DNA from: an uncultured Bacteroidota bacterium
GTDB taxonomy: Bacteria > Bacteroidota > Bacteroidia > Chitinophagales > LD1
Assembly (NCBI GenBank): GCA_903889265.1
Contig: CAISWS010000066.1
Coordinates: 604 to 64,603, forward strand
Length of the DNA stretch: 64,000 nt
Direction: 5' to 3'
Each line of letters begins with the position of its first letter. Position 1 is the stretch's first letter. Positions 1-64,000 of the stretch are shown here, one piece after another. The notes beneath the pieces were generated by a model. It saw nothing but the letters and a program-made list of their open reading frames with translations. It was not told the DNA's origin and made no database searches. The position numbers and the translations under genes were made by a program.

Positions 1-378
1 TGTATTGGTTTCACCTATATGGGGTAATACCTGGGTATGGGCTTCAAGCACCGTAAACTCAGCAAAAGTTAAATCGGGTATTGATTTCAGCAGCGCAAAT
101 GTTTTAGGATAAAGCCGGCAGTTTTTGTGGTACTGCCACATAAAATTGTAGAAATAAATGTTCTTCCAGGCACTGGGGTCTGACAGGTAAGGTGGGTTCG
201 GGCTGCTCAACACTATTTCCTTACGGCCCGCAATAAAATCAGCCATTTCATCGCGTATAATATGCCAGTTATTTTCTAAAACCCTCGCCCATTCATATTT
301 CGATTCGTCATAGAAATATGGCTCAGGCCCCTGGTAAAGTTCGTTTTCATCCAGAAAGAAAATTGCTTCCTCTTTCAT
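1..378 (-). CDS. aspartyl/asparaginyl beta-hydroxylase family protein (N-terminal part only; the rest runs off the left edge)
   Basis: Absent from the ORF track because it has no stop in the window. The reverse complement of 1-378 reads MKEEAIFFLDENELYQGPEPYFYDESKYEWARVLENNWHIIRDEMADFIAGRKE...FAEFTVLEAHTQVLPHIGETNT in one open frame, with ATG at 376-378. The layout up to PHxGxxN matches my recollection of LpxO-like Asp/Asn hydroxylase cupins. Confidence 0.55.
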   Translation of the reverse strand, partial: MKEEAIFFLDENELYQGPEPYFYDESKYEWARVLENNWHIIRDEMADFIAGRKEIVLSSPNPPYLSDPSAWKNIYFYNFMWQYHKNCRLYPKTFALLKSIPDLTFAEFTVLEAHTQVLPHIGETNT

Positions 379-830
379 TTGCTTTCTGCACACTTAAATC
401 CGCCGGCAGCAAAAAACGCTGCATACTCAAAAGTAAACAACAATTGGTGTTTTTCAGATTGAAATTCAGTTCGCTCGGGCAAACCTGTACGTCGGTAAAC
501 AAAACGTCCTCTTTCCGATAGTATAAATTACAATTTTAAGGTAACCGTAGTTCTTTTGGCCGAATCGCAGCTCCTTCCCTGATAGCCTTCGATATTAGGA
601 GATGGCTAAACAGATCCGTAGCGCGCCACAAAACGACACATCCTCGGGGTCAGGGCATTTCTAATAGCTGTGTGCTTCAGAATTTCCGAAAAAGTGTTTT
701 GCTTGGATTTAAATATAACCAGGGGTATGCTTATTTGCCAATATATTCTCATTTCCATGCAAATAAGTTTTGTAACCTTATTTTTCATAAATTAGCATAC
801 CTTATCTTTTGATAAAATAATTCATTCAAA

Positions 831-2576
831 ATGCCGGGTGTAACCGAAACTAATACGCACAATAGGGCAGAATTCCTTAAAAAGCTCATGGGCCAGGCAA
901 CCGAACAAGCAACCCAATCCGGCAGTGGAGTGGCAAACCTGGTCAGTGAAAAAGGGCTAAGCCCCTATAAAGGCGAATGGGGAGAAAAGCAGGTACTGCA
1001 TCTTTTGCGCCGAAGCCTCTTTAGCGTAAAGCAGGATGAACTCAGGTATTTTTCAAAGCGTAATCTCCATCAATGTCTTGATGAATTGTTTGCACCCATC
1101 CCTGCACCTTCACCACCCATTAACGCATATAATAACGGAGAACATTCCGACCCGCACGTACCAGCCGGCCAAACCTGGGTAAACGCCACGTACGGCCCAC
1201 TCCCCCCCGGCTTTACTCCTGCCATGCGCATGAGCCTTATCGACAGCTTTCGCCGGTTTAGCCTCAAAGGTTGGTGGGCTGGTTTAATGGTCCATCAAAA
1301 ACCAAACATAACTGACAAAATGTTGCTGTTCTGGCATACCGCTATTTCAACCCAAATGAAGCAAGTGATGGATGCGCGATATAGTTATAAGCATCTAATG
1401 CTGTTACACAGTCATGCACTTGGCAACTTTAAACAGCTGATTCGGCAAGTAAGCACCGACCCCCAAATGTTGGTATACCAAAACGGGAATACCAACACAG
1501 CCTCAGCCCCCAACGAAAACTATGCCCGCGAACTACAGGAACTGTTTACCGTTGGTAAAGGGCCTGGCTCGCATTATACCGAAGAAGATGTACGGACAGC
1601 AGCCCGGGTACTTACCGGTTGGGTAGATAATTTTACATCCATTGACTCAACTAATGTAAGCTCCGGCTTTCTTCCTGAACAGCACGATACGGGCGATAAA
1701 AAATTCTCGGCATTTTATAACAACACCATTATTAAAGGGCGCACCGGTGCCGATGGCGCTAAAGAGCTGGATGATTTGGTAAATATGATTTTTGCAACTA
1801 CCGAAACGGCCAGGGCATTATGCCGCAAACTTTACCGGTATTTTGTTTATTACAATATTGATGATACAGTTGAAAAGAATGTAATTACTCCCTTGGCCCA
1901 TATGCTGGTTGCCAAAAATTTTGAAGTTAAAGGGGTAGTAAGGACATTATTAAGCAGTGAGCATTTTTTCGATGAAAAAAACATGGGCTGCATTATAAAA
2001 AGTCCCGCCGAACTGGTGGCGGGAATGATCCGGCAATTTAACGTGCAAATACCCGGCGATTCTGATTACGTGAAGCAATATAAATCGTGGATTGAGCTGG
2101 CCAACCTGATGGAGAACATGGACATGAACATTGGCGACCCGCCAAGTGTGGCAGGATGGGCAGCTTATTATCAGAAACCACAGTTTCACGAGTTTTGGAT
2201 AAACTCTGACACCCTTTCCACGCGCAACGGCGTAACAGAAACATTTTTAAGTAAAGAAGGCTATACGGAAAACGGGGTTTTGCTAAAATTGGATTATCTG
2301 AAATTTACTGCTGGGCTATCGAACCCCGCCAATCCCGGACAACTGATTAGCGACAGTGTACGCTTTTTATGCCCGGTTGCTTTTGATGATGTTCAGCTTA
2401 ATTATGTAAAAAAACAATTCCTGCTTTCAGGCCAGTCGGATGATTCCTACTGGTCCGAAGCCTGGAACAAGTATATCGCAAACCCCGGCAATCCTGAGGC
2501 CCTGAGTGAAGTGGACAGCCGCCTGCAACGGTATTATGTGTATTTACTTTCACGCGCTGAATATCAGCTGATTTAA
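831..2576 (+). CDS. DUF1800 domain-containing protein
   Basis: 581-aa ORF 9 nt upstream of a DUF1501 gene, which is the canonical pairing. It carries MLLFWH and YARELQELFTVGKG..YTEEDVRTAARVLTGW motifs typical of DUF1800. Confidence 0.7.
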   Translation: MPGVTETNTHNRAEFLKKLMGQATEQATQSGSGVANLVSEKGLSPYKGEWGEKQVLHLLRRSLFSVKQDELRYFSKRNLHQCLDELFAPIPAPSPPINAYNNGEHSDPHVPAGQTWVNATYGPLPPGFTPAMRMSLIDSFRRFSLKGWWAGLMVHQKPNITDKMLLFWHTAISTQMKQVMDARYSYKHLMLLHSHALGNFKQLIRQVSTDPQMLVYQNGNTNTASAPNENYARELQELFTVGKGPGSHYTEEDVRTAARVLTGWVDNFTSIDSTNVSSGFLPEQHDTGDKKFSAFYNNTIIKGRTGADGAKELDDLVNMIFATTETARALCRKLYRYFVYYNIDDTVEKNVITPLAHMLVAKNFEVKGVVRTLLSSEHFFDEKNMGCIIKSPAELVAGMIRQFNVQIPGDSDYVKQYKSWIELANLMENMDMNIGDPPSVAGWAAYYQKPQFHEFWINSDTLSTRNGVTETFLSKEGYTENGVLLKLDYLKFTAGLSNPANPGQLISDSVRFLCPVAFDDVQLNYVKKQFLLSGQSDDSYWSEAWNKYIANPGNPEALSEVDSRLQRYYVYLLSRAEYQLI

Positions 2577-2585
2577 TCTGAGCAC

Positions 2586-3863
2586 ATGAAAAGGCGAACA
2601 TTTGTAAAAAATACCCTTCCACTTGTTGCACTGCCCGGCTTGGTTAAAGGGGTGCCTCTTGGAGCCCTGACCTGGCCCACTAGTGAGGGCGTACCAAACA
2701 CAGATGGCAAAATTCTGGTGATGATTGAGCTCAATGGCGGTAACGATGGGCTCAACACAATTATACCAATCGACCAATACAAAAACCTGCGGGATGTGCG
2801 GGGGAACATTCTGATTCCGGAAAATAGAATCCTGCCGCTATCTGGTACTAACATTGTGGGCCTTCATCCCTCGCTTAAACCCCTGCAAGCTTTGTACGAC
2901 CGAAAAATGATGACAGTTGTGCAGGGCGTTGGTTATCCCAATTTCAACTACTCGCATTTCAGGGCATCTGATATCCTGCAAACTTCTTCTGGTGCCGATA
3001 ACAGTAACGTTTCAACCGGCTTTTTAGGCCGCTACCTCAATAAACTCAATCCACAATATCCCAAAGGCTATCCCAATAATCAAAGCCCCGATCCGCTGGC
3101 CATTACAGTGGGGCCTGTTCCAATATCTACCATGTTACAAGGCAATACTATGAGCATGGGTTTGTCCATTTCAAGCAGTAGTTCCTTCTATAACCTGGTA
3201 AGCGGGGTAAGTGCTGATGCACCATTAACCAATGCCGGCAAAGAAGTAAACTTTATGCGGCGCATTTCTTCGCTTACCACACAGTACGAAGGTGCCATAA
3301 AACAGGCAGGCCAAAAGCAACAAAACCTTTCAGGCAAGTATCCTGAAAAAAATGAGGTGGCCGAAAACCTGAAGATAATTGCACAGTTAATTGGAGGGGG
3401 CCTGCAGACCTCTGTATATGTAACTACCCAATTCAATTACGACCATCATAATGCCCAGGTAGATACCGCAGACCCCACCAAGGGTAAACATGCCGGCTTG
3501 CTAAGCCATCTTGCAGAAGCCATTGATGCTTTTTTAGATGATCTGCAACTGATGGGTATGCAGGACCGTGTTTTATGCATGGTTTATTCTGAATTTGGCA
3601 GGCGCATAAAATCAAATGCCAGTTACGGAACCGACCATGGTTCTGCACAACCATTTATGTTCTTCGGCACGCAGTTAAAAAGCGGGTTCATAGGTCACAA
3701 TCCTGTCATTCATGATAATATAACCGTTGCCGACAATCTTGAAATGCAAAACGATTATCGCTCGGTGTACACCACCATTTTAAAAAAGTGGTTCAATGCC
3801 TCCGATGATAATATTTCAGCAAGCGTACTTGCCACATTTCCTCAACTGGATCTGTTTAAATAG
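2586..3863 (+). CDS. DUF1501 domain-containing protein (sulfatase-like, Tat-type signal)
   Basis: Starts MKRRTFVKNTLPLVALPG, a twin-arginine-like signal. The IELNGGNDGLNT and SEFGRRIKSN..YGTDHG motifs are typical of DUF1501. Confidence 0.75.
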   Translation: MKRRTFVKNTLPLVALPGLVKGVPLGALTWPTSEGVPNTDGKILVMIELNGGNDGLNTIIPIDQYKNLRDVRGNILIPENRILPLSGTNIVGLHPSLKPLQALYDRKMMTVVQGVGYPNFNYSHFRASDILQTSSGADNSNVSTGFLGRYLNKLNPQYPKGYPNNQSPDPLAITVGPVPISTMLQGNTMSMGLSISSSSSFYNLVSGVSADAPLTNAGKEVNFMRRISSLTTQYEGAIKQAGQKQQNLSGKYPEKNEVAENLKIIAQLIGGGLQTSVYVTTQFNYDHHNAQVDTADPTKGKHAGLLSHLAEAIDAFLDDLQLMGMQDRVLCMVYSEFGRRIKSNASYGTDHGSAQPFMFFGTQLKSGFIGHNPVIHDNITVADNLEMQNDYRSVYTTILKKWFNASDDNISASVLATFPQLDLFK

Positions 3864-4046
3864 GTCGTTTATCAAAGCTGTGTTTTGTCTTCCTCCTCCG
3901 GATATTTACACTCAATCCTGCACCGGTTCAACCTGTGCTTCCCGGCCCCTGCCCAGTTTTCTAAACTTAACATGTATCCGGTGTTGAAATTATATGAATA
4001 ATGGTGTTGTTATTCCTATTTTAGTAGGGACAAAACAGGTTCACAA

Positions 4047-4658
4047 TTGGCTAAAGGCGAAGACTATAGCATTCTTACTGATGAAGAACTGGTTGAACGT
4101 TACCGCAACTCTCACGAAACGGTTTATATAGGCGAGCTGTATCAGCGCTACACTCACCTGGTGTTTGGCGTATGCATGAAATATTTTAAAAATGAAGCGG
4201 CGTCGGAAGACGCCACCATGCAGATATTTGAAAAACTGATTGCCGAGTTAAAGAAACACCATATAGTTGCCTTTAAGCCCTGGCTGCATACCGTGGTTAA
4301 AAACCATTGCATGATGCTTTTCAGAAAAGGAAGCGCCGAGGAAAAAAGAATGGCCGACCTGAAAAAGGAAGCTGAAGGCGTTGTGGAAAATCCGGAAGCG
4401 CAACATCTACTCGAGGCGCAGGAAAAAGAATTTATACTGCAACACCTCAAAGAAGGCATTGACGACCTGAAGGAAGAACAGCGTATATGCATTGAGTTGT
4501 TCTATCTGAAAGAAAGCAGCTACGCCGAAATATCATTAATTACAGGGTTTAGCGCCAACGAGGTAAAGAGCTACATACAAAACGGAAAAAGGAATTTAAA
4601 AAACTACATAACTGCAAAAAATGAGCGGCCCCAAAAAGGACAAGGTGATACTTTCTGA
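4047..4658 (+). CDS. RNA polymerase sigma-70 family (ECF-type) sigma factor
   Basis: 203 aa with a TTG start. Region 2-like YIGELYQRYTHLVFGVCMKYF..EDATMQIF and region 4-like EEQRICIELFYLKESSYAEISLITGFSANEVKSYIQNGKRNLK. Confidence 0.8.
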   Translation: MAKGEDYSILTDEELVERYRNSHETVYIGELYQRYTHLVFGVCMKYFKNEAASEDATMQIFEKLIAELKKHHIVAFKPWLHTVVKNHCMMLFRKGSAEEKRMADLKKEAEGVVENPEAQHLLEAQEKEFILQHLKEGIDDLKEEQRICIELFYLKESSYAEISLITGFSANEVKSYIQNGKRNLKNYITAKNERPQKGQGDTF

Positions 4659-5712
4659 GCAGGGCGTTGTTACTGAAGAGGCGTTAACCGCTTACCTTCA
4701 GAATAAACTTAGCCCCGATGAAAAGCAACAGCTGGAAAAACTGTTGCAGGAAGATCCTTTTGCCCGGGACGCATTGGAAGGCCTGCAAAACTCTTCGAAC
4801 CAGGCAGCGGTGCATACCTCCGTTTCCTCGCTCAACAAAAAAGTGCGCGAACGCAGTGGCTTGAAGGAACGCAAAGGGTTAAAACTACATTGGGTAAACT
4901 ATGCCTGGGCTGCCGTGGTATTTGGTTTGCTGGTGGCCATCGGGTTTGTAATGGTAAATTTTTTAAATAAAAAGGACAACAACCTGGCGCTAAACAGTAG
5001 TAAAGAAAATATGACTGCCCCTTCAATAGTTTCAAAAGACACGGCAGCCGTTTCCGAAAGGCCGAAGGTTTTAGTAGCCGACTCTTCTGTTACCAACGCT
5101 ACAGGTTCCGATACAGTTGCAGCCGCTGTAACAGGTAGCCCTGCTCAAATCAAACCCGTACCTAATCAGGCTAAAAACCTTGACGATAAAATTACGCCTA
5201 ACCCGGCAAGTACTAAACCCATTCAAGCATCCGCACCTCAAAATACAACTGCGGGCAATCAAAAGGTCGCTGAACCTGCTAAAAGCAAAACGGATACCTC
5301 CAAAGCCAGTCATATCAACGCGAATAAAAATGCCCTGCAACCCGTTACAGACACCAGAGATGCTGCCACAGTGATGGATGAGGCCATGAAAAGTTTTAAT
5401 TCCGGCGATTATGCGGCTTCGGGCGATAATTTTGACAAGATACTGAAACATGACCCCGATAACACTGATGCCCTATACTTCGGGGGCATTAGCGACTATA
5501 TCAACGGCAAAACCGGCAAAAGCGAAAACAACTTTGATAAGCTGCTTAAAAAAGGCAATAAATATATTGAAGGTTCCAAATGGTATAAAGCCAATATCCT
5601 GATTAAAAAAGGCCATTCCGAAGCAGCCAAACCTTTATTGCAGGACCTCAGCAACTCCAACGGCTCGTACAAAGAACGCGCCATCAAAAAACTGGCCGAA
5701 ATGGGATTTTAG
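4621..5712 (+). CDS. membrane-anchored anti-sigma-like protein with C-terminal TPR-like region
   Basis: Overlaps the sigma gene by 38 nt. The N-terminal LTAYLQNKLSPDEKQQLEKLLQEDPFARDALEGL is the pattern seen in Bacteroidota anti-sigma partners. It has one TM helix (WAAVVFGLLVAIGFVMVNF), a Ser/Thr/Ala/Pro-rich linker and TPR-like helices at the end. Confidence 0.5.
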   Translation: MSGPKKDKVILSEQGVVTEEALTAYLQNKLSPDEKQQLEKLLQEDPFARDALEGLQNSSNQAAVHTSVSSLNKKVRERSGLKERKGLKLHWVNYAWAAVVFGLLVAIGFVMVNFLNKKDNNLALNSSKENMTAPSIVSKDTAAVSERPKVLVADSSVTNATGSDTVAAAVTGSPAQIKPVPNQAKNLDDKITPNPASTKPIQASAPQNTTAGNQKVAEPAKSKTDTSKASHINANKNALQPVTDTRDAATVMDEAMKSFNSGDYAASGDNFDKILKHDPDNTDALYFGGISDYINGKTGKSENNFDKLLKKGNKYIEGSKWYKANILIKKGHSEAAKPLLQDLSNSNGSYKERAIKKLAEMGF

Positions 5713-5720
5713 AACCGCCC

Positions 5721-6248
5721 CTACTTCCCTGTGCGCACCATTTTATAAATCCGTATTGCGCTCATTAAAACAATAATAAAAAGCACCAGGCCTATAAGCG
5801 ACCACAAGGCGCTCAGGCTCTCTTTTACAACCGCCAGCATTACAATAGCTACCAGAAAAATTGTCGCCACCTCATTTAAAATCCGTAGCTGCTGCGAGGT
5901 CCAGGTAAAAGCCCCGCTCATCTGTTGCTTAAATATCCGGTGCAGTGTAAGGTGATACCCATACAAACCCACTACAAAACATAACTTAACCATTAACCAT
6001 TGGGGCAGGGCATTTAAAAGATAAAACATCCAGGGCCCGAATATTAGCGTAAGAATAGCCGAAGGCCAGGTAATGCTATACCAAAGGCGCCTGGTCATCA
6101 TATCAAACTGCGCCCGTAAAACTTTCTTTTCAGCTTCAGGTTTTTCTTCCGCTTCCGCATTATAAATAAAAAGACGTACTATATAAAACAGCCCGCTAAA
6201 CCAGGTTACTATAAATACAATGTGTAATGCCTTAACGTATAAATACAT
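5721..6248 (-). CDS. hemJ: protoporphyrinogen IX oxidase HemJ (CopD/UPF0093 family)
   Basis: 175 aa with about 5 TM helices. The N-terminal MYLYVKALHIVFIVTWFSGLFYIVRLFIY matches the HemJ signature as I recall it. Confidence 0.7.
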   Translation of the reverse strand: MYLYVKALHIVFIVTWFSGLFYIVRLFIYNAEAEEKPEAEKKVLRAQFDMMTRRLWYSITWPSAILTLIFGPWMFYLLNALPQWLMVKLCFVVGLYGYHLTLHRIFKQQMSGAFTWTSQQLRILNEVATIFLVAIVMLAVVKESLSALWSLIGLVLFIIVLMSAIRIYKMVRTGK

Positions 6249-6325
6249 GATGATTACTTTTTAAAGTGGCTCGCTGTGTTCCAATTGGAGCGCAAGGTAA
6301 TAACTAAAATCTCTACTTTTATTCT

Positions 6326-6925
6326 ATGGACAGCGACTTTATACTTCTGCGTAATTACATCAGCAAGTTTATAAAACTGAGCGATGCCGACTGGCAAATG
6401 CTTGAACCGCATTTGCAAAAACGCACTCTCAAAAAGCATAGCTTTTTTGAACAGGAGGGTAAAAAGGCCCGGGAAGTAGGCTACATCGTTGAGGGCAACA
6501 TGCGGCATTTTTATACCCATCAGGGCGAGGAAAAAACAACTTACTTCTATTTTGAAAACTCAATGGTGGCTTCGTACATCAGTTGCCTTACTGGTCAGCC
6601 TTCTATGATAACTATTGAGGCGCTTACAGAAGTAAAAATGATTGTTTTTCCGTACGCCATATTGAATACTCTTTACAGCCAAAGTCCTGCTTGGGAACGT
6701 TTTGGCCGCCTGCTTGCCGAATATTTAGCCATGGGCCTTGAAGAACGTATGGTGGGTCTGCTTACCCTAAGTCCGGAAGAGCGATATATTCAATTACTGG
6801 AAAGCAACAAGAGAAAAATAACTGAGCGCATTGCTCAACACTACATAGCCAATTACCTGGGCATTACGCCGGTCAGCCTTAGTCGCATACGCAACCGGGT
6901 ATTAAAGCATACGCCTGATCTTTAA
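6326..6925 (+). CDS. Crp/Fnr family transcriptional regulator
   Basis: 199 aa with a cNMP-binding-like N-terminal domain and a C-terminal HTH (RIAQHYIANYLGITPVSLSRIRNR). Confidence 0.8.
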   Translation: MDSDFILLRNYISKFIKLSDADWQMLEPHLQKRTLKKHSFFEQEGKKAREVGYIVEGNMRHFYTHQGEEKTTYFYFENSMVASYISCLTGQPSMITIEALTEVKMIVFPYAILNTLYSQSPAWERFGRLLAEYLAMGLEERMVGLLTLSPEERYIQLLESNKRKITERIAQHYIANYLGITPVSLSRIRNRVLKHTPDL

Positions 6926-7002
6926 TGCACTTCATTTTCTTATCTATTGTTAACGAAAAGCGGTTGGCTGCAGGCCAACTTTGCACTATAAAAACAATAG
7001 AT

Positions 7003-7353
7003 ATGAAAATCGCATTACAAGCCGAGGAACTGGCACAGTTTATACTGGTAATTTTTTTACTTCGCTTACAACCCATTGAATTGCCCTGGTGGCTATGGCC
7101 CGTCATATTCCTGGCGCCTGACCTGGGCATGTTAGGTTATTTATTCAATCCGGCGGCAGGTGCTGTTACCTATAACCTTTTTCATCACAAGCTAATTGCA
7201 GTGTTGCTTTTAGGCATTGGTTACCTCACGCACCAACCGGTGATTGTTCTGGCTGGCCTTGTACTTTATGGCCATTCATCTTTTGACCGGATGCTCGGCT
7301 ATGGCCTTAAATATCCCGATGCATTTAAGCATACACATTTGGGCTGGTTGTAA
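7003..7353 (+). CDS. DUF4260 family membrane protein
   Basis: I prefer the internal ATG at 7003 (MKIALQAEELAQFILVIFL...) over the track start at 6925. WWLWPVIFLAPDLGMLGYL....GAVTYNLFHH resembles DUF4260, which is often found next to Crp regulators. Confidence 0.55.
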   Translation: MKIALQAEELAQFILVIFLLRLQPIELPWWLWPVIFLAPDLGMLGYLFNPAAGAVTYNLFHHKLIAVLLLGIGYLTHQPVIVLAGLVLYGHSSFDRMLGYGLKYPDAFKHTHLGWL

Positions 7354-7524
7354 AACACCGGGTTCAACATATTGCCATGTGTGACCCTGAAACACCGGCC
7401 GGGGTTAACTTACCGGCACCCCTTCTATGGCTTAACAGCAGCGTAGAGGATGGACAGGCACAACGAGATTAGGGAGAACTGTATTTGCTTTGCACCCAAT
7501 CCCGTTTATTTTCGCACCAACAAT

Positions 7525-8760
7525 ATGCACCCGAAAAATCTATCCATCAGCGATTTCACCTACCAGTTAGCCGATGAGCGTATTGCCAAATACCCCCTTG
7601 CCGAACGCGACCTCTCAAAACTTTTGATTTATAAAGATGAAGTAATCTCGGAGGATATTTACAGGAATATCCACGGGCATATCCCTTCCAACTCACTGCT
7701 GGTTTTTAATAATACCAAAGTAATACCCGCCCGTTTATTTTTTAAAAATGCTACCGGCGCTAAAATTGAAATATTCTGCCTGGACCCTGCCGGTGAAAAT
7801 ACAGATATGGCTTCCGCCATGTCGCAAACCCAAAAAACGCGCTGGAACTGCTTAATAGGCCGCGCCAATAAATGGAAAGAAAAACAATTGCATTTTACAG
7901 CCAGCGATTTTACACTCACAGCCGAAATTGTAGAAAAGAAAGCCGACTCGTTCGTAGTTGAATTTACCTGGCAACCCGAAAATTTATCCTTTGCCGAAAT
8001 ATTGGACAAAACCGGTATGATGCCTATACCCCCTTATTTAAGACGCGAGTCCGAACAACTCGACCAGCAACGTTACCAAACAGTCTACGCGCTTCAAAAA
8101 GGCTCTGTTGCAGCGCCAACCGCCGGGCTACACTTTACCGAAGATGTATTGGGCTCACTAAAAAATAAGAACGTTCAATTTACTTACGTAACCCTGCACG
8201 TAGGCGCCGGCACCTTTAAGCCAGTAAAAGCCGAACGCATGGAGGGCCATGAAATGCACGCCGAGTTAATAGACGTTGACGTTGCAACAATTCGGTCCCT
8301 CTCGGATTCGTTAAATCAAAATATAATTGCAGTAGGCACAACTTCATTGCGCACCATTGAGTCCCTTTTCTGGATGGGCCAAAAGGCTATGCTAAACCCC
8401 GAAGCCTCATTGCCCCAGCTTGAAATAAAACAATGGGACCCTTACGAAATTACGTTTGAACAAACCAGTAAAGAACAAACCCTGCTGGCGTTGCGGGCAC
8501 TGCTGCAATGGATGCTTAAAAACAAGCTGAACAGGTTGATATGCAAAACACAGATTATGATTGCTCCGGGATATAAGCTGCGTGTAGCAGACGCCATCAT
8601 AACCAACTTCCATCAGCCCGCTTCCACTCTGCTGCTTTTAGTGGCCGCAGTAATTGGAAACGATAAAGAGGACTGGAAAAAAATATACGATTACGCCCTG
8701 GCCAGGCACTTCCGGTTTTTAAGTTATGGCGATGGCTCTTTGTTATGGGCTAATAAATGA
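7525..8760 (+). CDS. queA: tRNA preQ1(34) S-adenosylmethionine ribosyltransferase-isomerase QueA
   Basis: ISDFTYQLADERIAKYPLAERDLSKLL, PIPPYL, GSVAAPTAGLHFT and TNFHQPASTLL are QueA hallmarks. ATG 7525 is preferred over 7450 because a near-consensus -7 box (TGTATTTG, 7480-7487) lies between the two. Confidence 0.9.
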   Translation: MHPKNLSISDFTYQLADERIAKYPLAERDLSKLLIYKDEVISEDIYRNIHGHIPSNSLLVFNNTKVIPARLFFKNATGAKIEIFCLDPAGENTDMASAMSQTQKTRWNCLIGRANKWKEKQLHFTASDFTLTAEIVEKKADSFVVEFTWQPENLSFAEILDKTGMMPIPPYLRRESEQLDQQRYQTVYALQKGSVAAPTAGLHFTEDVLGSLKNKNVQFTYVTLHVGAGTFKPVKAERMEGHEMHAELIDVDVATIRSLSDSLNQNIIAVGTTSLRTIESLFWMGQKAMLNPEASLPQLEIKQWDPYEITFEQTSKEQTLLALRALLQWMLKNKLNRLICKTQIMIAPGYKLRVADAIITNFHQPASTLLLLVAAVIGNDKEDWKKIYDYALARHFRFLSYGDGSLLWANK

Positions 8761-8764
8761 AATC

Positions 8765-8986
8765 CTACCTGCTTTTATTCTTATTCTCCTGTATTATTTT
8801 CTCCCTGAACCTTCTTTGCCCGCGTATATTGTACCATATAAGCCCACAAAAAACCGCGCAGAACAAGGGAAAATAAACCCGGTTATCAAAAACGCGCAGG
8901 GTTATCAGGTTGTAAAGCATTACCACCAGCGCACAAATTCCCGCAAGTATCCATGCTGTTTCTAAGTATTTAAGAAAGTTGTTCAT
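8765..8986 (-). CDS. small two-TM membrane protein, function unknown
   Basis: 73 aa with two hydrophobic helices and a basic tail (RGQRRFREKIIQENKNKSR). Preferred over the overlapping + strand ORF, which is the out-of-frame tail of queA. Confidence 0.4.
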   Translation of the reverse strand: MNNFLKYLETAWILAGICALVVMLYNLITLRVFDNRVYFPLFCAVFCGLIWYNIRGQRRFREKIIQENKNKSR

Positions 8987-9054
8987 TTTAGGGTTTGTAA
9001 TTGGTTCAATACAAAATTGCTTTAAAACGTATAAACAAACCAGGCTTATAAAAG

Positions 9055-9669
9055 TTACAATTCGCCCGACTTCACCTTAATGGTGCCGGTAATATTCTTA
9101 ATCACATAGCCCGTAAAGTTTTCGTTCGCCGTCATGCCATTGCCGTAAATTATCTCATCGGGCGTCCTTATTTTTACAAAAGAGTTGGAGTAAATAATCT
9201 TCTTATCCTCGTCCCATATCAGCTCATCCGTGTTAAGTATTTCCCCCTTATTATTAATTACTACGACACTGTCGCGGGCTGTCATAGAGTGGCTGTTTTC
9301 ATAAGCTGTGGCGTATTTGGCCGTTAGTGTGCTTTCAACATTATGGTGCTCATCGTAAAAAAGGATTTTAATACCATCCGAAAACTCAAAGTAAGGCCGG
9401 TCTTTATTAAAGCGCGTGGCAGTAGCGGCAATGGCCTTAATTCTTACTATCCCGTTATCTGAATAGTTAATCTCAACCTTTTTACCCTTCTCAATATTAA
9501 CGTTAGCGCGCGAAACAATTAAGCGTGCTTCTGCCAGATCATTTTTACAGCCCGATAAGACTAGTGAGAACAGGAAAGCAAACCAAAAGGTATAAAGTCT
9601 GCCCGGCGATGAAAAGCCACAAACCTCGGTTTGGCGCTTAATACCAGGGCAGGTTTGCATATTAATCAA
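9055..9669 (-). CDS. lptC: LPS export system periplasmic protein LptC-like
   Basis: About 200 aa with an N-terminal anchor and a beta-jellyroll-like sequence. It holds the conserved Bacteroidota position downstream of coaX and a porin-like gene. The exact start is uncertain. Confidence 0.55.
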   Translation of the reverse strand: MINMQTCPGIKRQTEVCGFSSPGRLYTFWFAFLFSLVLSGCKNDLAEARLIVSRANVNIEKGKKVEINYSDNGIVRIKAIAATATRFNKDRPYFEFSDGIKILFYDEHHNVESTLTAKYATAYENSHSMTARDSVVVINNKGEILNTDELIWDEDKKIIYSNSFVKIRTPDEIIYGNGMTANENFTGYVIKNITGTIKVKSGEL

Positions 9670-10996
9670 ATTTGCGCTTAATAAACCAGATGTCGTTCAG
9701 TACAAAACCGATGGTAAACCGGTAGTAAGTTTGTTGTAAAACCTGTGTGTTTCCCGGGTCGCCCAACTCGCCGAAATCTCCCGTCACGTTAATGTGTGCA
9801 ACAGATTTAAACGGAAAACCCAGACCAACAGTAGCTCCACCCTGGCTCAGATGGTCTCCGTTAAAAGATATTTCGCTTTTGCCATAATATGCACCCAAAC
9901 GATATTGCATATGCAAAAAGTAATTCCGGTCGTCATATTTGGGTGTTACCTGCATACCTACCGAAGCCTGCCAGCTGTTTACCAGCCCCCCGTTATCTAA
10001 CGGAGTGGTATAGTTACCCCAGGTGTTATACTTAAAGTCTGCTCCAATCATCCAGAATCTTTCATTTCCGAACATCAGCCCGGTGCCAAGATTCATTGGC
10101 ATCGTTATTTTACCGGTTTGTAAGGCATTCTGTTGAAGTGTATCAATAATAGTTTGTGCATCAGTTGAGATAGGGAAATTATACCTGTCCCAATAGTTAT
10201 TTATTTTGGCAGCCATCTTTAAGCCACCCGAACCGTAAGCGCCAAAAAACAGGTAAATATCCCTTCTTGCATCCGGGTCATCACGGTTATGATATATCAG
10301 CTTCTGATACTGAATACCCAGGTTATACGAAAAGCTTTTCATGTTAACCGTAGTTATATTACGGGTAACGAAAGATCCGGCGCTATCTGCCGGGAAACTG
10401 ATTACTTTCTGATATTCAAGCTTACCAAAAATAAACCCGGCATTGGCACCAATTGAAAACCCTTTTATTTTATACGCCCCACCCACATAGGCATTATAAA
10501 GCGAGCCTGACCCAATATAATTTTCGGCATATTGCCCAATGGAAGGGTCGTTAAAATTCTGCACAAAATTGTAATTAACATTGGAGTACGGAAGCAGCCC
10601 CAGGCTTACCGCCCACTGGCCATTTTTGGATTGCGGTACAAAAGCAATGGCAAAATGGTTCACCGAACCACTGCCCGAACGATAACTCGAGTCGCCGGTA
10701 TTAAGATGCGAGCCATCAATTAAAACACCAATTTCAATGGTTGTACGGGTAAGTGATGCATAGGATGCCGGATTGGCGTAATTGATATTCACCCCGCTTG
10801 CATAAGGTGCTGCCAGATAGCCCATCCCCTCATTGGCCGAAAAAACAGGATTGCGCAGGGAACCTAAACCATATCTGGAATAAGGCGATTCAGCCTGCGA
10901 AAACGCACCTGCCGATGCAAAAAGCAAAATAAAAGCAAGGGCAAATTGCAGTGAAAAACCTGTAACATTAAACTTGTACGTCAACTTTGTTTTCAC
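9662..10996 (-). CDS. predicted outer-membrane beta-barrel (porin-like) protein
   Basis: Signal peptide (..LLFASAGAFSQAE) and alternating Gly/aromatic beta-strand pattern throughout. Overlaps lptC by 8 nt and begins 1 nt after coaX. Confidence 0.5.
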   Translation of the reverse strand: MKTKLTYKFNVTGFSLQFALAFILLFASAGAFSQAESPYSRYGLGSLRNPVFSANEGMGYLAAPYASGVNINYANPASYASLTRTTIEIGVLIDGSHLNTGDSSYRSGSGSVNHFAIAFVPQSKNGQWAVSLGLLPYSNVNYNFVQNFNDPSIGQYAENYIGSGSLYNAYVGGAYKIKGFSIGANAGFIFGKLEYQKVISFPADSAGSFVTRNITTVNMKSFSYNLGIQYQKLIYHNRDDPDARRDIYLFFGAYGSGGLKMAAKINNYWDRYNFPISTDAQTIIDTLQQNALQTGKITMPMNLGTGLMFGNERFWMIGADFKYNTWGNYTTPLDNGGLVNSWQASVGMQVTPKYDDRNYFLHMQYRLGAYYGKSEISFNGDHLSQGGATVGLGFPFKSVAHINVTGDFGELGDPGNTQVLQQTYYRFTIGFVLNDIWFIKRKFD

Positions 10997-10997
10997 T

Positions 10998-11741
10998 TTA
11001 AATATTAAAATTCAAAATACGGTTTAGCCCTTCCAACACAAGGTAAGGGCGGGCAAATATCTCATTTTTGAGCAGAGTAACAAAAAAACCTGCATCGCCG
11101 CCCGTGCCAACCACTTGCAGATTGCCAAAACGCTGATTGTATTCTTTTATTATACCCCCCACCTCTTCTTTCATTCCATTTACCACCCCGCTTAGCATAG
11201 AAGTAGCTGTATCAGAGCCAGTCAGCTCGTAATTCAGGTATTGCATCGGATCAACAAGGGGTAGTTTGGCCGTGTAATTGTGCAGGGCTTTAAACCGCAT
11301 AATCATTCCCGGAGAAATAGCCCCCCCCAGATACTGATGTCTATTATTAACAAAATCGTAGGTAATACAGGTGCCAAAATCAATTTTTAAAACGTTTTTA
11401 TCCGCAAAAAGGGCTGAAGCAGCAACTGAACCGGCAATCCGGTCGGCCCCTAAAGTTTCGGGCGTTTTGTAAAGTATTTCCAAAGGCAGCTTCAGCTGGT
11501 GCGATAAAACCACCGTTTTTATCTTCTTTTCCTTCAGCCAGTACTCCACCTCATCATTAACCCCGGTTTTTGAAATAATGGCATACTTTATCTTCTTATT
11601 CGCTAAAACCTCTTCTATAGAAGTCCCCGGGGCAAACACCTCTTTCAGTTCCTCCTTGTCAAACAGGCCTGATTTAATCTGCGTGTTCCCTATGTCTATA
11701 GCTAAGTTCAACTTCAACTGGATTTTAGATACAAGAACCAA
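10998..11741 (-). CDS. coaX: type III pantothenate kinase
   Basis: LAIDIGNTQIKSGLF, GADRIA and VVGTGGDA motifs in a 247-aa protein. Confidence 0.85.
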   Translation of the reverse strand: MVLVSKIQLKLNLAIDIGNTQIKSGLFDKEELKEVFAPGTSIEEVLANKKIKYAIISKTGVNDEVEYWLKEKKIKTVVLSHQLKLPLEILYKTPETLGADRIAGSVAASALFADKNVLKIDFGTCITYDFVNNRHQYLGGAISPGMIMRFKALHNYTAKLPLVDPMQYLNYELTGSDTATSMLSGVVNGMKEEVGGIIKEYNQRFGNLQVVGTGGDAGFFVTLLKNEIFARPYLVLEGLNRILNFNI

Positions 11742-11806
11742 GATACAAGATTTTGGGCGGCAGCGAATTCCGGATTTTCTTACATCTTATATCTGATTTC
11801 CTGCTT

Positions 11807-13645
11807 CTACTTTAAGGCCTTTTTCCCGTTCACAAATTTTACAATAAAACTTTGCTTGTAACGGGGCTGTATCTGTGCTTTCCAGTAGTCGTAACAGGCC
11901 TGGTAGGTTTTGTATTTGCCAACCACATATTTAATCATATCCTTCTCCTCATATACCTCATAGCCCTTTAAGTGGTCGTAGTAGTTGGTATCCATAGGCA
12001 AAAATTGCTTCAATGCAAAAACCTGTATGCGGTAGACCGTATCGGGCACAAACTGCATAATGGGCATTTTATCCCTGTTAGGGTCTGGCTTTGCATCTAA
12101 TTTTACCGGCGCAGTAGCTTCGGTAGCGGTAACTGCTGCAACCGGTTCTGCCGCCTTGGTAGCTGTGGCATCAAAAACGTTTTCGGCCTTTGTCTTTTCT
12201 TTTTCGTATGCCGGGTCTTTCTTTTTCTCCGGTGAAGGAGATGCTGGTGGCTCTGTCAGCGCCTGGGCCGGCCCGTAAGATTGCTTGTAAATTTTTTCGA
12301 GCGACGCCGAGCTTTTCGGGTCGGCGCTGGCCGCCGGTGCGGCGGGTGCCGGGCTCGGTGCAATATCACCTGCCCGGGCAAGGCTATATTTATTATTTAA
12401 CGAAGCGCTGGTAATCTCAATCGTCTCTTTTACGTTGTTTACTATCAGCTCATTCAGGTTGTACTGCAACTCATCCGCGCTTGCGCCCAGCATTTGCCTT
12501 ACCTGGTATGCTCCGTTTATTACCCGACGTTTTTCTATATACGGTAGCCCCGGAAAAATATCCCCACTTTCAATAGCCGAGCACGGCACCGAAAATACCT
12601 TGGTTTTACCTTTGGTAGAAGTAGTATCGTAATAAGTATAAACCGGAATAACACCCCAGTCATCTATCTGCGTTTCGCGGGTAAACCGGTTTCTGCGCAG
12701 TTCCATATCCATCATATAGCCTCTGCAATTTCTCAGCTCTTCATCACTGGCAAGCAGGTTCCCAAGCGAGTAAGCCACAATACCCTGGCGCTCTACACCT
12801 TTGTAATAATAACTTACATTATCAATACGCATGGGGGCATTCGGGCAGGTGCCAACCACCAGGTTAGCCCCCTTTTCAAAGGCAAACTGCGCTAAAGCCT
12901 GCTGGGCCGGGTTAGGCACATCCTGAAAATTATCGCTCCAGTCAAAATATACGATAATAAAATCCGGCTTGTAGGCCTGGGCCATCCTCATGTCCTTTTC
13001 AATCGAGCTCTTGTCTGCTTCATTAATAAAAAACTCTTTCGATGCATCAGGCCTGCTGGGCAATTTGGTGTAATTCAGTACCGCCACCTTAAATCCCTTC
13101 TTCTCAATAATCAAAGGATAATTACCATTGCGCTCAGCCTGGTCAATAAATGCACCGGTGTGGAACATATCATATTTGTTCAGTACATCGCGGGTCCGTT
13201 TAAGCGTTGACTTATGGATATTAGCCGTATGCATATTGGCATGCATCACCGCGTTAATACCCGAGTATTTAAGTGTTAGGGCAAATTCATCAGGCGCCGA
13301 AAACATATCACTGCTGTCGTTGCCAAAACTTGTTTTCAGGTCTACAATGCTTATGTCACCCAAATTCAGCAACGGCTGAACGTACTTAAACTCATTGGTA
13401 AAATCGTACCGGCCGGTAGCGGGGTCGTAGGCGTAATTAACGTGCTTTTCGGTTTGGTAAACATTGCCCCCAATCATCAGGTGCAACATATGGAACGAAT
13501 CAATGTGTTCATCCAGTTCCTGCGCCTGGCGGCGCAGCAGTCGCTGCCTTACATTAATAACATCTTTATTTTCCTGTGCCGCTGCAACAAACACGGCTAT
13601 CAAAAACAAAAAAATCAGGCTTCCCTTTTTATTCATTCCTTTCAC
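11807..13645 (-). CDS. CapA-family metallophosphoesterase-like protein fused to a C-terminal SPOR domain
   Basis: Signal/anchor MNKKGSLIFLFLIAVFVAAAQ. A PGA_cap-like body, then a Pro/Ala/Lys-rich linker of about 100 aa. The C-terminal YRIQVFALKQ...KYVVGKYKTYQACYDYWKAQIQPRYKQSFIVKF fits the SPOR pattern. A GTG start overlaps the upstream stop (GTGA). Confidence 0.6.
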   Translation of the reverse strand: MKGMNKKGSLIFLFLIAVFVAAAQENKDVINVRQRLLRRQAQELDEHIDSFHMLHLMIGGNVYQTEKHVNYAYDPATGRYDFTNEFKYVQPLLNLGDISIVDLKTSFGNDSSDMFSAPDEFALTLKYSGINAVMHANMHTANIHKSTLKRTRDVLNKYDMFHTGAFIDQAERNGNYPLIIEKKGFKVAVLNYTKLPSRPDASKEFFINEADKSSIEKDMRMAQAYKPDFIIVYFDWSDNFQDVPNPAQQALAQFAFEKGANLVVGTCPNAPMRIDNVSYYYKGVERQGIVAYSLGNLLASDEELRNCRGYMMDMELRRNRFTRETQIDDWGVIPVYTYYDTTSTKGKTKVFSVPCSAIESGDIFPGLPYIEKRRVINGAYQVRQMLGASADELQYNLNELIVNNVKETIEITSASLNNKYSLARAGDIAPSPAPAAPAASADPKSSASLEKIYKQSYGPAQALTEPPASPSPEKKKDPAYEKEKTKAENVFDATATKAAEPVAAVTATEATAPVKLDAKPDPNRDKMPIMQFVPDTVYRIQVFALKQFLPMDTNYYDHLKGYEVYEEKDMIKYVVGKYKTYQACYDYWKAQIQPRYKQSFIVKFVNGKKALK

Positions 13646-14304
13646 TTTTCAGCTATCTCAAATATTTCACCATTTTCTATAATATGCACACCGGAAACGT
13701 TTTTACCTGCTTCTTTTATCATAGCTTTAGCCAGCAAATCAGCCGGTGTGCCCCTGTATTTTGCCAGCGGCCCTGCAAATAAAAAAGAAAGCTTCTCAGC
13801 CACAAAACGGCCAACAGCTTCACCAGTACGGTGCTCTTTTCTGTTACCCAGTAAAATTGACGGCCTGAAAATTAATACTGTCTTGTATTTTAACTGGCTC
13901 AAAGCCTGTTCCAGCTCTCCCTTCGTCCTGCTATAAAACACCAGCGATTTTGCATCGGCACCCATAGATGATACTAAAATAAATTGTGCTGCACCGTTTG
14001 CCAAAGCCTGTTTGGCCACCTGCATGGGTATTTCGTAATCAACCCGTTTAAAGGCCGCCTGGCTGCCTGCCTTACCAATGGTAGTTCCCATAGCGCAGTA
14101 TACATCGTCCACCTTTATTTTGCTGTACTGTTCAGGCTTATCAAAATCAACCACAGCGTTTTCCAGTTTGGCATGCTTTATATCCAACGGCCTGCGGGTA
14201 AGTGCAATCACCCTATCATATTGCGCCGAGTCAAGCAGCTGCTTCAGTGTTTCTTCACCCACAAGCCCGGTTGCCCCTATTACCAATGCCGTTTTATTTG
14301 CCAT
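13642..14304 (-). CDS. NAD(P)H-binding oxidoreductase (atypical SDR)
   Basis: MANKTALVIGATGLVGEE Rossmann motif. About 220 aa using the internal ATG at 14304. Confidence 0.7.
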   Translation of the reverse strand: MANKTALVIGATGLVGEETLKQLLDSAQYDRVIALTRRPLDIKHAKLENAVVDFDKPEQYSKIKVDDVYCAMGTTIGKAGSQAAFKRVDYEIPMQVAKQALANGAAQFILVSSMGADAKSLVFYSRTKGELEQALSQLKYKTVLIFRPSILLGNRKEHRTGEAVGRFVAEKLSFLFAGPLAKYRGTPADLLAKAMIKEAGKNVSGVHIIENGEIFEIAEK

Positions 14305-14436
14305 GTACACCAAAAATAACAATTGAATTGGCTTATTGAAGTCATTATTGCATTACCTTTTGGCTAATAACTATAGACTCATGCCAGGCTGTGTCGGTTG
14401 TGTGCCTTTAAAGGCCTTTCTCTTCGGGGAAGTGTT

Positions 14437-15501
14437 TCATCCCACCTTGGGTGAGGGATTTAGGGTGGGGCTTTCATTCTTATTCGCCAGCTGTCCGCAC
14501 GCAGCGTCAATATCCTTACCCCGGCTGCGGCGCACAGCCACATTTACTCCTTTGTTGCGAAGGTAAGCCACAAACTCATTGCGCTTTTCCGACTTTGCTT
14601 TTTTCAAAGTTACACCCTCCACGTTATTATATTCAATCAGGTTAATAAATGAAGGCACCTTATTGTAAAGCTTAATCAGGTTATCGGCATCTTCAATCGA
14701 ATCATTAAATTTATCAAACAGAATATATTCAAACGTTACCTTGTTACCTGTTTTTTGGTGGAAATAAGTCAGCGCTTCCATCACCGTTTCAAGATTATTC
14801 GACAGGTTAATTTCCATAATCTTATCCCGCTTCTCATCCGTAGGAGCGTGTAATGAAAGCGCCAGGTTAAACTTCATCCCCTCATCTGTTAGCCGTGTAA
14901 TGCCACGGGCAATGCCCGATGTAGAAACCGTAATCCTCTTCTGCGCCATATTCAGCCCTTCAGGCGAAGTAATAATGCGTATGCTCTTCATCACATTATC
15001 GTAATTCAGCAAGGGCTCGCCCATGCCCATATACACTATGTTGGTAAGCGGCTTATTGCTGTATTCCAGTGCATACTTATTCAGCAAAACAACCTGGTCG
15101 TATATCTCGCCCGAATCAAGGTTACGCTCGCGCTTTAAAAAACCGGTAGCACAAAAACTACAGCTTAAACTACAACCCACCTGCGATGAAACACATGCGG
15201 TGTTCCTGTCCTCATCGGGTATCATTACACCCTCCACCAGCCTCTTATCATGCAGGCTCATGCCCAGCTTTACAGTGCCATCTTTACTTTTCTGCACCAA
15301 GTGCTCCTGCACCGGTTGCAGCAAAAACTGTTCCTGCATCTTTACCCGCAAATCTTTCGAAAGGCTGGTCATCTCATCAAAACTCCGAGCCGATTTTTTC
15401 CACAACCATTCGTACACCTGCTTCGCCCTGAATTTTGGCTCTTTCATCTGCTCAAACTCAGCCACCATTTCCTCTAAACTAAACTTGCGGATATCCTTCA
15501 T
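14437..15501 (-). CDS. rlmN: 23S rRNA/tRNA (adenine-C2)-methyltransferase RlmN
   Basis: KFRAKQVYEWLW, the radical-SAM CSLSCSFCATG, GMGEPL and the C-terminal ACGQL. ATG 15501 (MKDIRKF..) is preferred. Confidence 0.9.
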   Translation of the reverse strand: MKDIRKFSLEEMVAEFEQMKEPKFRAKQVYEWLWKKSARSFDEMTSLSKDLRVKMQEQFLLQPVQEHLVQKSKDGTVKLGMSLHDKRLVEGVMIPDEDRNTACVSSQVGCSLSCSFCATGFLKRERNLDSGEIYDQVVLLNKYALEYSNKPLTNIVYMGMGEPLLNYDNVMKSIRIITSPEGLNMAQKRITVSTSGIARGITRLTDEGMKFNLALSLHAPTDEKRDKIMEINLSNNLETVMEALTYFHQKTGNKVTFEYILFDKFNDSIEDADNLIKLYNKVPSFINLIEYNNVEGVTLKKAKSEKRNEFVAYLRNKGVNVAVRRSRGKDIDAACGQLANKNESPTLNPSPKVG

Positions 15502-15870
15502 TGCGGCTGCGAAGTTACGGAAGAATTTACAGCTTGGCATTACTCGTGTTCGGTCTTAGCTCCGCTGTTGAAGATTTAGAATAGCTATAGACTGTCACCA
15601 TTCAGCACGGTATACACTTTTTTATTCTTACTTATCTCATTATCAACACCTTAAACCCTTTTAGCACGGTTACAGTTGCGTACCATCTGTTTCTGATTCT
15701 AAGCAGCCAATCAGGCGATTTTCCCTCAAGAGGGTCTTTGCTTGCAGATGCAGCTATAGGCCAGTCCGGAATGGAATTGTAGGCCATAAAACAGTAGAAT
15801 TTTGTTTAGGGCTTGCTAAAGGCCTAACTCGGACATTAATTAACCGCCCCTAAATTAACCGCGTTAGCAT

Positions 15871-16518
15871 TTAAAACGTCCCCACCTTAATAAATATAAC
15901 CCCGCCAACACCGCTGATATCAGCATTGTTAAGGCCGTTAAGTTTGGCACCGGCAGCTATGCGGTAGTTAACCCCCAGCCCAAACCTGAAATATTTGGTG
16001 CAGTTGTAGGTGGCGGTTACAGAAGGAACAATCTCGGCAAAGTTATCGCTGTAGGTAGTGCCATTATACGCATATTGAATATGCCCCCAACCGGCACTTA
16101 GCCCCGGTTGAAGCGAAAACATTTTATTGTCAAACAAAATGTAACTAAAGCCCATACCAACGTACCGGTGCACCAGGGTAACAGTATCCGAGTGGTCATT
16201 AGGGGTAACTGTTTTTTGTATTTGGTTATGGCTGGCCAACCCGTCGTAAATAGCGCTAACCACAAATTTGTGGTTTACTACCCAGTTCAGGTTTGCCCCA
16301 AAGTTGCTACCGGCCTGTGTTTTCATTACCTGCACAACTGAAGCATCAATACCCACATAACATCTGCTGCTGAATTTGTTAGCTTTAAAAAACGGCTTGT
16401 GAGTGGTCGTATCCTCGTTCAATATCTGCGCGGATGTGCTTAATCCCGTAACGGTCAGCAACAACAACACTAAATATTTAAAAGTCCGTTTCAATTTTAG
16501 TTCCCTGTGTTTAATCAA
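15871..16518 (-). CDS. small outer-membrane beta-barrel protein
   Basis: Signal peptide, alternating strand pattern, and ends ...GGVIFIKVGTF with the terminal Phe typical of BAM substrates. Confidence 0.55.
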   Translation of the reverse strand: MIKHRELKLKRTFKYLVLLLLTVTGLSTSAQILNEDTTTHKPFFKANKFSSRCYVGIDASVVQVMKTQAGSNFGANLNWVVNHKFVVSAIYDGLASHNQIQKTVTPNDHSDTVTLVHRYVGMGFSYILFDNKMFSLQPGLSAGWGHIQYAYNGTTYSDNFAEIVPSVTATYNCTKYFRFGLGVNYRIAAGAKLNGLNNADISGVGGVIFIKVGTF

Positions 16519-16571
16519 TGCAGGGCTTAAAAATAAAAATTAACTGGTATCTGCGGTTAAGATGCTTAACC

Positions 16572-18143
16572 TTATTGATTTATAGCAATCTCCTTTTTTA
16601 GCTCCCTCACATTACCTGTGTAGTAGGTTTTCCAATATGGTTTTGGGTTTTGGCAGACAAAAACCTGTAACCCATCTTCCCTGAAATATTTATTCCTCAA
16701 TATGCCAAACAGGGCGTAAGTATTAAATAGCGTATCAAGTTTACCCGGGTTCCGGCCCACATAAATCAGGGTTGTTTTATCGGTGCTGTCTGGCGCCCAA
16801 AAAAGAAAGGCATCCGACATGCTTACAGGGTCAGGCAGGCCCTTTTGCTTGCCGTAGTATTGTATGGCGCTGGCTTGTCCGTAATCATTCGTATAAATCA
16901 TGCAACTTTTTTGGCCCGCACTATCCAGACTTTGGTAAGCCGAAACCACCAAATCGCTGAGTTGTATCCAACCGGTTTCATCGGCATAATCCTGCGGTAG
17001 CAGGTGATTTTTGCCATCTTCCCAACGTGTAGGCCAACTGCCAATAAATTGCGATGAAAGCTTACAATAGTCCACCATTTTTTCGAGCGGCAACACCGGT
17101 AACGATAGCGGCATAATTAAAACGCCAACCAACAATGCATTGGCAATAAAAAGGTACTTCAGCCAGGTAAGTTTACCGATAAAGTATTTTTCCAGCGTGT
17201 ATCCACCGGCGGCAAACAACATGGGGTAAGCCCCCAGTGCGTAATACGCTTTGCCCTTGCCCGCCATTAAAAAAGCCATAGCAATTACATAGCTGATAGC
17301 AATAAACCGAAATTTGCGTTCCGTCTTTAAAAACAACAGGCATAGTAACCCGGTTAGCCATATAAAAAGTCCGGGCATATTCATTAATAACTGGCCCATG
17401 GTAAAGGTGAACGGGTTTTCGTTAACCAATTGCGTACGGCGCAACTCGCCCATGTGCGTAATAACCGGAAAATGATGTTGCGCCTGCCAGTAAAGATTGG
17501 GAGATGCAATGATGAATGCCAGAACGAGTCCGTAGGCAAGGTATTTACTCCTCAACAAAGTCCGGTGCGGACTCAGCAACAGCGAAATAAATAAAGCGCC
17601 GGCAAAAAATACGATGCTGTATTTGTTCAAAAAAGCAATGGCGGTTAAAGCGCCAATGGCTATCCATAGCTTTTCATTTTGGGTATTAACCAGTAGCAAC
17701 GCCAAATAAGCCAGCGCCAGCCAGAAAAACTCATCAAAAGGAACAGGCATAAACTGGTTATCGGACCGCAGAAATGCCGGCGAAAGGATAAATGCTGAAC
17801 AGGCTATTGCCACAGCGAAGTTTTTGCCACCCAATTCGCGAACCATTAATGCAATAACAATAACCGAAAAGGTGCCCGATAAAGCAGGTAACAGCTTAAT
17901 AGCCGGCCCGGAGTAACCGAAAAGATGCTGTAACAAAAACCCCAGAAAGCCCATTAAGGGCGGTGTTGACATATAACCGAAACTAAGGTGCCTGCCCAAA
18001 GCCATGTATAACAACTCATCGCGGTGCAGTTCGTAATTGGTGCAGGTAAACAGGTGTATAAGCAGGGTAAAAAGTGCCAGGCTCAAAGTCAATATCCAAA
18101 AACCGGAGAGCTTATTTTTCATTTTAGGATGCCGGTAAGTCAC
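16572..18143 (-). CDS. glycosyltransferase family 39 (ArnT/PMT-like) membrane protein
   Basis: 523 aa with more than 10 TM helices in the N-terminal two thirds and a soluble C-terminal domain. An early DEL.Y motif (HRDELLYM). Confidence 0.7.
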   Translation of the reverse strand: MTYRHPKMKNKLSGFWILTLSLALFTLLIHLFTCTNYELHRDELLYMALGRHLSFGYMSTPPLMGFLGFLLQHLFGYSGPAIKLLPALSGTFSVIVIALMVRELGGKNFAVAIACSAFILSPAFLRSDNQFMPVPFDEFFWLALAYLALLLVNTQNEKLWIAIGALTAIAFLNKYSIVFFAGALFISLLLSPHRTLLRSKYLAYGLVLAFIIASPNLYWQAQHHFPVITHMGELRRTQLVNENPFTFTMGQLLMNMPGLFIWLTGLLCLLFLKTERKFRFIAISYVIAMAFLMAGKGKAYYALGAYPMLFAAGGYTLEKYFIGKLTWLKYLFIANALLVGVLIMPLSLPVLPLEKMVDYCKLSSQFIGSWPTRWEDGKNHLLPQDYADETGWIQLSDLVVSAYQSLDSAGQKSCMIYTNDYGQASAIQYYGKQKGLPDPVSMSDAFLFWAPDSTDKTTLIYVGRNPGKLDTLFNTYALFGILRNKYFREDGLQVFVCQNPKPYWKTYYTGNVRELKKEIAINQ

Positions 18144-18303
18144 TTCTAAAGGCCGTTAACGGTGTTAAATATGGGCAAAAGCCTCTAAAAGGAGCAAAAA
18201 TTGGCGGGCTAATTCTTCAACTGTCCATAAAATAAATTTAAGCACGGCGGTTGACTTACTATTATCAAAAATCTTTTCTGGCAAATAACTATTTTCACGC
18301 GTC

Positions 18304-19647
18304 ATGTACGCCATAATAGATGTGGAAACTACCGGGGGAAGCCCAATGCTGGACCGGGTAATTGAAGTTGCTGTTTTTGTATTCGATGGTGAAAAAATAA
18401 TCGATTCATACGCCACTCTCATTAACCCCCGCCGTCCTATTGACCCCTATGTAACCAAGTTAACGGGCATTAGCGAGGACATGGTTAAGGATGCCCCTCT
18501 ATTTGAAGACATCAAAGAGCGCCTGCTGGAACTTACCCACGAAAATATTTTTGTAGCCCATAACGTGAAGTTCGACTTTGGTATGATACGCCAGGAATTT
18601 AAACGGCTGGGTATTGATTTTAACCGCAAGCAGTTAGATACCGTTAACCTGGCCCGTAAGGTGTTGCCGGGATTTAACTCCTATAGCCTGGGCAATATTT
18701 GCGATAGCCTGGGTATAGAAATCCTGGACCGCCACCGCGCCAAAGGCGATGCCGAAGCAACTGTAAGGTTGCTGGAGATGATACTTAAAAACCCCAACGC
18801 CGGAAAGTATATTGAAATTGAGTTGAGCCACGGCATTGACCTTGATTTGTTGCCTCCTTACCTGTCAAAAGCTGAAATTGAAAAACTGCCGGAGGATGCC
18901 GGTGTATTTTATTATAAAGATGAGGTGGGCAAAGTGCTTTATCTGGACGGCTCAAAAAATATCCGCAAAAAAGTAATTACTGATTTTTCGGGGCCGGCTG
19001 AAGGCCCTGAACGCAAAAGGATGTTCGAATTAATGCGCAGCATCGATTACGAACTTACCGGCAACGAACTGGTTGCCAAACTGCTTGCTTATAAAGAATT
19101 GAAACGCCATTTACCCGAATTCAACAAAAAGCCGAAGGTGCAGGCTTTTACGCACGGCATATTTTTGGATATGGACGAGGGCGGTTTCAGCCAGCTTAAA
19201 ATCCACCCGCTTGAATGGCCGAATGGTGAGCTGTTACTGAAGTTTGCCAGCAAGGCAGTTGCCAACAAAATACTGGGCAAAATAATAAAGGAAAACAACC
19301 TCCACACCTGGTTTGCCTTGCGGAGTAAAATGAAAGAACTGGGTACCATTGATGCCAAATCGCAAAAGAACTTTAATTATAATATTGAGAAAGCTGCCCG
19401 CCGTTACCTGTACAAGCAATCCAACTTTTTTATCATCGGTGCCGGTATTCATCCCGATGAGAACTCTGCCATCTGGATTGAAAACAATGTTTACCGGGGC
19501 TTCGGTTTTTTCAACCCCGAACTTACCGAGGCAATCCCTGCCAATCTGAAAGAAGTTATTAAACACGATGAGGATGACATGGAGGTGCAGAAAATCATCC
19601 GGGGCCAAATGCGCAAGTTGAAGAACTCCAAAGTGGTGCCGTATTAA
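18304..19647 (+). CDS. DnaQ-like 3'-5' exonuclease fused to a GIY-YIG-like domain
   Basis: MYAIIDVETTG (ExoI), HNVKFDFGM and HRAKGDAEAT (ExoIII), followed by GVFYYKDEVGKVLYLDGSKNIRKKV, which is GIY-YIG-like. Confidence 0.75.
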   Translation: MYAIIDVETTGGSPMLDRVIEVAVFVFDGEKIIDSYATLINPRRPIDPYVTKLTGISEDMVKDAPLFEDIKERLLELTHENIFVAHNVKFDFGMIRQEFKRLGIDFNRKQLDTVNLARKVLPGFNSYSLGNICDSLGIEILDRHRAKGDAEATVRLLEMILKNPNAGKYIEIELSHGIDLDLLPPYLSKAEIEKLPEDAGVFYYKDEVGKVLYLDGSKNIRKKVITDFSGPAEGPERKRMFELMRSIDYELTGNELVAKLLAYKELKRHLPEFNKKPKVQAFTHGIFLDMDEGGFSQLKIHPLEWPNGELLLKFASKAVANKILGKIIKENNLHTWFALRSKMKELGTIDAKSQKNFNYNIEKAARRYLYKQSNFFIIGAGIHPDENSAIWIENNVYRGFGFFNPELTEAIPANLKEVIKHDEDDMEVQKIIRGQMRKLKNSKVVPY

Positions 19648-19834
19648 CTAACACCTGGGCCATTTTCGGAAAGGGGGGGGTTACCACTTTTTTTATTACC
19701 CCATTGGTTATCAAGCCATTACTTTCTTAAGACCCGTTTCCAAGGAAACCACCCCCCGCTCCAACTCATGGTACTATCATATCTTTTCAAACCAAATCCA
19801 ACCAGAACTATTGGAGATTGCCAGGTACCCCCTA

Positions 19835-21577
19835 TTACTGTTTCACAAACATCTTCACCACCGGCGCCTGCTTATCTGCTTGTATACTTACAGCATAAAT
19901 GCCTGCGCTTAAATTGGCAACATTCAATTCCTGACGCTGAGTGACATTTAAAGGACCGGTAGATACCGATTGCCCTAACACATCATATATGTTATACTGC
20001 AAGGTGCTTATAGTTTTTACATCCGCCAGTTGCAGATATAATTTATCCGTAGCCGGGTTTGGGTAAAGTAAAATATCATTTGCACTAACCAGGTTTTGGC
20101 TACCGGTAGGGGTAGTGGTGTGGGTAGTATCAGGCACCACAAGCTGCGGGGCTACAGATATAGTACGGAAGTTGGAAAAGGACATATTAGAAGCCCGGTT
20201 TGGATCGCAATTAACCGTTAAAGTGTAGCCCAACATATACTGCATTTGTGTGCTATCGGGTGCCTGGTCAACCCACGTAGTGTCGGTTAAAGTAATACTG
20301 CTGAAGCGCAAACGCCAGCTTCCGCCGGGGTAGCGGCTAAAAATATACACCCCGCTGTAGGTAAGCGGTACACTGTTATTCCATACCAGCAGCGGAAGGC
20401 CACCCACCATTGTATCAACCGTTAAAATCGAGGGGGTAAAACCATCGTAATTGCTGGCGGCATCGCCGCAGGTTGTAACCGCCCCAAGGGTGTAAATGTC
20501 GGTATAGAAAGGCGCGCCGTTAAGCGTGCTATTTCCTGTTACCCGCGAAAAGGTATCAATTATCTTTCCGGTAGCCGCGCCTGCAATCTGCCCAACGGTA
20601 AGCAAATAGTTTTGGCCTAGTGAATCCTGTCGGTATAAAGTATAGTTGGCTATGTTATTAAACCAGTCATCTTTTTCAAAAACCAGGGTAATGCCATTGT
20701 TTTGTGTCAGGCTGCTATCACAGGTAGCATAACAAACACTGGGTACATGAAAAAATCCGGAAGTGCTGGTAAAATCAAGAGGCGGTATAGTAGAACAGCC
20801 GGTGATGCTGTCAAAAATTTCTAACGACGGCTGCCCGGAGGTTCCGATTATCTGGAAAGTCTGCCCGGAGTCCTCGATAATATTTGGCGGAAAAATGTTT
20901 ATCGAATCAGGGAAAACAGTCCAGTAATATTTATATCCCGGGCCGGTGGGCTGAACTACCGTTAACGTAGTACTATCGAAGTGGCAATTAGTCACCGGGT
21001 TAGACGAACTGAGTTGCACCGTAAAATTGCAATTAACCGGTGCCGGCAACGTTTGCGAACAGGCTTTATTTAAATTTAATATATTAATAGGTGAGCAAGG
21101 CGCATTCTGAGCCACCACGTTCAGGAAAAACTGGAACCCCAGGTTTTCCAGGCTACCACTAAAATTACCCAGTGCAGTATGTGCCGTTCCGTACATGTTT
21201 ATCTGATACGCGCCTGCAACATCATTGGCTGTACCTGAAAGGAGCAGGCAAGCGCGGGAGCCACCCATATAAGTAAACGTACTGTTATCACAGCTCCAGC
21301 AAAGGCCACATGGCAGGTTAGTAATGGAGTCAATCACAATGGTATCTACCGGTATCCATAACCCAAACTGAAAAACCGAATCAGGAAATAATACCTGCAC
21401 CACCTGGCTATATGGAGTGCTGTTATGTACACACGGAAAGGTGGTATAATCCGTTATTCCGGGGCTGGTAAAAGTATTATTAGCGCTACAGATATTAGCG
21501 CCCGAAGTGCCGCAATATTGCGCAAGAGATACTTTTACAGTAAGCACCATTAAAACAAAGAGTAAACGTATTTTCAT
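19835..21577 (-). CDS. secreted Cys-rich protein with T9SS type-A C-terminal sorting domain
   Basis: Signal peptide. The C-terminus reads ILLYPNPATDKLYLQL...LSAGIYAVSIQADKQAPVVKMFVKQ. Confidence 0.7.
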   Translation of the reverse strand: MKIRLLFVLMVLTVKVSLAQYCGTSGANICSANNTFTSPGITDYTTFPCVHNSTPYSQVVQVLFPDSVFQFGLWIPVDTIVIDSITNLPCGLCWSCDNSTFTYMGGSRACLLLSGTANDVAGAYQINMYGTAHTALGNFSGSLENLGFQFFLNVVAQNAPCSPINILNLNKACSQTLPAPVNCNFTVQLSSSNPVTNCHFDSTTLTVVQPTGPGYKYYWTVFPDSINIFPPNIIEDSGQTFQIIGTSGQPSLEIFDSITGCSTIPPLDFTSTSGFFHVPSVCYATCDSSLTQNNGITLVFEKDDWFNNIANYTLYRQDSLGQNYLLTVGQIAGAATGKIIDTFSRVTGNSTLNGAPFYTDIYTLGAVTTCGDAASNYDGFTPSILTVDTMVGGLPLLVWNNSVPLTYSGVYIFSRYPGGSWRLRFSSITLTDTTWVDQAPDSTQMQYMLGYTLTVNCDPNRASNMSFSNFRTISVAPQLVVPDTTHTTTPTGSQNLVSANDILLYPNPATDKLYLQLADVKTISTLQYNIYDVLGQSVSTGPLNVTQRQELNVANLSAGIYAVSIQADKQAPVVKMFVKQ

Positions 21578-21674
21578 TTAATTTGCATTAAGGGCGCAAA
21601 TATATCGGAAATATGTTAAGCTATAATGAATTACAGGCAAAACCTGTTATTTTTTACCTGTTAAATAAAAGGAT

Positions 21675-22049
21675 ATGAAAGGCTTTAAAACAATTCTGTT
21701 CCTTACCATTAGCAACACATTTATGACGTTTGCCTGGTACGGGCATCTTAAATTCAAAGATTTCAGCTGGGGCAAAAACCTTGGAATGTTCGCAATTATC
21801 CTAATAAGCTGGGGCATGGCTTTTTTTGAATATCTTTTTCAGGTACCCGCCAACGAACAGGGGTTTAAAAGTAACGGTGGCCCCTTTACCCTTGTGCAGT
21901 TAAAAACCATTCAGGAAGCTATTACGCTTACCGTTTTTATGGCTTTTACTTTACTATTCTTTAAGGATGAAAAACTGGGCTGGAACCACCTGCTGGGCTT
22001 TGCGCTGATAGTGCTGGCGGTATTTATAATATTTAAGAAGTGGGATTGA
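21675..22049 (+). CDS. DMT-superfamily small membrane protein (DUF486)
   Basis: 124 aa with 4 TM helices. MTFAWYGHLKF is the DUF486 signature. Confidence 0.7.
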   Translation: MKGFKTILFLTISNTFMTFAWYGHLKFKDFSWGKNLGMFAIILISWGMAFFEYLFQVPANEQGFKSNGGPFTLVQLKTIQEAITLTVFMAFTLLFFKDEKLGWNHLLGFALIVLAVFIIFKKWD

Positions 22050-22059
22050 TTGTCGGAAA

Positions 22060-22085
22060 GCAGGCACTATGGTTGATATGCCTGC
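22060..22085. terminator. hairpin between convergent genes
   Basis: GCAGGCA-12 nt-TGCCTGC with flanking A and T runs. Confidence 0.4.
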
Positions 22086-22114
22086 AAAAAAGCAATACAT
22101 ATCCGCTTTTTAAA

Positions 22115-22780
22115 TTATGGTGCGATATGATAACTGATTAACTGCGATGTTATAATATCGGGTGACTCGGAGAAAAATGTTGTAGCAAAAGTAATCCCTA
22201 CTCCTTTTGAAAAGTACAGGTAAGAGAATCTGGGACTGCTAACTCCGGCCGGTGGTGCATAAGGCGCAATATAAGAGGTACTTTTAATTACCTGCAACGC
22301 GGTAAAAGTACCCGCGGTAACGTTAATAGTGGTATCAGGATTTCCGGTTTGCGTTATTACCTCCAAGATATTTTCGTTCACTGCATTCAGGGTATCATTT
22401 CGGTGATTAGTGAGCTTATAAATCCAGCTTGACATTTGCGTGGTGCCCGGGTTACTATACTCAACAACACAACCGGCACTATCACGATAATAGGAGTCAT
22501 TTATTCCCGCAAAATAACCACCCGTTACCATATAATAGGTAATGCCATTAATAGTTGTATCTGAAGCCACCCTCACTGTATCGATCTGAGTAACATGAGG
22601 GCTGCCCGGCTCTACCACCTGATAGACCCAGAAATTACCGGTTGCCAATGGGGGAAAATATAGGAGGAACCCTTCATGGCTTTTTGCGTTTGGGTAATAA
22701 AACGCAGGGCTGGTATATTTATTTTGCCGAAGATGTATATATATGCAGTTGTGATGTCTTTCCGGAGGTTCCGGGTTCAT
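22115..22780 (-). CDS. hypothetical protein (beta-rich, no recognisable signal peptide)
   Basis: 221-aa ORF with no recognisable motif. Only 65 nt separate it from the divergent rhomboid gene. Confidence 0.35.
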   Translation of the reverse strand: MNPEPPERHHNCIYIHLRQNKYTSPAFYYPNAKSHEGFLLYFPPLATGNFWVYQVVEPGSPHVTQIDTVRVASDTTINGITYYMVTGGYFAGINDSYYRDSAGCVVEYSNPGTTQMSSWIYKLTNHRNDTLNAVNENILEVITQTGNPDTTINVTAGTFTALQVIKSTSYIAPYAPPAGVSSPRFSYLYFSKGVGITFATTFFSESPDIITSQLISYHIAP

Positions 22781-22845
22781 ATAGCAAATTTTTTACTTTC
22801 AAATTCTACTACGAGGTAACTATCAATCCGCATTAAACTTCAGCT

Positions 22846-24417
22846 ATGGGAAACATCCTGCTTAAAACCCGTCTGTTTATTCAACCCTTTATTTTGGTGG
22901 CAATTGGCACCATTGCATTGTACAGCCTGGTGCATGGCTTGTATATATATTGCGGCCTTGACCTGTTAAACCAGGAAGTGGTTGAGTACTTTATTCCTAT
23001 TGCGTTACCAATTATCCCAATTTATATTTGGCTGTACCCACGATATAAACTGATACAAGCCAGAAAGGGCAAAGACCAGGACTTTAATATGGCCTTGTTT
23101 GCTGCGGTGGCAATTATAGCCCCTTTGATTATTTCGCAAATGTATTTGGATAAAGCTGTTGGTTCACTCGTAAAGCTGGATAACACTACTGAAATAAACA
23201 CAAAGCCACAGAGCAAATATTACGAACTTAAAAACTGCTATTTTGATAAGCAGTACGCAGGGTTTCATGGAAAATCAGATGTAAGCGGAAGGCATAGCCA
23301 AGACCTTAACTTTCATATATACGTTGCCCTCCCTATTTTTAAAGATGCAGATGACACTGCTAATAATGTAAATACACTTTGGTTGGGCAGGGTTTACAAC
23401 AAAACGGTAGGCAACCACGGCACAGAAGAAGAAAAGGATAAAAAATACGATGATTTCAGAAAGACAGTGATTGAAGATTTTGATACCCGCGATTTTAAAC
23501 AGTTTGTTTACTTAAAAAGGGAGCCAAAATCTGAAGACCGGAATAATTTTATAAAAGCGATTGACCGCAGCGGAAAAGCCCATCCGCAAACACTGAATAT
23601 TTTAACTGCGGAAACAGAACCTTTCGAAAACAGGACGGGCAGCCTGTTACAATGGATTTTTATAGCCTTTGGCATAGGTACCGTTGTGTACAGTCTGATT
23701 GCACTATTTCAGAAAATAGATATGGATAAGCTTCAGCTTTATCAGGCAGGCAAACCAACTGAGGAAGAGGACCCCGATAGCAGTGTGTGGAGGCTATTGG
23801 TACCCAAAAAGGACTTTTTTATCACCCCCATTTTGCTCGACCTGAATATTGGAATATACCTGGTAATGGTATTCTGCGGTTTGGGTATCATGTCTTTTAG
23901 CAGCGACGACCTTTTAAAGTGGGGGGCCGATTACAGGCCCTTAACCATTAACGGCCAGTGGTGGCGCCTTGTCACCAGCATGTTTTTACATGGGGGCCTA
24001 ATGCATATTGTTGGCAATATGGTAGGGCTGCTTTTTGTAGGCGCTTTTCTTGAACCGGTATTGGGCCGGGCTAAGTATTTGTTTGCATATCTGGTTACCG
24101 GCATTATATCAAGCGGTGCAAGTATATGGTGGCATGTAGCCACTGTAAGCGTAGGCGCTTCAGGAGCTATTTTTGGTTTGTTCGGCGTTTTCCTCGCCTT
24201 ACTGCTATTAAAGGTTTTCCCTGATGGGGTAAAAAAAAGTATGCTGGTTGTTACCCTGCTTTTTATCGGATACAACCTGGCCATGGGCCTTACCGGCGGC
24301 ATTGATAACGCAGCCCACATAGGAGGGCTTATAAGCGGTTTAGTACTGGGGGTTATTTTTTCGTTTACTCTTGAAAAGCAGCAACTGGTTAAGGAAACCC
24401 CAGGTACAGACGCGTAA
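22846..24417 (+). CDS. rhomboid family intramembrane serine protease with a long N-terminal extension
   Basis: The C-terminal core has WWRLVTSMFLHGGLMHIVGNM, the catalytic Ser in GASGAIFGLFG, and the catalytic His in AAHIGGLISG. It is preceded by about 330 aa holding 3 TM helices and a charged soluble segment. Confidence 0.8.
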   Translation: MGNILLKTRLFIQPFILVAIGTIALYSLVHGLYIYCGLDLLNQEVVEYFIPIALPIIPIYIWLYPRYKLIQARKGKDQDFNMALFAAVAIIAPLIISQMYLDKAVGSLVKLDNTTEINTKPQSKYYELKNCYFDKQYAGFHGKSDVSGRHSQDLNFHIYVALPIFKDADDTANNVNTLWLGRVYNKTVGNHGTEEEKDKKYDDFRKTVIEDFDTRDFKQFVYLKREPKSEDRNNFIKAIDRSGKAHPQTLNILTAETEPFENRTGSLLQWIFIAFGIGTVVYSLIALFQKIDMDKLQLYQAGKPTEEEDPDSSVWRLLVPKKDFFITPILLDLNIGIYLVMVFCGLGIMSFSSDDLLKWGADYRPLTINGQWWRLVTSMFLHGGLMHIVGNMVGLLFVGAFLEPVLGRAKYLFAYLVTGIISSGASIWWHVATVSVGASGAIFGLFGVFLALLLLKVFPDGVKKSMLVVTLLFIGYNLAMGLTGGIDNAAHIGGLISGLVLGVIFSFTLEKQQLVKETPGTDA

Positions 24418-24450
24418 TAGAATTGTTTTTAACTTTACTTATCAGTTATA

Positions 24451-25815
24451 ATGAAAAACGCACTCACATTAATTACATGCTTGTTTTTAATAACCCAGGT
24501 TGACGCACAGGCGTTTTTACCCGGCTATAACAGTTCGTTTTACCCCGATGTGTACTCAGCCGCGCTGAACATTGCAAAACCTTTTTTGTATCAGCAGGAT
24601 TACTTAACACAACAGGGGCTTACCGTAAATGATACAATACTTGTTTATAACAGCGGGCAGTATGGAGTGTACGATAATTATCAAAATCCCGGGGCAGGAT
24701 ATTATATCGGCTTGTCAGATTATGCGGCATATGGGATTCAGGGTTTTCAAACTATCTGGCCCACACAAATTCCTGATGTCTTCTACAGCTCACCCGCTTC
24801 CTTATTTAACGGCACAGTTGATTGCGTGGGTTACGGCACCCGTTTACTTTCGGCAACCGGTGATACCAGTACAAAAGGCAACGCTTATCTGAACATTATT
24901 AACACTATCCGCACTCAGAACTACTCGCCATTTGCCCACAAGGGATATGTAGCTACAGCTTATCAGTTTGCGGTAGCATTTCCAACGCTTCCCACTTCCG
25001 TAAGCACCGGTTGGGAGTATATTTCAGGCAACGTTGAAGATTCTTTAATCAATGCATATAATCACAATATTCAAAGCGGCCTGTCAGATTACAACGGCGT
25101 GCGCAAAGGAAGCTTTGCACAAACACAACCCGGCGATGTAATGGCATTTGGATATTCGGCAGCATCCTCGTCAAACGGTCATTTTGTTATTCTGGAAACA
25201 CAACCGCAATTGCTTGACTACGGAACACTTTCGGGCTATTTACCCTCCCAAAGCAGCACAAATCTTAACAGCCTCTTATCACGTTTTAATGTTTATGCGG
25301 TGCCAGTTTACGACTGTTCAGGCCTACAGGCGCATTTCCGCGATTCGCGCACCCAAATGAGCGGCATCGGCCACGGCACCTTGATTATGCTCACAGATCC
25401 TGTAGATGATGCCCCCATGGGTTATGTTTTTGATACGCTGCAGGCTGAAGGTAACACTTTGAATTATGATAGCCTGGGAGAGCATGTGTATGCCATATCG
25501 GTTGGCCGGTTTGTAACAACCCCTGCTAACTCCTTACAGCAGGTTAATCCGGATCAATCCTTAATGATTTACCCCAATCCAACGCAGGGCTTAATTAATA
25601 TCAAATTATCATCTGCACCGGATGGTGCCACAGCTACCCTGTATAATTTACTTGGGCAAAAAATAAATAGCTGGCAATTAGGCCCGGTACCGGCTAACGG
25701 CATATGCACCTTAAACTTGGGCGTTATTGCTGTAGGTACCTACCTGCTACATGTTTCGGATTCAGCGGGTAACGGGATGTACCGTGACAACGTGTTCATC
25801 TGCTCAAAGAGGTAA
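24451..25815 (+). CDS. secreted protein with T9SS type-A C-terminal sorting domain
   Basis: Signal peptide. The C-terminus reads LMIYPNPTQGLINIKL...VGTYLLHVSDSAGN. Confidence 0.7.
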   Translation: MKNALTLITCLFLITQVDAQAFLPGYNSSFYPDVYSAALNIAKPFLYQQDYLTQQGLTVNDTILVYNSGQYGVYDNYQNPGAGYYIGLSDYAAYGIQGFQTIWPTQIPDVFYSSPASLFNGTVDCVGYGTRLLSATGDTSTKGNAYLNIINTIRTQNYSPFAHKGYVATAYQFAVAFPTLPTSVSTGWEYISGNVEDSLINAYNHNIQSGLSDYNGVRKGSFAQTQPGDVMAFGYSAASSSNGHFVILETQPQLLDYGTLSGYLPSQSSTNLNSLLSRFNVYAVPVYDCSGLQAHFRDSRTQMSGIGHGTLIMLTDPVDDAPMGYVFDTLQAEGNTLNYDSLGEHVYAISVGRFVTTPANSLQQVNPDQSLMIYPNPTQGLINIKLSSAPDGATATLYNLLGQKINSWQLGPVPANGICTLNLGVIAVGTYLLHVSDSAGNGMYRDNVFICSKR

Positions 25816-25963
25816 ATATCCGGCGATGCAAAGTTTTTTGCGCCTGACGGAAAAATTTCTTCAAAATTTTCAACCGTAATTTATTTGTGCCCGTATATAA
25901 CATACAAGCGGCACGTTGATAGCAGATACGTGCAAATTAATAACCCTACTAAAACCTACACCT

Positions 25964-26254
25964 ATGAACCTGTTCTACGATCCATCTATCACCGAACTCC
26001 GCCAATTAGTTGACAGCGCTGAAAAATCACTGAACGTACACAATGTGGTGGTTGATTTTGACGGCGAAGTAATTATTGACCCTGAAATGAAATATAAAGG
26101 AATAGACCTGAACAGGTTTAAATTCCGCACCCAGATAAGCCAGGCCATTAAAGGAAATGCAAGAAGCATGAGGGCGCTGTTTGAAACCCTATTGGAGGCT
26201 TATCACAGAAACAGCCAGGCAATTGAACTGCACAGACTTAGAAACGCTGCGTAA
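25964..26254 (+). CDS. hypothetical small cytoplasmic protein
   Basis: 97 aa from ATG 25964. Followed by a strong terminator. Confidence 0.4.
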   Translation: MNLFYDPSITELRQLVDSAEKSLNVHNVVVDFDGEVIIDPEMKYKGIDLNRFKFRTQISQAIKGNARSMRALFETLLEAYHRNSQAIELHRLRNAA

Positions 26255-26310
26255 GTTGTATTTATAAAATTGGCATACCGCTTATACCGGTATGATGAAA
26301 CATAATAGGG

Positions 26311-26347
26311 AAAAAGGATGGGGCTCGCGAAGAACCTCATCCTTTTT
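26311..26347. terminator. bidirectional intrinsic terminator
   Basis: AAAAAGGATGGGG-loop-CCTCATCCTTTTTCGTTTT. A 9-bp stem including one G-U pair, with an A-run before and a T-run after, between convergent small genes. Confidence 0.7.
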
Positions 26348-26355
26348 CGTTTTGG

Positions 26356-26610
26356 TTAACCCTGAGTTAATCTTATAATCCTTCTGTTATTGGCCAATAT
26401 AGTAACCGGCCGGGCCTGCAATAACTTCAGGTCTTCTAAAATTAAAGCAGTTCCTCTTCTTATGTGGCGCCGGTGGGCCTGTTTGGCATAGTGCTTCTGC
26501 CGGGTGCGGCTTTCTTTAAGCCGGGGCTGCTTTTGGGCATCAGGGAAATTCTGCCCATAAAGCAGGCAGGTAAAAAACACAGCAATTATTAGCGTTATAA
26601 AACGTGGCAT
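26356..26610 (-). CDS. hypothetical small basic secreted protein
   Basis: 84 aa. Signal peptide MPRFITLIIAVFFTCLLYGQ followed by an Arg/Lys/His-rich sequence. Confidence 0.35.
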   Translation of the reverse strand: MPRFITLIIAVFFTCLLYGQNFPDAQKQPRLKESRTRQKHYAKQAHRRHIRRGTALILEDLKLLQARPVTILANNRRIIRLTQG

Positions 26611-26751
26611 AAAGAAGTTAGTGTTAGGTGATTTTACAGATGGTTAAAGGTAAAAAAATTTATCTCCGGGTTATGTAAAGCGCTTTCACATCAAAGAAAT
26701 CCGGTTTCTGCCTCATTTTCCCTAATATTGACCCAAGTAAATTTATAAGAT

Positions 26752-29364
26752 ATGTTGAGGAAAATATTTATCGGGTTGCTGGTTTTTCTTATGTTTTTTA
26801 TTGGCATACTGGCATTGGTGCCGCTGATATTTAAAGATAAGCTGATGCAGATTGCCCGGCAGGAAATAAACCAGCAGCTAACGGCAAAGGTTGATTGGAC
26901 AGATATGGGCGTTTCGGCATTTAAGGATTTTCCCAACATCAGCGTTTATATGAAAAATCTGGTGGTGGTTAACGATACCCCTTTTAAAGGCGACACCCTG
27001 GCCGAGATAGGCGAGGTGGTAATAGGTGTTAATCCCATAAAATTATTGAATGGAAGGCACATTGATGTAAGCGCCATTATTATTACCAAACCATACGTGC
27101 ATGTAAGGGTATTGAAAGATGGAAGCGCCAACTATAATATTATGCGCCCTGACAGCGTGAAAGCACCGGTTGACACTACCAAAGGCCCCGGCTATAGCAT
27201 TGGCCTGAAGAAGTTCTATATAAAAGATGCATATATCATTTACGATGACAAGGAAGCAGGCATCTATGCCGAGCTGGACGATTTTACCAATAAATTTTCA
27301 GGTAACCTGGCCAAAAACGAATTTGAGCTTACCAATAAAGGAACAGCGGCAAAGGTGACCGTAAAAGCAGGAAAAGTTACATACCTGAATAAAGTGAAGG
27401 TGGCCTTAAATGTTACTATGGATATTGATCAGGCAAAGGGAAAATATACACTTAAAAAGAACAACATTCAGTTAAATGATTTATCGCTGGGTGTTGATGG
27501 TAATGTAGTGATGGCAAACTCAAAAAACATCACCAGCGACCTTACGCTTAAAGTAAATGAGCCCGATTTCCGGCATTTGATTTCGCTGATACCGGCGGTG
27601 TATAGCGAGGATTTTAAAAAAGTAAAAACAACTGGCAGCCTGGCTTTGGCTGGTTATGTAAAGGGTAAATACAACGGGGTAAGTTATCCGGCATTTGGTG
27701 TAAGCCTAAAGGTAGCTAACGGTACCTTCCAGTACCCCGAATTGCCTGCAGGCATTAGCGGCATCAACATTGATATAAATGCAAAGAACCCCGGAGGCAG
27801 CCTTGATAACACTGTAATTGATGTAGATAAACTGGAGGCAGTACTTGCCGGTGACCCGGTTAAAATGCACCTGCATATTACCAGCCCGGTACTTGACCCT
27901 GAAATTGAAGCAGCGGCAACAGGTAAAATTGACCTGGGTGGTGTAAAAAACTATTACCCGTTAAAGGGTGATGAACTTACCGGTAATGTGGCAGTTGATG
28001 TAAGCGCCAAAGGAAAACTTAGCGCCATTGAAAAACAACAATACCAGGACTTTGACGCCCAGGGAACTATTGAAATGAGCAATGTAAAGTATGTGAGCAA
28101 AGACCTGCCTAAGGCGGTACAGATTAACACGCTTAAACTTTCGTTTAAACCAGAGCTGGTAAGCTTGGATGCCCTCTCGGCACAAATTGGTAAAAGCGAT
28201 TTTACCGCCACCGGAGAATTGGATAATTTGCTGAATTACCTGTTTACCAAAGCCACGTTAAAAGGCAAATTAAAACTACAGGCCAACGTGCTCGACCTCA
28301 ACGAATTTTTAGCCGCCGACCCCAACGCAAAAACAACTATAACTCCTGAAAAGAAAGCCGCTCCTGCACCCAGGCCAGCGGGTAACGCAAAGGCCGCTCC
28401 AAAACCCTCATCTGCCTCGGCACAGGTACCTGCTAATATTGACTTTACCGTTGATGCTTTTGCGGGTAAGGTCTATTACACTAATGTTGTTTTAGACAGC
28501 CTGCAGGGTGAGGTAATTGTACGCAACGAAACCCTTACCCTAAATGGCCTAACCGGCAAAATATTTGATGGCGGCATAACGCTGAACGGCGACTATACCA
28601 CCTTGCACACTGAAAACCCGCAGGTTGATATGAAGATGAACCTGGATATGATTGACGTTGAAAAGGCAGCTACAGGATTTGAAAAAATGCTGGCATCAAT
28701 ACCAATAGCAAAATCCGTGCGCGGTGTGCTTTCAACGGTGCTTAGTGTTAAAACCGAGTTGGATAAAGAGATGAGTCCAAGATTAAAAACTATGGTGGCG
28801 GATGGCAGAATAGATATTCATCACCTGGATTTTAAAACGAATAAAGCAACTGAAAATCTTGCAGAACGCACTAAAATAAGCGAATTGAAAGTGCTGAAAT
28901 CGAAAGACTTTTTTACTACCGTCAAAGTGGCTAACGGCAATTTATTTGTTGAGCCGTTTAATATGCATGTAGGCAAAATTAACCTGATGGTATACGGCTC
29001 GCAGAGTTTGGACGATGGCTCGGCCTCTGATTACAGTATGGTAATGGATGCCCCGGCAGGCAGCGATACTACGGCCAAAGGCAAGCGCACCAAATTTAAA
29101 ATTGGCATGCATGGCAAAGGAACCGAAACCAATGTCCACCAGGTAGCTGATGAAAACGATACTGCTATACAAAACGCAAGCGCCGAACAGCAGAGTTTGA
29201 AAGACGCAGCCAACCAGGCCAAACAGGATGGAGAAACCAAATTTCAACAGCAACAGGATAAACGCAAACAGCTTGCCGCTGAAAAAGCACAAAAGAAAGC
29301 GGACCGGTTAAAGGCACAGGCGGAGCAGAAGGCCAAAGACCAGGCGGGTTCCACGGCGCAATAG
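26752..29364 (+). CDS. AsmA-family protein
   Basis: 870 aa with an N-terminal TM anchor and a long beta-rich body of the AsmA/TamB-like type. The C-terminal tail is Lys/Gln/Ala-rich. Confidence 0.7.
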   Translation: MLRKIFIGLLVFLMFFIGILALVPLIFKDKLMQIARQEINQQLTAKVDWTDMGVSAFKDFPNISVYMKNLVVVNDTPFKGDTLAEIGEVVIGVNPIKLLNGRHIDVSAIIITKPYVHVRVLKDGSANYNIMRPDSVKAPVDTTKGPGYSIGLKKFYIKDAYIIYDDKEAGIYAELDDFTNKFSGNLAKNEFELTNKGTAAKVTVKAGKVTYLNKVKVALNVTMDIDQAKGKYTLKKNNIQLNDLSLGVDGNVVMANSKNITSDLTLKVNEPDFRHLISLIPAVYSEDFKKVKTTGSLALAGYVKGKYNGVSYPAFGVSLKVANGTFQYPELPAGISGINIDINAKNPGGSLDNTVIDVDKLEAVLAGDPVKMHLHITSPVLDPEIEAAATGKIDLGGVKNYYPLKGDELTGNVAVDVSAKGKLSAIEKQQYQDFDAQGTIEMSNVKYVSKDLPKAVQINTLKLSFKPELVSLDALSAQIGKSDFTATGELDNLLNYLFTKATLKGKLKLQANVLDLNEFLAADPNAKTTITPEKKAAPAPRPAGNAKAAPKPSSASAQVPANIDFTVDAFAGKVYYTNVVLDSLQGEVIVRNETLTLNGLTGKIFDGGITLNGDYTTLHTENPQVDMKMNLDMIDVEKAATGFEKMLASIPIAKSVRGVLSTVLSVKTELDKEMSPRLKTMVADGRIDIHHLDFKTNKATENLAERTKISELKVLKSKDFFTTVKVANGNLFVEPFNMHVGKINLMVYGSQSLDDGSASDYSMVMDAPAGSDTTAKGKRTKFKIGMHGKGTETNVHQVADENDTAIQNASAEQQSLKDAANQAKQDGETKFQQQQDKRKQLAAEKAQKKADRLKAQAEQKAKDQAGSTAQ

Positions 29365-29388
29365 CGATTGGATTTACATGGCACAGAA

Positions 29389-29422
29389 GCCAGGGCCCCA
29401 CCCTCAAGGGCGGGGTCCTGGC
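29389..29422 (+). terminator. GC-rich hairpin downstream of the AsmA-family gene
   Basis: GCCAGGGCCCCACCC-TCAA-GGGCGGGGTCCTGGC. 15-nt arms with one wobble and one mismatch. No T-run follows. Confidence 0.4.
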
Positions 29423-29493
29423 AAACCCTTCAATAGCTGAGGCTATAGCCCTTTAAACTAAAACACCCAAAGCTTATTTTGCCATTGCAACAC

Positions 29494-29527
29494 AAAAAAG
29501 CCCACCGGTTTAAACCGGTGGGCTTTT
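29494..29527. terminator. bidirectional intrinsic terminator
   Basis: AAAAAAGCCCACCGGTTTAAACCGGTGGGCTTTT, a perfect 10-bp stem flanked by A and T runs. Confidence 0.75.
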
Positions 29528-29531
29528 AAAT

Positions 29532-30713
29532 TTATCTTCTGCCACCATGCGCACTACCACCAGGCCTTGAATAGCCATGTGAAGCAGGCCGCTGTGCCGA
29601 AGCAAAACTACGTTCGCTTTGCCTTTGCACCGGCTGGCTGCGTTGGAAGTTTCTTTGCGGCGCGCTATGGCTTTGTGCAAAGCGGTTTTGGTTTGAAAAT
29701 CTGCTTTGTTGTTGATTCACCGCCCTTTGAGCGCCCTGGTTAACTCGTTGATATTGGGTACTGTTATTAAAGCGGCTGTTGTTGTAATTACCCCTGTTAA
29801 ACTGTTGCGCCCTGGCCTGGTTTTGCATGTTGTTATTGGCAAAATGGTTGGCCGGCACATTAGCATGATTAGAAAAATTCTGACCACGATTTTGGTTCAC
29901 ATTAGCCTGCTGATGGAATTGGCTGGCGCTGTTATTATGTGCAGTCATGTTTTGGTTGGCATGGTTTCCATGATATGGGGTAATGCTATGTCCAACAGAA
30001 CGTTCAACCTCACCTACTCTTGGCCCGGCAAAATATGCATGGCCTCCATACATTCTTGATTCACCAATTATATTGATGTGCGCAGCTAAACCTCTGTAGT
30101 CTCCACGGCCATAAAAACCGCGGTAAAGACCTAAGTGAAAATCGCAAAAGTGTGCACGGTCGCAAAAATTCCAGCAATATGGGTTAGGTCTGTAGTAACC
30201 AGAACATCCAATAAAGGGGGCCAGCGGTGCCCAGCAATAGTAGTTATTGTAATTGCCCCAGGTAACCCACGCGGAGGCCCATTGATAACCGGGCATCCAC
30301 ATCCAGCCGTAAGCATTATCCCTGAACCAGCGGCCATAATGGAAAGGAATTCCACCCCACGCATAATCCGATACCCAACTCCAGCCATAAGTGCTATAAA
30401 CCCAGTGGCCAGCAGTTGCGTAAGGAGAGAAATCAGAAGGCACCTGGTTAGGCACCCAAACATTACCATAGCCCGGATAATTAATCCAGTTTCCGTAAGG
30501 GCTCAACTCGCTGCGGAAGTTATTGTAATTGGCGTAATCATCTCCGTTATCGTTAACGGTGCTTTCGTTGGCGGGTTCTCCATTGTTGCTTTGGTTGTAG
30601 CCAGCGGGCGGAACGCTTTGACCATCCTTATCGTAGTAATTATCGTCTTGCCCAAAAGCATTTGAAAACGATATCGCGCAAACAGTAAAAACCCAGAATG
30701 CCTTTTCATACAA
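29532..30713 (-). CDS. secreted Trp/Tyr/Gly-rich core protein with Asn/Gln/Arg-rich tail (uncharacterised; paralog of 37231-38385)
   Basis: TTG start and a signal peptide. Core: SPYGNWINYPGYGNVWVPN...GHWVYSTYGWSWVSDYAWGGIPFHYGRWFRDNAYGWMWMPGYQWASAWVTWGNY. It resembles WxxGxW/YxWGxW-repeat or DUF6600-type proteins as I recall them. The tail ends GGSAHGGRR. Confidence 0.6.
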   Translation of the reverse strand: MYEKAFWVFTVCAISFSNAFGQDDNYYDKDGQSVPPAGYNQSNNGEPANESTVNDNGDDYANYNNFRSELSPYGNWINYPGYGNVWVPNQVPSDFSPYATAGHWVYSTYGWSWVSDYAWGGIPFHYGRWFRDNAYGWMWMPGYQWASAWVTWGNYNNYYCWAPLAPFIGCSGYYRPNPYCWNFCDRAHFCDFHLGLYRGFYGRGDYRGLAAHINIIGESRMYGGHAYFAGPRVGEVERSVGHSITPYHGNHANQNMTAHNNSASQFHQQANVNQNRGQNFSNHANVPANHFANNNMQNQARAQQFNRGNYNNSRFNNSTQYQRVNQGAQRAVNQQQSRFSNQNRFAQSHSAPQRNFQRSQPVQRQSERSFASAQRPASHGYSRPGGSAHGGRR

Positions 30714-30811
30714 TTGATTTTATATTCTATGTGACTAACCAATCAGATTAAAGTGTAATCAGCATAAGGTCATTTGTTAATATTTTAGCAAAATAGTTTT
30801 GAGCCGCACAC

Positions 30812-30847
30812 AAAAACGCCCCGCTATCTTTCCATAGCAGGGCGTTT
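30812..30847 (-). terminator. intrinsic terminator of the SprB-repeat adhesin gene
   Basis: The minus strand reads AAACGCCCTGCTAT-GGAAAG-ATAGCGGGGCGTTTTT. Confidence 0.65.
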
Positions 30848-30866
30848 AAAATAAAGGCAGGGGTTA

Positions 30867-33800
30867 CTAATGGGCAATAACAATTTTTCCGGTGCAGGTA
30901 TTGCCTTTGGTATCATGGGCAGTATAAATATATATGCCGGGGGCAAAAGTCCCGCTGTCAAAAACAACTTCAGATGATGTGGTAGTTTTTTCAAATATCT
31001 TCTGGCCGGCCACATCATTAATTTCAAATGCTACCTCACCGGTGGCCCCTGCAATGCTGAACAATGATTTATCATGTACAGGGTTAGGGCTTACATTTAC
31101 ACTCATATCGCCGGCATTAATATTTTTAAAGCCTAAGGTTGATACGGTTAATGTACTTATCGTGGTATTGGTTACTACGGCAGGGTTCAAATCAAAATAA
31201 ACCGAGGCTGTATTTTTAATTTGCGAGCCATAAGGATTGCCACTTCTGGTTTTTACGGAATAATTTACAAAGCCAATACTTGAGTCGGCACTTTGCGCGC
31301 TATCAGGTAAATTTATAGGATCAAAAGTAAAGGTTATTACACCATTACCTGTTAGCTTCCAGGTATATGGAAAATTCGAAGCACCAACTTCCAGGCTGGC
31401 AGGGTTAACCAACGGCGATAAGGTATCCTTAATTACAATCTTATGTGCCGGTGCATTACCGGTGTTTTGGAAACGTATAGTGTAGTTCAAAACAGTGTCT
31501 TCCGGCGTAATGCTACCGGAAGGCGACACCTCTTTCGAATTAGGGTCGTGCGAACCGGAAACCACGTCAGATAGGGATTGAACGTTGTTGGATGGATTGC
31601 AATCACCGGTAGTTGGGGCAATTGAATCATAAGATGTTAGCAGGGTTCCCAGTGGCAGGTTGGAAGGAACATTAAATTCCATGGTAACCTCCTGGCTCCA
31701 GTTTATCCAGTTAGATACAGGCACGGTACCCAGGTTCCAGGTAATAGTTTGTGTGGCTGCATCGTAACTGCTGTAAGCCGGATTTGTTGATATGAGGCTA
31801 AGATTAGGGTCGTGCACAAAAGTAAGCACTGCGTTGTTAACCGGAGCACTGCCCTGGTTGTAATAATAAACCCAATATTCTTTGGTGCTGCCGGGTGATG
31901 ATGGCAAATAACCGGTGTGTACTACCAGGTCGAAAGCCGCTCCGTTATTGAAGCCAAAATTATTACCGGAGGAAACAGAACCGGTGCCCGTCAATGTTGG
32001 GGTATACGAAGTAACGCACGAGCTGGAATTGCATGAACCACCGGACCAGGTATATGCCGTAACGCTGTAAGTGCCCGGCAATACCTGTATATCATAATAT
32101 CCGTTCGAGTCGGTAGTTGCATAGTAATAGTTACCATTGCCATAAGCTTGTATGTTAATCCCCGGGTTACCCGGTTCTCCTGCGTCTTTAATGCAGTTGC
32201 CGTTTAAATCGGAGTATGCATACCCGGTAATGTCATCGTAGCATGAGGCTGCATAAGTTATGGTAACCGCAGCAGTATCAGATCCGGCAAATGTTATAAT
32301 GCTATCAGCACACCCATTGGCATCTACCACGCTTTGCAGGTTAATGTAGGTGTTATAAGCCAGGCCTGTAATCCCTGAACTGGTCGCAGTATCAAAATAG
32401 CTTCCGTTGCTGGTATATCCTTGCCAGGTGAAAACAAACGGCGCGGTACCACCATTGCTAACCGTAACATTTACCGCACCAGTTGGCGTGTTGGGGTCAC
32501 AGGAAGTTGGCGTTGAAGAAACAGATACGATATAACTTCCCTGTGAAATTAATAACTGGGAGTTGGTATAAGTGCAGCCACTGGCATCGGTAAGCGTAAA
32601 AGCATAAGTACCCGCTGAGAGGTTGTTTGCTGTGTTTGTGGTGTTTGTACCACTGTTGCTCCAGGCGTAACTATAAGGCGCCGTGCCATTGTTCGGACTA
32701 AGCACAATGGACCCGTTTGATGCTCCACAATCAGGATTGATGTAATTGATGTTTGCCCAAATGGTTGTTTGGTTCAGATAGTAATAACCTACGCCTGTGC
32801 AACCATTAGCATCGGTAACCGTAACCTGGTAGCTGCCGCTGTTCAGGCTGCCGATAGAGTCCGTTGTAGCCCCGTTAGACCATAGATAGGTATAAGGCGC
32901 TACACCGTTTAGCGGATTTGCTTTAATTCCGCCCTGTCCGGCGCAGCCTGGGTTTACCACGGAATTGAAAGAATCTAATTGTATACCCGATGTATAATTA
33001 TAAAAGGTTTGATAAGCTGCACATCCGTGTGCGTCGGTTACCGTAAGGTAATAGGTGCCGTATTGTACAAAGGTTATCGCTGTTGTTGTTTGGCCCGTAC
33101 TCCATAAATAATTATAGGGACCGGAACTGCCGGTAACGTTGGCTGTAACAGTATTGCTGCACGCTGTAGCGTTTAATGCAATACTAAATGGTGCAGTGCT
33201 GGTTACGGAATCCGAATATTCAATTGTTTCACAGCCATTGGCATCTGCAACAGTTACTGAAAAATAAGAACCCTCAGGTAAATTACTAAGTGTTTGGGTG
33301 GTAGCACCGTTACTCCATAGATAGCTGTATGGTGCCACTCCTGAGCCTGTTTCCGTTACCGTCATGCTTCCTCCGGTGGTAGAGGGGCATTGGATGGGGG
33401 TTACGGTTACCTGGGCACTAAAATTACCCTGTGGTATAAGTTGAACTGAATCAGCTAAGGTACAGCCTGCGCCATCGCTTACAGTAAAGAAATAATTACC
33501 GGCCGTTAAGTTTGAATCAGCATCGGTATGGTTACTGCTGCTATTGCTCCAGGTAAAAGTGTATGGTGCCGTACCGCCGGAAGTATAAATGTAAATAGAA
33601 CCCGTAGCTGATCCGCAACCCGGATTGTTGCGGCCACTTTGAATGGTAAGAGAATTGCCGTATAAATAATAGTAGCTCTGTCCCGTGCAGCCATTTGCGT
33701 CTGTTACGGTAACATAGTAGTATGAGCTTTGCGATAACCCTGTAATATTGGGTGTTGTAGCCCCGTTAGACCAACTATAAGAGAACGGTGCCGTACCTGA

Positions 33801-34631
33801 AGCCATAGCCAGCGAGATACTGCCATTTGAACCGCAACCGGGTTCAATTATCCGGGTATTCAAAGTATCAAATATCAGGCTGGTATTTGATACCACGACA
33901 GAGGCAGTACCAATGCAACCTTGGGCGTCAGTTACTAATACTGTGTATTGGGTCCCGTTTGTTAAGCCGGTTATGGATGAAGTAGTAGCATTGTTATCCC
34001 ACACATAAGTATATGGCGTAACCCCACCCGAAACACTGGCAGCCAGGCCTCCGGCACAGACCGCGCCGGTATGTACCAATGAAACCTGAACGGAAGAAGT
34101 AAGCTGCACTGTGTCGGCTGCCTTTGCAGCACATCCGTTATGGTCAGTAGCGGTTACGGAATATACTCCCTGTGCTGCATTGATTAAAGATTGAGTTGTA
34201 GCCCCATTGCTCCATAAATAGGAGTAAGGCCCCGCACCTCCCGTAACGTTGGCTACGGCGCTACCTGTAGTTCCGCTGGGGCAAACAGGTTGAGTAGTGG
34301 TAATTGACATGCTTACTACCGGCGCTATTGTAAAGGTACCCGATAGATAACCACTGTCGGTATACACATAATACTGGTAAACGCCATTGGCCAGGCCACT
34401 AAATACGCCCGGGCCTGATAAGTCCGAGTCGCCCTGGTTTACTCCGTTACCGTAAATAAAATATCCGTATGGCCCGTAGTTGTTGGGGGTTACCGAAATT
34501 GTAACCCCGCCATCGTTGCCCGCACAAGTGCCGCTTGTGCTTACAACGGTTGTCCCTGCTGCCTGTGTGTTTGCAAAGGCAAAGAAGAACAGCAGCAGGA
34601 TGCTGGTTCTTATAAAGTGTTGCTTTTTCAT
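30867..34631 (-). CDS. SprB-repeat surface adhesin with T9SS type-A sorting domain
   Basis: 1254 aa with a signal peptide. About 10 repeats of C..G..G.I.....GG.APY.Y.WSNGATT..I..L..G.Y.VTVTDANGC. Then an SdrD-B/Cna-B-like segment and DUF11/CARDB-like segments (HDPNSKEVSP...IRFQNTGNAPA). The C-terminus reads VSPNPVHDKSLFSI...GIYIYTAHDTKGN. Confidence 0.8.
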   Translation of the reverse strand: MKKQHFIRTSILLLFFFAFANTQAAGTTVVSTSGTCAGNDGGVTISVTPNNYGPYGYFIYGNGVNQGDSDLSGPGVFSGLANGVYQYYVYTDSGYLSGTFTIAPVVSMSITTTQPVCPSGTTGSAVANVTGGAGPYSYLWSNGATTQSLINAAQGVYSVTATDHNGCAAKAADTVQLTSSVQVSLVHTGAVCAGGLAASVSGGVTPYTYVWDNNATTSSITGLTNGTQYTVLVTDAQGCIGTASVVVSNTSLIFDTLNTRIIEPGCGSNGSISLAMASGTAPFSYSWSNGATTPNITGLSQSSYYYVTVTDANGCTGQSYYYLYGNSLTIQSGRNNPGCGSATGSIYIYTSGGTAPYTFTWSNSSSNHTDADSNLTAGNYFFTVSDGAGCTLADSVQLIPQGNFSAQVTVTPIQCPSTTGGSMTVTETGSGVAPYSYLWSNGATTQTLSNLPEGSYFSVTVADANGCETIEYSDSVTSTAPFSIALNATACSNTVTANVTGSSGPYNYLWSTGQTTTAITFVQYGTYYLTVTDAHGCAAYQTFYNYTSGIQLDSFNSVVNPGCAGQGGIKANPLNGVAPYTYLWSNGATTDSIGSLNSGSYQVTVTDANGCTGVGYYYLNQTTIWANINYINPDCGASNGSIVLSPNNGTAPYSYAWSNSGTNTTNTANNLSAGTYAFTLTDASGCTYTNSQLLISQGSYIVSVSSTPTSCDPNTPTGAVNVTVSNGGTAPFVFTWQGYTSNGSYFDTATSSGITGLAYNTYINLQSVVDANGCADSIITFAGSDTAAVTITYAASCYDDITGYAYSDLNGNCIKDAGEPGNPGINIQAYGNGNYYYATTDSNGYYDIQVLPGTYSVTAYTWSGGSCNSSSCVTSYTPTLTGTGSVSSGNNFGFNNGAAFDLVVHTGYLPSSPGSTKEYWVYYYNQGSAPVNNAVLTFVHDPNLSLISTNPAYSSYDAATQTITWNLGTVPVSNWINWSQEVTMEFNVPSNLPLGTLLTSYDSIAPTTGDCNPSNNVQSLSDVVSGSHDPNSKEVSPSGSITPEDTVLNYTIRFQNTGNAPAHKIVIKDTLSPLVNPASLEVGASNFPYTWKLTGNGVITFTFDPINLPDSAQSADSSIGFVNYSVKTRSGNPYGSQIKNTASVYFDLNPAVVTNTTISTLTVSTLGFKNINAGDMSVNVSPNPVHDKSLFSIAGATGEVAFEINDVAGQKIFEKTTTSSEVVFDSGTFAPGIYIYTAHDTKGNTCTGKIVIAH
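32350..34560 (-). repeat. tandem array of about 10 SprB-type protein repeats (about 80-90 codons each)
   Basis: Recurrent PY.Y.WSNGATT and TVTDANGC strings inside CDS 30867-34631. The boundaries are approximate. Confidence 0.7.
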
Positions 34632-34836
34632 AGTTTTTTGTTTTTATAGTTCTTTGACAGCACAAAGGAACGCAATGAATGCGCGCCGATGTAACCTGAA
34701 TCGTCAAAAAATTACACAATCAAAGAGAACGATCGGGGTATCCATAAGCAAATTCACCAATGAAAATTAAATGAAAAACTCTTACACAATCAATATTTGA
34801 TTGCGCAAGCAGATTTGTCCGGCCCGGTGTTGGCCG

Positions 34837-34874
34837 AAAAGGAAAGAGAGGACAATTGGCCCTCTCTTTCCTTT
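34837..34874 (-). terminator. intrinsic terminator of the lipoprotein gene
   Basis: Perfect 11-bp stem GGAAAGAGAGG / CCTCTCTTTCC, followed by a T-run on the minus strand. Confidence 0.7.
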
Positions 34875-34898
34875 AAGCAAATTCGTTTCAAAAAGTCT

Positions 34899-35507
34899 TT
34901 AATATAATCTTACCAGCGAACAGCTGTCGTTGCCCACAATAACAGTCCCCGTATATCCGATATTAGACGAGGTAATTGCAGTATAGGTATAGGTACCAAT
35001 ATGCAGGGTAAAGTTGGCGCAGCCCGTTGTACCGCAGCTTGGGGTGGTGGTCGGAAACGCAGCTGTAATATGAGCAGAGCCGCCATTCAGGGTTACGTTC
35101 GTATAGTTAGCAGCCGAATCAACCCAGAAGGTAACATTGCCCGTAGTACAAAATAACTGCTGATAAGTACAGGTTCCCTGAGCTATTGTAACACTGCCCG
35201 TCCAGCTTGTATCGCCGTTGGTTGCTGTATAAGTGTACGTTCCTGCTGGCAGGTTAAAGTTTGCGCATCCCGTAGCGCCACAGCCCGGTGCTGTATTCGG
35301 AAAGTACTCGGTCATAACAGCAGTTTGGCTATCAACTTTAACCGTTATCGGATTGGGGCTGCAATTAACCGCCATCCAGAAGGTAAGGTTGTACTCCGGG
35401 GTATTCTGGCTATGATTCCTGTAGTCGTCCTTCTTACACGAAGCGATGAGCAGAACCGCTGCAACCAATATCACAGAACTAAAAAAAACTATCTTTTTCA
35501 TAATCAA
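34899..35507 (-). CDS. lipoprotein with an internal two-fold repeat, function unknown
   Basis: Lipobox LLIASC. Two units of about 75 aa each contain PxCG(A/T)TGCANF(N/T)L..GTYTYTA...(W/Y)TG(S/T)V. Confidence 0.6.
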   Translation of the reverse strand: MIMKKIVFFSSVILVAAVLLIASCKKDDYRNHSQNTPEYNLTFWMAVNCSPNPITVKVDSQTAVMTEYFPNTAPGCGATGCANFNLPAGTYTYTATNGDTSWTGSVTIAQGTCTYQQLFCTTGNVTFWVDSAANYTNVTLNGGSAHITAAFPTTTPSCGTTGCANFTLHIGTYTYTAITSSNIGYTGTVIVGNDSCSLVRLY

Positions 35508-35703
35508 CTGATTTTATTATTGAACACCATGTGTTGTTAGACCTGATTTAAGCACCCGGGTTTATGCAACTATTACAAAGTTATTGTTAATGTGCCGCGC
35601 AGGCTCATTTTTTTAGATAAATGGTGTTAATTAACGATTAAGGGAAACAAGACGGTCAGGAACTGGAGTCAGAAATTACATTTTTAATGGGTCTAACATC
35701 CTG

Positions 35704-37053
35704 TTATCTTAAAACAGCTGCAATATTCTTGCCTAAATCATCAACGCTCATAAAGCGTTTTATGATATAGCCCTTATTATCAATTAACACAACTGTAGGG
35801 GTATATTGAATAAAGTAATCAGCATGGGCGCTGCTGTTATCTGGTAATACAATGTTGGTCCAGGGCAGCTGGTTTTTGGCTATAAACTGTTTCCATTTGT
35901 CCTTATTACTATCTAATGAAACGGCAAATACTTCTAACCCCTTGGCATGATATTGCTGATATAGCCTGATAAAATCGGGCATAGCCTTGCGGCAATGCGG
36001 GCAGTCAGACTCCCAGAAAATGAGTGCCGTTAACCGATTACTTTTTGCTGTGGCTAACAGGTTTTGTGTTTGTTGGTTCAAGTTCTCGCCGGTTACATCA
36101 GGTGCGGGTAGCCCCGGCAATAAATTAGCCACCAGCTTTATTTTAGCGGCTAAAACAGGCTGGTCATTACTTAATGCTGCCTGGCTGTTGGCCCATTGCA
36201 CCAGGCTTTGAATATACGGTTCTCGGTAATCATCTAAAAAGTTATTGAAAAGCGCAGTAAGCAAGCCTTTTTGAGCTTCTTTTTTACCTTTTACCCTGTT
36301 CATTAATTGCTCTATAAACTGAATCCGGGCGGAGGCTGATGTATCCGCCACAAAATCCAGGTAAGCTGATATTTTATTATTGAGATCGGGTGTGCGGTAA
36401 AGTAAAGTGTCGGCAAGGTTTGCAGCCTCAAAAAATCCTGCCTGCATTTGTGCTAAAACCGGGGCGCTAACTGTTATATCGGGCATTTCTCCCAACCCGG
36501 CTAATACATTGGCGGTATATGTGCCTTTGTAGCCCATTTTTAAATATTCCATCAGTTCGTTTTGCTGAGCCATTTGCTTTTTGAATTTGACCGCACAATT
36601 TTTTTCGTTCGTTGCACATTCCGTTTTAATGTCCCGCATCAGGTCTCTGAAAGCTACACTTTCGCGCTTAAATATGCGGTAGGCATCATTTTCACGGCTA
36701 CCGCTTATTTTCATCAGGTGCACCTCCTGTTTTGCATCCGTTTTAATTATCACCTGGCAAATTGGTTCGGTGGGGGTAAGTAATAAACTCACTTTATAGC
36801 CTTTATATTTCAGATCATAAAGGCCGGTATTATTAACTGCTACACTAAGGCTAAAAGTGCCATCTGTGTTTACATGGGTAAGGTAAATATTCTCTCCTTC
36901 ATGATAAGGCACCAGGCGCATATCTGCCTTATCGGGTACCCAGGTTACGCCGCTATCAGGCTCCACCTTTCCTGCAATTTTTACGCTATCAGCTGTTTGT
37001 GCCTGCAACCCATATTGTAAAAGAAAAAGAAGCGAAACCAGGTAAATACGCAT
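35704..37053 (-). CDS. TlpA/AhpC-family thiol:disulfide oxidoreductase with N-terminal DUF4369-like domain
   Basis: 449 aa with a signal peptide. CxxC in FWESDCPHCRKAMPDF and a thioredoxin fold at the C-terminus. Confidence 0.8.
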   Translation of the reverse strand: MRIYLVSLLFLLQYGLQAQTADSVKIAGKVEPDSGVTWVPDKADMRLVPYHEGENIYLTHVNTDGTFSLSVAVNNTGLYDLKYKGYKVSLLLTPTEPICQVIIKTDAKQEVHLMKISGSRENDAYRIFKRESVAFRDLMRDIKTECATNEKNCAVKFKKQMAQQNELMEYLKMGYKGTYTANVLAGLGEMPDITVSAPVLAQMQAGFFEAANLADTLLYRTPDLNNKISAYLDFVADTSASARIQFIEQLMNRVKGKKEAQKGLLTALFNNFLDDYREPYIQSLVQWANSQAALSNDQPVLAAKIKLVANLLPGLPAPDVTGENLNQQTQNLLATAKSNRLTALIFWESDCPHCRKAMPDFIRLYQQYHAKGLEVFAVSLDSNKDKWKQFIAKNQLPWTNIVLPDNSSAHADYFIQYTPTVVLIDNKGYIIKRFMSVDDLGKNIAAVLR

Positions 37054-37177
37054 ATAAAAAATTTGAGGGTCAATTACAGCAGGTTTTGTTTATACAACCT
37101 TAATCATAAAGATATAAATCTGCACTGTAAGAAAGGCAGGCAGAAACCACTTGTGCCGAAAAGGCCCGATGTTGAAT

Positions 37178-37210
37178 AAAAAAAGGGCACAACCGGAGTG
37201 CGCCCTTTCT
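37178..37210 (-). terminator. intrinsic terminator of the 37231-38385 gene
   Basis: The minus strand reads AAGGGCGCAC-loop-TGTGCCCTTTTTTT. Confidence 0.7.
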
Positions 37211-37230
37211 ATTACAAGGTAAATAATCTT

Positions 37231-38385
37231 CTATCGTCTTCCACCACCGCCGTGCGATCCACCGCCCATAGGCGCTGAAAAGTGCTGGGCCGGTGCAGAG
37301 AAATGCTGCGCTGGCTGCGATGAGGGAACGTAACTTCTTTGCGGTTGTTGTGCCGGAGGACTGTATTGCCTTTGTTGCTGTGGCACACTTTGTCTTGGCG
37401 GTGTCCATTGTTGCGCTGGCTGCTGCCTTGCTGGTGTTACCGGATTGTTGGGTCTTTGTCTGTCGGGCTGTTGTCCTTCATTAGGTCTGTTTGTTTGGTG
37501 CAGGTCCTGAATGTTATTGACTTTAGCCGGCGCAGCATGTTGGTTGTTGGTACGCACAATACCAGGGCGATAAATATTAACGTTACCTCCATCTACTTTA
37601 GTTTGCTTAGGGTCGCTCACGTTATTAATATGCATCGCATGAACTTCCTGGCCACTGTATTTTGAAACTTCCTCAGCCTTTGGGCCTGAGAAGAATACGC
37701 TTTGATGATAAGTATTGGCGTGGCTGATTATATTGATATGGTTGTTTATATCATTAAAGTCGTGGCCTAAATCACTGCTGCGCCTTACATGATCGCCAAA
37801 ATCCTGGCGGCCCATGTATTGGTGTTCAACAAAATGCCAATGATCGCGGTCAGGCCTGAAATGCGGCGATAATATATCATGCGGGCCAAGGCATGCCCAG
37901 CCATAATAACCACCATAATCTCCCCAAATTACCCACGCCGGCGCCCAATCGTAACCAGGGGCCCACATCCATCCATAATAAGGATCCTCAAACCATCTTC
38001 CGTAGTGGAAAGGGCCCCAGCCCCATGCAAAATCTGACACCCAGGTCCATCCCATATCGGTGTAAACCCAGTGTCCATTGGTCATGTAAGGCGAAAAGTT
38101 AGGATCCATTCCGTTCGGAACCCAGCAATACCCGTAGCCAGGGTAATTAACCCAACTGCCGTATGGGCTTAGTCCATCGTAGAATGTTTGATAGGTGGGA
38201 GCACCAGAGTTATCATCATTTTCATCATCGTAATTCTGCTGGTCCTGGGCCGGAGGATTTGGCTGCTGTTGTATGTTGTTTTCATCATTATAATAAACAT
38301 CATCGCTGCTGTTATTCTCCTGCTGACTAAAACCCGCAAACACGGTTAAAAGTAAAATCAATGTGGTCCCCAATAATTTCTTCAT
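37231..38385 (-). CDS. secreted Trp/Tyr/Gly-rich core protein with Gln/Pro-rich tail (uncharacterised; paralog of 29532-30713)
   Basis: Signal peptide and an acidic Asn/Gln/Asp segment. Core: SPYGSWVNYPGYGYCWVPN...GHWVYTDMGWTWVSDFAWGWGPFHYGRWFEDPYYGWMWAPGYDWAPAWVIWGDY. The tail has a PAQHFSA PAQHFSA tandem and ends GGGSHGGGGRR. Confidence 0.65.
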   Translation of the reverse strand: MKKLLGTTLILLLTVFAGFSQQENNSSDDVYYNDENNIQQQPNPPAQDQQNYDDENDDNSGAPTYQTFYDGLSPYGSWVNYPGYGYCWVPNGMDPNFSPYMTNGHWVYTDMGWTWVSDFAWGWGPFHYGRWFEDPYYGWMWAPGYDWAPAWVIWGDYGGYYGWACLGPHDILSPHFRPDRDHWHFVEHQYMGRQDFGDHVRRSSDLGHDFNDINNHINIISHANTYHQSVFFSGPKAEEVSKYSGQEVHAMHINNVSDPKQTKVDGGNVNIYRPGIVRTNNQHAAPAKVNNIQDLHQTNRPNEGQQPDRQRPNNPVTPARQQPAQQWTPPRQSVPQQQRQYSPPAQQPQRSYVPSSQPAQHFSAPAQHFSAPMGGGSHGGGGRR

Positions 38386-38715
38386 AAAGGATATTTACAA
38401 TTTAAAATTACAAATTCAGAGCCAAATGCCCCGGACAATTACCACATTTGTTAAAAAATTACCATAACAAATGTTATCATGCTATTTAAAACTACTACAC
38501 AATAATACTATAGCACTCCCAAAAATATACAAACTCTTTACACCAGCATTATTTTCGGTCAGATAAAATTGTTTTATCCGCTGCATTATACAAACAATGC
38601 AAAAAAGTTACAGGCGGCCTGCTATTCTTTCTTTTTTATTCTAATTTCATAACTTCGCTACGGAAGTTGACAAGTGTTGTTTTTTAAATCCTTTTAATTC
38701 AAAACATACAGTATT

Positions 38716-39273
38716 ATGAAATATTCTGTTTTATTATTGGTTGTTGCCGTGGTTACGTTCAGCAGTTGTAATCAGCAAGGGCCCCCTCCCCCGTCTCATG
38801 AGGCGATGAAAGCAAGGATGGATTCATTGCGTAACGATTTGCTTCAAACCGACTTGTCGTTTTCCCAACTTAGCGAACAGAAAGGGCGTAATGCCGCTTT
38901 TATTGCATTTGCAGCTGAACATGCCACCATGCTAAGGCCGTATAGCATGCCGTTAACAGGTAAAGATTCTTTAATCAGTCGTTTCAGTGCACACCCTGAT
39001 ACCGCATACACGCTTACCTGGGTACCCGTAAAGGCAGATGTGGCCCGTTCAGGCGAGCTTGGTTTTACCTATGGCACCTATCAGCTTATTATTAAAAATA
39101 TAGGTAAAGAAGAAGGCACTTACTGCACTGTCTGGAAAAAAGATAAAAACCATAGCTGGAAATTCATTTTGGATACCGGCAACGAAGGCCTGAACGCCGG
39201 TGACGAATCTGCCGATAAGGAGATTAAAGCAGAAGTTAAGCAGGAACAGCAGAAAGAAGCGAAGAAAAAGTAG
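38716..39273 (+). CDS. SnoaL/DUF4440-like lipoprotein
   Basis: Lipobox VTFSSC. An NTF2-like body (GELGFTYGTY....GTYCTVWKKD..W) and a Lys/Glu-rich tail. Confidence 0.5.
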   Translation: MKYSVLLLVVAVVTFSSCNQQGPPPPSHEAMKARMDSLRNDLLQTDLSFSQLSEQKGRNAAFIAFAAEHATMLRPYSMPLTGKDSLISRFSAHPDTAYTLTWVPVKADVARSGELGFTYGTYQLIIKNIGKEEGTYCTVWKKDKNHSWKFILDTGNEGLNAGDESADKEIKAEVKQEQQKEAKKK

Positions 39274-39292
39274 TTAGCTGCCTGATGCTGCT

Positions 39293-40213
39293 ATGAAATA
39301 CCTCTTCCTTTTACTGATGTGTAATTTTTCTTTGTCAGCGCTGACGCAAACGCCACATGTGAATAACGGCACCATACGCAGCTTTCAAAAATTCCAATCG
39401 CAGTACATTCAACCACGCAACATTGATGTGTGGCTGCCCGAAAATTATGACCCCGCTAAAAAGTACGATGTGCTTTACATGCACGATGGCCAGATGCTTT
39501 TTGACAGCACCATCACCTGGAACCACCAATGCTGGAAAGTAGCAGAAACAGCAACGCAGATGTTACAGGGCGGGCGGATAAGAGATTGCATTGTAGTTGG
39601 CATCTGGAATAACGGCGACTACCGGCATGCCGAATATTTTCCGCAAAAAGTACTGGCACTTCTGCCAGAGGCTTTAAGAGATACCGTAATAAACGATGAC
39701 CTGAAAGGAACACCACTGGCAGATAAATACCTGCTATTTATTACGCGCGAGCTAAAGCCGTTTATCGACAGCACTTTTTCTACTTACACCGATAGCACGC
39801 ACACTTTTATTGCAGGTTCAAGCTTGGGCGGGCTTATTTCATTATACGCGGTTTGCGAGTACCCGCATATTTTTGGCGGGGCTATTTGTATGTCAACCCA
39901 TTGGGTAGGCAGTACTAAACATCAAAACTTTATTGCCTTCAGCCAGGCGTTTTGCACTTACCTGAATAACAATTTGCCCAATGGCCAAAACCATAAATTT
40001 TATTTTGACCATGGAGATAAAACGCTGGATAGCCTTTACCGACCGTATCAGGTAGCAGTTAACAGGATAATGAAGGCCAAAGGCTATACACATAAAAACT
40101 GGTTAACCCTGAACTTTCCGGGAGATGACCACTCGGAAAAATCGTGGAGCGCAAGGTTTTTAGGGCCGTTGAGGTTTATGTTGAAGCCTGTTGCTGAATC
40201 GGTTAAAAAGTAA
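39293..40213 (+). CDS. alpha/beta hydrolase, putative esterase family
   Basis: Signal peptide, YDVLYMHDGQMLFD, and the nucleophile elbow GSSLGG. Confidence 0.7.
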   Translation: MKYLFLLLMCNFSLSALTQTPHVNNGTIRSFQKFQSQYIQPRNIDVWLPENYDPAKKYDVLYMHDGQMLFDSTITWNHQCWKVAETATQMLQGGRIRDCIVVGIWNNGDYRHAEYFPQKVLALLPEALRDTVINDDLKGTPLADKYLLFITRELKPFIDSTFSTYTDSTHTFIAGSSLGGLISLYAVCEYPHIFGGAICMSTHWVGSTKHQNFIAFSQAFCTYLNNNLPNGQNHKFYFDHGDKTLDSLYRPYQVAVNRIMKAKGYTHKNWLTLNFPGDDHSEKSWSARFLGPLRFMLKPVAESVKK

Positions 40214-40216
40214 TTT

Positions 40217-41737
40217 TTAATGTCTGAAATGCCTTACCCCGGTAGTTACCATCGCTTGCCCGTTGTTATTGGCTGCCTCAATAGATAGCTTATCGTTTAT
40301 ACTTCCGCCTGGCTGGGAAATGGCTGCAATGCCTGCTTCGTGTGAGATATTCACGCAATCAGGGAAAGGGAAAAAAGCATCGCTGGCCATAACGGCGCCA
40401 TGCAAATCAAAACCGAACTCTTTGGCTTTTTTAATGGCACCCTGCAATGCGTCAATACGCGATGTTTGTCCGCAACCCATGCCTGCCAATTGCTTGTTTT
40501 TTACCAGGGCAATGCCGTTTGATTTGAGGTGCTTAACAGCTATTACTGCAAAAGTAAGGTCTGCAATTTGCTGTTCGGTGGGTGCTACGTTAGTAACCAC
40601 TTTAAATTCGCTTTTGCCTTCAGCTTTAGTATCAGCATCCTGTTCAAGCACTCCATTCAGCAGGTTTTTGAAAGTTTTGGTAACCGGCGCTTTTGCCTTT
40701 TGCCGAATAATAATGCGGTTCTTTTTTGATTTAAGAATCGTCAAAGCATCATCGTCGTAAGCCGGTGCAATCAGCACTTCAAAAAAAAGTGTATTCATTT
40801 CAGTGGCAGTAGCCACATCAATTTTTCTGTTAGCTGCAATAACACCTCCAAATGCCGAGGTAGTATCACAGGCAAAAGCAGCTTTGTAGGCCTCACTGAT
40901 ATTATCGCGGCTTGCAAGTCCGCAACTGTTGGTGTGTTTAATTATGGCCACGGTTGGCGCTTCAAATTCAGCCACCAGGTTAATGGCGGCATCTACATCC
41001 ACCAGGTTATTGTACGATAACTCCTTGCCGTTTAAAATATCAAACAACTCGTTTAGGTCGCCGTAGAATACGCCACGCTGATGCGGGTTTTCGCCGTAGC
41101 GCAATACTTTTCCGTTTAGTTCACTCTTTTTAAATACTTCGAAATTGTAGCTGCGGTTAAAGTAGTTAAAAATCAAAGTATCGTAATGCGATGAAGTCAT
41201 AAAGGCGCGGGCGGCAAAACGTTTGCGGTCTTCAATATCCGAAACGCCGTTTTTGGTTTGTATTAACTCAAGCAAATGGCCGTAATCGCTTTGTGATGAT
41301 ACTATTACTGTGTCCTTAAAATTTTTAGCCGCGGCGCGGATCAGGGAGATACCACCGATGTCAATCTTCTCAATAATTTCTTCTTCGCTTTTGCCGGCTT
41401 TAACGGTTTCTTCAAACGGATACAGGTCTACTATTACAAGGTCAATTTCGGGTATTTCAAATTTTTTCATTTCGGCCAGGTCGGTCGGGTTATCGCGTCT
41501 GCCTAAAATGCCGCCAAAAATTTTGGGATGAAGGGTTTTTACACGCCCACCTAAAATAGACGGATAAGAGGTAAGGTCTTCAACCGCCGTTACTTTAATG
41601 CCCAGGCCTTCAATAAAGCTTTGCGTGCCACCGGTTGAATATATTTTAACGCCCAGGCGGTCTAACTCCTTAACAATCAGGTCAAGTTTATCTTTGTAAT
41701 ACACGGAAATAAGGGCTGATTGAATTTTTTTGCTCAT
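40217..41737 (-). CDS. purH: bifunctional AICAR formyltransferase / IMP cyclohydrolase PurH
   Basis: 506 aa. ALISVYYKDKL...YSTGGT, KTLHPKI.GGIL and the C-terminal TGVRHFRH. Confidence 0.95.
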   Translation of the reverse strand: MSKKIQSALISVYYKDKLDLIVKELDRLGVKIYSTGGTQSFIEGLGIKVTAVEDLTSYPSILGGRVKTLHPKIFGGILGRRDNPTDLAEMKKFEIPEIDLVIVDLYPFEETVKAGKSEEEIIEKIDIGGISLIRAAAKNFKDTVIVSSQSDYGHLLELIQTKNGVSDIEDRKRFAARAFMTSSHYDTLIFNYFNRSYNFEVFKKSELNGKVLRYGENPHQRGVFYGDLNELFDILNGKELSYNNLVDVDAAINLVAEFEAPTVAIIKHTNSCGLASRDNISEAYKAAFACDTTSAFGGVIAANRKIDVATATEMNTLFFEVLIAPAYDDDALTILKSKKNRIIIRQKAKAPVTKTFKNLLNGVLEQDADTKAEGKSEFKVVTNVAPTEQQIADLTFAVIAVKHLKSNGIALVKNKQLAGMGCGQTSRIDALQGAIKKAKEFGFDLHGAVMASDAFFPFPDCVNISHEAGIAAISQPGGSINDKLSIEAANNNGQAMVTTGVRHFRH

Positions 41738-41762
41738 AATGGAAGGATTGTAATAATGCGCG

Positions 41763-41770
41763 CAAAAATA
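41763..41770 (-). promoter_or_regulatory. candidate Bacteroidota -7 promoter box for purH
   Basis: The minus strand reads TATTTTTG (TAnnTTTG consensus) about 25 nt upstream of the purH ATG. A TTTG lies 16 nt further upstream. Confidence 0.35.
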
Positions 41771-41913
41771 CCCGCAAGCAAATAAGCAAAACGGAATATT
41801 ATAAACGGCTGTTGATTACGGGGGAAATGTCCGATTTCATTTTCGCATGGAGTAATTAATAAGGACGAGCCTGAAACTGTTTTAAAAATTACAACAGCCC
41901 TTCACACAAAGGC

Positions 41914-41987
41914 CGCAAAGCGCATCGCAAAGCTAATTTGCCTTACTCTGCGGTTCTTTGCGTTGTATTTTCTTCGCGCGCTTTGCG
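41914..41987 (-). terminator. nested GCAAAG/CTTTGC hairpin downstream of purN
   Basis: Outer perfect 10-bp stem: CGCAAAGCGC (41914-41923) with GCGCTTTGCG (41978-41987). Inner perfect 7-bp stem: CGCAAAG (41926-41932) with CTTTGCG (41956-41962). Confidence 0.45.
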
Positions 41988-42066
41988 TGAACCTGTATAG
42001 AAAACCAACTATGTGCAATACTTGTCATTGGCAGAGAAAACAGCCGGAGAATACAGGGTTAAATAA

Positions 42067-42630
42067 TTACAAAAGCAACTTTTCAATGGTTCGGGGAAAC
42101 CACTCATGCTCCAATACTTGCACTTTAAGAGCTATTGTTTCAGGCGTATCGCTTTTATCTATGGTTGTGGCCTTTTGTAAAATCACTTCGCCCTCGTCGT
42201 AATTCTCGTTTACAAAATGGATGGTAATGCCCGTTTCAGCGTCACCTTGGCTTAATACCGCCTCATGCACTTTTATGCCATACATGCCTTTACCACCGTA
42301 TTTGGGTAATAGGGCCGGGTGTATATTAATAATGCGTTGCGGAAAGCGCTCTAACAGATATGCAGGAATCAATTGCAGAAAACCTGCCAGTACTATCATG
42401 TCAATATTTAAAGCAGCTATAAGGCGCCCCAGTATTTCAGGGTCGTTCAGTGCATTCTTGCTTACAATAGCTGATATTATTTTGTTGCTGTGGGCAATTT
42501 TTATAACTCCTGCCTCAGGATTATTGGTAACCACCAAAGCAACATTTACTGATGGGTGGCCCTTAAAATATCCGATAATAGCTTCGGTATTGCTTCCGTT
42601 GCCGCTGGCGAAAATTGCAATGTGTTTCAT
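42067..42630 (-). CDS. purN: phosphoribosylglycinamide formyltransferase PurN
   Basis: MKHIAIFASGNGSNTEAII, INIHPALLPKYGG and the length (187 aa). Confidence 0.9.
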   Translation of the reverse strand: MKHIAIFASGNGSNTEAIIGYFKGHPSVNVALVVTNNPEAGVIKIAHSNKIISAIVSKNALNDPEILGRLIAALNIDMIVLAGFLQLIPAYLLERFPQRIINIHPALLPKYGGKGMYGIKVHEAVLSQGDAETGITIHFVNENYDEGEVILQKATTIDKSDTPETIALKVQVLEHEWFPRTIEKLLL

Positions 42631-42633
42631 TCC

Positions 42634-42727
42634 GTGTTCAGGTATTCAGGTGTTTAAGTGTTCAGGTAAAACGGGTGCAATGATACGCATAAACCTGCGC
42701 ACTTGAACACATGAACACCTGCGCACC
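42634..42727. repeat. 34-bp imperfect inverted repeat built from GTGTTCAGGT-like units
   Basis: The left arm (42634-42667) and the reverse complement of the right arm (42693-42727) match at 27 of 34 positions by hand alignment. It lies between the stop of the 1882-aa adhesin gene and the purN start, so it is probably the adhesin gene's terminator. Confidence 0.5.
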
Positions 42728-42734
42728 TTTCGCT

Positions 42735-45700
42735 TTATCTTACAACAAAACTTCTTACCTCTGTATCATCGTTATAACGCACTCGAATATAGTATTCGGC
42801 ACTTTGAAGCTGAGCTACCGGAATAATATAATTGGTGCGGCCAACCGGCAGATTAAAAGATGCTTCGGGAACCACTGGTTTGCCAAGTTCGTCTATAATA
42901 GAAATATAGACTTTGCCAGCCTGTGGTAAAATTATACCCAGCAGCGCATTGGTAATTGCAGGATTTGGCATGGGCCCGGCCAGCTGCATATTACCGGTTA
43001 ACGAAGCACAGTTTTGATTATTGGTGGTGTCAACCTCAGCTTCGCCGCCGTTTACATCCCGGGCGCTAACACAAACATAGGTATTGCCCGCCCCTTCAGG
43101 CACCACAAATTGCGCCGGGAAGGTATCTAAAATGGTTTGGCCCGAAAGCAGGTAACCACTCCAGTTTTGTTCCATAATGCCGGTGCCTCCAAGCGAGGCA
43201 TAAAGCTGGGCGGAGTTAATAATGCGCGTCCCCACGTTACTTATCAGTGCCGTTAAGGTTACCAGCTGGCTTCCATCGGGTTGCGTAACGCTGATGGTGC
43301 CTACTCTTTCAACCGCAATATCAAGCGTGGTTGGTAAAACAGTTAACAGGCGCGAAAGCGAATCAAAACATCCGTAATTGTTGTAAGCGTAAAGTACCAC
43401 ATTATAATCGCCGTTCTGGTTATACGTGTATGCCGGAGGGTTGATATAGGGCGAATCGGTAGTAACCGAATTGCCATCGCCAAAATACCAGGTAAAATTA
43501 GTCGCTCCCGAACTTCTGTTGCTAAAAGTTACCTGTAATGGCGCACTGCCATATAAAGGGTTAAAAACAAACAATGCGGTTGGAACCGGTGCCACGTCAA
43601 AGGTTTTGGTAACAGAATCAACACAGCCTTCGGAAGATTTAACTGTGAGGCTTACACTTTCCGGCCCCGTGGTGTGGAATACAACAGAAGGCGATGGCAA
43701 ATGACTAATATTTCCTCCAATATTCCAGCTCCATTGCACCAGGGTATCACCATAGGCAAAACTGCTGTCAATGGGTGCATACGCCTGATTTACACAAACA
43801 GGCAAATTGGTAAAATCGGCCAGTGGCTTTTGAACTATCTTAACCTGCCGGTTGAGTGTAGAAATACAGCCTATAGCATTTTCAACCTGCAGCTCCACAT
43901 CATATGTCCCGGGCTGCTGATAAGTTATCTGGGCGGTTGGGGAGTAAGCATAAGGCCCGTCGCCGTTTTCGCGGAACTTCCATACTCTTGAAACTATAGA
44001 TAAGGATTGTGTAAGGTCGGTGAAAGTAGTAGGGTCGCCCAGGCAGTGGTTTTCGTTGCTGAACACTGCCGTAAATGGTGGGTTCACATCTATTTGTTCC
44101 GTTACAGAGTCCGCGCACCCCAATGCATTCACAACCTCTAACGTAACCGTATAAATACCCTGTTGCGGAAAACTATACTGAATGGTTGCAGCCGAATCAG
44201 GATTTACCGCGCCATTAAATTTCCAGATACGCTCTGTAATTGCCGAGCCGCCTTCAGCCTGGCTGGTATCGGTAAACTGCGCAGATGAACTGCTGCCCGC
44301 ACACAAAATATAAGGATATAAACTGTTATTGGCCGAATCGATATATCCTACATTAGGCGATGGCAGAATAGTAATATGCTGTGTTTTGATACCTATGCAG
44401 CCCGAATCAGTGGTAATTTTTAAGGTAACCGTATAGTTTCCATAACCATAATCTAACCGGTACGAGGTTTGCCCGTTAACGGTGGTATCCGTTGATGGAA
44501 TGCCACCGCCGTAACTCCAGTTGTACGAATTGATATTATCATTAGCCGCAGCAACCGATAAATCCTGAAAATAAGTAGCGTTGCTGAGGCATAGGTTAGG
44601 TATTGTAAAGTTGGTTACCGGTGCCTGGGCATGTGTGGTTACATAAGCCGAATCTAAATTGCGGCAGCCTTTATTGTCAACAGTATACAGATAATACAAT
44701 CCTGCACTGTCAATAGTTGGTGCCGACATGGTATCCATAGGGAAGGCCATAGGGCTCCATAAAAACGAATCAATAACATAAGGCACCGTATTAATAATAA
44801 GGGTGCCAAATTTGCAAATCGTATCATAAGCGGGCACCACCTGCACATTATAGAAGGTATCTATTATTAAAGGTATTTTGGGGGTGATGATAGAACAACT
44901 GGAGGCATCGCTGATTTTGGTATAATAGTAACCGGCCTTATAAGGATGTATAACATTTGAATTGATATTCAGGTTGGCGTAAGTGCCGCCCGCGGTGGCA
45001 CTGTAATACCAGTTGTAAGTATAGGATGTGGGCTGGTTAATAAGCTGCACCATTTGCCCGGTATCGCCGTGGCAAACAAATAAAGTATCCGGGTTACTGC
45101 CCCGGTAAGGCAATGTAACGTGTATACTATCAAAACTGGTATGATTAAATACATCAACCGCACTTACCCAATAAGTGCCGCCCTGCGTAACATTTAAAGT
45201 ATCAGAAGTTGCACCGGTACTCCACAGGTATGAAACGAACCGGTTGCCGGTGCGCAGGGTAACCGGGCAAAGGCTGTAATTTTGCACTATATCAGGCCCC
45301 AGGTTTACCGGTGGGGCATACTTGTTGAACAGATATTGATTTACCTGTGCCTGCTCTGCCGGATTAAGCAAAGTATTAAAAATAATAACTTCCGCAATTT
45401 CACCGTTCAGGTAACCGTAAGGCACATTGCCGCTGTAAGGATCAAGGCCCGCCGGATGGCCCAGGCTGAAAGCACTGTCGTAAAAAAAGTTGATGGTATT
45501 ATAGTTGTAATTTACGGTATCGTAAACTCCATTGGTATCAATCCGTGCAAAAGAACCGTAACTTTTCACTACACCATAAAGGTGGTACGGACATGCCGCA
45601 CCTGCCGGCATCGCAGCCTGATCGTTCAATATTGGCGGATTTGACCCGTGATTTAAGGCACTGTTATTTTCATAATTATTAATTATAGCAAAACCTGCGC

Positions 45701-48383
45701 CTCTTTCAATCCACAAGCCGCTGTTTAGTCCCCCTATAGTAAATATACCACCCGGTTCGCCGCTCGGTAACGGCCCATCGGCTCTGGCAACAATAAATAT
45801 GCTAAGTGAATTTTGGTCAGTGCTGCCATTCGGCCCCAGCCCGGCTATAGGGTTCCCCGTCATTACATTATTGTTGCCAAACTTAATTGAGGGCATATAA
45901 TTGAGTAAAGGAACCTGGTTTATAAACGTAGGCTCTGCAGCACCGGCAGCAGTGGCACTGTCATTGCTGGGGCTTTGGTCCATCCATTTAATTACATTAC
46001 CCCCGCTGGCAACAACGCCCATATCAGCCCTTAACCAAAATGCAATATTGCCGCCCGCAATATTAGCTGGTGACATTATATATACCGTGTCAAAGCCAAC
46101 TGATGAATTGGGTACGCCGCAGGGATTAACAGCACTTACCTTCCAGTAATAGGTTTGATTGCTGGCCAGGGTTACTTTTTTCTGGTTGGTATAGATATTA
46201 TAATAACTGCTGTCGGTTATTGGAAAAGAGGGGTCAGTCGACACAAAGAGGTCGTAATACAAAGCACCTGCAGATGATGCCCATTTAAAAGTAACTACCG
46301 TATCGGCTGAAATGGAGCCACTTGCCGGGAACTGAAGCACCGGTGCAGAGGGCACATTGGATGGCAGCTGCACTATAATACTATCAACACTGTCAATAGC
46401 CATACAGCCGTTTGCCTGTGTAATGGTGAGTCTAACATGAAAGGTATCAACCGAGCCATAGGTGAAAGAAGGATTAATAGAAGATGAGGTGTCAGTAGCC
46501 GTATTATCAAACTGCCAGTAATAACTACTTATGGTTTGCCCGGGCGCAGGAGCACTTAGGTTATCAAAAGTAAAAGTAATGGCATCGCAGGCTATGCTGC
46601 TTTGGTACGCGGCAGTTGGCAACGCATTAACAACCAGGGGAATTATGGAATCATTAACACAGCCATGGATGGTGTCGGTAACCGTTAATTTTACCAGGAA
46701 AGTGTCGGCTGCCAGATAATTATGAGATGCAAAACGGCCGGTTCCCGTGCCGCCATCGCCAAATGCCCAGGCATACTTTACGTTTACACTATCGGAATTG
46801 TTATAGGGGCTATAAGGCAGGCCCTGGCAAACCGGGGTGGTGGTAAAGTTTACATGCGGAGCCGTGCCTGCTATAGTTACGGTTACGCTGGCGCTGCCGC
46901 TGCAACCTATAGCATCAGTAACCGTAACTGAATATGCGGCCGGAGTGTTTACCCATATCAGGCTGTCAACACTGCCGGTCGACCATAAAAAATGTAACTG
47001 GTTCCAGGGTTCAACCGGTGTTACAAGGCTTAATCTATTACCCGAACAAAGCGTGGTAGCAGAGCCTAACGATACCGTGCTTTTAAAATTATCCACCGAT
47101 ACCACTTCAGCGTTTGTTGTTACCGAGCAGCTGGTATTTAATGCGTCCGTTACTACAACTTTATAAGTGCCGGCAACTCCTACTTTAATAGAGTCAGTGG
47201 TTTGATTACCAGGGTTCCATTTAAAAGTATAATTACTAAATGATGGCACATTGGGAACTAATTCAAGGCTATCGCCCACGCATACTGTTGCTGTTGGATT
47301 TAACGAGAGTGTGGGGAAAGTAACGGTAGTAGTATCGTATTGGTAGGCACCAAAAGCATCTTTAATGATTACCGAATAGGTGCCCGATGTGCTTACTGAA
47401 ATTGAATTTGTTGTTGCCCCCGTACTCCATGTATAAGAAACAAAACCCGTTGGCGCTGTTAAAGGCAATGCGCAAAGCCCATGGGTAATAGTGGTATCGC
47501 GCGGGCCAATATGCACAGTGGGCGAATATTTGGTTCCCAGATAGCTTTCTACCTGTGCAATTTGGGCTCCGTTTAAGCAAGTATCAAAAAGAATGATTTC
47601 GGCTATTTCGCCATTAAAGTAACCATCCGGAGAAGCATAGCCGGGAGAAAGTCCGATGTTATATGTGCCATTTGTGAATGTGCCGTTAACAATTGCCTGA
47701 TCCGAGCCGCTCAGTCCCGCAGTTGTTGTTGAGGTAACGGTGGAAGTATTAACATCAATTGCAGTGCTTTGGCCTTCAATTTTTCTTACTTCGAACATCT
47801 TATAAGTAGAAGTGCCTGTGCCACCCATACCAGATGAATTAGATAAATATGCTGTTGCTGGGTTTGCGGCATTATTATTCAGATAAAGCGCACCCAAAAA
47901 TGAAAGTCTTTCAAACCACCATCCCGGTACGTTACCCAACCCGTTTAAACTTCCTATCGTAAATATACCCCCGTGGTTTCCAGAGCTATTTCCATCAGCT
48001 TTACAAATGATGAAGGCATAAAGCCCGCAAATGCTTCCGTTATTGTTAAACTGCGTAATTTGCGGGCCGCTTAAAAAAGAAAGATTTGTGGTATTAAATT
48101 TAATCGCTGGTAGTCCATTGAGTGAATTACTGTTAACGGTAGGTTTGCTACCCACTGCACCTGTAGCATCATAGCCATTTCCACTCTGGTCGTGCCAGGT
48201 GGTCACCGAATCGCCCGGACCGTTTGTTACCACACCTACATCTGCTCTCAACCACAAAGTTAAACCCGGTATACCCGATAATGGCGACTGCGCAAATAAA
48301 TTGCAGACGGTCAACATTAAAAATGCTCCAAAAAACAACTTTCTTCTTAAACTCTTTAGCACCCTTTTGTATTTATAACTCAT
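42735..48383 (-). CDS. giant surface protein: 2 LamG-like modules, FN3-like, multiple PKD, CARDB and a T9SS type-A sorting domain
   Basis: 1882 aa with a signal peptide. Two paralogous modules end GYFNGEIAEIILFD...YLGTKYSPTVHIGPRD and GYLNGEIAEVIIFN...YLFNKYAPPVNLGPD. PKD signatures (..W.FGDG..S....P.H.Y...G.Y.V.L). CARDB-like LDIAVERVG...TTNNQNC. The C-terminus reads MPNPAITNALLGII...AEYYIRVRYNDDTE. Confidence 0.85.
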   Translation of the reverse strand: MSYKYKRVLKSLRRKLFFGAFLMLTVCNLFAQSPLSGIPGLTLWLRADVGVVTNGPGDSVTTWHDQSGNGYDATGAVGSKPTVNSNSLNGLPAIKFNTTNLSFLSGPQITQFNNNGSICGLYAFIICKADGNSSGNHGGIFTIGSLNGLGNVPGWWFERLSFLGALYLNNNAANPATAYLSNSSGMGGTGTSTYKMFEVRKIEGQSTAIDVNTSTVTSTTTAGLSGSDQAIVNGTFTNGTYNIGLSPGYASPDGYFNGEIAEIILFDTCLNGAQIAQVESYLGTKYSPTVHIGPRDTTITHGLCALPLTAPTGFVSYTWSTGATTNSISVSTSGTYSVIIKDAFGAYQYDTTTVTFPTLSLNPTATVCVGDSLELVPNVPSFSNYTFKWNPGNQTTDSIKVGVAGTYKVVVTDALNTSCSVTTNAEVVSVDNFKSTVSLGSATTLCSGNRLSLVTPVEPWNQLHFLWSTGSVDSLIWVNTPAAYSVTVTDAIGCSGSASVTVTIAGTAPHVNFTTTPVCQGLPYSPYNNSDSVNVKYAWAFGDGGTGTGRFASHNYLAADTFLVKLTVTDTIHGCVNDSIIPLVVNALPTAAYQSSIACDAITFTFDNLSAPAPGQTISSYYWQFDNTATDTSSSINPSFTYGSVDTFHVRLTITQANGCMAIDSVDSIIVQLPSNVPSAPVLQFPASGSISADTVVTFKWASSAGALYYDLFVSTDPSFPITDSSYYNIYTNQKKVTLASNQTYYWKVSAVNPCGVPNSSVGFDTVYIMSPANIAGGNIAFWLRADMGVVASGGNVIKWMDQSPSNDSATAAGAAEPTFINQVPLLNYMPSIKFGNNNVMTGNPIAGLGPNGSTDQNSLSIFIVARADGPLPSGEPGGIFTIGGLNSGLWIERGAGFAIINNYENNSALNHGSNPPILNDQAAMPAGAACPYHLYGVVKSYGSFARIDTNGVYDTVNYNYNTINFFYDSAFSLGHPAGLDPYSGNVPYGYLNGEIAEVIIFNTLLNPAEQAQVNQYLFNKYAPPVNLGPDIVQNYSLCPVTLRTGNRFVSYLWSTGATSDTLNVTQGGTYWVSAVDVFNHTSFDSIHVTLPYRGSNPDTLFVCHGDTGQMVQLINQPTSYTYNWYYSATAGGTYANLNINSNVIHPYKAGYYYTKISDASSCSIITPKIPLIIDTFYNVQVVPAYDTICKFGTLIINTVPYVIDSFLWSPMAFPMDTMSAPTIDSAGLYYLYTVDNKGCRNLDSAYVTTHAQAPVTNFTIPNLCLSNATYFQDLSVAAANDNINSYNWSYGGGIPSTDTTVNGQTSYRLDYGYGNYTVTLKITTDSGCIGIKTQHITILPSPNVGYIDSANNSLYPYILCAGSSSSAQFTDTSQAEGGSAITERIWKFNGAVNPDSAATIQYSFPQQGIYTVTLEVVNALGCADSVTEQIDVNPPFTAVFSNENHCLGDPTTFTDLTQSLSIVSRVWKFRENGDGPYAYSPTAQITYQQPGTYDVELQVENAIGCISTLNRQVKIVQKPLADFTNLPVCVNQAYAPIDSSFAYGDTLVQWSWNIGGNISHLPSPSVVFHTTGPESVSLTVKSSEGCVDSVTKTFDVAPVPTALFVFNPLYGSAPLQVTFSNRSSGATNFTWYFGDGNSVTTDSPYINPPAYTYNQNGDYNVVLYAYNNYGCFDSLSRLLTVLPTTLDIAVERVGTISVTQPDGSQLVTLTALISNVGTRIINSAQLYASLGGTGIMEQNWSGYLLSGQTILDTFPAQFVVPEGAGNTYVCVSARDVNGGEAEVDTTNNQNCASLTGNMQLAGPMPNPAITNALLGIILPQAGKVYISIIDELGKPVVPEASFNLPVGRTNYIIPVAQLQSAEYYIRVRYNDDTEVRSFVVR

Positions 48384-48725
48384 CCAATTTACTAAAAACC
48401 ACTTTAATATTAAAATTACGCCTTTATTAAGTCAATCCTTCCCTTTTATCACAAAAGGCGTGCATTGTAAATAACAGTCTATACCATTACGGGCATTTTA
48501 AGGAAATGTTCCATAAACAGGCCTGCAAAAGGCATAATTTGTGGGGGATATTACGACTTTAACCTTTTACCTTACTTCAATATTATAGCTTACAAACAGT
48601 AATAGGCCCTAAAAGCCGGGAATTTTTCCAACGCTGGTTTAAGTATGATTAATATATCGTACGGTTTTTGCAAAGCACAACCAGCGCCAAACACTCAGGC
48701 TATGCTTTTGCTAAGTAAAGTGTCA

Positions 48726-49973
48726 TCAACCTTGGATTCTCTTATATACCCCAAGGTAATTTTCAACCCCCGCAGCCAGGGAATAAACCTGTTGCGAGCG
48801 CAGCCGGATATAATCTTTATCGAATGATGTATTCAGCATTTTTTGAATGGCCTTTTCATATTCGGCAGTATTGAGTGTTTGAATAAGCACACCGGATTTG
48901 TCGTCAATAATATAATCCACGTCTCCTACACCTGCGTTACAAATATGAGGCATCCCCATGCCCATAATTTCGCCCTGCTTGGTAGGGCTGCTGGCTGATT
49001 TGGAGAAAACCGGTTTGATAAAAAATATAGAACACTGCGATAATGCCAGATAGGTGGGCACCTGTTTATGGGGTGCCGGGGTAATAATAAACAAAGCCTC
49101 AGGTATTCCTTTAATCTTTGCTTTGGTAAGAATGTCGCTGGCAGGTTCGCCGGTAATAAACAGGAACCGGGCATTTGGTTTAATCGTAAGCAGGCATTTA
49201 AAAAAGTCCAGCATTTCGTCCAGCATATACCAGGTACCTACGCTGCCCAGGTAGTTTAATACAAACTCATTTCCGGTTAAATTAAATTGCTGCCGCAACT
49301 GTTGCAATAAACCGGTATCAATACTCTTTTCCGAAAACAAATCAAGGTCGGCACAGCAGGGAATCACCTGTATGGGAATAGGTTGGTTTTTAATATTCTT
49401 CCAGCTGTGAATAATATCCCTGCCTTTTTTAGTGAGGCTGATGGTATAATCAGCAGTTGAAAGATACTGTTGTTCTTTGCGCTTAAAGAAATTGTATACC
49501 TGCTTAAACAAGGGGTTCGATAAATTCCAGATGCCGCCCTCTACCCGCTCATCAGCATAAAAACCGCGCATGTCAAAAATGAATTTAACACCAAATTGCT
49601 TTTGCATATCCATGCCCACCATAGCCGAAATGTAACTGCGGCAGTGTATGATTTTAAACTGCTTTTTACGGTGAAGGGCTAATGCAGTTTTTTTCATTTG
49701 CCTCAGGTCCCAGATGGTGGAAAGCACAGGTGGCTTTTTGGTATAAGGCAGGGGCACCCAATCTATATTGCTTTCTTTTAACAATACAGCAATGGTATCG
49801 CGGTTTTTTTCAAAACGTCCTTCTTTCTCAAAACTGATAAGTGTAAATGAGTACCCTGCTTTTGATAAGCCCTGCAAATAAGGGATTACCTGGCTTTGGC
49901 CCAATGGGTCAGTCATGCCATCATACGACAGATATAGGACGTTAGTTTGGGTTTCAGTTGGCCGCATGGTCAT
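48726..49973 (-). CDS. glycosyltransferase family 4
   Basis: 415 aa. N-terminal VLYLSYDGMTDPLGQSQVIPYL and a GT-B C-terminal half (GEIMGMGMPHICNAGVGDV). Overlaps the asnB stop by 20 nt. Confidence 0.8.
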   Translation of the reverse strand: MTMRPTETQTNVLYLSYDGMTDPLGQSQVIPYLQGLSKAGYSFTLISFEKEGRFEKNRDTIAVLLKESNIDWVPLPYTKKPPVLSTIWDLRQMKKTALALHRKKQFKIIHCRSYISAMVGMDMQKQFGVKFIFDMRGFYADERVEGGIWNLSNPLFKQVYNFFKRKEQQYLSTADYTISLTKKGRDIIHSWKNIKNQPIPIQVIPCCADLDLFSEKSIDTGLLQQLRQQFNLTGNEFVLNYLGSVGTWYMLDEMLDFFKCLLTIKPNARFLFITGEPASDILTKAKIKGIPEALFIITPAPHKQVPTYLALSQCSIFFIKPVFSKSASSPTKQGEIMGMGMPHICNAGVGDVDYIIDDKSGVLIQTLNTAEYEKAIQKMLNTSFDKDYIRLRSQQVYSLAAGVENYLGVYKRIQG

Positions 49974-51810
49974 TCATCCATTTATGAAGCAATATCAGCA
50001 CCCAAATCCGGTTGTACAGAAAATCCTCACCCTTCTCAAAGCGCGAAAGAAGTTGTTTTACCTTTTGCGGATGGACAACGCCATATTTAATAAGCAACTG
50101 CTCATCCAGGTATTTATCTATCAGATAGTGCAGGTCGGTTTTCAACCACTTGTACAAGGGGATAGAAAAACCCCATTTAGGCCTTTCGAAAAACTGACGC
50201 GGTACGTAATCGTACAGCACTTCTTTTAATAAGTATTTACCTACGCGTTCCTTCTTTTTCAGTTCTTCAGATAAATTCAACGCGAACTCCACTATGCGAT
50301 AATCCAAAAACGGCGACCGGGCTTCCAGCGAAAACTGCATGGTGGCAATATCTACCTTCACAAGCAGGTCGTCTTTTAAATAATACTTTACATCGTATAA
50401 GGCCTGCTCTTCGGCGGCGGAAAGTTTACGGTTCAGTTTGCCGAAGTTCTCATCAAATAAAATCTCAGCACCATAATCAGGCTTCACAATTTCATCCAGT
50501 TCATCCTCACTAAAAAAGTATTGCTCCTGCGAAAAAATGTGGCTTTTAATGCGTTGCCTGCTTTTAAAGTTAAAGACGCCTGCACCACGTTTGTAAGTAT
50601 TGCCCATTTGCGATAAAGCCATGGCAATTGGTTTGCGCAAGGTTTGCACAAACGGGTTGCTTAATCTGTTCGCCCAGTCATATGCACCATAACCCATAAA
50701 AAGCTCATCTCCCCCATCACCCGTTAGGGTCATGGTTACATATTTGCGGGCCAGTTTGGATACCAGCATAGTAGGTATGGCCGACGAATCAGCATAAGGC
50801 TCATCGTAAGCCACCATCATTTTATCAATCAGCTCCAGTGCATCGTTTTCAGTAACAATAAACTCGTGGTGTTGCGTGCCCAGGTGCTCTGAAACCTTGC
50901 GCGCATATTCCGATTCGTTAAACTTTGCTTCTTTAAAGCCAATGGAAAAGGTTTTTACCGGCTGGCTTGATATACTTTGTGCAATAGCAGTAACTGCGCT
51001 TGAATCAATACCCCCGCTTAAAAAGGTGCCAAAAGGCACATCGCTTATCATCCGGTAACGCACGGATGTGGTAAGTAACTCTTTTAATTCTTTTTTGGCT
51101 GAATCAAAATTGCCGGCCACTTGTGGCTTTAATTTTTCTTCCGGTTTCCAGTAACTGGTTATAGTAGTACTGTCGTTTTTAATTACCGCGTAGCTGCCTG
51201 CCGGCAACCGGTTTACCTGCTGATAAATAGTATGTGGCTCAGGTATGTAACCGGCATATAAAAACGTGCGCACCGCAGGTTTGTAAACACTTAAACTGCT
51301 TTTTACCTGCACCGGTTGTAGTAAAGATTTTATCTCCGAACCAAAAGCAAAGTTACCGCCTTCATTGTAATAATAAATGGGCTTTACGCCCAACCTGTCA
51401 CGGAAAAGATAAACGGCGTGCTCCTTAATATCGTAGATAGCAATGGCGAACATGCCATTGAGCAATTGAACAAACTCCACCCCTTTTCTCTCAAACGCTT
51501 CAAGTATAATTTCTGTATCGCTGGTAGTACGGGGATTAATATTCAGCTGCGCCTGTATTTCCTGAAAATTATAGACCTCGCCATTAAATACCATTACATA
51601 CCGGCCACTTTGCGAGTACATGGGTTGGTTTGCTGCTGCACTAAGGTCAATAATACTTAACCTTCTGTGCCCTAAACCGCAGGTTTTACCTGCATTCAGA
51701 TAGAATCCGGCGGCATCAGGGCCGCGATGCTGCATAGCATTGGTCATTTGCTGCAAATCAGCTTCGCTGAAAAACCTGGTGTTAGAATAAAAGCCTGCAA
51801 TGCCGCACAT
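49954..51810 (-). CDS. asnB: asparagine synthase (glutamine-hydrolysing) family amidotransferase, polysaccharide-cluster type (WbpS-like)
   Basis: N-terminal MCGIAGFY (Ntn Cys2), the PP-loop FLSGGIDSS, and the length (618 aa). Confidence 0.85.
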   Translation of the reverse strand: MCGIAGFYSNTRFFSEADLQQMTNAMQHRGPDAAGFYLNAGKTCGLGHRRLSIIDLSAAANQPMYSQSGRYVMVFNGEVYNFQEIQAQLNINPRTTSDTEIILEAFERKGVEFVQLLNGMFAIAIYDIKEHAVYLFRDRLGVKPIYYYNEGGNFAFGSEIKSLLQPVQVKSSLSVYKPAVRTFLYAGYIPEPHTIYQQVNRLPAGSYAVIKNDSTTITSYWKPEEKLKPQVAGNFDSAKKELKELLTTSVRYRMISDVPFGTFLSGGIDSSAVTAIAQSISSQPVKTFSIGFKEAKFNESEYARKVSEHLGTQHHEFIVTENDALELIDKMMVAYDEPYADSSAIPTMLVSKLARKYVTMTLTGDGGDELFMGYGAYDWANRLSNPFVQTLRKPIAMALSQMGNTYKRGAGVFNFKSRQRIKSHIFSQEQYFFSEDELDEIVKPDYGAEILFDENFGKLNRKLSAAEEQALYDVKYYLKDDLLVKVDIATMQFSLEARSPFLDYRIVEFALNLSEELKKKERVGKYLLKEVLYDYVPRQFFERPKWGFSIPLYKWLKTDLHYLIDKYLDEQLLIKYGVVHPQKVKQLLSRFEKGEDFLYNRIWVLILLHKWMNDHAAN

Positions 51811-51853
51811 AAGTCAGATGTTAGAAACAAGATTCAAAATCAGCGACTACAAA

Positions 51854-52822
51854 TTAGTCTTTTGCAAACGGATGGCCGGTTGCTTTTAATTTTGCAAAGG
51901 GGTGATAATCTGAGGTTAAACCTACCGGGGTTTGGTGCCTTATATCATGCGCAATGCGGATGCTGGGGAGGGCATCCTGAACGCCAAAGCCCTTGCCTTT
52001 TAATATTTCTTCATAACTGCGGGTATGCAAATCAGTAAAGCCATCGCTGAACTCTATTTCTTCCCCTTCAAGGGTCATAGAACGATAGGTGCGCATGCCC
52101 TTTTTCTTTGCAGCTTCGGGCAGCGTATCTGCATCAATGCTTAAAAACCACCTTACGCGTGCTTTGGCAAATTCAAGGTAACCGGCGGCACGGTCGTGTG
52201 TGTGAATGTGGACCACATTGCTTTTTACATCGCCAAAAAGCCAGTGCAGCATATCAAAAAAGTGAATACCTATATTGGTGGCAATACCGCCTGATTTAGC
52301 CGTTTCTCCCTTCCAGCTGGTGTAATACCAGCTACCCCGTGAAGTAATGTAAGTAAGGTCGAAATCGTAAATTTTATCCTCTTTGCTGTTATCAATCTTC
52401 TCTTTCAGTTTAAGTACATTGGGGTGCAGGCGCAACTGAAGAATGGTGTTTATTTTATGGCTGGTTTCTTTTTCCAGTTCTATCAGTGCCTCCGCATTCC
52501 ATGGATTAAGCACCAGCGGTTTTTCGCAAATCACATCAGCCCCGTTCCTAAGGCCAAACCGGATGTGCGAGTCGTGCAGGTAATTGGGCGAGCAAACCGA
52601 TACATAATTAACGCCGTTGCCTTTGCGTTTCAGCTTATCAATATGGCGGTCGAACCTTTCAAACTCAACAAAAAACGCGGCATCGGGGAAATAGCTGTCC
52701 ATAACACCCACACTGTCAAAGGGGTCATAAGCAGCCAGCAATTGGCTTCCGGTATCTTTGATGGCTTTTAAGTGGCGCGGGGCAATATAGCCAGCCGCAC
52801 CAATCAGGGCGAATTTGTTCAT
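51854..52822 (-). CDS. Gfo/Idh/MocA oxidoreductase, WbpB-like (UDP-2-acetamido-2-deoxy-glucuronate 3-dehydrogenase type)
   Basis: MNKFALIGAAGYIAPRHLKAIKDTG, VSVCSPNYLH, VICEKPL and TNIGIHFFDML. About 320 aa from ATG 52822. It closely resembles WbpB/WlbA-type enzymes as I recall them. Confidence 0.7.
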   Translation of the reverse strand: MNKFALIGAAGYIAPRHLKAIKDTGSQLLAAYDPFDSVGVMDSYFPDAAFFVEFERFDRHIDKLKRKGNGVNYVSVCSPNYLHDSHIRFGLRNGADVICEKPLVLNPWNAEALIELEKETSHKINTILQLRLHPNVLKLKEKIDNSKEDKIYDFDLTYITSRGSWYYTSWKGETAKSGGIATNIGIHFFDMLHWLFGDVKSNVVHIHTHDRAAGYLEFAKARVRWFLSIDADTLPEAAKKKGMRTYRSMTLEGEEIEFSDGFTDLHTRSYEEILKGKGFGVQDALPSIRIAHDIRHQTPVGLTSDYHPFAKLKATGHPFAKD

Positions 52823-52889
52823 ATTGCAATAATAGGAAAAAGCGTTGGTTCGGCTACTCCCGCCGGCACAATACAAGTTAGGGCTAACA

Positions 52890-54191
52890 TTATTTAGCAG
52901 GGAGTTTTTCGTACAGCAGGTTACTTAATATAAGGGCTTGCTGCTTTCGCGAATATTTTAAAGCCAGTTCATTCACTTCCGAATTCTTAATTATTCCTTT
53001 TTTAAAACTATCGTATTCGCTTTTCAGAAAGAAAGTTACTTCCGTTTTAGTATTCATCCCAACCCCGCCAGTAGTCTCTTTCAGTATATACTCTAAAATT
53101 CCATGGTCGTTTTCAACCAGCATTATCTTCCGCTTTACAGCCAGGTAATCAAACACTTTGGCGTTTAACCAATCAGCTCCTTTGCGCGATAGCAGAAGAA
53201 GCAAATGCGAGGCCCGCATTTTTTTAAGCAAATCAGGGTAAGGAATCCGTGGCCGGGCTATGATATATCCGTCTAACTCCTTTTTGTAATTCAACAGCCG
53301 CTTTTTTGCTTCGGCCTGCAGGTCAATGCCGTAAAAATTAACTTCAATTTCGCCTCGGCTGATTTTATTTTGGCTTATAAAATCCAGCAGCCCGTCAAGG
53401 AACATCTCCAGGTTTTGGTGGGGGTAAATAGTGCCGCCGTATGTAACTACAAACTTATCGGTTGGTGGCTTTATGTTTTCCAAACCCCCAAAATGGGCTT
53501 CGTCGTAACCGTTGTAAATAACCTCCACCTCTTTGTCAGGATGCAGATTTTTAAGCGAGGCGGCATAAGTTGGAGCGGCAGTGGTTATCAGCAATGCACT
53601 GGCAATGTATTTTTTCTCGCGGCCACGGTAAAATTTGTTTAGCTGGCGCTGTAAAAAGCCCTGTACGTAATTGCCCTGGTTACCGGTCCAGTTATCCCGG
53701 TAATCGGCAATCCACGGTATATTAAACTTGCTGGAAAGAGTACTTCCGTATTTAAAAAGAATAAAGGGTTCGCCGGTAGCTATAATTATATCAGGGCGGT
53801 TTTTTTTTATCTCACTTTCTGCCTCGCTATAAATAGAAGACTTGCTATCGAACAAAAAGGAGAGGTGTTCAGCAAAAGAATAAAAGTAGCTGAGCAATTT
53901 TCTAACCGGCGCAAGTTTTTGCATGCCGAACCGTAGCAGCAGCTTGTCGCGCAGGTTGGGAGAAAACCCTGCACGCAAAACTTTGGCACCGCTTTCGTTG
54001 ATTTCAATCACAACAGCCCGGGGCATTTCCTTAACATAATCAAGGGATGACGTTATGTGGCTATCCCATTGGCGGGTAATAACTGTAACCCCTATTCCGT
54101 TGCCGGGCAGGTAATTATACCAGCTAAAAGGGCGCTGACCCCCAATAGAAATAAGTGGGGGGAAGTCGTAAGCCAAAATCAACACCTTCAT
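52890..54191 (-). CDS. glycosyltransferase (GT-B fold, GT4-like)
   Basis: MKVLILAYDFPPLISIGGQRP N-terminus. 433 aa. Confidence 0.6.
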   Translation of the reverse strand: MKVLILAYDFPPLISIGGQRPFSWYNYLPGNGIGVTVITRQWDSHITSSLDYVKEMPRAVVIEINESGAKVLRAGFSPNLRDKLLLRFGMQKLAPVRKLLSYFYSFAEHLSFLFDSKSSIYSEAESEIKKNRPDIIIATGEPFILFKYGSTLSSKFNIPWIADYRDNWTGNQGNYVQGFLQRQLNKFYRGREKKYIASALLITTAAPTYAASLKNLHPDKEVEVIYNGYDEAHFGGLENIKPPTDKFVVTYGGTIYPHQNLEMFLDGLLDFISQNKISRGEIEVNFYGIDLQAEAKKRLLNYKKELDGYIIARPRIPYPDLLKKMRASHLLLLLSRKGADWLNAKVFDYLAVKRKIMLVENDHGILEYILKETTGGVGMNTKTEVTFFLKSEYDSFKKGIIKNSEVNELALKYSRKQQALILSNLLYEKLPAK

Positions 54192-54440
54192 ATCAGCCTA
54201 ATCAATTTTTACCGAAAGTATAGTAAGTTTTGTGCTGCCCAAAACAAGTTGCTACCAACAATCTGCCGGGTGAATCTGTTTGGATACAGTTGAATTAAGC
54301 CGCGAAATGGTATCTTGCCGGTCGGTTTTTTGATTACTACATTAAAACTAAATGACTATTCCCCGGGGTCAGAAGGGGATGGAGGATGCGCGGTTATCAA
54401 ATTAGCCTGTGAAGTTTATTTATAAAAAACAGATTGCAAA

Positions 54441-55724
54441 ATGCCGGTTTCTCAGAATACACTAATATTTTTTACCGACTCATTTCCATTTGGTACTTCA
54501 GAAACATTTATTGAAAACGAGTTTCCCTTTTTGGTTAATTCATTCGACCGGATTTTTATTGTAACCACCAACCTTACCGATGCCAAAACCAGGAAGATAC
54601 CTGGCAACATAGAGATACTGCGCATACTTTATAAACCATCGTTTAAATTTAAGGTTCTGTCTTTATTCAGCTATTTCAACCCTATTATACAAAGAGAAAT
54701 AGGGCTTATAAAAAATGAGTTTTTGCTGCAGCCCAATAAAGATATTTTATCGGTACTTCTTGCCAGTTACGCCAAAGCACTGGAAATAAATTCGTTGCTG
54801 AATGGGCTTGTTGCCAGGCATAAAATTGATTTGGCTGGCCTGTACCTATATAGTTACTGGATGAACGATATAACTGCCGGCGCTGCCCTTTTTAAACATA
54901 ACCATCCGGAAATTAAAGCTTTTTGCCGGGTCCACCGGTGGGATGTTTATTTTGAAACCCAAACCCCTCCATATCTGCCGTTACGTAATTTTATGATTGA
55001 AACGCTGGATTCGGTTTACTGTATTTCGCAGGATGCCTACGGTTACCTTTACCGCCTTTGCAACAACCGGCCAAAAGATCATTTAAGAATTTCACGGCTG
55101 GGCACCTTTAACCGCGATAATATTGTTGCCGTGCCCAACCAGGGTATGATACGCCTTATCAGCTGCTCAAACCTGATACCCCTCAAGCGGGTTTACCTGA
55201 TAATCGAAGCGCTGGCGCTCATTAATAATATTAAAATTGAATGGAAACATTTTGGAAAGGGCCCGCTGGAAACAGAACTGAAAGCCCTGGCAGCAGAAAA
55301 ACTTAAATCAAAACAAAATATTGATTACTCATTTATGGGGCAGATAAGCAATATGGAGTTGCTTGACTTTTATAAAAAAAACAATGTAGACCTTTTTATT
55401 AACGTAAGCGAAACCGAGGGCATACCCGTATCAATCATTGAGGCAAGTTCGTTTGGCATTATAGTTATAGGCACCCTGGTAGGCGGCGTGGGAGAAATAC
55501 TGGAGGAAGGTGAGAATGGTTTTTTACTTAGCCCAAGCTGTTTGCCGCAGGACGTGGCTAACGCCATTATAAAATTTTATGGAACGCCAGAGACAGAGAA
55601 GAGCCGGATCAGGGCCAATGCCATTTCCATTTGGCAGCAAAAATACAGCGCCCAAAAAAACTACACTGATTTTTTGAATTCAGTTATGAGTTTAAGTTCA
55701 GCCAAACCTGTAAAGCTGCATTAA
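54441..55724 (+). CDS. glycosyltransferase family 4
   Basis: The Ex7E region SETEGIPVSIIEASSFGIIVIGT..GG..E. 427 aa. Confidence 0.75.
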   Translation: MPVSQNTLIFFTDSFPFGTSETFIENEFPFLVNSFDRIFIVTTNLTDAKTRKIPGNIEILRILYKPSFKFKVLSLFSYFNPIIQREIGLIKNEFLLQPNKDILSVLLASYAKALEINSLLNGLVARHKIDLAGLYLYSYWMNDITAGAALFKHNHPEIKAFCRVHRWDVYFETQTPPYLPLRNFMIETLDSVYCISQDAYGYLYRLCNNRPKDHLRISRLGTFNRDNIVAVPNQGMIRLISCSNLIPLKRVYLIIEALALINNIKIEWKHFGKGPLETELKALAAEKLKSKQNIDYSFMGQISNMELLDFYKKNNVDLFINVSETEGIPVSIIEASSFGIIVIGTLVGGVGEILEEGENGFLLSPSCLPQDVANAIIKFYGTPETEKSRIRANAISIWQQKYSAQKNYTDFLNSVMSLSSAKPVKLH

Positions 55725-58142
55725 TTTAGTTATGTACTCCTCTATATCATATTTCTGTGCAAAGGCCAATGCACCGGCCGACAAGGCCGAATAAGTTTCT
55801 TTATCCTTTAGTACCTGTTCTATTGTATCGGCAAAATCCTCCGGGTTTTCATCCGTAAGCATATAGCCGTTTTGACCTTGTTGAATCAGGCTCCTGTTTC
55901 CTATTCCATCAAGGCTAACCACTGGTAACCCGCTTGCCATGGCCTCTAAAAGAACCAGTCCGAAGGGCTCGTGTTTACATACATGCACATAAACGTTTGC
56001 TGCTGCATAGTATTCCGGCATGTTACCTTTAGCACCGGGAAGGGATATAACCCGGCTGAGATTATTTCGTTCAACCTTTGCCTTAACGTTGTCGTGCTCT
56101 TCGCCTTTTCCCAGCAATACAACCTCTATCGTATGGCCCCTGTGCACCAGCACCCTGGCAATATCTACCAGCAACTGTTGGTTTTTTTGGGTGGTGAACC
56201 GTCCTACGTTGACTATACGGATTGTTTTAATATCCCTTTCTGCTCCGGAGCTCTGGTAATTTTTGACAACAATAGCATTGTCCAGCGGAAATATGTTTTT
56301 TCTTAGCTGGCAAGGTAAAACGGATTCAAAATAACTTGTTGTATCGTCAGAAATAGATATAAATTTATTGTTGCTCTTCAGGTAGCGTTTTACCAAATGG
56401 CGCTTTTCGAAAAAATCCGTAAAGAGATTTTTTCTGATTAGCGTGTTAAGTGAGAAATTGCGCAATTGAGGCATGTTGTCATGGCAATGCGAAAAGTATT
56501 TTATCCCTGGAAAAATAATTTCATGTGCCACCAGTTCGGAAAGGAAAAGGTGCGAATGGATTACGTGCGGCCTGAAGCTTTCAACCAAATCTGTGAACTC
56601 TCTTACATCAATATGATTCGGTTTAAACACTGAAAGGCCGACAGAGGAATTACACTCAAAAAAATCCGGGTTGTTGGATAAGGGCCCCTCAATACCAGGT
56701 ATTTCGTAACCGGTCTTACGCGCAGCTTTTTTAAGTGTTACCAGTTTTACTTTAATGCCGGGCCGGGTTTTCAGGGTTTTGTAAATATTTAATACCAGTG
56801 CCTCAGCACCACCGCTAATGGTCATACTATTTGTAATCAGCAAAATTCTTATATCCCGGATGGCAACTCCAACATCTTGCTTGTTATCCGTGCCAGATGG
56901 CAAGCGTTTTTTCTTACCCGCATTTACCGTCGATAGCCCAACCGGCAAAACCGCTTTGGGGGCAGTTTTGTATGTCCTTATAAGTTTGGTGATATATTCT
57001 TCAATGTCGTAATTTTTGGCAAATGCCTTAGCGTTTGCCGACATGGTTTGATACGTGTCTTTATTTCCTGTAACTTTCTCAATCGCATCGGCAAAGTATT
57101 CCGGGTTTTGTTCATAGATCATAAACCCTGTTTCGCCTTCATTAATCAGTTCCCGGTTTCCTTTGGCGTCCAGGCTTACAACCGGCAAGCCGCTGGCCAT
57201 GGCCTCTAAAAAAACCAGGCCGAAGGCTTCATGTGTACAGGTATGAACGTAGACGTTGGCGGAGGCATAATAATCAGCCACGTTAGACTTTGTTCCGGGC
57301 ATGGAGATAACATCCATCAGCTTATTAGCTTCTACCCTGGCCTTTACCTTTTCAAATTCGGGTCCATTGCCAAGCATAGTTACTTCTACCCGGTGCCCCC
57401 GCTGAACCAGCACACGGGCAATATCCACCAAAAGCTGCTGATTTTTGATGGGAATAAAACTTCCCACATTTATTAACCTGATAACATCCAGGCTTCTTTG
57501 TGTGCGGTTTATATCAAAGTTTTTAGTAACAATCGCGTTGGGCAGAGTTTGTATGTTTTTTTTTAACTCTTTTGGCAGTACATTTTCGAAATACTTGTGC
57601 GTGTCATCAGAAACCGCAATAAAGTTGTTGTTGCATTCAATGTACCTTTTTATCAGATGTCTTTTTTCGTAAAAATCGGTTAAGTGGTTTTTGCGGGTTA
57701 ATGTCTTTAGGGAAAATCTGCGCAGCTGCGGCATGTTATCATGGCAATGGGTAATATAGGTAATGCCTGGAAACACAATTTCATGAGCCACTAATTCAGA
57801 AAGGAACAGGTGCGAATGGATAACATTGGGCCTGAAGCTTTCTACAATATGGGTAAACTGGCTGACTTCCAGTTTATCACGATTAAGCACCGAAAAGTTG
57901 ATGGTGCAACGGATATCTGAAAAGTCCGGATCGCTGAGAAGTCTCTCCTTTAGTCCCGGAATTTCGAAACCGGTTGGAGAGCTTTCATTCTTCAGGGTTA
58001 CCAACCTGACTTTAATGCCTGGCCGGGACTTTAGCCCATAGAAAATGTTTAAAACCAATGACTCTGACCCTCCGCTGATAGATAGCGTATTGGTAATAAG
58101 CAAAACCCTTAACTCTTCTGTGTCCTCACCATCCACGACCAT
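55698..58142 (-). CDS. tandem-fused double glycosyltransferase family 4 (two complete GT4 modules in one polypeptide)
   Basis: 814 aa. Residues about 11-393 and 431-814 align end to end. Examples: FRPNVIHSHLFLSELVAHEIVFPGI vs FRPHVIHSHLFLSELVAHEIIFPGI, and HEAFGLVFLEAMASGLPVVSLD vs HEPFGLVLLEAMASGLPVVSLD. A linker of about 37 aa joins them. Confidence 0.8.
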   Translation of the reverse strand: MVVDGEDTEELRVLLITNTLSISGGSESLVLNIFYGLKSRPGIKVRLVTLKNESSPTGFEIPGLKERLLSDPDFSDIRCTINFSVLNRDKLEVSQFTHIVESFRPNVIHSHLFLSELVAHEIVFPGITYITHCHDNMPQLRRFSLKTLTRKNHLTDFYEKRHLIKRYIECNNNFIAVSDDTHKYFENVLPKELKKNIQTLPNAIVTKNFDINRTQRSLDVIRLINVGSFIPIKNQQLLVDIARVLVQRGHRVEVTMLGNGPEFEKVKARVEANKLMDVISMPGTKSNVADYYASANVYVHTCTHEAFGLVFLEAMASGLPVVSLDAKGNRELINEGETGFMIYEQNPEYFADAIEKVTGNKDTYQTMSANAKAFAKNYDIEEYITKLIRTYKTAPKAVLPVGLSTVNAGKKKRLPSGTDNKQDVGVAIRDIRILLITNSMTISGGAEALVLNIYKTLKTRPGIKVKLVTLKKAARKTGYEIPGIEGPLSNNPDFFECNSSVGLSVFKPNHIDVREFTDLVESFRPHVIHSHLFLSELVAHEIIFPGIKYFSHCHDNMPQLRNFSLNTLIRKNLFTDFFEKRHLVKRYLKSNNKFISISDDTTSYFESVLPCQLRKNIFPLDNAIVVKNYQSSGAERDIKTIRIVNVGRFTTQKNQQLLVDIARVLVHRGHTIEVVLLGKGEEHDNVKAKVERNNLSRVISLPGAKGNMPEYYAAANVYVHVCKHEPFGLVLLEAMASGLPVVSLDGIGNRSLIQQGQNGYMLTDENPEDFADTIEQVLKDKETYSALSAGALAFAQKYDIEEYITKLMQLYRFG
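55701..58112 (-). repeat. tandem duplication with a period of about 1263 nt (the two GT4 modules)
   Basis: Unit A is about 58112-56964 and unit B about 56852-55701. Protein identity is roughly 55-65% by eye. Confidence 0.75.
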
Positions 58143-58205
58143 TCAATTTACTTCAAATTTAAATCCCTTTGCCTGGTTTGCAACTTTTGTTGCCCTCTGG
58201 CAAGA

Positions 58206-59204
58206 TTACCCGGCAGTTTTTATAGCCGTAAATAACTGATTAAGGCAACTATCAACAGAATATATGCCATATCGCTTTTTAATGTTCGTATTATCCGGGG
58301 ATTCATTAAAAAGAAAATGATCAGCGGCTAACTGGATCTTGAGGCCGGATTGCCTGGCCGATTGAACCAACTGAGGGGTATAGGAGCCGTCGGGATAGGC
58401 AAGCTCCTGAATTTCATATTGCACCAGCGATTCTAAATATTTTTTTGACCTTACCAATTCATCTACGGCAACCTGGTGTGGTAAGCTCCCGAGGTTATTA
58501 TGGTAATACCCGTGTGAGCCAATTTTTATATAGGTTGAGTGAGATGTTTCGGCTATCTGCTGGTCGTTCATAAGCTGCCAGTATTCTTTCACTTCCATGT
58601 CATCCTGAAAATGAACATGGTTCGCAAAGGCTTCTTTTACCTTTAGCTTGTATTGGTAATCAGCCCTTTGATGCTTGATTATTTCGTAAATAGATTTGCC
58701 TGAGTCCTGCGAGAAATAGCAGTTACCTTGTTTCCGGAATGTTTCACCATCAATTTTTAACTCGGCGTTGGTAAGAGTGGTAGCTATATTTACAAAATCG
58801 GCCCATAGGATATTGTCATTAACCTCATTAAGGCCGGTGATAAAAAATGTAGCCGGGCACCGGTAATCTTCAAGTACGGGCTTGGCATTCAGGAAATTAT
58901 TAAGGTACCCATCGTCAAACGTAACAGCAAAATTTGGTTTGTCCGGGTCAAACTTTCCATCGGCAAAATCGGTAAGGCTGATAACCGAACAGTACTTTTT
59001 AAGAAAGGCTATTTGTTTACGAAAACAAACAATGCTGGCATGCCTGCTGTTAAACCGCGTACTTCCGGTTTTTGAAACGCCATGATACATCAGGATATAA
59101 TTACCAGATATTTTTTTGGCAATGATACCGCCTAATACCGATCCGGCCACCTGCTCGTTGGCAATACGTTTTACTTTTGAAAAAATTTTGGCGGCAATGG
59201 GCAC
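58206..59204 (-). CDS. polysaccharide deacetylase (NodB-homology) family protein
   Basis: The FAVTFDDGYLNN motif, followed by ATFFITG. Confidence 0.75.
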   Translation of the reverse strand: MPIAAKIFSKVKRIANEQVAGSVLGGIIAKKISGNYILMYHGVSKTGSTRFNSRHASIVCFRKQIAFLKKYCSVISLTDFADGKFDPDKPNFAVTFDDGYLNNFLNAKPVLEDYRCPATFFITGLNEVNDNILWADFVNIATTLTNAELKIDGETFRKQGNCYFSQDSGKSIYEIIKHQRADYQYKLKVKEAFANHVHFQDDMEVKEYWQLMNDQQIAETSHSTYIKIGSHGYYHNNLGSLPHQVAVDELVRSKKYLESLVQYEIQELAYPDGSYTPQLVQSARQSGLKIQLAADHFLFNESPDNTNIKKRYGIYSVDSCLNQLFTAIKTAG

Positions 59205-59269
59205 TTTGTAATTTTATAAAAGTCAGATAAGTGAGCTTTAATCCTGCAGGCAACATTGCCTTTTAATTT

Positions 59270-60199
59270 TCAGATAGTACGCGACAGCAAGGCTGTTTTT
59301 ATTCGCCATAGCTCATCCCTAAACCGAACCTTACTGGTGCCCGGTTTTGATAAGATATACCTGGCATAATAAACCAGGAACTTAACAGGGCTGTGCTTTC
59401 GCAAATAAATAAGTGCGAGCTCATGATACTCCCACCACAGATTTTTTAAAGAATCGTTATACTTAAAATTAAGATACTCATTCATTGCCTTTGTTGTAGA
59501 AACTCCGCTGAGCAGTATGTTTTCTTCGTTTTTTGCATCAAACGCAGCACCGGCGTGCCGCCGGTAAGCCAGGCTTACAATATCAATATATCCGGCTTTG
59601 CCTCTCCTTAACTGCAAAACGTGCAATACCCAGTCCCAATTAATTGAAGAATACATCCAGTTGGGAAATACCGTGGGCTGATCGGCTTTTCTGAACATTT
59701 TGGTATTGTTTGGAATGAGGAGATGATACCGCACATAAGAATCGAGATCAATTTTGGGTAGTGGTTGTTGTGCTGGAGTAAAGAAAAACTCTTTCCTGGA
59801 AGGCTCATTTTCGTAAAAGATATACCCGTTGGTATAACAGATAACGCAATCTGCATTCTGATCCAGATAATCGGCCTGGGCCTGCAACTTATGTTCATCT
59901 GACCAAAAGTCATCGCCCTCCATGATGGCAATATACTGACCCGCACAAGCATTTATGGTGGCCAGCGCGTTTTTTACCATGCCTATGTTCTTTTCCATGA
60001 AAACCGGTTTTATTAACCCGGGGTATTTCAAAGCGTAGTCCGCAACTATTTCGGGTGTCTTGTCAGTAGAACAATCATCCGAAACCACTATTTCAACGCC
60101 AAAATCTACTACCTGCTTGACGATTGAATCTAAACAGGCAGCGATATATTTCTCATGGTTATATGTAATCAGGCTAACACTAACCTTAGGCGGAATCAT
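59270..60199 (-). CDS. glycosyltransferase family 2
   Basis: VSVSLITYNHEKYIAACLDSI, VSDDCSTDKT and EGDDFW (DxD). Confidence 0.85.
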   Translation of the reverse strand: MIPPKVSVSLITYNHEKYIAACLDSIVKQVVDFGVEIVVSDDCSTDKTPEIVADYALKYPGLIKPVFMEKNIGMVKNALATINACAGQYIAIMEGDDFWSDEHKLQAQADYLDQNADCVICYTNGYIFYENEPSRKEFFFTPAQQPLPKIDLDSYVRYHLLIPNNTKMFRKADQPTVFPNWMYSSINWDWVLHVLQLRRGKAGYIDIVSLAYRRHAGAAFDAKNEENILLSGVSTTKAMNEYLNFKYNDSLKNLWWEYHELALIYLRKHSPVKFLVYYARYILSKPGTSKVRFRDELWRIKTALLSRTI

Positions 60200-60495
60200 T
60201 AGCCAAATCTAAATATTTTCAAGCCAGTACCAAATTGCTCAGGTATTGAAAATAGTTGTATGGATGGGCCATTTAAGATGTCTAAACTACTCCTTCAAAA
60301 GGTGTTCATACAATCCGGCTTTTAACTGATGGTCATAATATGAAATGGCCACTACTTAACTTCGCAGGAAGGTTACAGAACCTTCATTTTGCCCAAAACC
60401 CGTAAATAATTGAGGCTTAGCTACTCTTGATTTAACAATTTACCGGAAGGCGAGATAAAAATGACCGAATGGCACGAAATTTAACCAGCTACTTG

Positions 60496-60503
60496 TATAT
60501 TTG
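60496..60503 (+). promoter_or_regulatory. candidate Bacteroidota -7 promoter box for the Gly-rich adhesin gene
   Basis: TATATTTG fits TAnnTTTG and lies about 80 nt upstream of ATG 60585. Confidence 0.3.
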
Positions 60504-60584
60504 CAGGCTGCCAAAAAACATTGCGTACAATGAATAATTCGGCGGCGTCTTTATTTGATTAGTTAAAACAGAATTAATAGCGAT

Positions 60585-63500
60585 ATGCTTAAAAAATTTA
60601 CCCCGCTTATTTTGCTGACAACGCTTCTTTCAGCACAGTTATTTTCCCAATGTTCGGTTAATACCCTTACCGGTAACCAGGTTATAAGCTCGAATGTTAG
60701 CTGGCCGGCCGGCACCTATAACATCAGTGGCGATTTTACCGTTAATGCCGGGGTAGTCCTTACAGTAACTTACAGTGGCAATTGCCCGCTTATTATAAAC
60801 GCAAATAATATCAATATCCTTGGTGTTATAAACGCTAATGGTGCAGGGGCAGCGGGCGGAACCGGAGGCGCTGGTGGCAATAGTGACGGAGGTGCTGGCG
60901 GCGGAACCGATCCATTGGGTGGATCTGGTGGCGGAGTTGGTGCTGGCGTAGGCGGCGGAACCGCAGGTGGGAACGGGGCAAATGCCGGTTCGGGTTGTAG
61001 CATAAGCTGTGGCTTTGCCTGTACCAACGGCCATGATGCATTACGTGCAGGCGCCGGTGGCGGTGCTGGTGGTTCTGGTGGTTCATTTGGTGCTGCCGGA
61101 GGTCCCGGTGGAGTTGGAGCTCAGGGCAGGTATGAAAACCCGGTTACAAATTCTGATTGCGGTTCTACTCCTACACCCGGTAGCGGAGGGGTGTCAAATG
61201 TTGCCCCTGCTGCTTATGGTAATGCCGTTGCTACTTATGATTTACCTAATGGTTCTGGCGGCGGCGGTGGCGGCGGCGGCGGCGGCGGATTTACCGGTGG
61301 TACTACAGGAGGCAGCGGCGGAAATGGCGGTGGCGCTGTGAACCTTGATGCTTCAGGCAATTTGGTAGTATCTGGCTCTATATTGGCGAACGGCACCAGC
61401 GGCGCTGCTGGTGGAGATGGCGGTAGCAGGTCGGGCAACGGAAGCAGCTGGAATTGTACTAATGTTGGCGGTTCAGAAGCATGCGGCGGCGGCGCTAATA
61501 ATGGCCGCGATGCATCTTCTTGTGGAGTTTGCTGTTACTATACCTGGAGCTGGCCCGGGGGCGCTGGTGGCGGTGCCGGTGGTGGTTCAGGTGGTGCAAT
61601 CAAACTTCAGGCCACGGGTGCCATGGCAATTACCGGAACATTGCAGGCCAACGGCGGCAATGGCGGTAGCGCGGGCCATGGCAATACTGCCGATGGAAGC
61701 TGTAATAATTATGCAGCCGGTGGCGGAGCGGGAAGCGGTGGGGTAATTAAGTATGTGTATGACCCCTGCGCTAATAATATCTTTAATCCAACCCAAATAC
61801 AAGCAACACCCGGAACTCCGGGTTTGGGAACCGATGGAAACGTAAGCACAGATACAGCCCATGCCGGAACCATCTATACCCAGCAAACTGATATTTATGT
61901 TCCGGGCTTTACACCATTCACTACATTAACTGCCTATCCAAACCAGGTGCTTTGCGGTGTTGGCCTTACTCCACCAAACGGGCTTAATACATTTGCGGTA
62001 ACCGGCGGCGGCGGGTCTTATCAATATCAGTGGTATTATTCAACCATAACTTCGGTTGGCGATACCGGTGCTGAAACCGGCCCGGCTGCCGGATGGCTGG
62101 CTGTTTCGGGTGGCACATCAGCTTCCCTGCCTGCGGCAACAATTGGTGCTTTAAACCAAACTACCTATTATCAATTGCAAATTTCTTCAGGCCCATGTGC
62201 TACATGGTCAAATGTGGTTACTATCCTGGTTGATTCGCTACCCAAAATCACAAATCTAACTGTAAACAATGTGCTGTGCAATGGCGGAAATACCGGTAAA
62301 ATTGTTGTTACAGCTACCGGCGGAGTACCTGGCTATACTTACTCTTCAGATAGTGGCCTTCTTTATTTTAACTCCATAACAGGTCTTTATCAGGGCACTT
62401 ATAATGTGTTTGTAAAAGATACCAATAATTGCGCTACGCCTTATGCCTCAAACCCGGTAACGGTTAATCAGCCTGCGGCTCTCAACTTTACCGATGTGGT
62501 AACCAAAGCCAATTGCGCAGGCTTATCCAACGGTAAAATTGCGCTTAGCACAACTGGCGGGGTTTCGCCTTATCAGTTTGCTGTTAACGCAGGGAATAAT
62601 CAAACTGACAGCATTTTTACAGGTTTAGCAGCAGGTAATTATCTTGTTTTGGTTACTGATGCCAATGCTTGTCCTGATACAGCTACTATAGCGGTTGGCA
62701 ACACATATGTATTTACGCTTGGTATAGATACACAGACAAATGGATCCTGCTTTGGCGATAGCAACGCCACCGTAACACTTGCAGCTTCGGGCGGTATTCA
62801 TCCATACTCGTATTCATTAAACGGATCCAACCAGGCATCAGGTTATTTTACCGGTTTGCCGCAAGGGTTTTTTGTTGCCACAGCGTCTGACTCTGCAGGC
62901 TGTGCCAGCCAGGTAAACGTTGCTGTAACCCAGGCAGCACAAATGTTGGTGCAGGTGGATGCATTGGTAAATATACCATGTAACAATTCGGCCAAAGGTC
63001 AGGTGTTCGTTTCGCCGGTTGGTGGTAACCCATCTTATACTTACCTGTGGAGCACCGGTGATACCACACAAGGAGACACTGCCCTTACCATAGGAACTTA
63101 TACGGTTACAATAACCGATATCAACCATTGTTCGGCTACTTCTTCCATAAATGTTACCTACGATGCATCTCCCATAACTATAGTAAGCTCAACCAACGTA
63201 ACCGGCTGTTTTGGCAATACCAACGGAAGGGCGTCTGTTTCTGCAACCGGGGGCACTGCACCACTTATATATCAATGGAGCAATGGAGCAACAGATACTG
63301 CAATTGCAAATATTGGCGGCGGCACTTACATCGTTACTGTTTCCGACCTGAACTATTGCAGTAGCGTTGATACCATAGTTATTACCCAACCAGCTGCTAT
63401 TTTGGCCAATCTTGATACTGTTGCGCCAACCTGTGCAGGGTTAAGCAATGGCCTGGCAGGTGTAAGTCCTGCAGGTGGAACACCCGGCTTTACAGTGGCC

Positions 63501-64000
63501 TGGTCAACCACTTCCGGTGCCGATACTATAGTAAATCTGGCAGCCGGCAATTATTCGGTAACTATTACAGATGCCAACAGTTGTTCCCTATCTTTAAGCT
63601 TTGGCCTCAGCCAGCCAGCCGCACTTAATGCAGCCATCACTAGTGTAAACGACTCGTGCTATGGAAGCCCTAACGGCAGTGCAGAGTTTATTGCTACTGG
63701 CGGTACTCTGCCATATTCTTTTGCGTGGAGCAACAGTGCCACTACCGGCAGCTTGAGTAACCTTTCGGCAGGTAGTTACACAGTAACAGTAACCGATGCC
63801 AATATGTGCTCTTCAACCGGTTCGGCAACCATTACGCAACCAACCCAATTGTTCGCCTCAAGTACTTCAACCAACGCTACGGGCGGACAGGATAACGGAA
63901 GTGCCGGTGTCACTAACATTACCGGTGGGGTTTCGCCTTATAGTGTTAGGTGGTCGAATGGACAGGTTTCCAATAACATCACTAACCTGGCAGGGGGCAC
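60585..64000 (+). CDS. large surface adhesin: signal peptide, extremely Gly-rich Cys-containing N-terminal module, then SprB-type repeats (3' end beyond the window)
   Basis: Absent from the ORF track because it has no stop. I translated the frame by hand from ATG 60585 (MLKKFTPLILLTTLLSAQLFSQ) and it stays open to 64000. At least 8 SprB-type repeats start around 62232 (GGTAPLIYQWSNGATD, GGTLPYSFAWSNSATT, VTVTDANMC). Confidence 0.8.
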   Translation, partial: MLKKFTPLILLTTLLSAQLFSQCSVNTLTGNQVISSNVSWPAGTYNISGDFTVNAGVVLTVTYSGNCPLIINANNINILGVINANGAGAAGGTGGAGGNSDGGAGGGTDPLGGSGGGVGAGVGGGTAGGNGANAGSGCSISCGFACTNGHDALRAGAGGGAGGSGGSFGAAGGPGGVGAQGRYENPVTNSDCGSTPTPGSGGVSNVAPAAYGNAVATYDLPNGSGGGGGGGGGGGFTGGTTGGSGGNGGGAVNLDASGNLVVSGSILANGTSGAAGGDGGSRSGNGSSWNCTNVGGSEACGGGANNGRDASSCGVCCYYTWSWPGGAGGGAGGGSGGAIKLQATGAMAITGTLQANGGNGGSAGHGNTADGSCNNYAAGGGAGSGGVIKYVYDPCANNIFNPTQIQATPGTPGLGTDGNVSTDTAHAGTIYTQQTDIYVPGFTPFTTLTAYPNQVLCGVGLTPPNGLNTFAVTGGGGSYQYQWYYSTITSVGDTGAETGPAAGWLAVSGGTSASLPAATIGALNQTTYYQLQISSGPCATWSNVVTILVDSLPKITNLTVNNVLCNGGNTGKIVVTATGGVPGYTYSSDSGLLYFNSITGLYQGTYNVFVKDTNNCATPYASNPVTVNQPAALNFTDVVTKANCAGLSNGKIALSTTGGVSPYQFAVNAGNNQTDSIFTGLAAGNYLVLVTDANACPDTATIAVGNTYVFTLGIDTQTNGSCFGDSNATVTLAASGGIHPYSYSLNGSNQASGYFTGLPQGFFVATASDSAGCASQVNVAVTQAAQMLVQVDALVNIPCNNSAKGQVFVSPVGGNPSYTYLWSTGDTTQGDTALTIGTYTVTITDINHCSATSSINVTYDASPITIVSSTNVTGCFGNTNGRASVSATGGTAPLIYQWSNGATDTAIANIGGGTYIVTVSDLNYCSSVDTIVITQPAAILANLDTVAPTCAGLSNGLAGVSPAGGTPGFTVAWSTTSGADTIVNLAAGNYSVTITDANSCSLSLSFGLSQPAALNAAITSVNDSCYGSPNGSAEFIATGGTLPYSFAWSNSATTGSLSNLSAGSYTVTVTDANMCSSTGSATITQPTQLFASSTSTNATGGQDNGSAGVTNITGGVSPYSVRWSNGQVSNNITNLAGG

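Follow-up and report, generated by a model that had tools for sequence, protein, structure and literature searches.

The eight consecutive genes at positions 48726–60199 of the window, a 64-kb stretch of DNA from an uncultured Chitinophagales bacterium (contig CAISWS010000066.1), form a real but incomplete sugar-chain assembly locus. Judged by sequence, its conserved core resembles the pathway for the sugar with which oral Bacteroidota fasten secreted proteins to their surface, and a glycan that anchors T9SS cargo is the leading specific reading of the island, to which we give a probability of about 0.4. An earlier note on this DNA had proposed that the island's glycan anchors or decorates the two flanking adhesins. 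The conserved core, the VimA-like genes of relatives and the linkage to a PKD cargo gene support that proposal, while the missing enzymes and the relatives with Wzx or Wzy-like genes speak against it.

Gene content of the island

All eight ORFs lie where the earlier note had placed them, and Pfam and NCBIfam searches recovered its enzyme classes in the order GT4, AsnB, dehydrogenase, GT-B, GT4, double GT4, CE4 and GT2; its seven glycosyltransferase modules, however, come down to six, in five proteins. The left operon is on the minus strand as described, but it does not begin at 52890. Because the GT-B gene (52890–54191) is also on the minus strand, 13–67 nt upstream of wbpB, the operon comprises four genes, from 54191 to 48726. 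The 433-aa product of this first gene has a domain match limited to its N-terminal Glyco_transf_4 half (E = 1.8e-7) and found no match in a search of PDB sequences, and those of its more than 1150 homologues that carry a name are called glycosyltransferase.

The dehydrogenase (ORF 51854–52876, minus strand) has a Gfo/Idh/MocA domain in Pfam and NCBIfam. The label WbpB-like had understated its identity: it shares 56% identity over 311 residues with P. aeruginosa WbpB (PDB 3OA2; E = 2.9e-112), also matches PDB 3O9Z (E = 1e-102) and, by these alignments, is a true WbpB orthologue, that is, a UDP-2-acetamido-2-deoxy-glucuronate 3-dehydrogenase. Translation probably starts at the ATG at 52822, which makes the gene 51854–52822 and the protein 322 aa long, as in all orthologues. 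The next gene (49954–51810, minus strand) encodes a WbpS-like, AsnB-type glutamine-dependent amidotransferase with an Asn_synthase domain (E = 1.5e-97), GATase_6/7 and the N-terminal Cys2, and is predicted to turn a uronic acid into its uronamide. Among NCBIfam models it scores highest with TIGR03108 (eps_aminotran_1), at 518.9 bits where the cutoff is 816.9; PGN_1234/WbpS has been assigned to the same family (PMC7468200). The last gene of the operon, here GT4a (48726–49973, minus strand), has Glyco_transf_4 and Glycos_transf_1 domains in Pfam and a top NCBIfam match, far under the family cutoff, to TIGR04063 (stp3).

The only island gene on the plus strand encodes a GT4 (54441–55724; Glycos_transf_1, E = 6.5e-20); 249 nt separate it from the divergent left operon, while at its other end it converges with the double GT4 gene and overlaps it by 27 nt. 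The right operon has three genes, all on the minus strand: first a GT2 (59270–60199; Glycos_transf_2, E = 7.4e-25), then a NodB-type CE4 deacetylase (58206–59204; Polysacc_deac_1, E = 1.3e-18) and finally the double GT4 (55698–58142), a fused tandem duplicate with two full GT4 modules in Pfam, whose halves are 61% identical in protein sequence. The CE4 keeps the TFDDG and H-x-x-x-H motifs and gave no match to the PEP-CTERM deacetylase subfamily of NCBIfam. Since its sequence has no signal peptide, it probably acts on a cytoplasmic precursor.

The earlier note was also right about the genes that the window lacks. Among window ORFs of at least 150 aa, the domain search found no Wzx, Wzy, Wzz, Wza/Wzc, ABC exporter or WbaP/WecA, and no DegT aminotransferase or sugar acetyltransferase; genes for export, polymerisation, initiation, aminotransfer or acetyltransfer were likewise absent from the ~6 kb past the right-hand adhesin on a same-species contig. 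Nor did WbpA, WbpE or WbpD turn up in the window or immediately outside it. Neither these three nor a FemAB/VimA-like protein, a 2-epimerase or an initiating transferase is encoded in the window or in the fetched flanks of the closest relatives (L004, L005, L007, L008, L055 and L085).

The island in related genomes

The comparison covered 80 loci around AsnB orthologues of other genomes, and in Chitinophagales WbpB–AsnB–GT4 is a conserved core. WbpB stands directly upstream of AsnB in 30 of the 31 loci that have it, and GT4a, which directly follows AsnB in 33 of the 80 loci with overlapping ORFs in 26, is a conserved, translationally overlapped partner of the amidotransferase. The core has changed at about the same slow pace as purN and purH next to it (in L006, identities are 81% for WbpB, 77% for AsnB, 81% for purH and 65% for purN), a rate that, going by these sequences, is unlike that of a hypervariable O-antigen locus. 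The remaining genes are kept to different degrees. The GT-B or a divergent relative (c5) occurs in 33 of the 80 loci, and the plus-strand GT4 has the same opposite orientation in 24. Single-module orthologues of the double GT4 were found in 13 loci, and L008 has a CE4–GT4 fusion. Orthologues of the CE4 (44–70% identity) occur in L005, L007, L008, L085 and L086, and the GT2 is lineage-specific, being absent from L005 and L085.

Several relatives carry additional genes. Seven have a VimA-like FemAB gene inside the island, the product of which has TIGR03019, the family that VimA matches, as its best or near-best NCBIfam match, under the cutoff; the TIGR matches of AsnB, the GT4s and these FemAB proteins are all far under the curated cutoffs. 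In L010, L012 and L016 the order is FemAB–CE4–GT-B–epimerase–WbpB–AsnB–GT4. A UDP-GlcNAc 2-epimerase is added in 13 loci, and added CE4 deacetylases and methyltransferases occur in some. The DegT genes of relatives were considered as WbpE candidates and rejected, as they are QdtB-like or WecE-like.

Both an ordinary LPS/EPS glycan and a protein O-glycan are plausible products of such a locus. The former possibility, which we rate as only a little less probable than the anchoring reading, is that the island is a fragment of an ordinary locus for an LPS O-chain, a conserved 'common antigen' or EPS, with a 2,3-diacetamido-uronamide in the repeat and no special relation to T9SS cargo; the adhesin genes would then simply mark the conserved edges of a glycan locus with variable content, like the enterobacterial galF and gnd. 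It was in O-antigen synthesis that WbpB and WbpS were originally defined, and the set of genes lying between the core and the PKD gene differs among loci in the way usual for glycan loci. The earlier note had named orthologous islands within complete wzx/wzy or ABC-type loci with no adhesin neighbours as the finding that would count against it, and part of the set points that way: a Wzx flippase gene adjoins the island in L016, together with QdtB-like aminotransferase and formyltransferase genes; in L010, L016 and L018 a Wzy-like multi-pass membrane protein and then a GT2 follow GT4a; and the distant AsnB–GT4 pairs of L056 and L078 lie in ordinary Wzx-type loci with methyltransferases and Acyl_transf_3. 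Against an ordinary O-chain or EPS locus stand the housekeeping-like conservation of the core across the order, the lack of polymerase, flippase and chain-length genes in the 64-kb window and past its right flank, and the FemAB and CE4 genes beside WbpB/WbpS in relatives, which make up the exact enzyme set of the linking sugar.

The flanking T9SS cargo genes

The left-hand neighbour (42735–48383, minus strand) encodes a secreted surface protein of 1882 aa with a signal peptide, multiple PKD domains (PKD_4, E = 1.9e-45) and a conserved 'LWLRAD...GEIAEIIxY' domain that occurs twice (aa ~36–290 and ~775–1030). Its match to TIGR04183 (E = 3.8e-4) is under the family cutoff, but its C-terminus can be aligned to the type A domains of other cargo of the window and matches a local HMM of this C-terminal domain with E = 4e-31. 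The earlier identification as a T9SS adhesin thus holds, with PKD repeats and a divergent type A C-terminal domain. The right-hand, Gly-rich protein (60585–64000, plus strand, the gene being cut by the window end) does have the expected SprB repeats (E = 4.4e-50), but it is not giant: whole on a same-species contig, it is 1248 aa long, with SprB repeats and a terminal Por_Secre_tail type A domain. Judged by C-terminal sequence, the proteins on both flanks belong to the type A cargo of the T9SS.

The two intergenic regions have the lengths reported before. The 342-nt spacer between GT4a and the PKD gene (48384–48725, minus strand) has blocks conserved with L004 and L005, and no TAnnTTTG motif was found in it. 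It had been described as having no convincing terminator, and it does hold nothing but a weak 5-bp hairpin (48617–48605); this carries little weight, since terminator-like matches at 42000–61000 are no commoner than in shuffled sequence (24 versus 21.6 ± 4.4). The equivalent spacer is 24–43 nt in L006, L007, L055, L012 and L022. The 385-nt divergent control region (60200–60584) has one Bacteroidota-type TAnnTTTG per strand, at 60496 (+) and 60211 (−), as a consensus match only.

Orthologues of the PKD type A cargo gene lie downstream of the island in 14 loci (12, plus two with a shorter relative). The linkage spans six gene arrangements with varying intervening genes and is kept even in those without purN, a persistence that argues against the adhesin gene being a mere boundary of an O-chain or EPS locus. 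On the side of that alternative, purN follows the PKD gene by 21–108 nt, an equally tight linkage, so that spacing and synteny may reflect shared ancestry and not function, and cargo genes of the T9SS are plentiful, at least five of them lying in the window. PKD orthologues aside, T9SS cargo shows no enrichment around the core (of 16 such genes, three are no more than two genes away). L005 and L085 have SprB-repeat orthologues with 65–67% identity in the same divergent arrangement. The full adhesin–island–adhesin layout recurs in these two further lineages, and the SprB-repeat flank is conserved only in the closest ones.

A further alternative is that the cytoplasmic GT4s glycosylate one or both adhesins directly before export, like SdgA/SdgB or GtfA/GtfB on Gram-positive repeat adhesins. 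The PKD gene is indeed only 43 nt past GT4a in L006, L007 and L055, and the GT4s give generic matches to the SdgA/SdgB and GtfA models. We consider this very improbable: those matches, at 153 and 102 bits, are far under the cutoffs of 800 and 575 and typical of any GT4; Ser-Asp and Ser-rich repeat tracts are missing from the adhesins; the tailoring enzymes WbpB, AsnB and CE4 point to lipid-linked glycan assembly; and in Chondrinema litorale the triad GT4–GT4(opposite)–GT-B occurs without WbpB/AsnB and without an adhesin neighbour.

It is unlikely, though less so, that the island makes the outer, species-specific portion of the general protein O-glycan of Bacteroidota, carried at D(S/T)(A/I/L/V/M/T) sites by many exported proteins, the flanking adhesins included. 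In the PKD protein there are 31 of these sequons (16.5 per 1000 aa, versus 0–7 in cytoplasmic proteins of the window), but a similar density in other Ser/Thr-rich T9SS cargo of the window makes this not specific. The O-glycosylation cluster of Tannerella forsythia has asnB, wecB (2-epimerase), wecC, GT4/GT1/GT2, methyltransferases and wzx, and its glycan, which decorates surface proteins, contains a ManNAc-uronamide (PMC6120980). It shares asnB and several GT-B and GT2 enzymes with the island, and the 2-epimerase and methyltransferases with the island's relatives. That cluster, unlike the island, also has nonulosonic-acid genes, and its wzx and wecC were not found in the window. Conversely, WbpB (which leads to a 3-keto, then 3-amino sugar), FemAB and CE4 are not in the described O-glycan clusters (PMC6120980).

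Proposed pathway and comparison with known systems

The anchoring reading has its closest counterpart in the Wbp/Vim pathway and A-LS linker of Porphyromonas gingivalis and T. forsythia (Veith et al. 2020, PMC7468200; Veith et al. 2026, PMC13086638), which the earlier note had described accurately. The linking sugar is made by WbpA/B/E/D, the AsnB-type WbpS, the CE4 VimE and the FemAB-type VimA (PMC7468200), and a glycosyltransferase also acts in making or attaching it. The linker of P. gingivalis is a single-copy pentasaccharide that uses Wzx, Wzy and WaaL shared with the O-antigen (PMC13086638), and thus sets a precedent for linker modules that carry neither flippase nor polymerase of their own. 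The island likewise has WbpB, an amidotransferase of the eps_aminotran_1 kind, a VimE-like CE4 and GT4s in an organism with many T9SS type A cargo proteins, and its relatives add FemAB and the 2-epimerase as in T. forsythia. Unlike in P. gingivalis, where the genes are scattered, they are clustered here and physically linked to specific cargo genes; the island also differs in having no VimA-like gene, WbpA, WbpE, WbpD or WbaP, and cargo attachment in Chitinophagales is itself presumed. T9SS anchoring does not require the Wbp/Vim pathway, since P. intermedia, with a different linking sugar, has no WbpB, WbpD, VimA or VimE.

We infer the identity of the sugar, a lipid-linked assembly route and, above all, the use as a cargo anchor. 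The island would be a vertically inherited, incomplete surface-glycan locus with two conserved modules. One, consisting of WbpB, the WbpS-type amidotransferase and the translationally coupled GT4, would supply and install a sugar of the Wbp pathway, namely the uronamide of a 2,3-diamino-2,3-dideoxy-hexuronic acid: WbpB would oxidise UDP-GlcNAcA at C-3, a WbpA, an aminotransferase and an acetyltransferase encoded elsewhere would complete the nucleotide sugar, and the AsnB-type enzyme would amidate C-6. The other, comprising the CE4, the (double) GT4, the opposite-strand GT4 and the GT-B, with the lineage-specific GT2, would build the remainder of a short oligosaccharide on a lipid carrier, with the cytoplasmic CE4 stripping an N-acetyl group to expose an amine. 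Genes outside the island would be needed to initiate the chain, flip it and ligate it to lipid A-core or O-chain. As its destination we favour a linker or terminal oligosaccharide on LPS, with an amine-bearing sugar that would accept T9SS type A cargo through the PorU sortase, making the pathway the putative Chitinophagales counterpart of the P. gingivalis one. If this is true, both flanking cargo proteins would be among the linker's clients. The model does not call for linkage to any single cargo gene, since a general anchor would have many cargo proteins as clients.

Two further systems share parts of this gene set. The Wbp/Wlb pathway of P. aeruginosa and Bordetella makes UDP-ManNAc(3NAc)A for the O-antigen (WbpA, B, E, D and I), with WbpS/WbqG for the uronamide, and its genes lie together in a complete Wzx/Wzy cluster. 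The island resembles it in WbpB and the adjacent AsnB-type gene, and 13 relatives have a WbpI-like epimerase; it differs in that WbpB stands without WbpA, WbpE and WbpD, in a locus without export or polymerisation genes. XrtA/PEP-CTERM EPS loci have a TIGR03108 amidotransferase, TIGR04063 and TIGR03088 glycosyltransferases and a TIGR03019 FemAB, families that are also the top NCBIfam matches of AsnB, GT4a and the double GT4, and the best or near-best match of the FemAB proteins of relatives. Unlike these loci, the island has no exosortase or PEP-CTERM protein, its scores are far under the cutoffs and sorting in its host is by T9SS. Veith et al. proposed that XrtA/PEP-CTERM loci make an aminoacyl sugar that is a sortase acceptor.

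Gene content of the island

The island comprises eight coding sequences at 48726–60199, whose coordinates had been given exactly in the earlier note and whose families were each confirmed with Pfam and NCBIfam. From the left, the minus strand encodes a GT4 glycosyltransferase (GT4a, 48726–49973), an AsnB-type glutamine amidotransferase (49954–51810) and a Gfo/Idh/MocA dehydrogenase (WbpB, 51854–52876), which together form the core, followed by a GT-B protein of which the N-terminal half alone is recognisable (52890–54191). The sole plus-strand gene of the island, a GT4 (54441–55724), is separated from this left operon by a divergent gap of 249 nt and overlaps by 27 nt the 3' end of a double GT4 gene (55698–58142, minus strand), beyond which are a CE4/NodB deacetylase (58206–59204) and a GT2 (59270–60199), both also on the minus strand. 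There are thus six glycosyltransferase modules, not seven as first counted, and the left operon, taken previously to run from 52890 to 48726, consists of four genes (54191 to 48726), as it takes in the minus-strand GT-B gene immediately upstream of wbpB.

The G+C content of the island (41–44%) was compared with that of the rest of the window (41–50%, mostly 42–46%), and composition gave no sign of recent horizontal transfer in the window. There were no Rfam matches in the window, and scans for sigma-70 promoters and terminators returned the same counts as shuffled sequence. The motif TAnnTTTG was not found in the 342-nt spacer downstream of GT4a, but since it is missing from the 249-nt divergent region too, its lack in the spacer is uninformative.

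The dehydrogenase aligns over the full length with Pseudomonas aeruginosa WbpB (PDB 3OA2; E = 2.9e-112, 56% identity over 311 residues), the UDP-GlcNAcA 3-dehydrogenase of the Wbp pathway to UDP-2,3-diacetamido-2,3-dideoxy-uronic acid, and, judged by sequence, is a true orthologue of it. Translation probably begins with the ATG at 52822, which would yield the 322-aa protein called on metagenome contigs. The amidotransferase has kept the N-terminal catalytic Cys, and its best NCBIfam family is TIGR03108 (eps_aminotran_1; 518.9 bits, E = 2e-155), below the cutoff of 816.9 bits. This family takes in the uronamide-forming WbpS/PGN_1234 of Porphyromonas gingivalis, WbpS of P. aeruginosa and WbqG of Escherichia coli O121 (PMC7468200). 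Matches to the families of XrtA/PEP-CTERM EPS enzymes are best hits only, all far below the cutoffs, and the window gave no sign of an exosortase. The CE4 enzyme, a candidate for a VimE-type de-N-acetylase, shows the TFDDG and His catalytic motifs; as it carries no signal peptide, its predicted substrate should be a precursor in the cytoplasm. The two halves of the double GT4, a fused tandem duplicate, are 61% identical in protein and 67% in DNA. A PDB sequence search gave no match for GT4a or the GT-B protein.

The earlier note had reported no Wzx, Wzy, Wzz, Wza/Wzc, ABC exporter or WbaP/WecA, and no sugar aminotransferase or acetyltransferase. Searches of window ORFs of at least 150 aa with Pfam and NCBIfam bore this out, finding none of the export and initiation genes, no DegT aminotransferase and no sugar acetyltransferase. 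Genes for a flippase, a polymerase, a chain-length regulator and an initiating transferase are also absent from the adjoining same-species sequence, where only a phosphoesterase, an unknown protein, a metallo-beta-lactamase-fold protein, an Omp85 protein and a TonB-dependent receptor are encoded past the right-hand adhesin. Despite the six glycosyltransferase modules, no polyprenyl-phosphate sugar-phosphate transferase was found in the window. WbpA, WbpE and WbpD were found neither among window ORFs of at least 150 aa nor past the right flank; a WbpI-type 2-epimerase (tblastn), as needed for the manno form of the sugar, and a VimA-type FemAB aminoacyl transferase are likewise absent from the window.

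The island is real as a surface-glycan locus, though an incomplete one. Very probably, its contribution to a lipid-linked oligosaccharide is a diamino-uronamide residue derived from the Wbp pathway, with initiation, flipping and ligation left to genes encoded elsewhere. That a glycan module can lack export genes of its own has a precedent in P. gingivalis, in which the anchor is described as one pentasaccharide linker on ordinary O-polysaccharide, built by WbaP, GtfC, GtfF and VimF, with Wzx, Wzy and WaaL shared (PMC13086638). Our top-ranked reading, with a probability of about 0.4, is that the island makes a linker for anchoring T9SS cargo. The linking-sugar biology given in the earlier note, a diamino-uronic acid of the Wbp/Vim pathway, agrees with the literature: the sugars are 2-N-seryl-3-N-acetylglucuronamide and 2-N-glycyl-3-N-acetylmannuronic acid, made by WbpA/B/E/D, WbpS, VimE and VimA (PMC7468200). 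Prevotella intermedia has a different linking sugar and is without WbpB, WbpD, VimA and VimE (PMC11969387).

The core and its companions in related loci

One genome per species was scanned, yielding 80 loci around AsnB orthologues (94–51% identity; designated L004, L005 and so on), in which ORFs were called and clustered and the cluster representatives annotated. The closer loci are mostly from Chitinophagales MAGs, and exact matches occur in metagenome assemblies only. WbpB is present in 31 of the 80 loci, with AsnB directly after it in 30, and a GT4a orthologue directly follows AsnB in 33, the two reading frames overlapping in 26. Divergence of WbpB and AsnB is about as slow as that of purH and purN in the same loci, so the core is an old one, passed on vertically, unlike a typical O-antigen cluster. 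The GT-B protein or a divergent relative is found in 33/80 loci and the opposite-strand GT4 in 24/80. As the triad of GT4, opposite-strand GT4 and GT-B occurs without WbpB or AsnB in the cultured Chondrinema litorale, the island combines two modules. Most relatives have the double GT4 in a single-module form, and a single-module GT4 was found in 13/80 loci. In L008 (3919–6273), a CE4-GT4 fusion of 784 aa forms a Rosetta-stone link between the deacetylase and a GT4 of the double-GT4 type.

Several relatives carry additional genes. A UDP-GlcNAc 2-epimerase (Epimerase_2, E = 2e-102) is encoded directly upstream of WbpB in 13/80 loci, and a FemAB-family protein in 7/80, with TIGR03019, the family matched by VimA (PMC7468200), as its best or near-best hit (E about 1e-11, below cutoff). 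L010, L012 and L016 share the gene order methyltransferase, FemAB, CE4-like, GT-B, epimerase, WbpB, AsnB and GT4; the FemAB-CE4-GT run matches VimA, VimE and VimF in enzyme families, and is there joined to Wbp genes.

WbpA, WbpE and WbpD were recognised in no island of the related loci. Three protein clusters considered as WbpD and WbpE proved to be a HisH-like protein, a HisF-like protein and a 384-aa protein without a Pfam match. Two candidates for WbpE were also rejected: one beside Wzx in L016 is closest to QdtB, and the DegT protein of L085 is closest to WecE-type 4-aminotransferases.

In other relatives, the additions are genes usual in glycan loci; those after GT4a include genes for multi-pass membrane proteins, a GT2 and LPG_synthase_TM-type proteins. 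The multi-pass proteins (L010, L016, L018, L020 and L023) are Wzy candidates unmatched in Pfam and NCBIfam. A Wzx flippase is encoded near the island in L016, together with the QdtB-like aminotransferase and a formyltransferase, and the distant AsnB-GT4 pairs of L056 and L078 lie amid Wzx, methyltransferases and an Acyl_transf_3 protein. The earlier note had stated that islands set inside complete Wzx/Wzy or ABC-type loci without adhesin neighbours would count against an anchoring glycan, and some relatives go part of the way towards such settings. The Wzx genes fit an ordinary LPS or EPS glycan for which the adhesin neighbours are only locus boundaries, a reading that we rank second and regard as only slightly less probable than the first; the slow divergence of the core, unlike that of an O-antigen cluster, speaks for anchoring. 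Even an ordinary LPS or EPS fragment would show how glycan loci in these genomes are split into conserved modules, with machinery encoded elsewhere. A third reading, that the island makes the outer part of a general protein O-glycan, has an analogue in the protein O-glycosylation cluster of Tannerella forsythia, which also contains asnB, a 2-epimerase, glycosyltransferases and methyltransferases (PMC6120980). We consider it improbable, and the cargo-anchoring linker stays ahead of both.

T9SS cargo beside the island

The protein encoded to the left of the island (1882 aa; 42735–48383, minus strand), here called the PKD protein, has a signal peptide, many PKD domains and two copies of a conserved domain of ~260 aa, LWLRAD...GEIAEIIxY...YL..KYAP (aa ~36–290 and ~775–1030). 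This domain had no match in Pfam, and a PDB profile search gave a marginal hit (E = 0.019) to an arabinanase-associated domain; a lectin-like jelly-roll is a possible fold. The C-terminus of the protein can be aligned to the type A T9SS sorting domains that other window cargo carries, with E = 4e-31 for a locally built HMM of the C-terminal domain and just 3.8e-4 for TIGR04183 alone. On the right, the SprB-repeat gene (from 60585, plus strand) is cut by the window end; the full gene on a same-species contig encodes 1248 aa with Por_Secre_tail at the end. Its N-terminal ~350 aa (60585–61700) are extremely Gly-rich, with GGxGG and AGG runs, and the SprB repeats come after. The sorting domains of the two proteins make both island neighbours type A cargo, the class that is processed by PorU in oral species; in the linking-sugar pathway, PorU joins the cargo C-terminus to the sugar by an amide bond. 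That the adhesins are instead glycosylated directly is ranked last, and we think it most improbable.

Twelve loci have a PKD orthologue, collinear from the signal peptide onward, downstream of the island; in two more, this place is taken by a shorter PKD protein whose sorting domain is very similar. The linkage takes six architectures. In the first, the PKD gene is the immediate neighbour of GT4a and precedes purN; in the second and third, a FemAB gene or a 2OG-oxygenase gene is inserted ahead of it, the latter without purN. In the other three it comes after six opposite-strand genes, after seven or eight further genes that are glycan-related where annotated, or after a DegT gene (L085). GT4a and the PKD gene are separated by 342 nt in the window versus 43 nt in L006, L007 and L055. 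The full layout of SprB-repeat cargo, island and PKD cargo, whose conservation the earlier note had proposed to check, is found again in L005 and L085, whose AsnB proteins are 85–86% identical. As a caution, purN lies 21–108 nt past the PKD gene and is thus equally tightly linked, and the PKD gene is missing within 10 kb in about half of the core-bearing loci. A survey with the local HMM found the sorting domain in 24 of 1060 ORFs. T9SS cargo as a whole was not enriched beside the core, with only 3 of 16 non-PKD cargo at most two genes from it.

The anchoring-glycan reading of the earlier note is partly supported: these comparative data strengthen it as a well-founded hypothesis, short of a demonstration. 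More tentatively, and with some doubt, the core and its companions could be the first recognisable cluster for a T9SS cargo-anchoring glycan outside the oral Bacteroidales, clustered rather than scattered, inherited across Chitinophagales and still physically linked to the gene of a giant type A cargo protein; in this FemAB-less lineage, the sugar amine exposed by CE4 would be the sortase acceptor, with no amino acid added. The chemistry of the tether is known for three oral species only, with linking sugars that differ among them, and in environmental Bacteroidota it has been explicitly described as unknown (PMC11611037). A conserved and compact locus in Chitinophagales offers a short candidate list (wbpB, the wbpS-like gene, the coupled GT4 and the CE4 gene), and the flanking type A cargo offers two obvious reporters for whether Wbp/Vim logic extends across the phylum.

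Further features of the window and related loci

The spacer at 48384–48725 shares conserved sequence blocks with L004 and L005. The L004 spacer (10018–10670) has an extra insertion of ~310 nt that contains inverted repeats rich in G+C and may be a small mobile element. In L005, a lineage without a FemAB gene, the island contains a 547-aa fusion of ATP-grasp and low-molecular-weight phosphatase (5849–7492), which might be an alternative ligase. HisH-like and/or HisF-like genes with the Pfam-less 384-aa gene occur in or beside the island in L010 (18700–21290), L026 (6459–8400) and L035 (6100–8600), which could suggest a WbuX/Y/Z-type amidotransferase set for an acetamidino sugar. In L010 and L018 there is also a further AsnB-like protein, about 666 aa long.

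Elsewhere in the window are a DUF1800/DUF1501 gene pair (831–3863) and a 612-aa PGA_cap (CapA-like) protein (11807–13645); a PGA_cap gene is also near a GT-B/CE4 cluster in L086. A rhomboid-domain membrane protein of 523 aa (22846–24417) is encoded between the type A cargo genes at 19835–21577 and 24451–25815. About 30 kb from the island, the window encodes a PMT_2 (ArnT-like GT-C) glycosyltransferase (16572–18143). Similar GT-C genes adjoin the island in L033 (19929–21395) and L034 (8897–10432), the latter directly upstream of the PKD orthologue.
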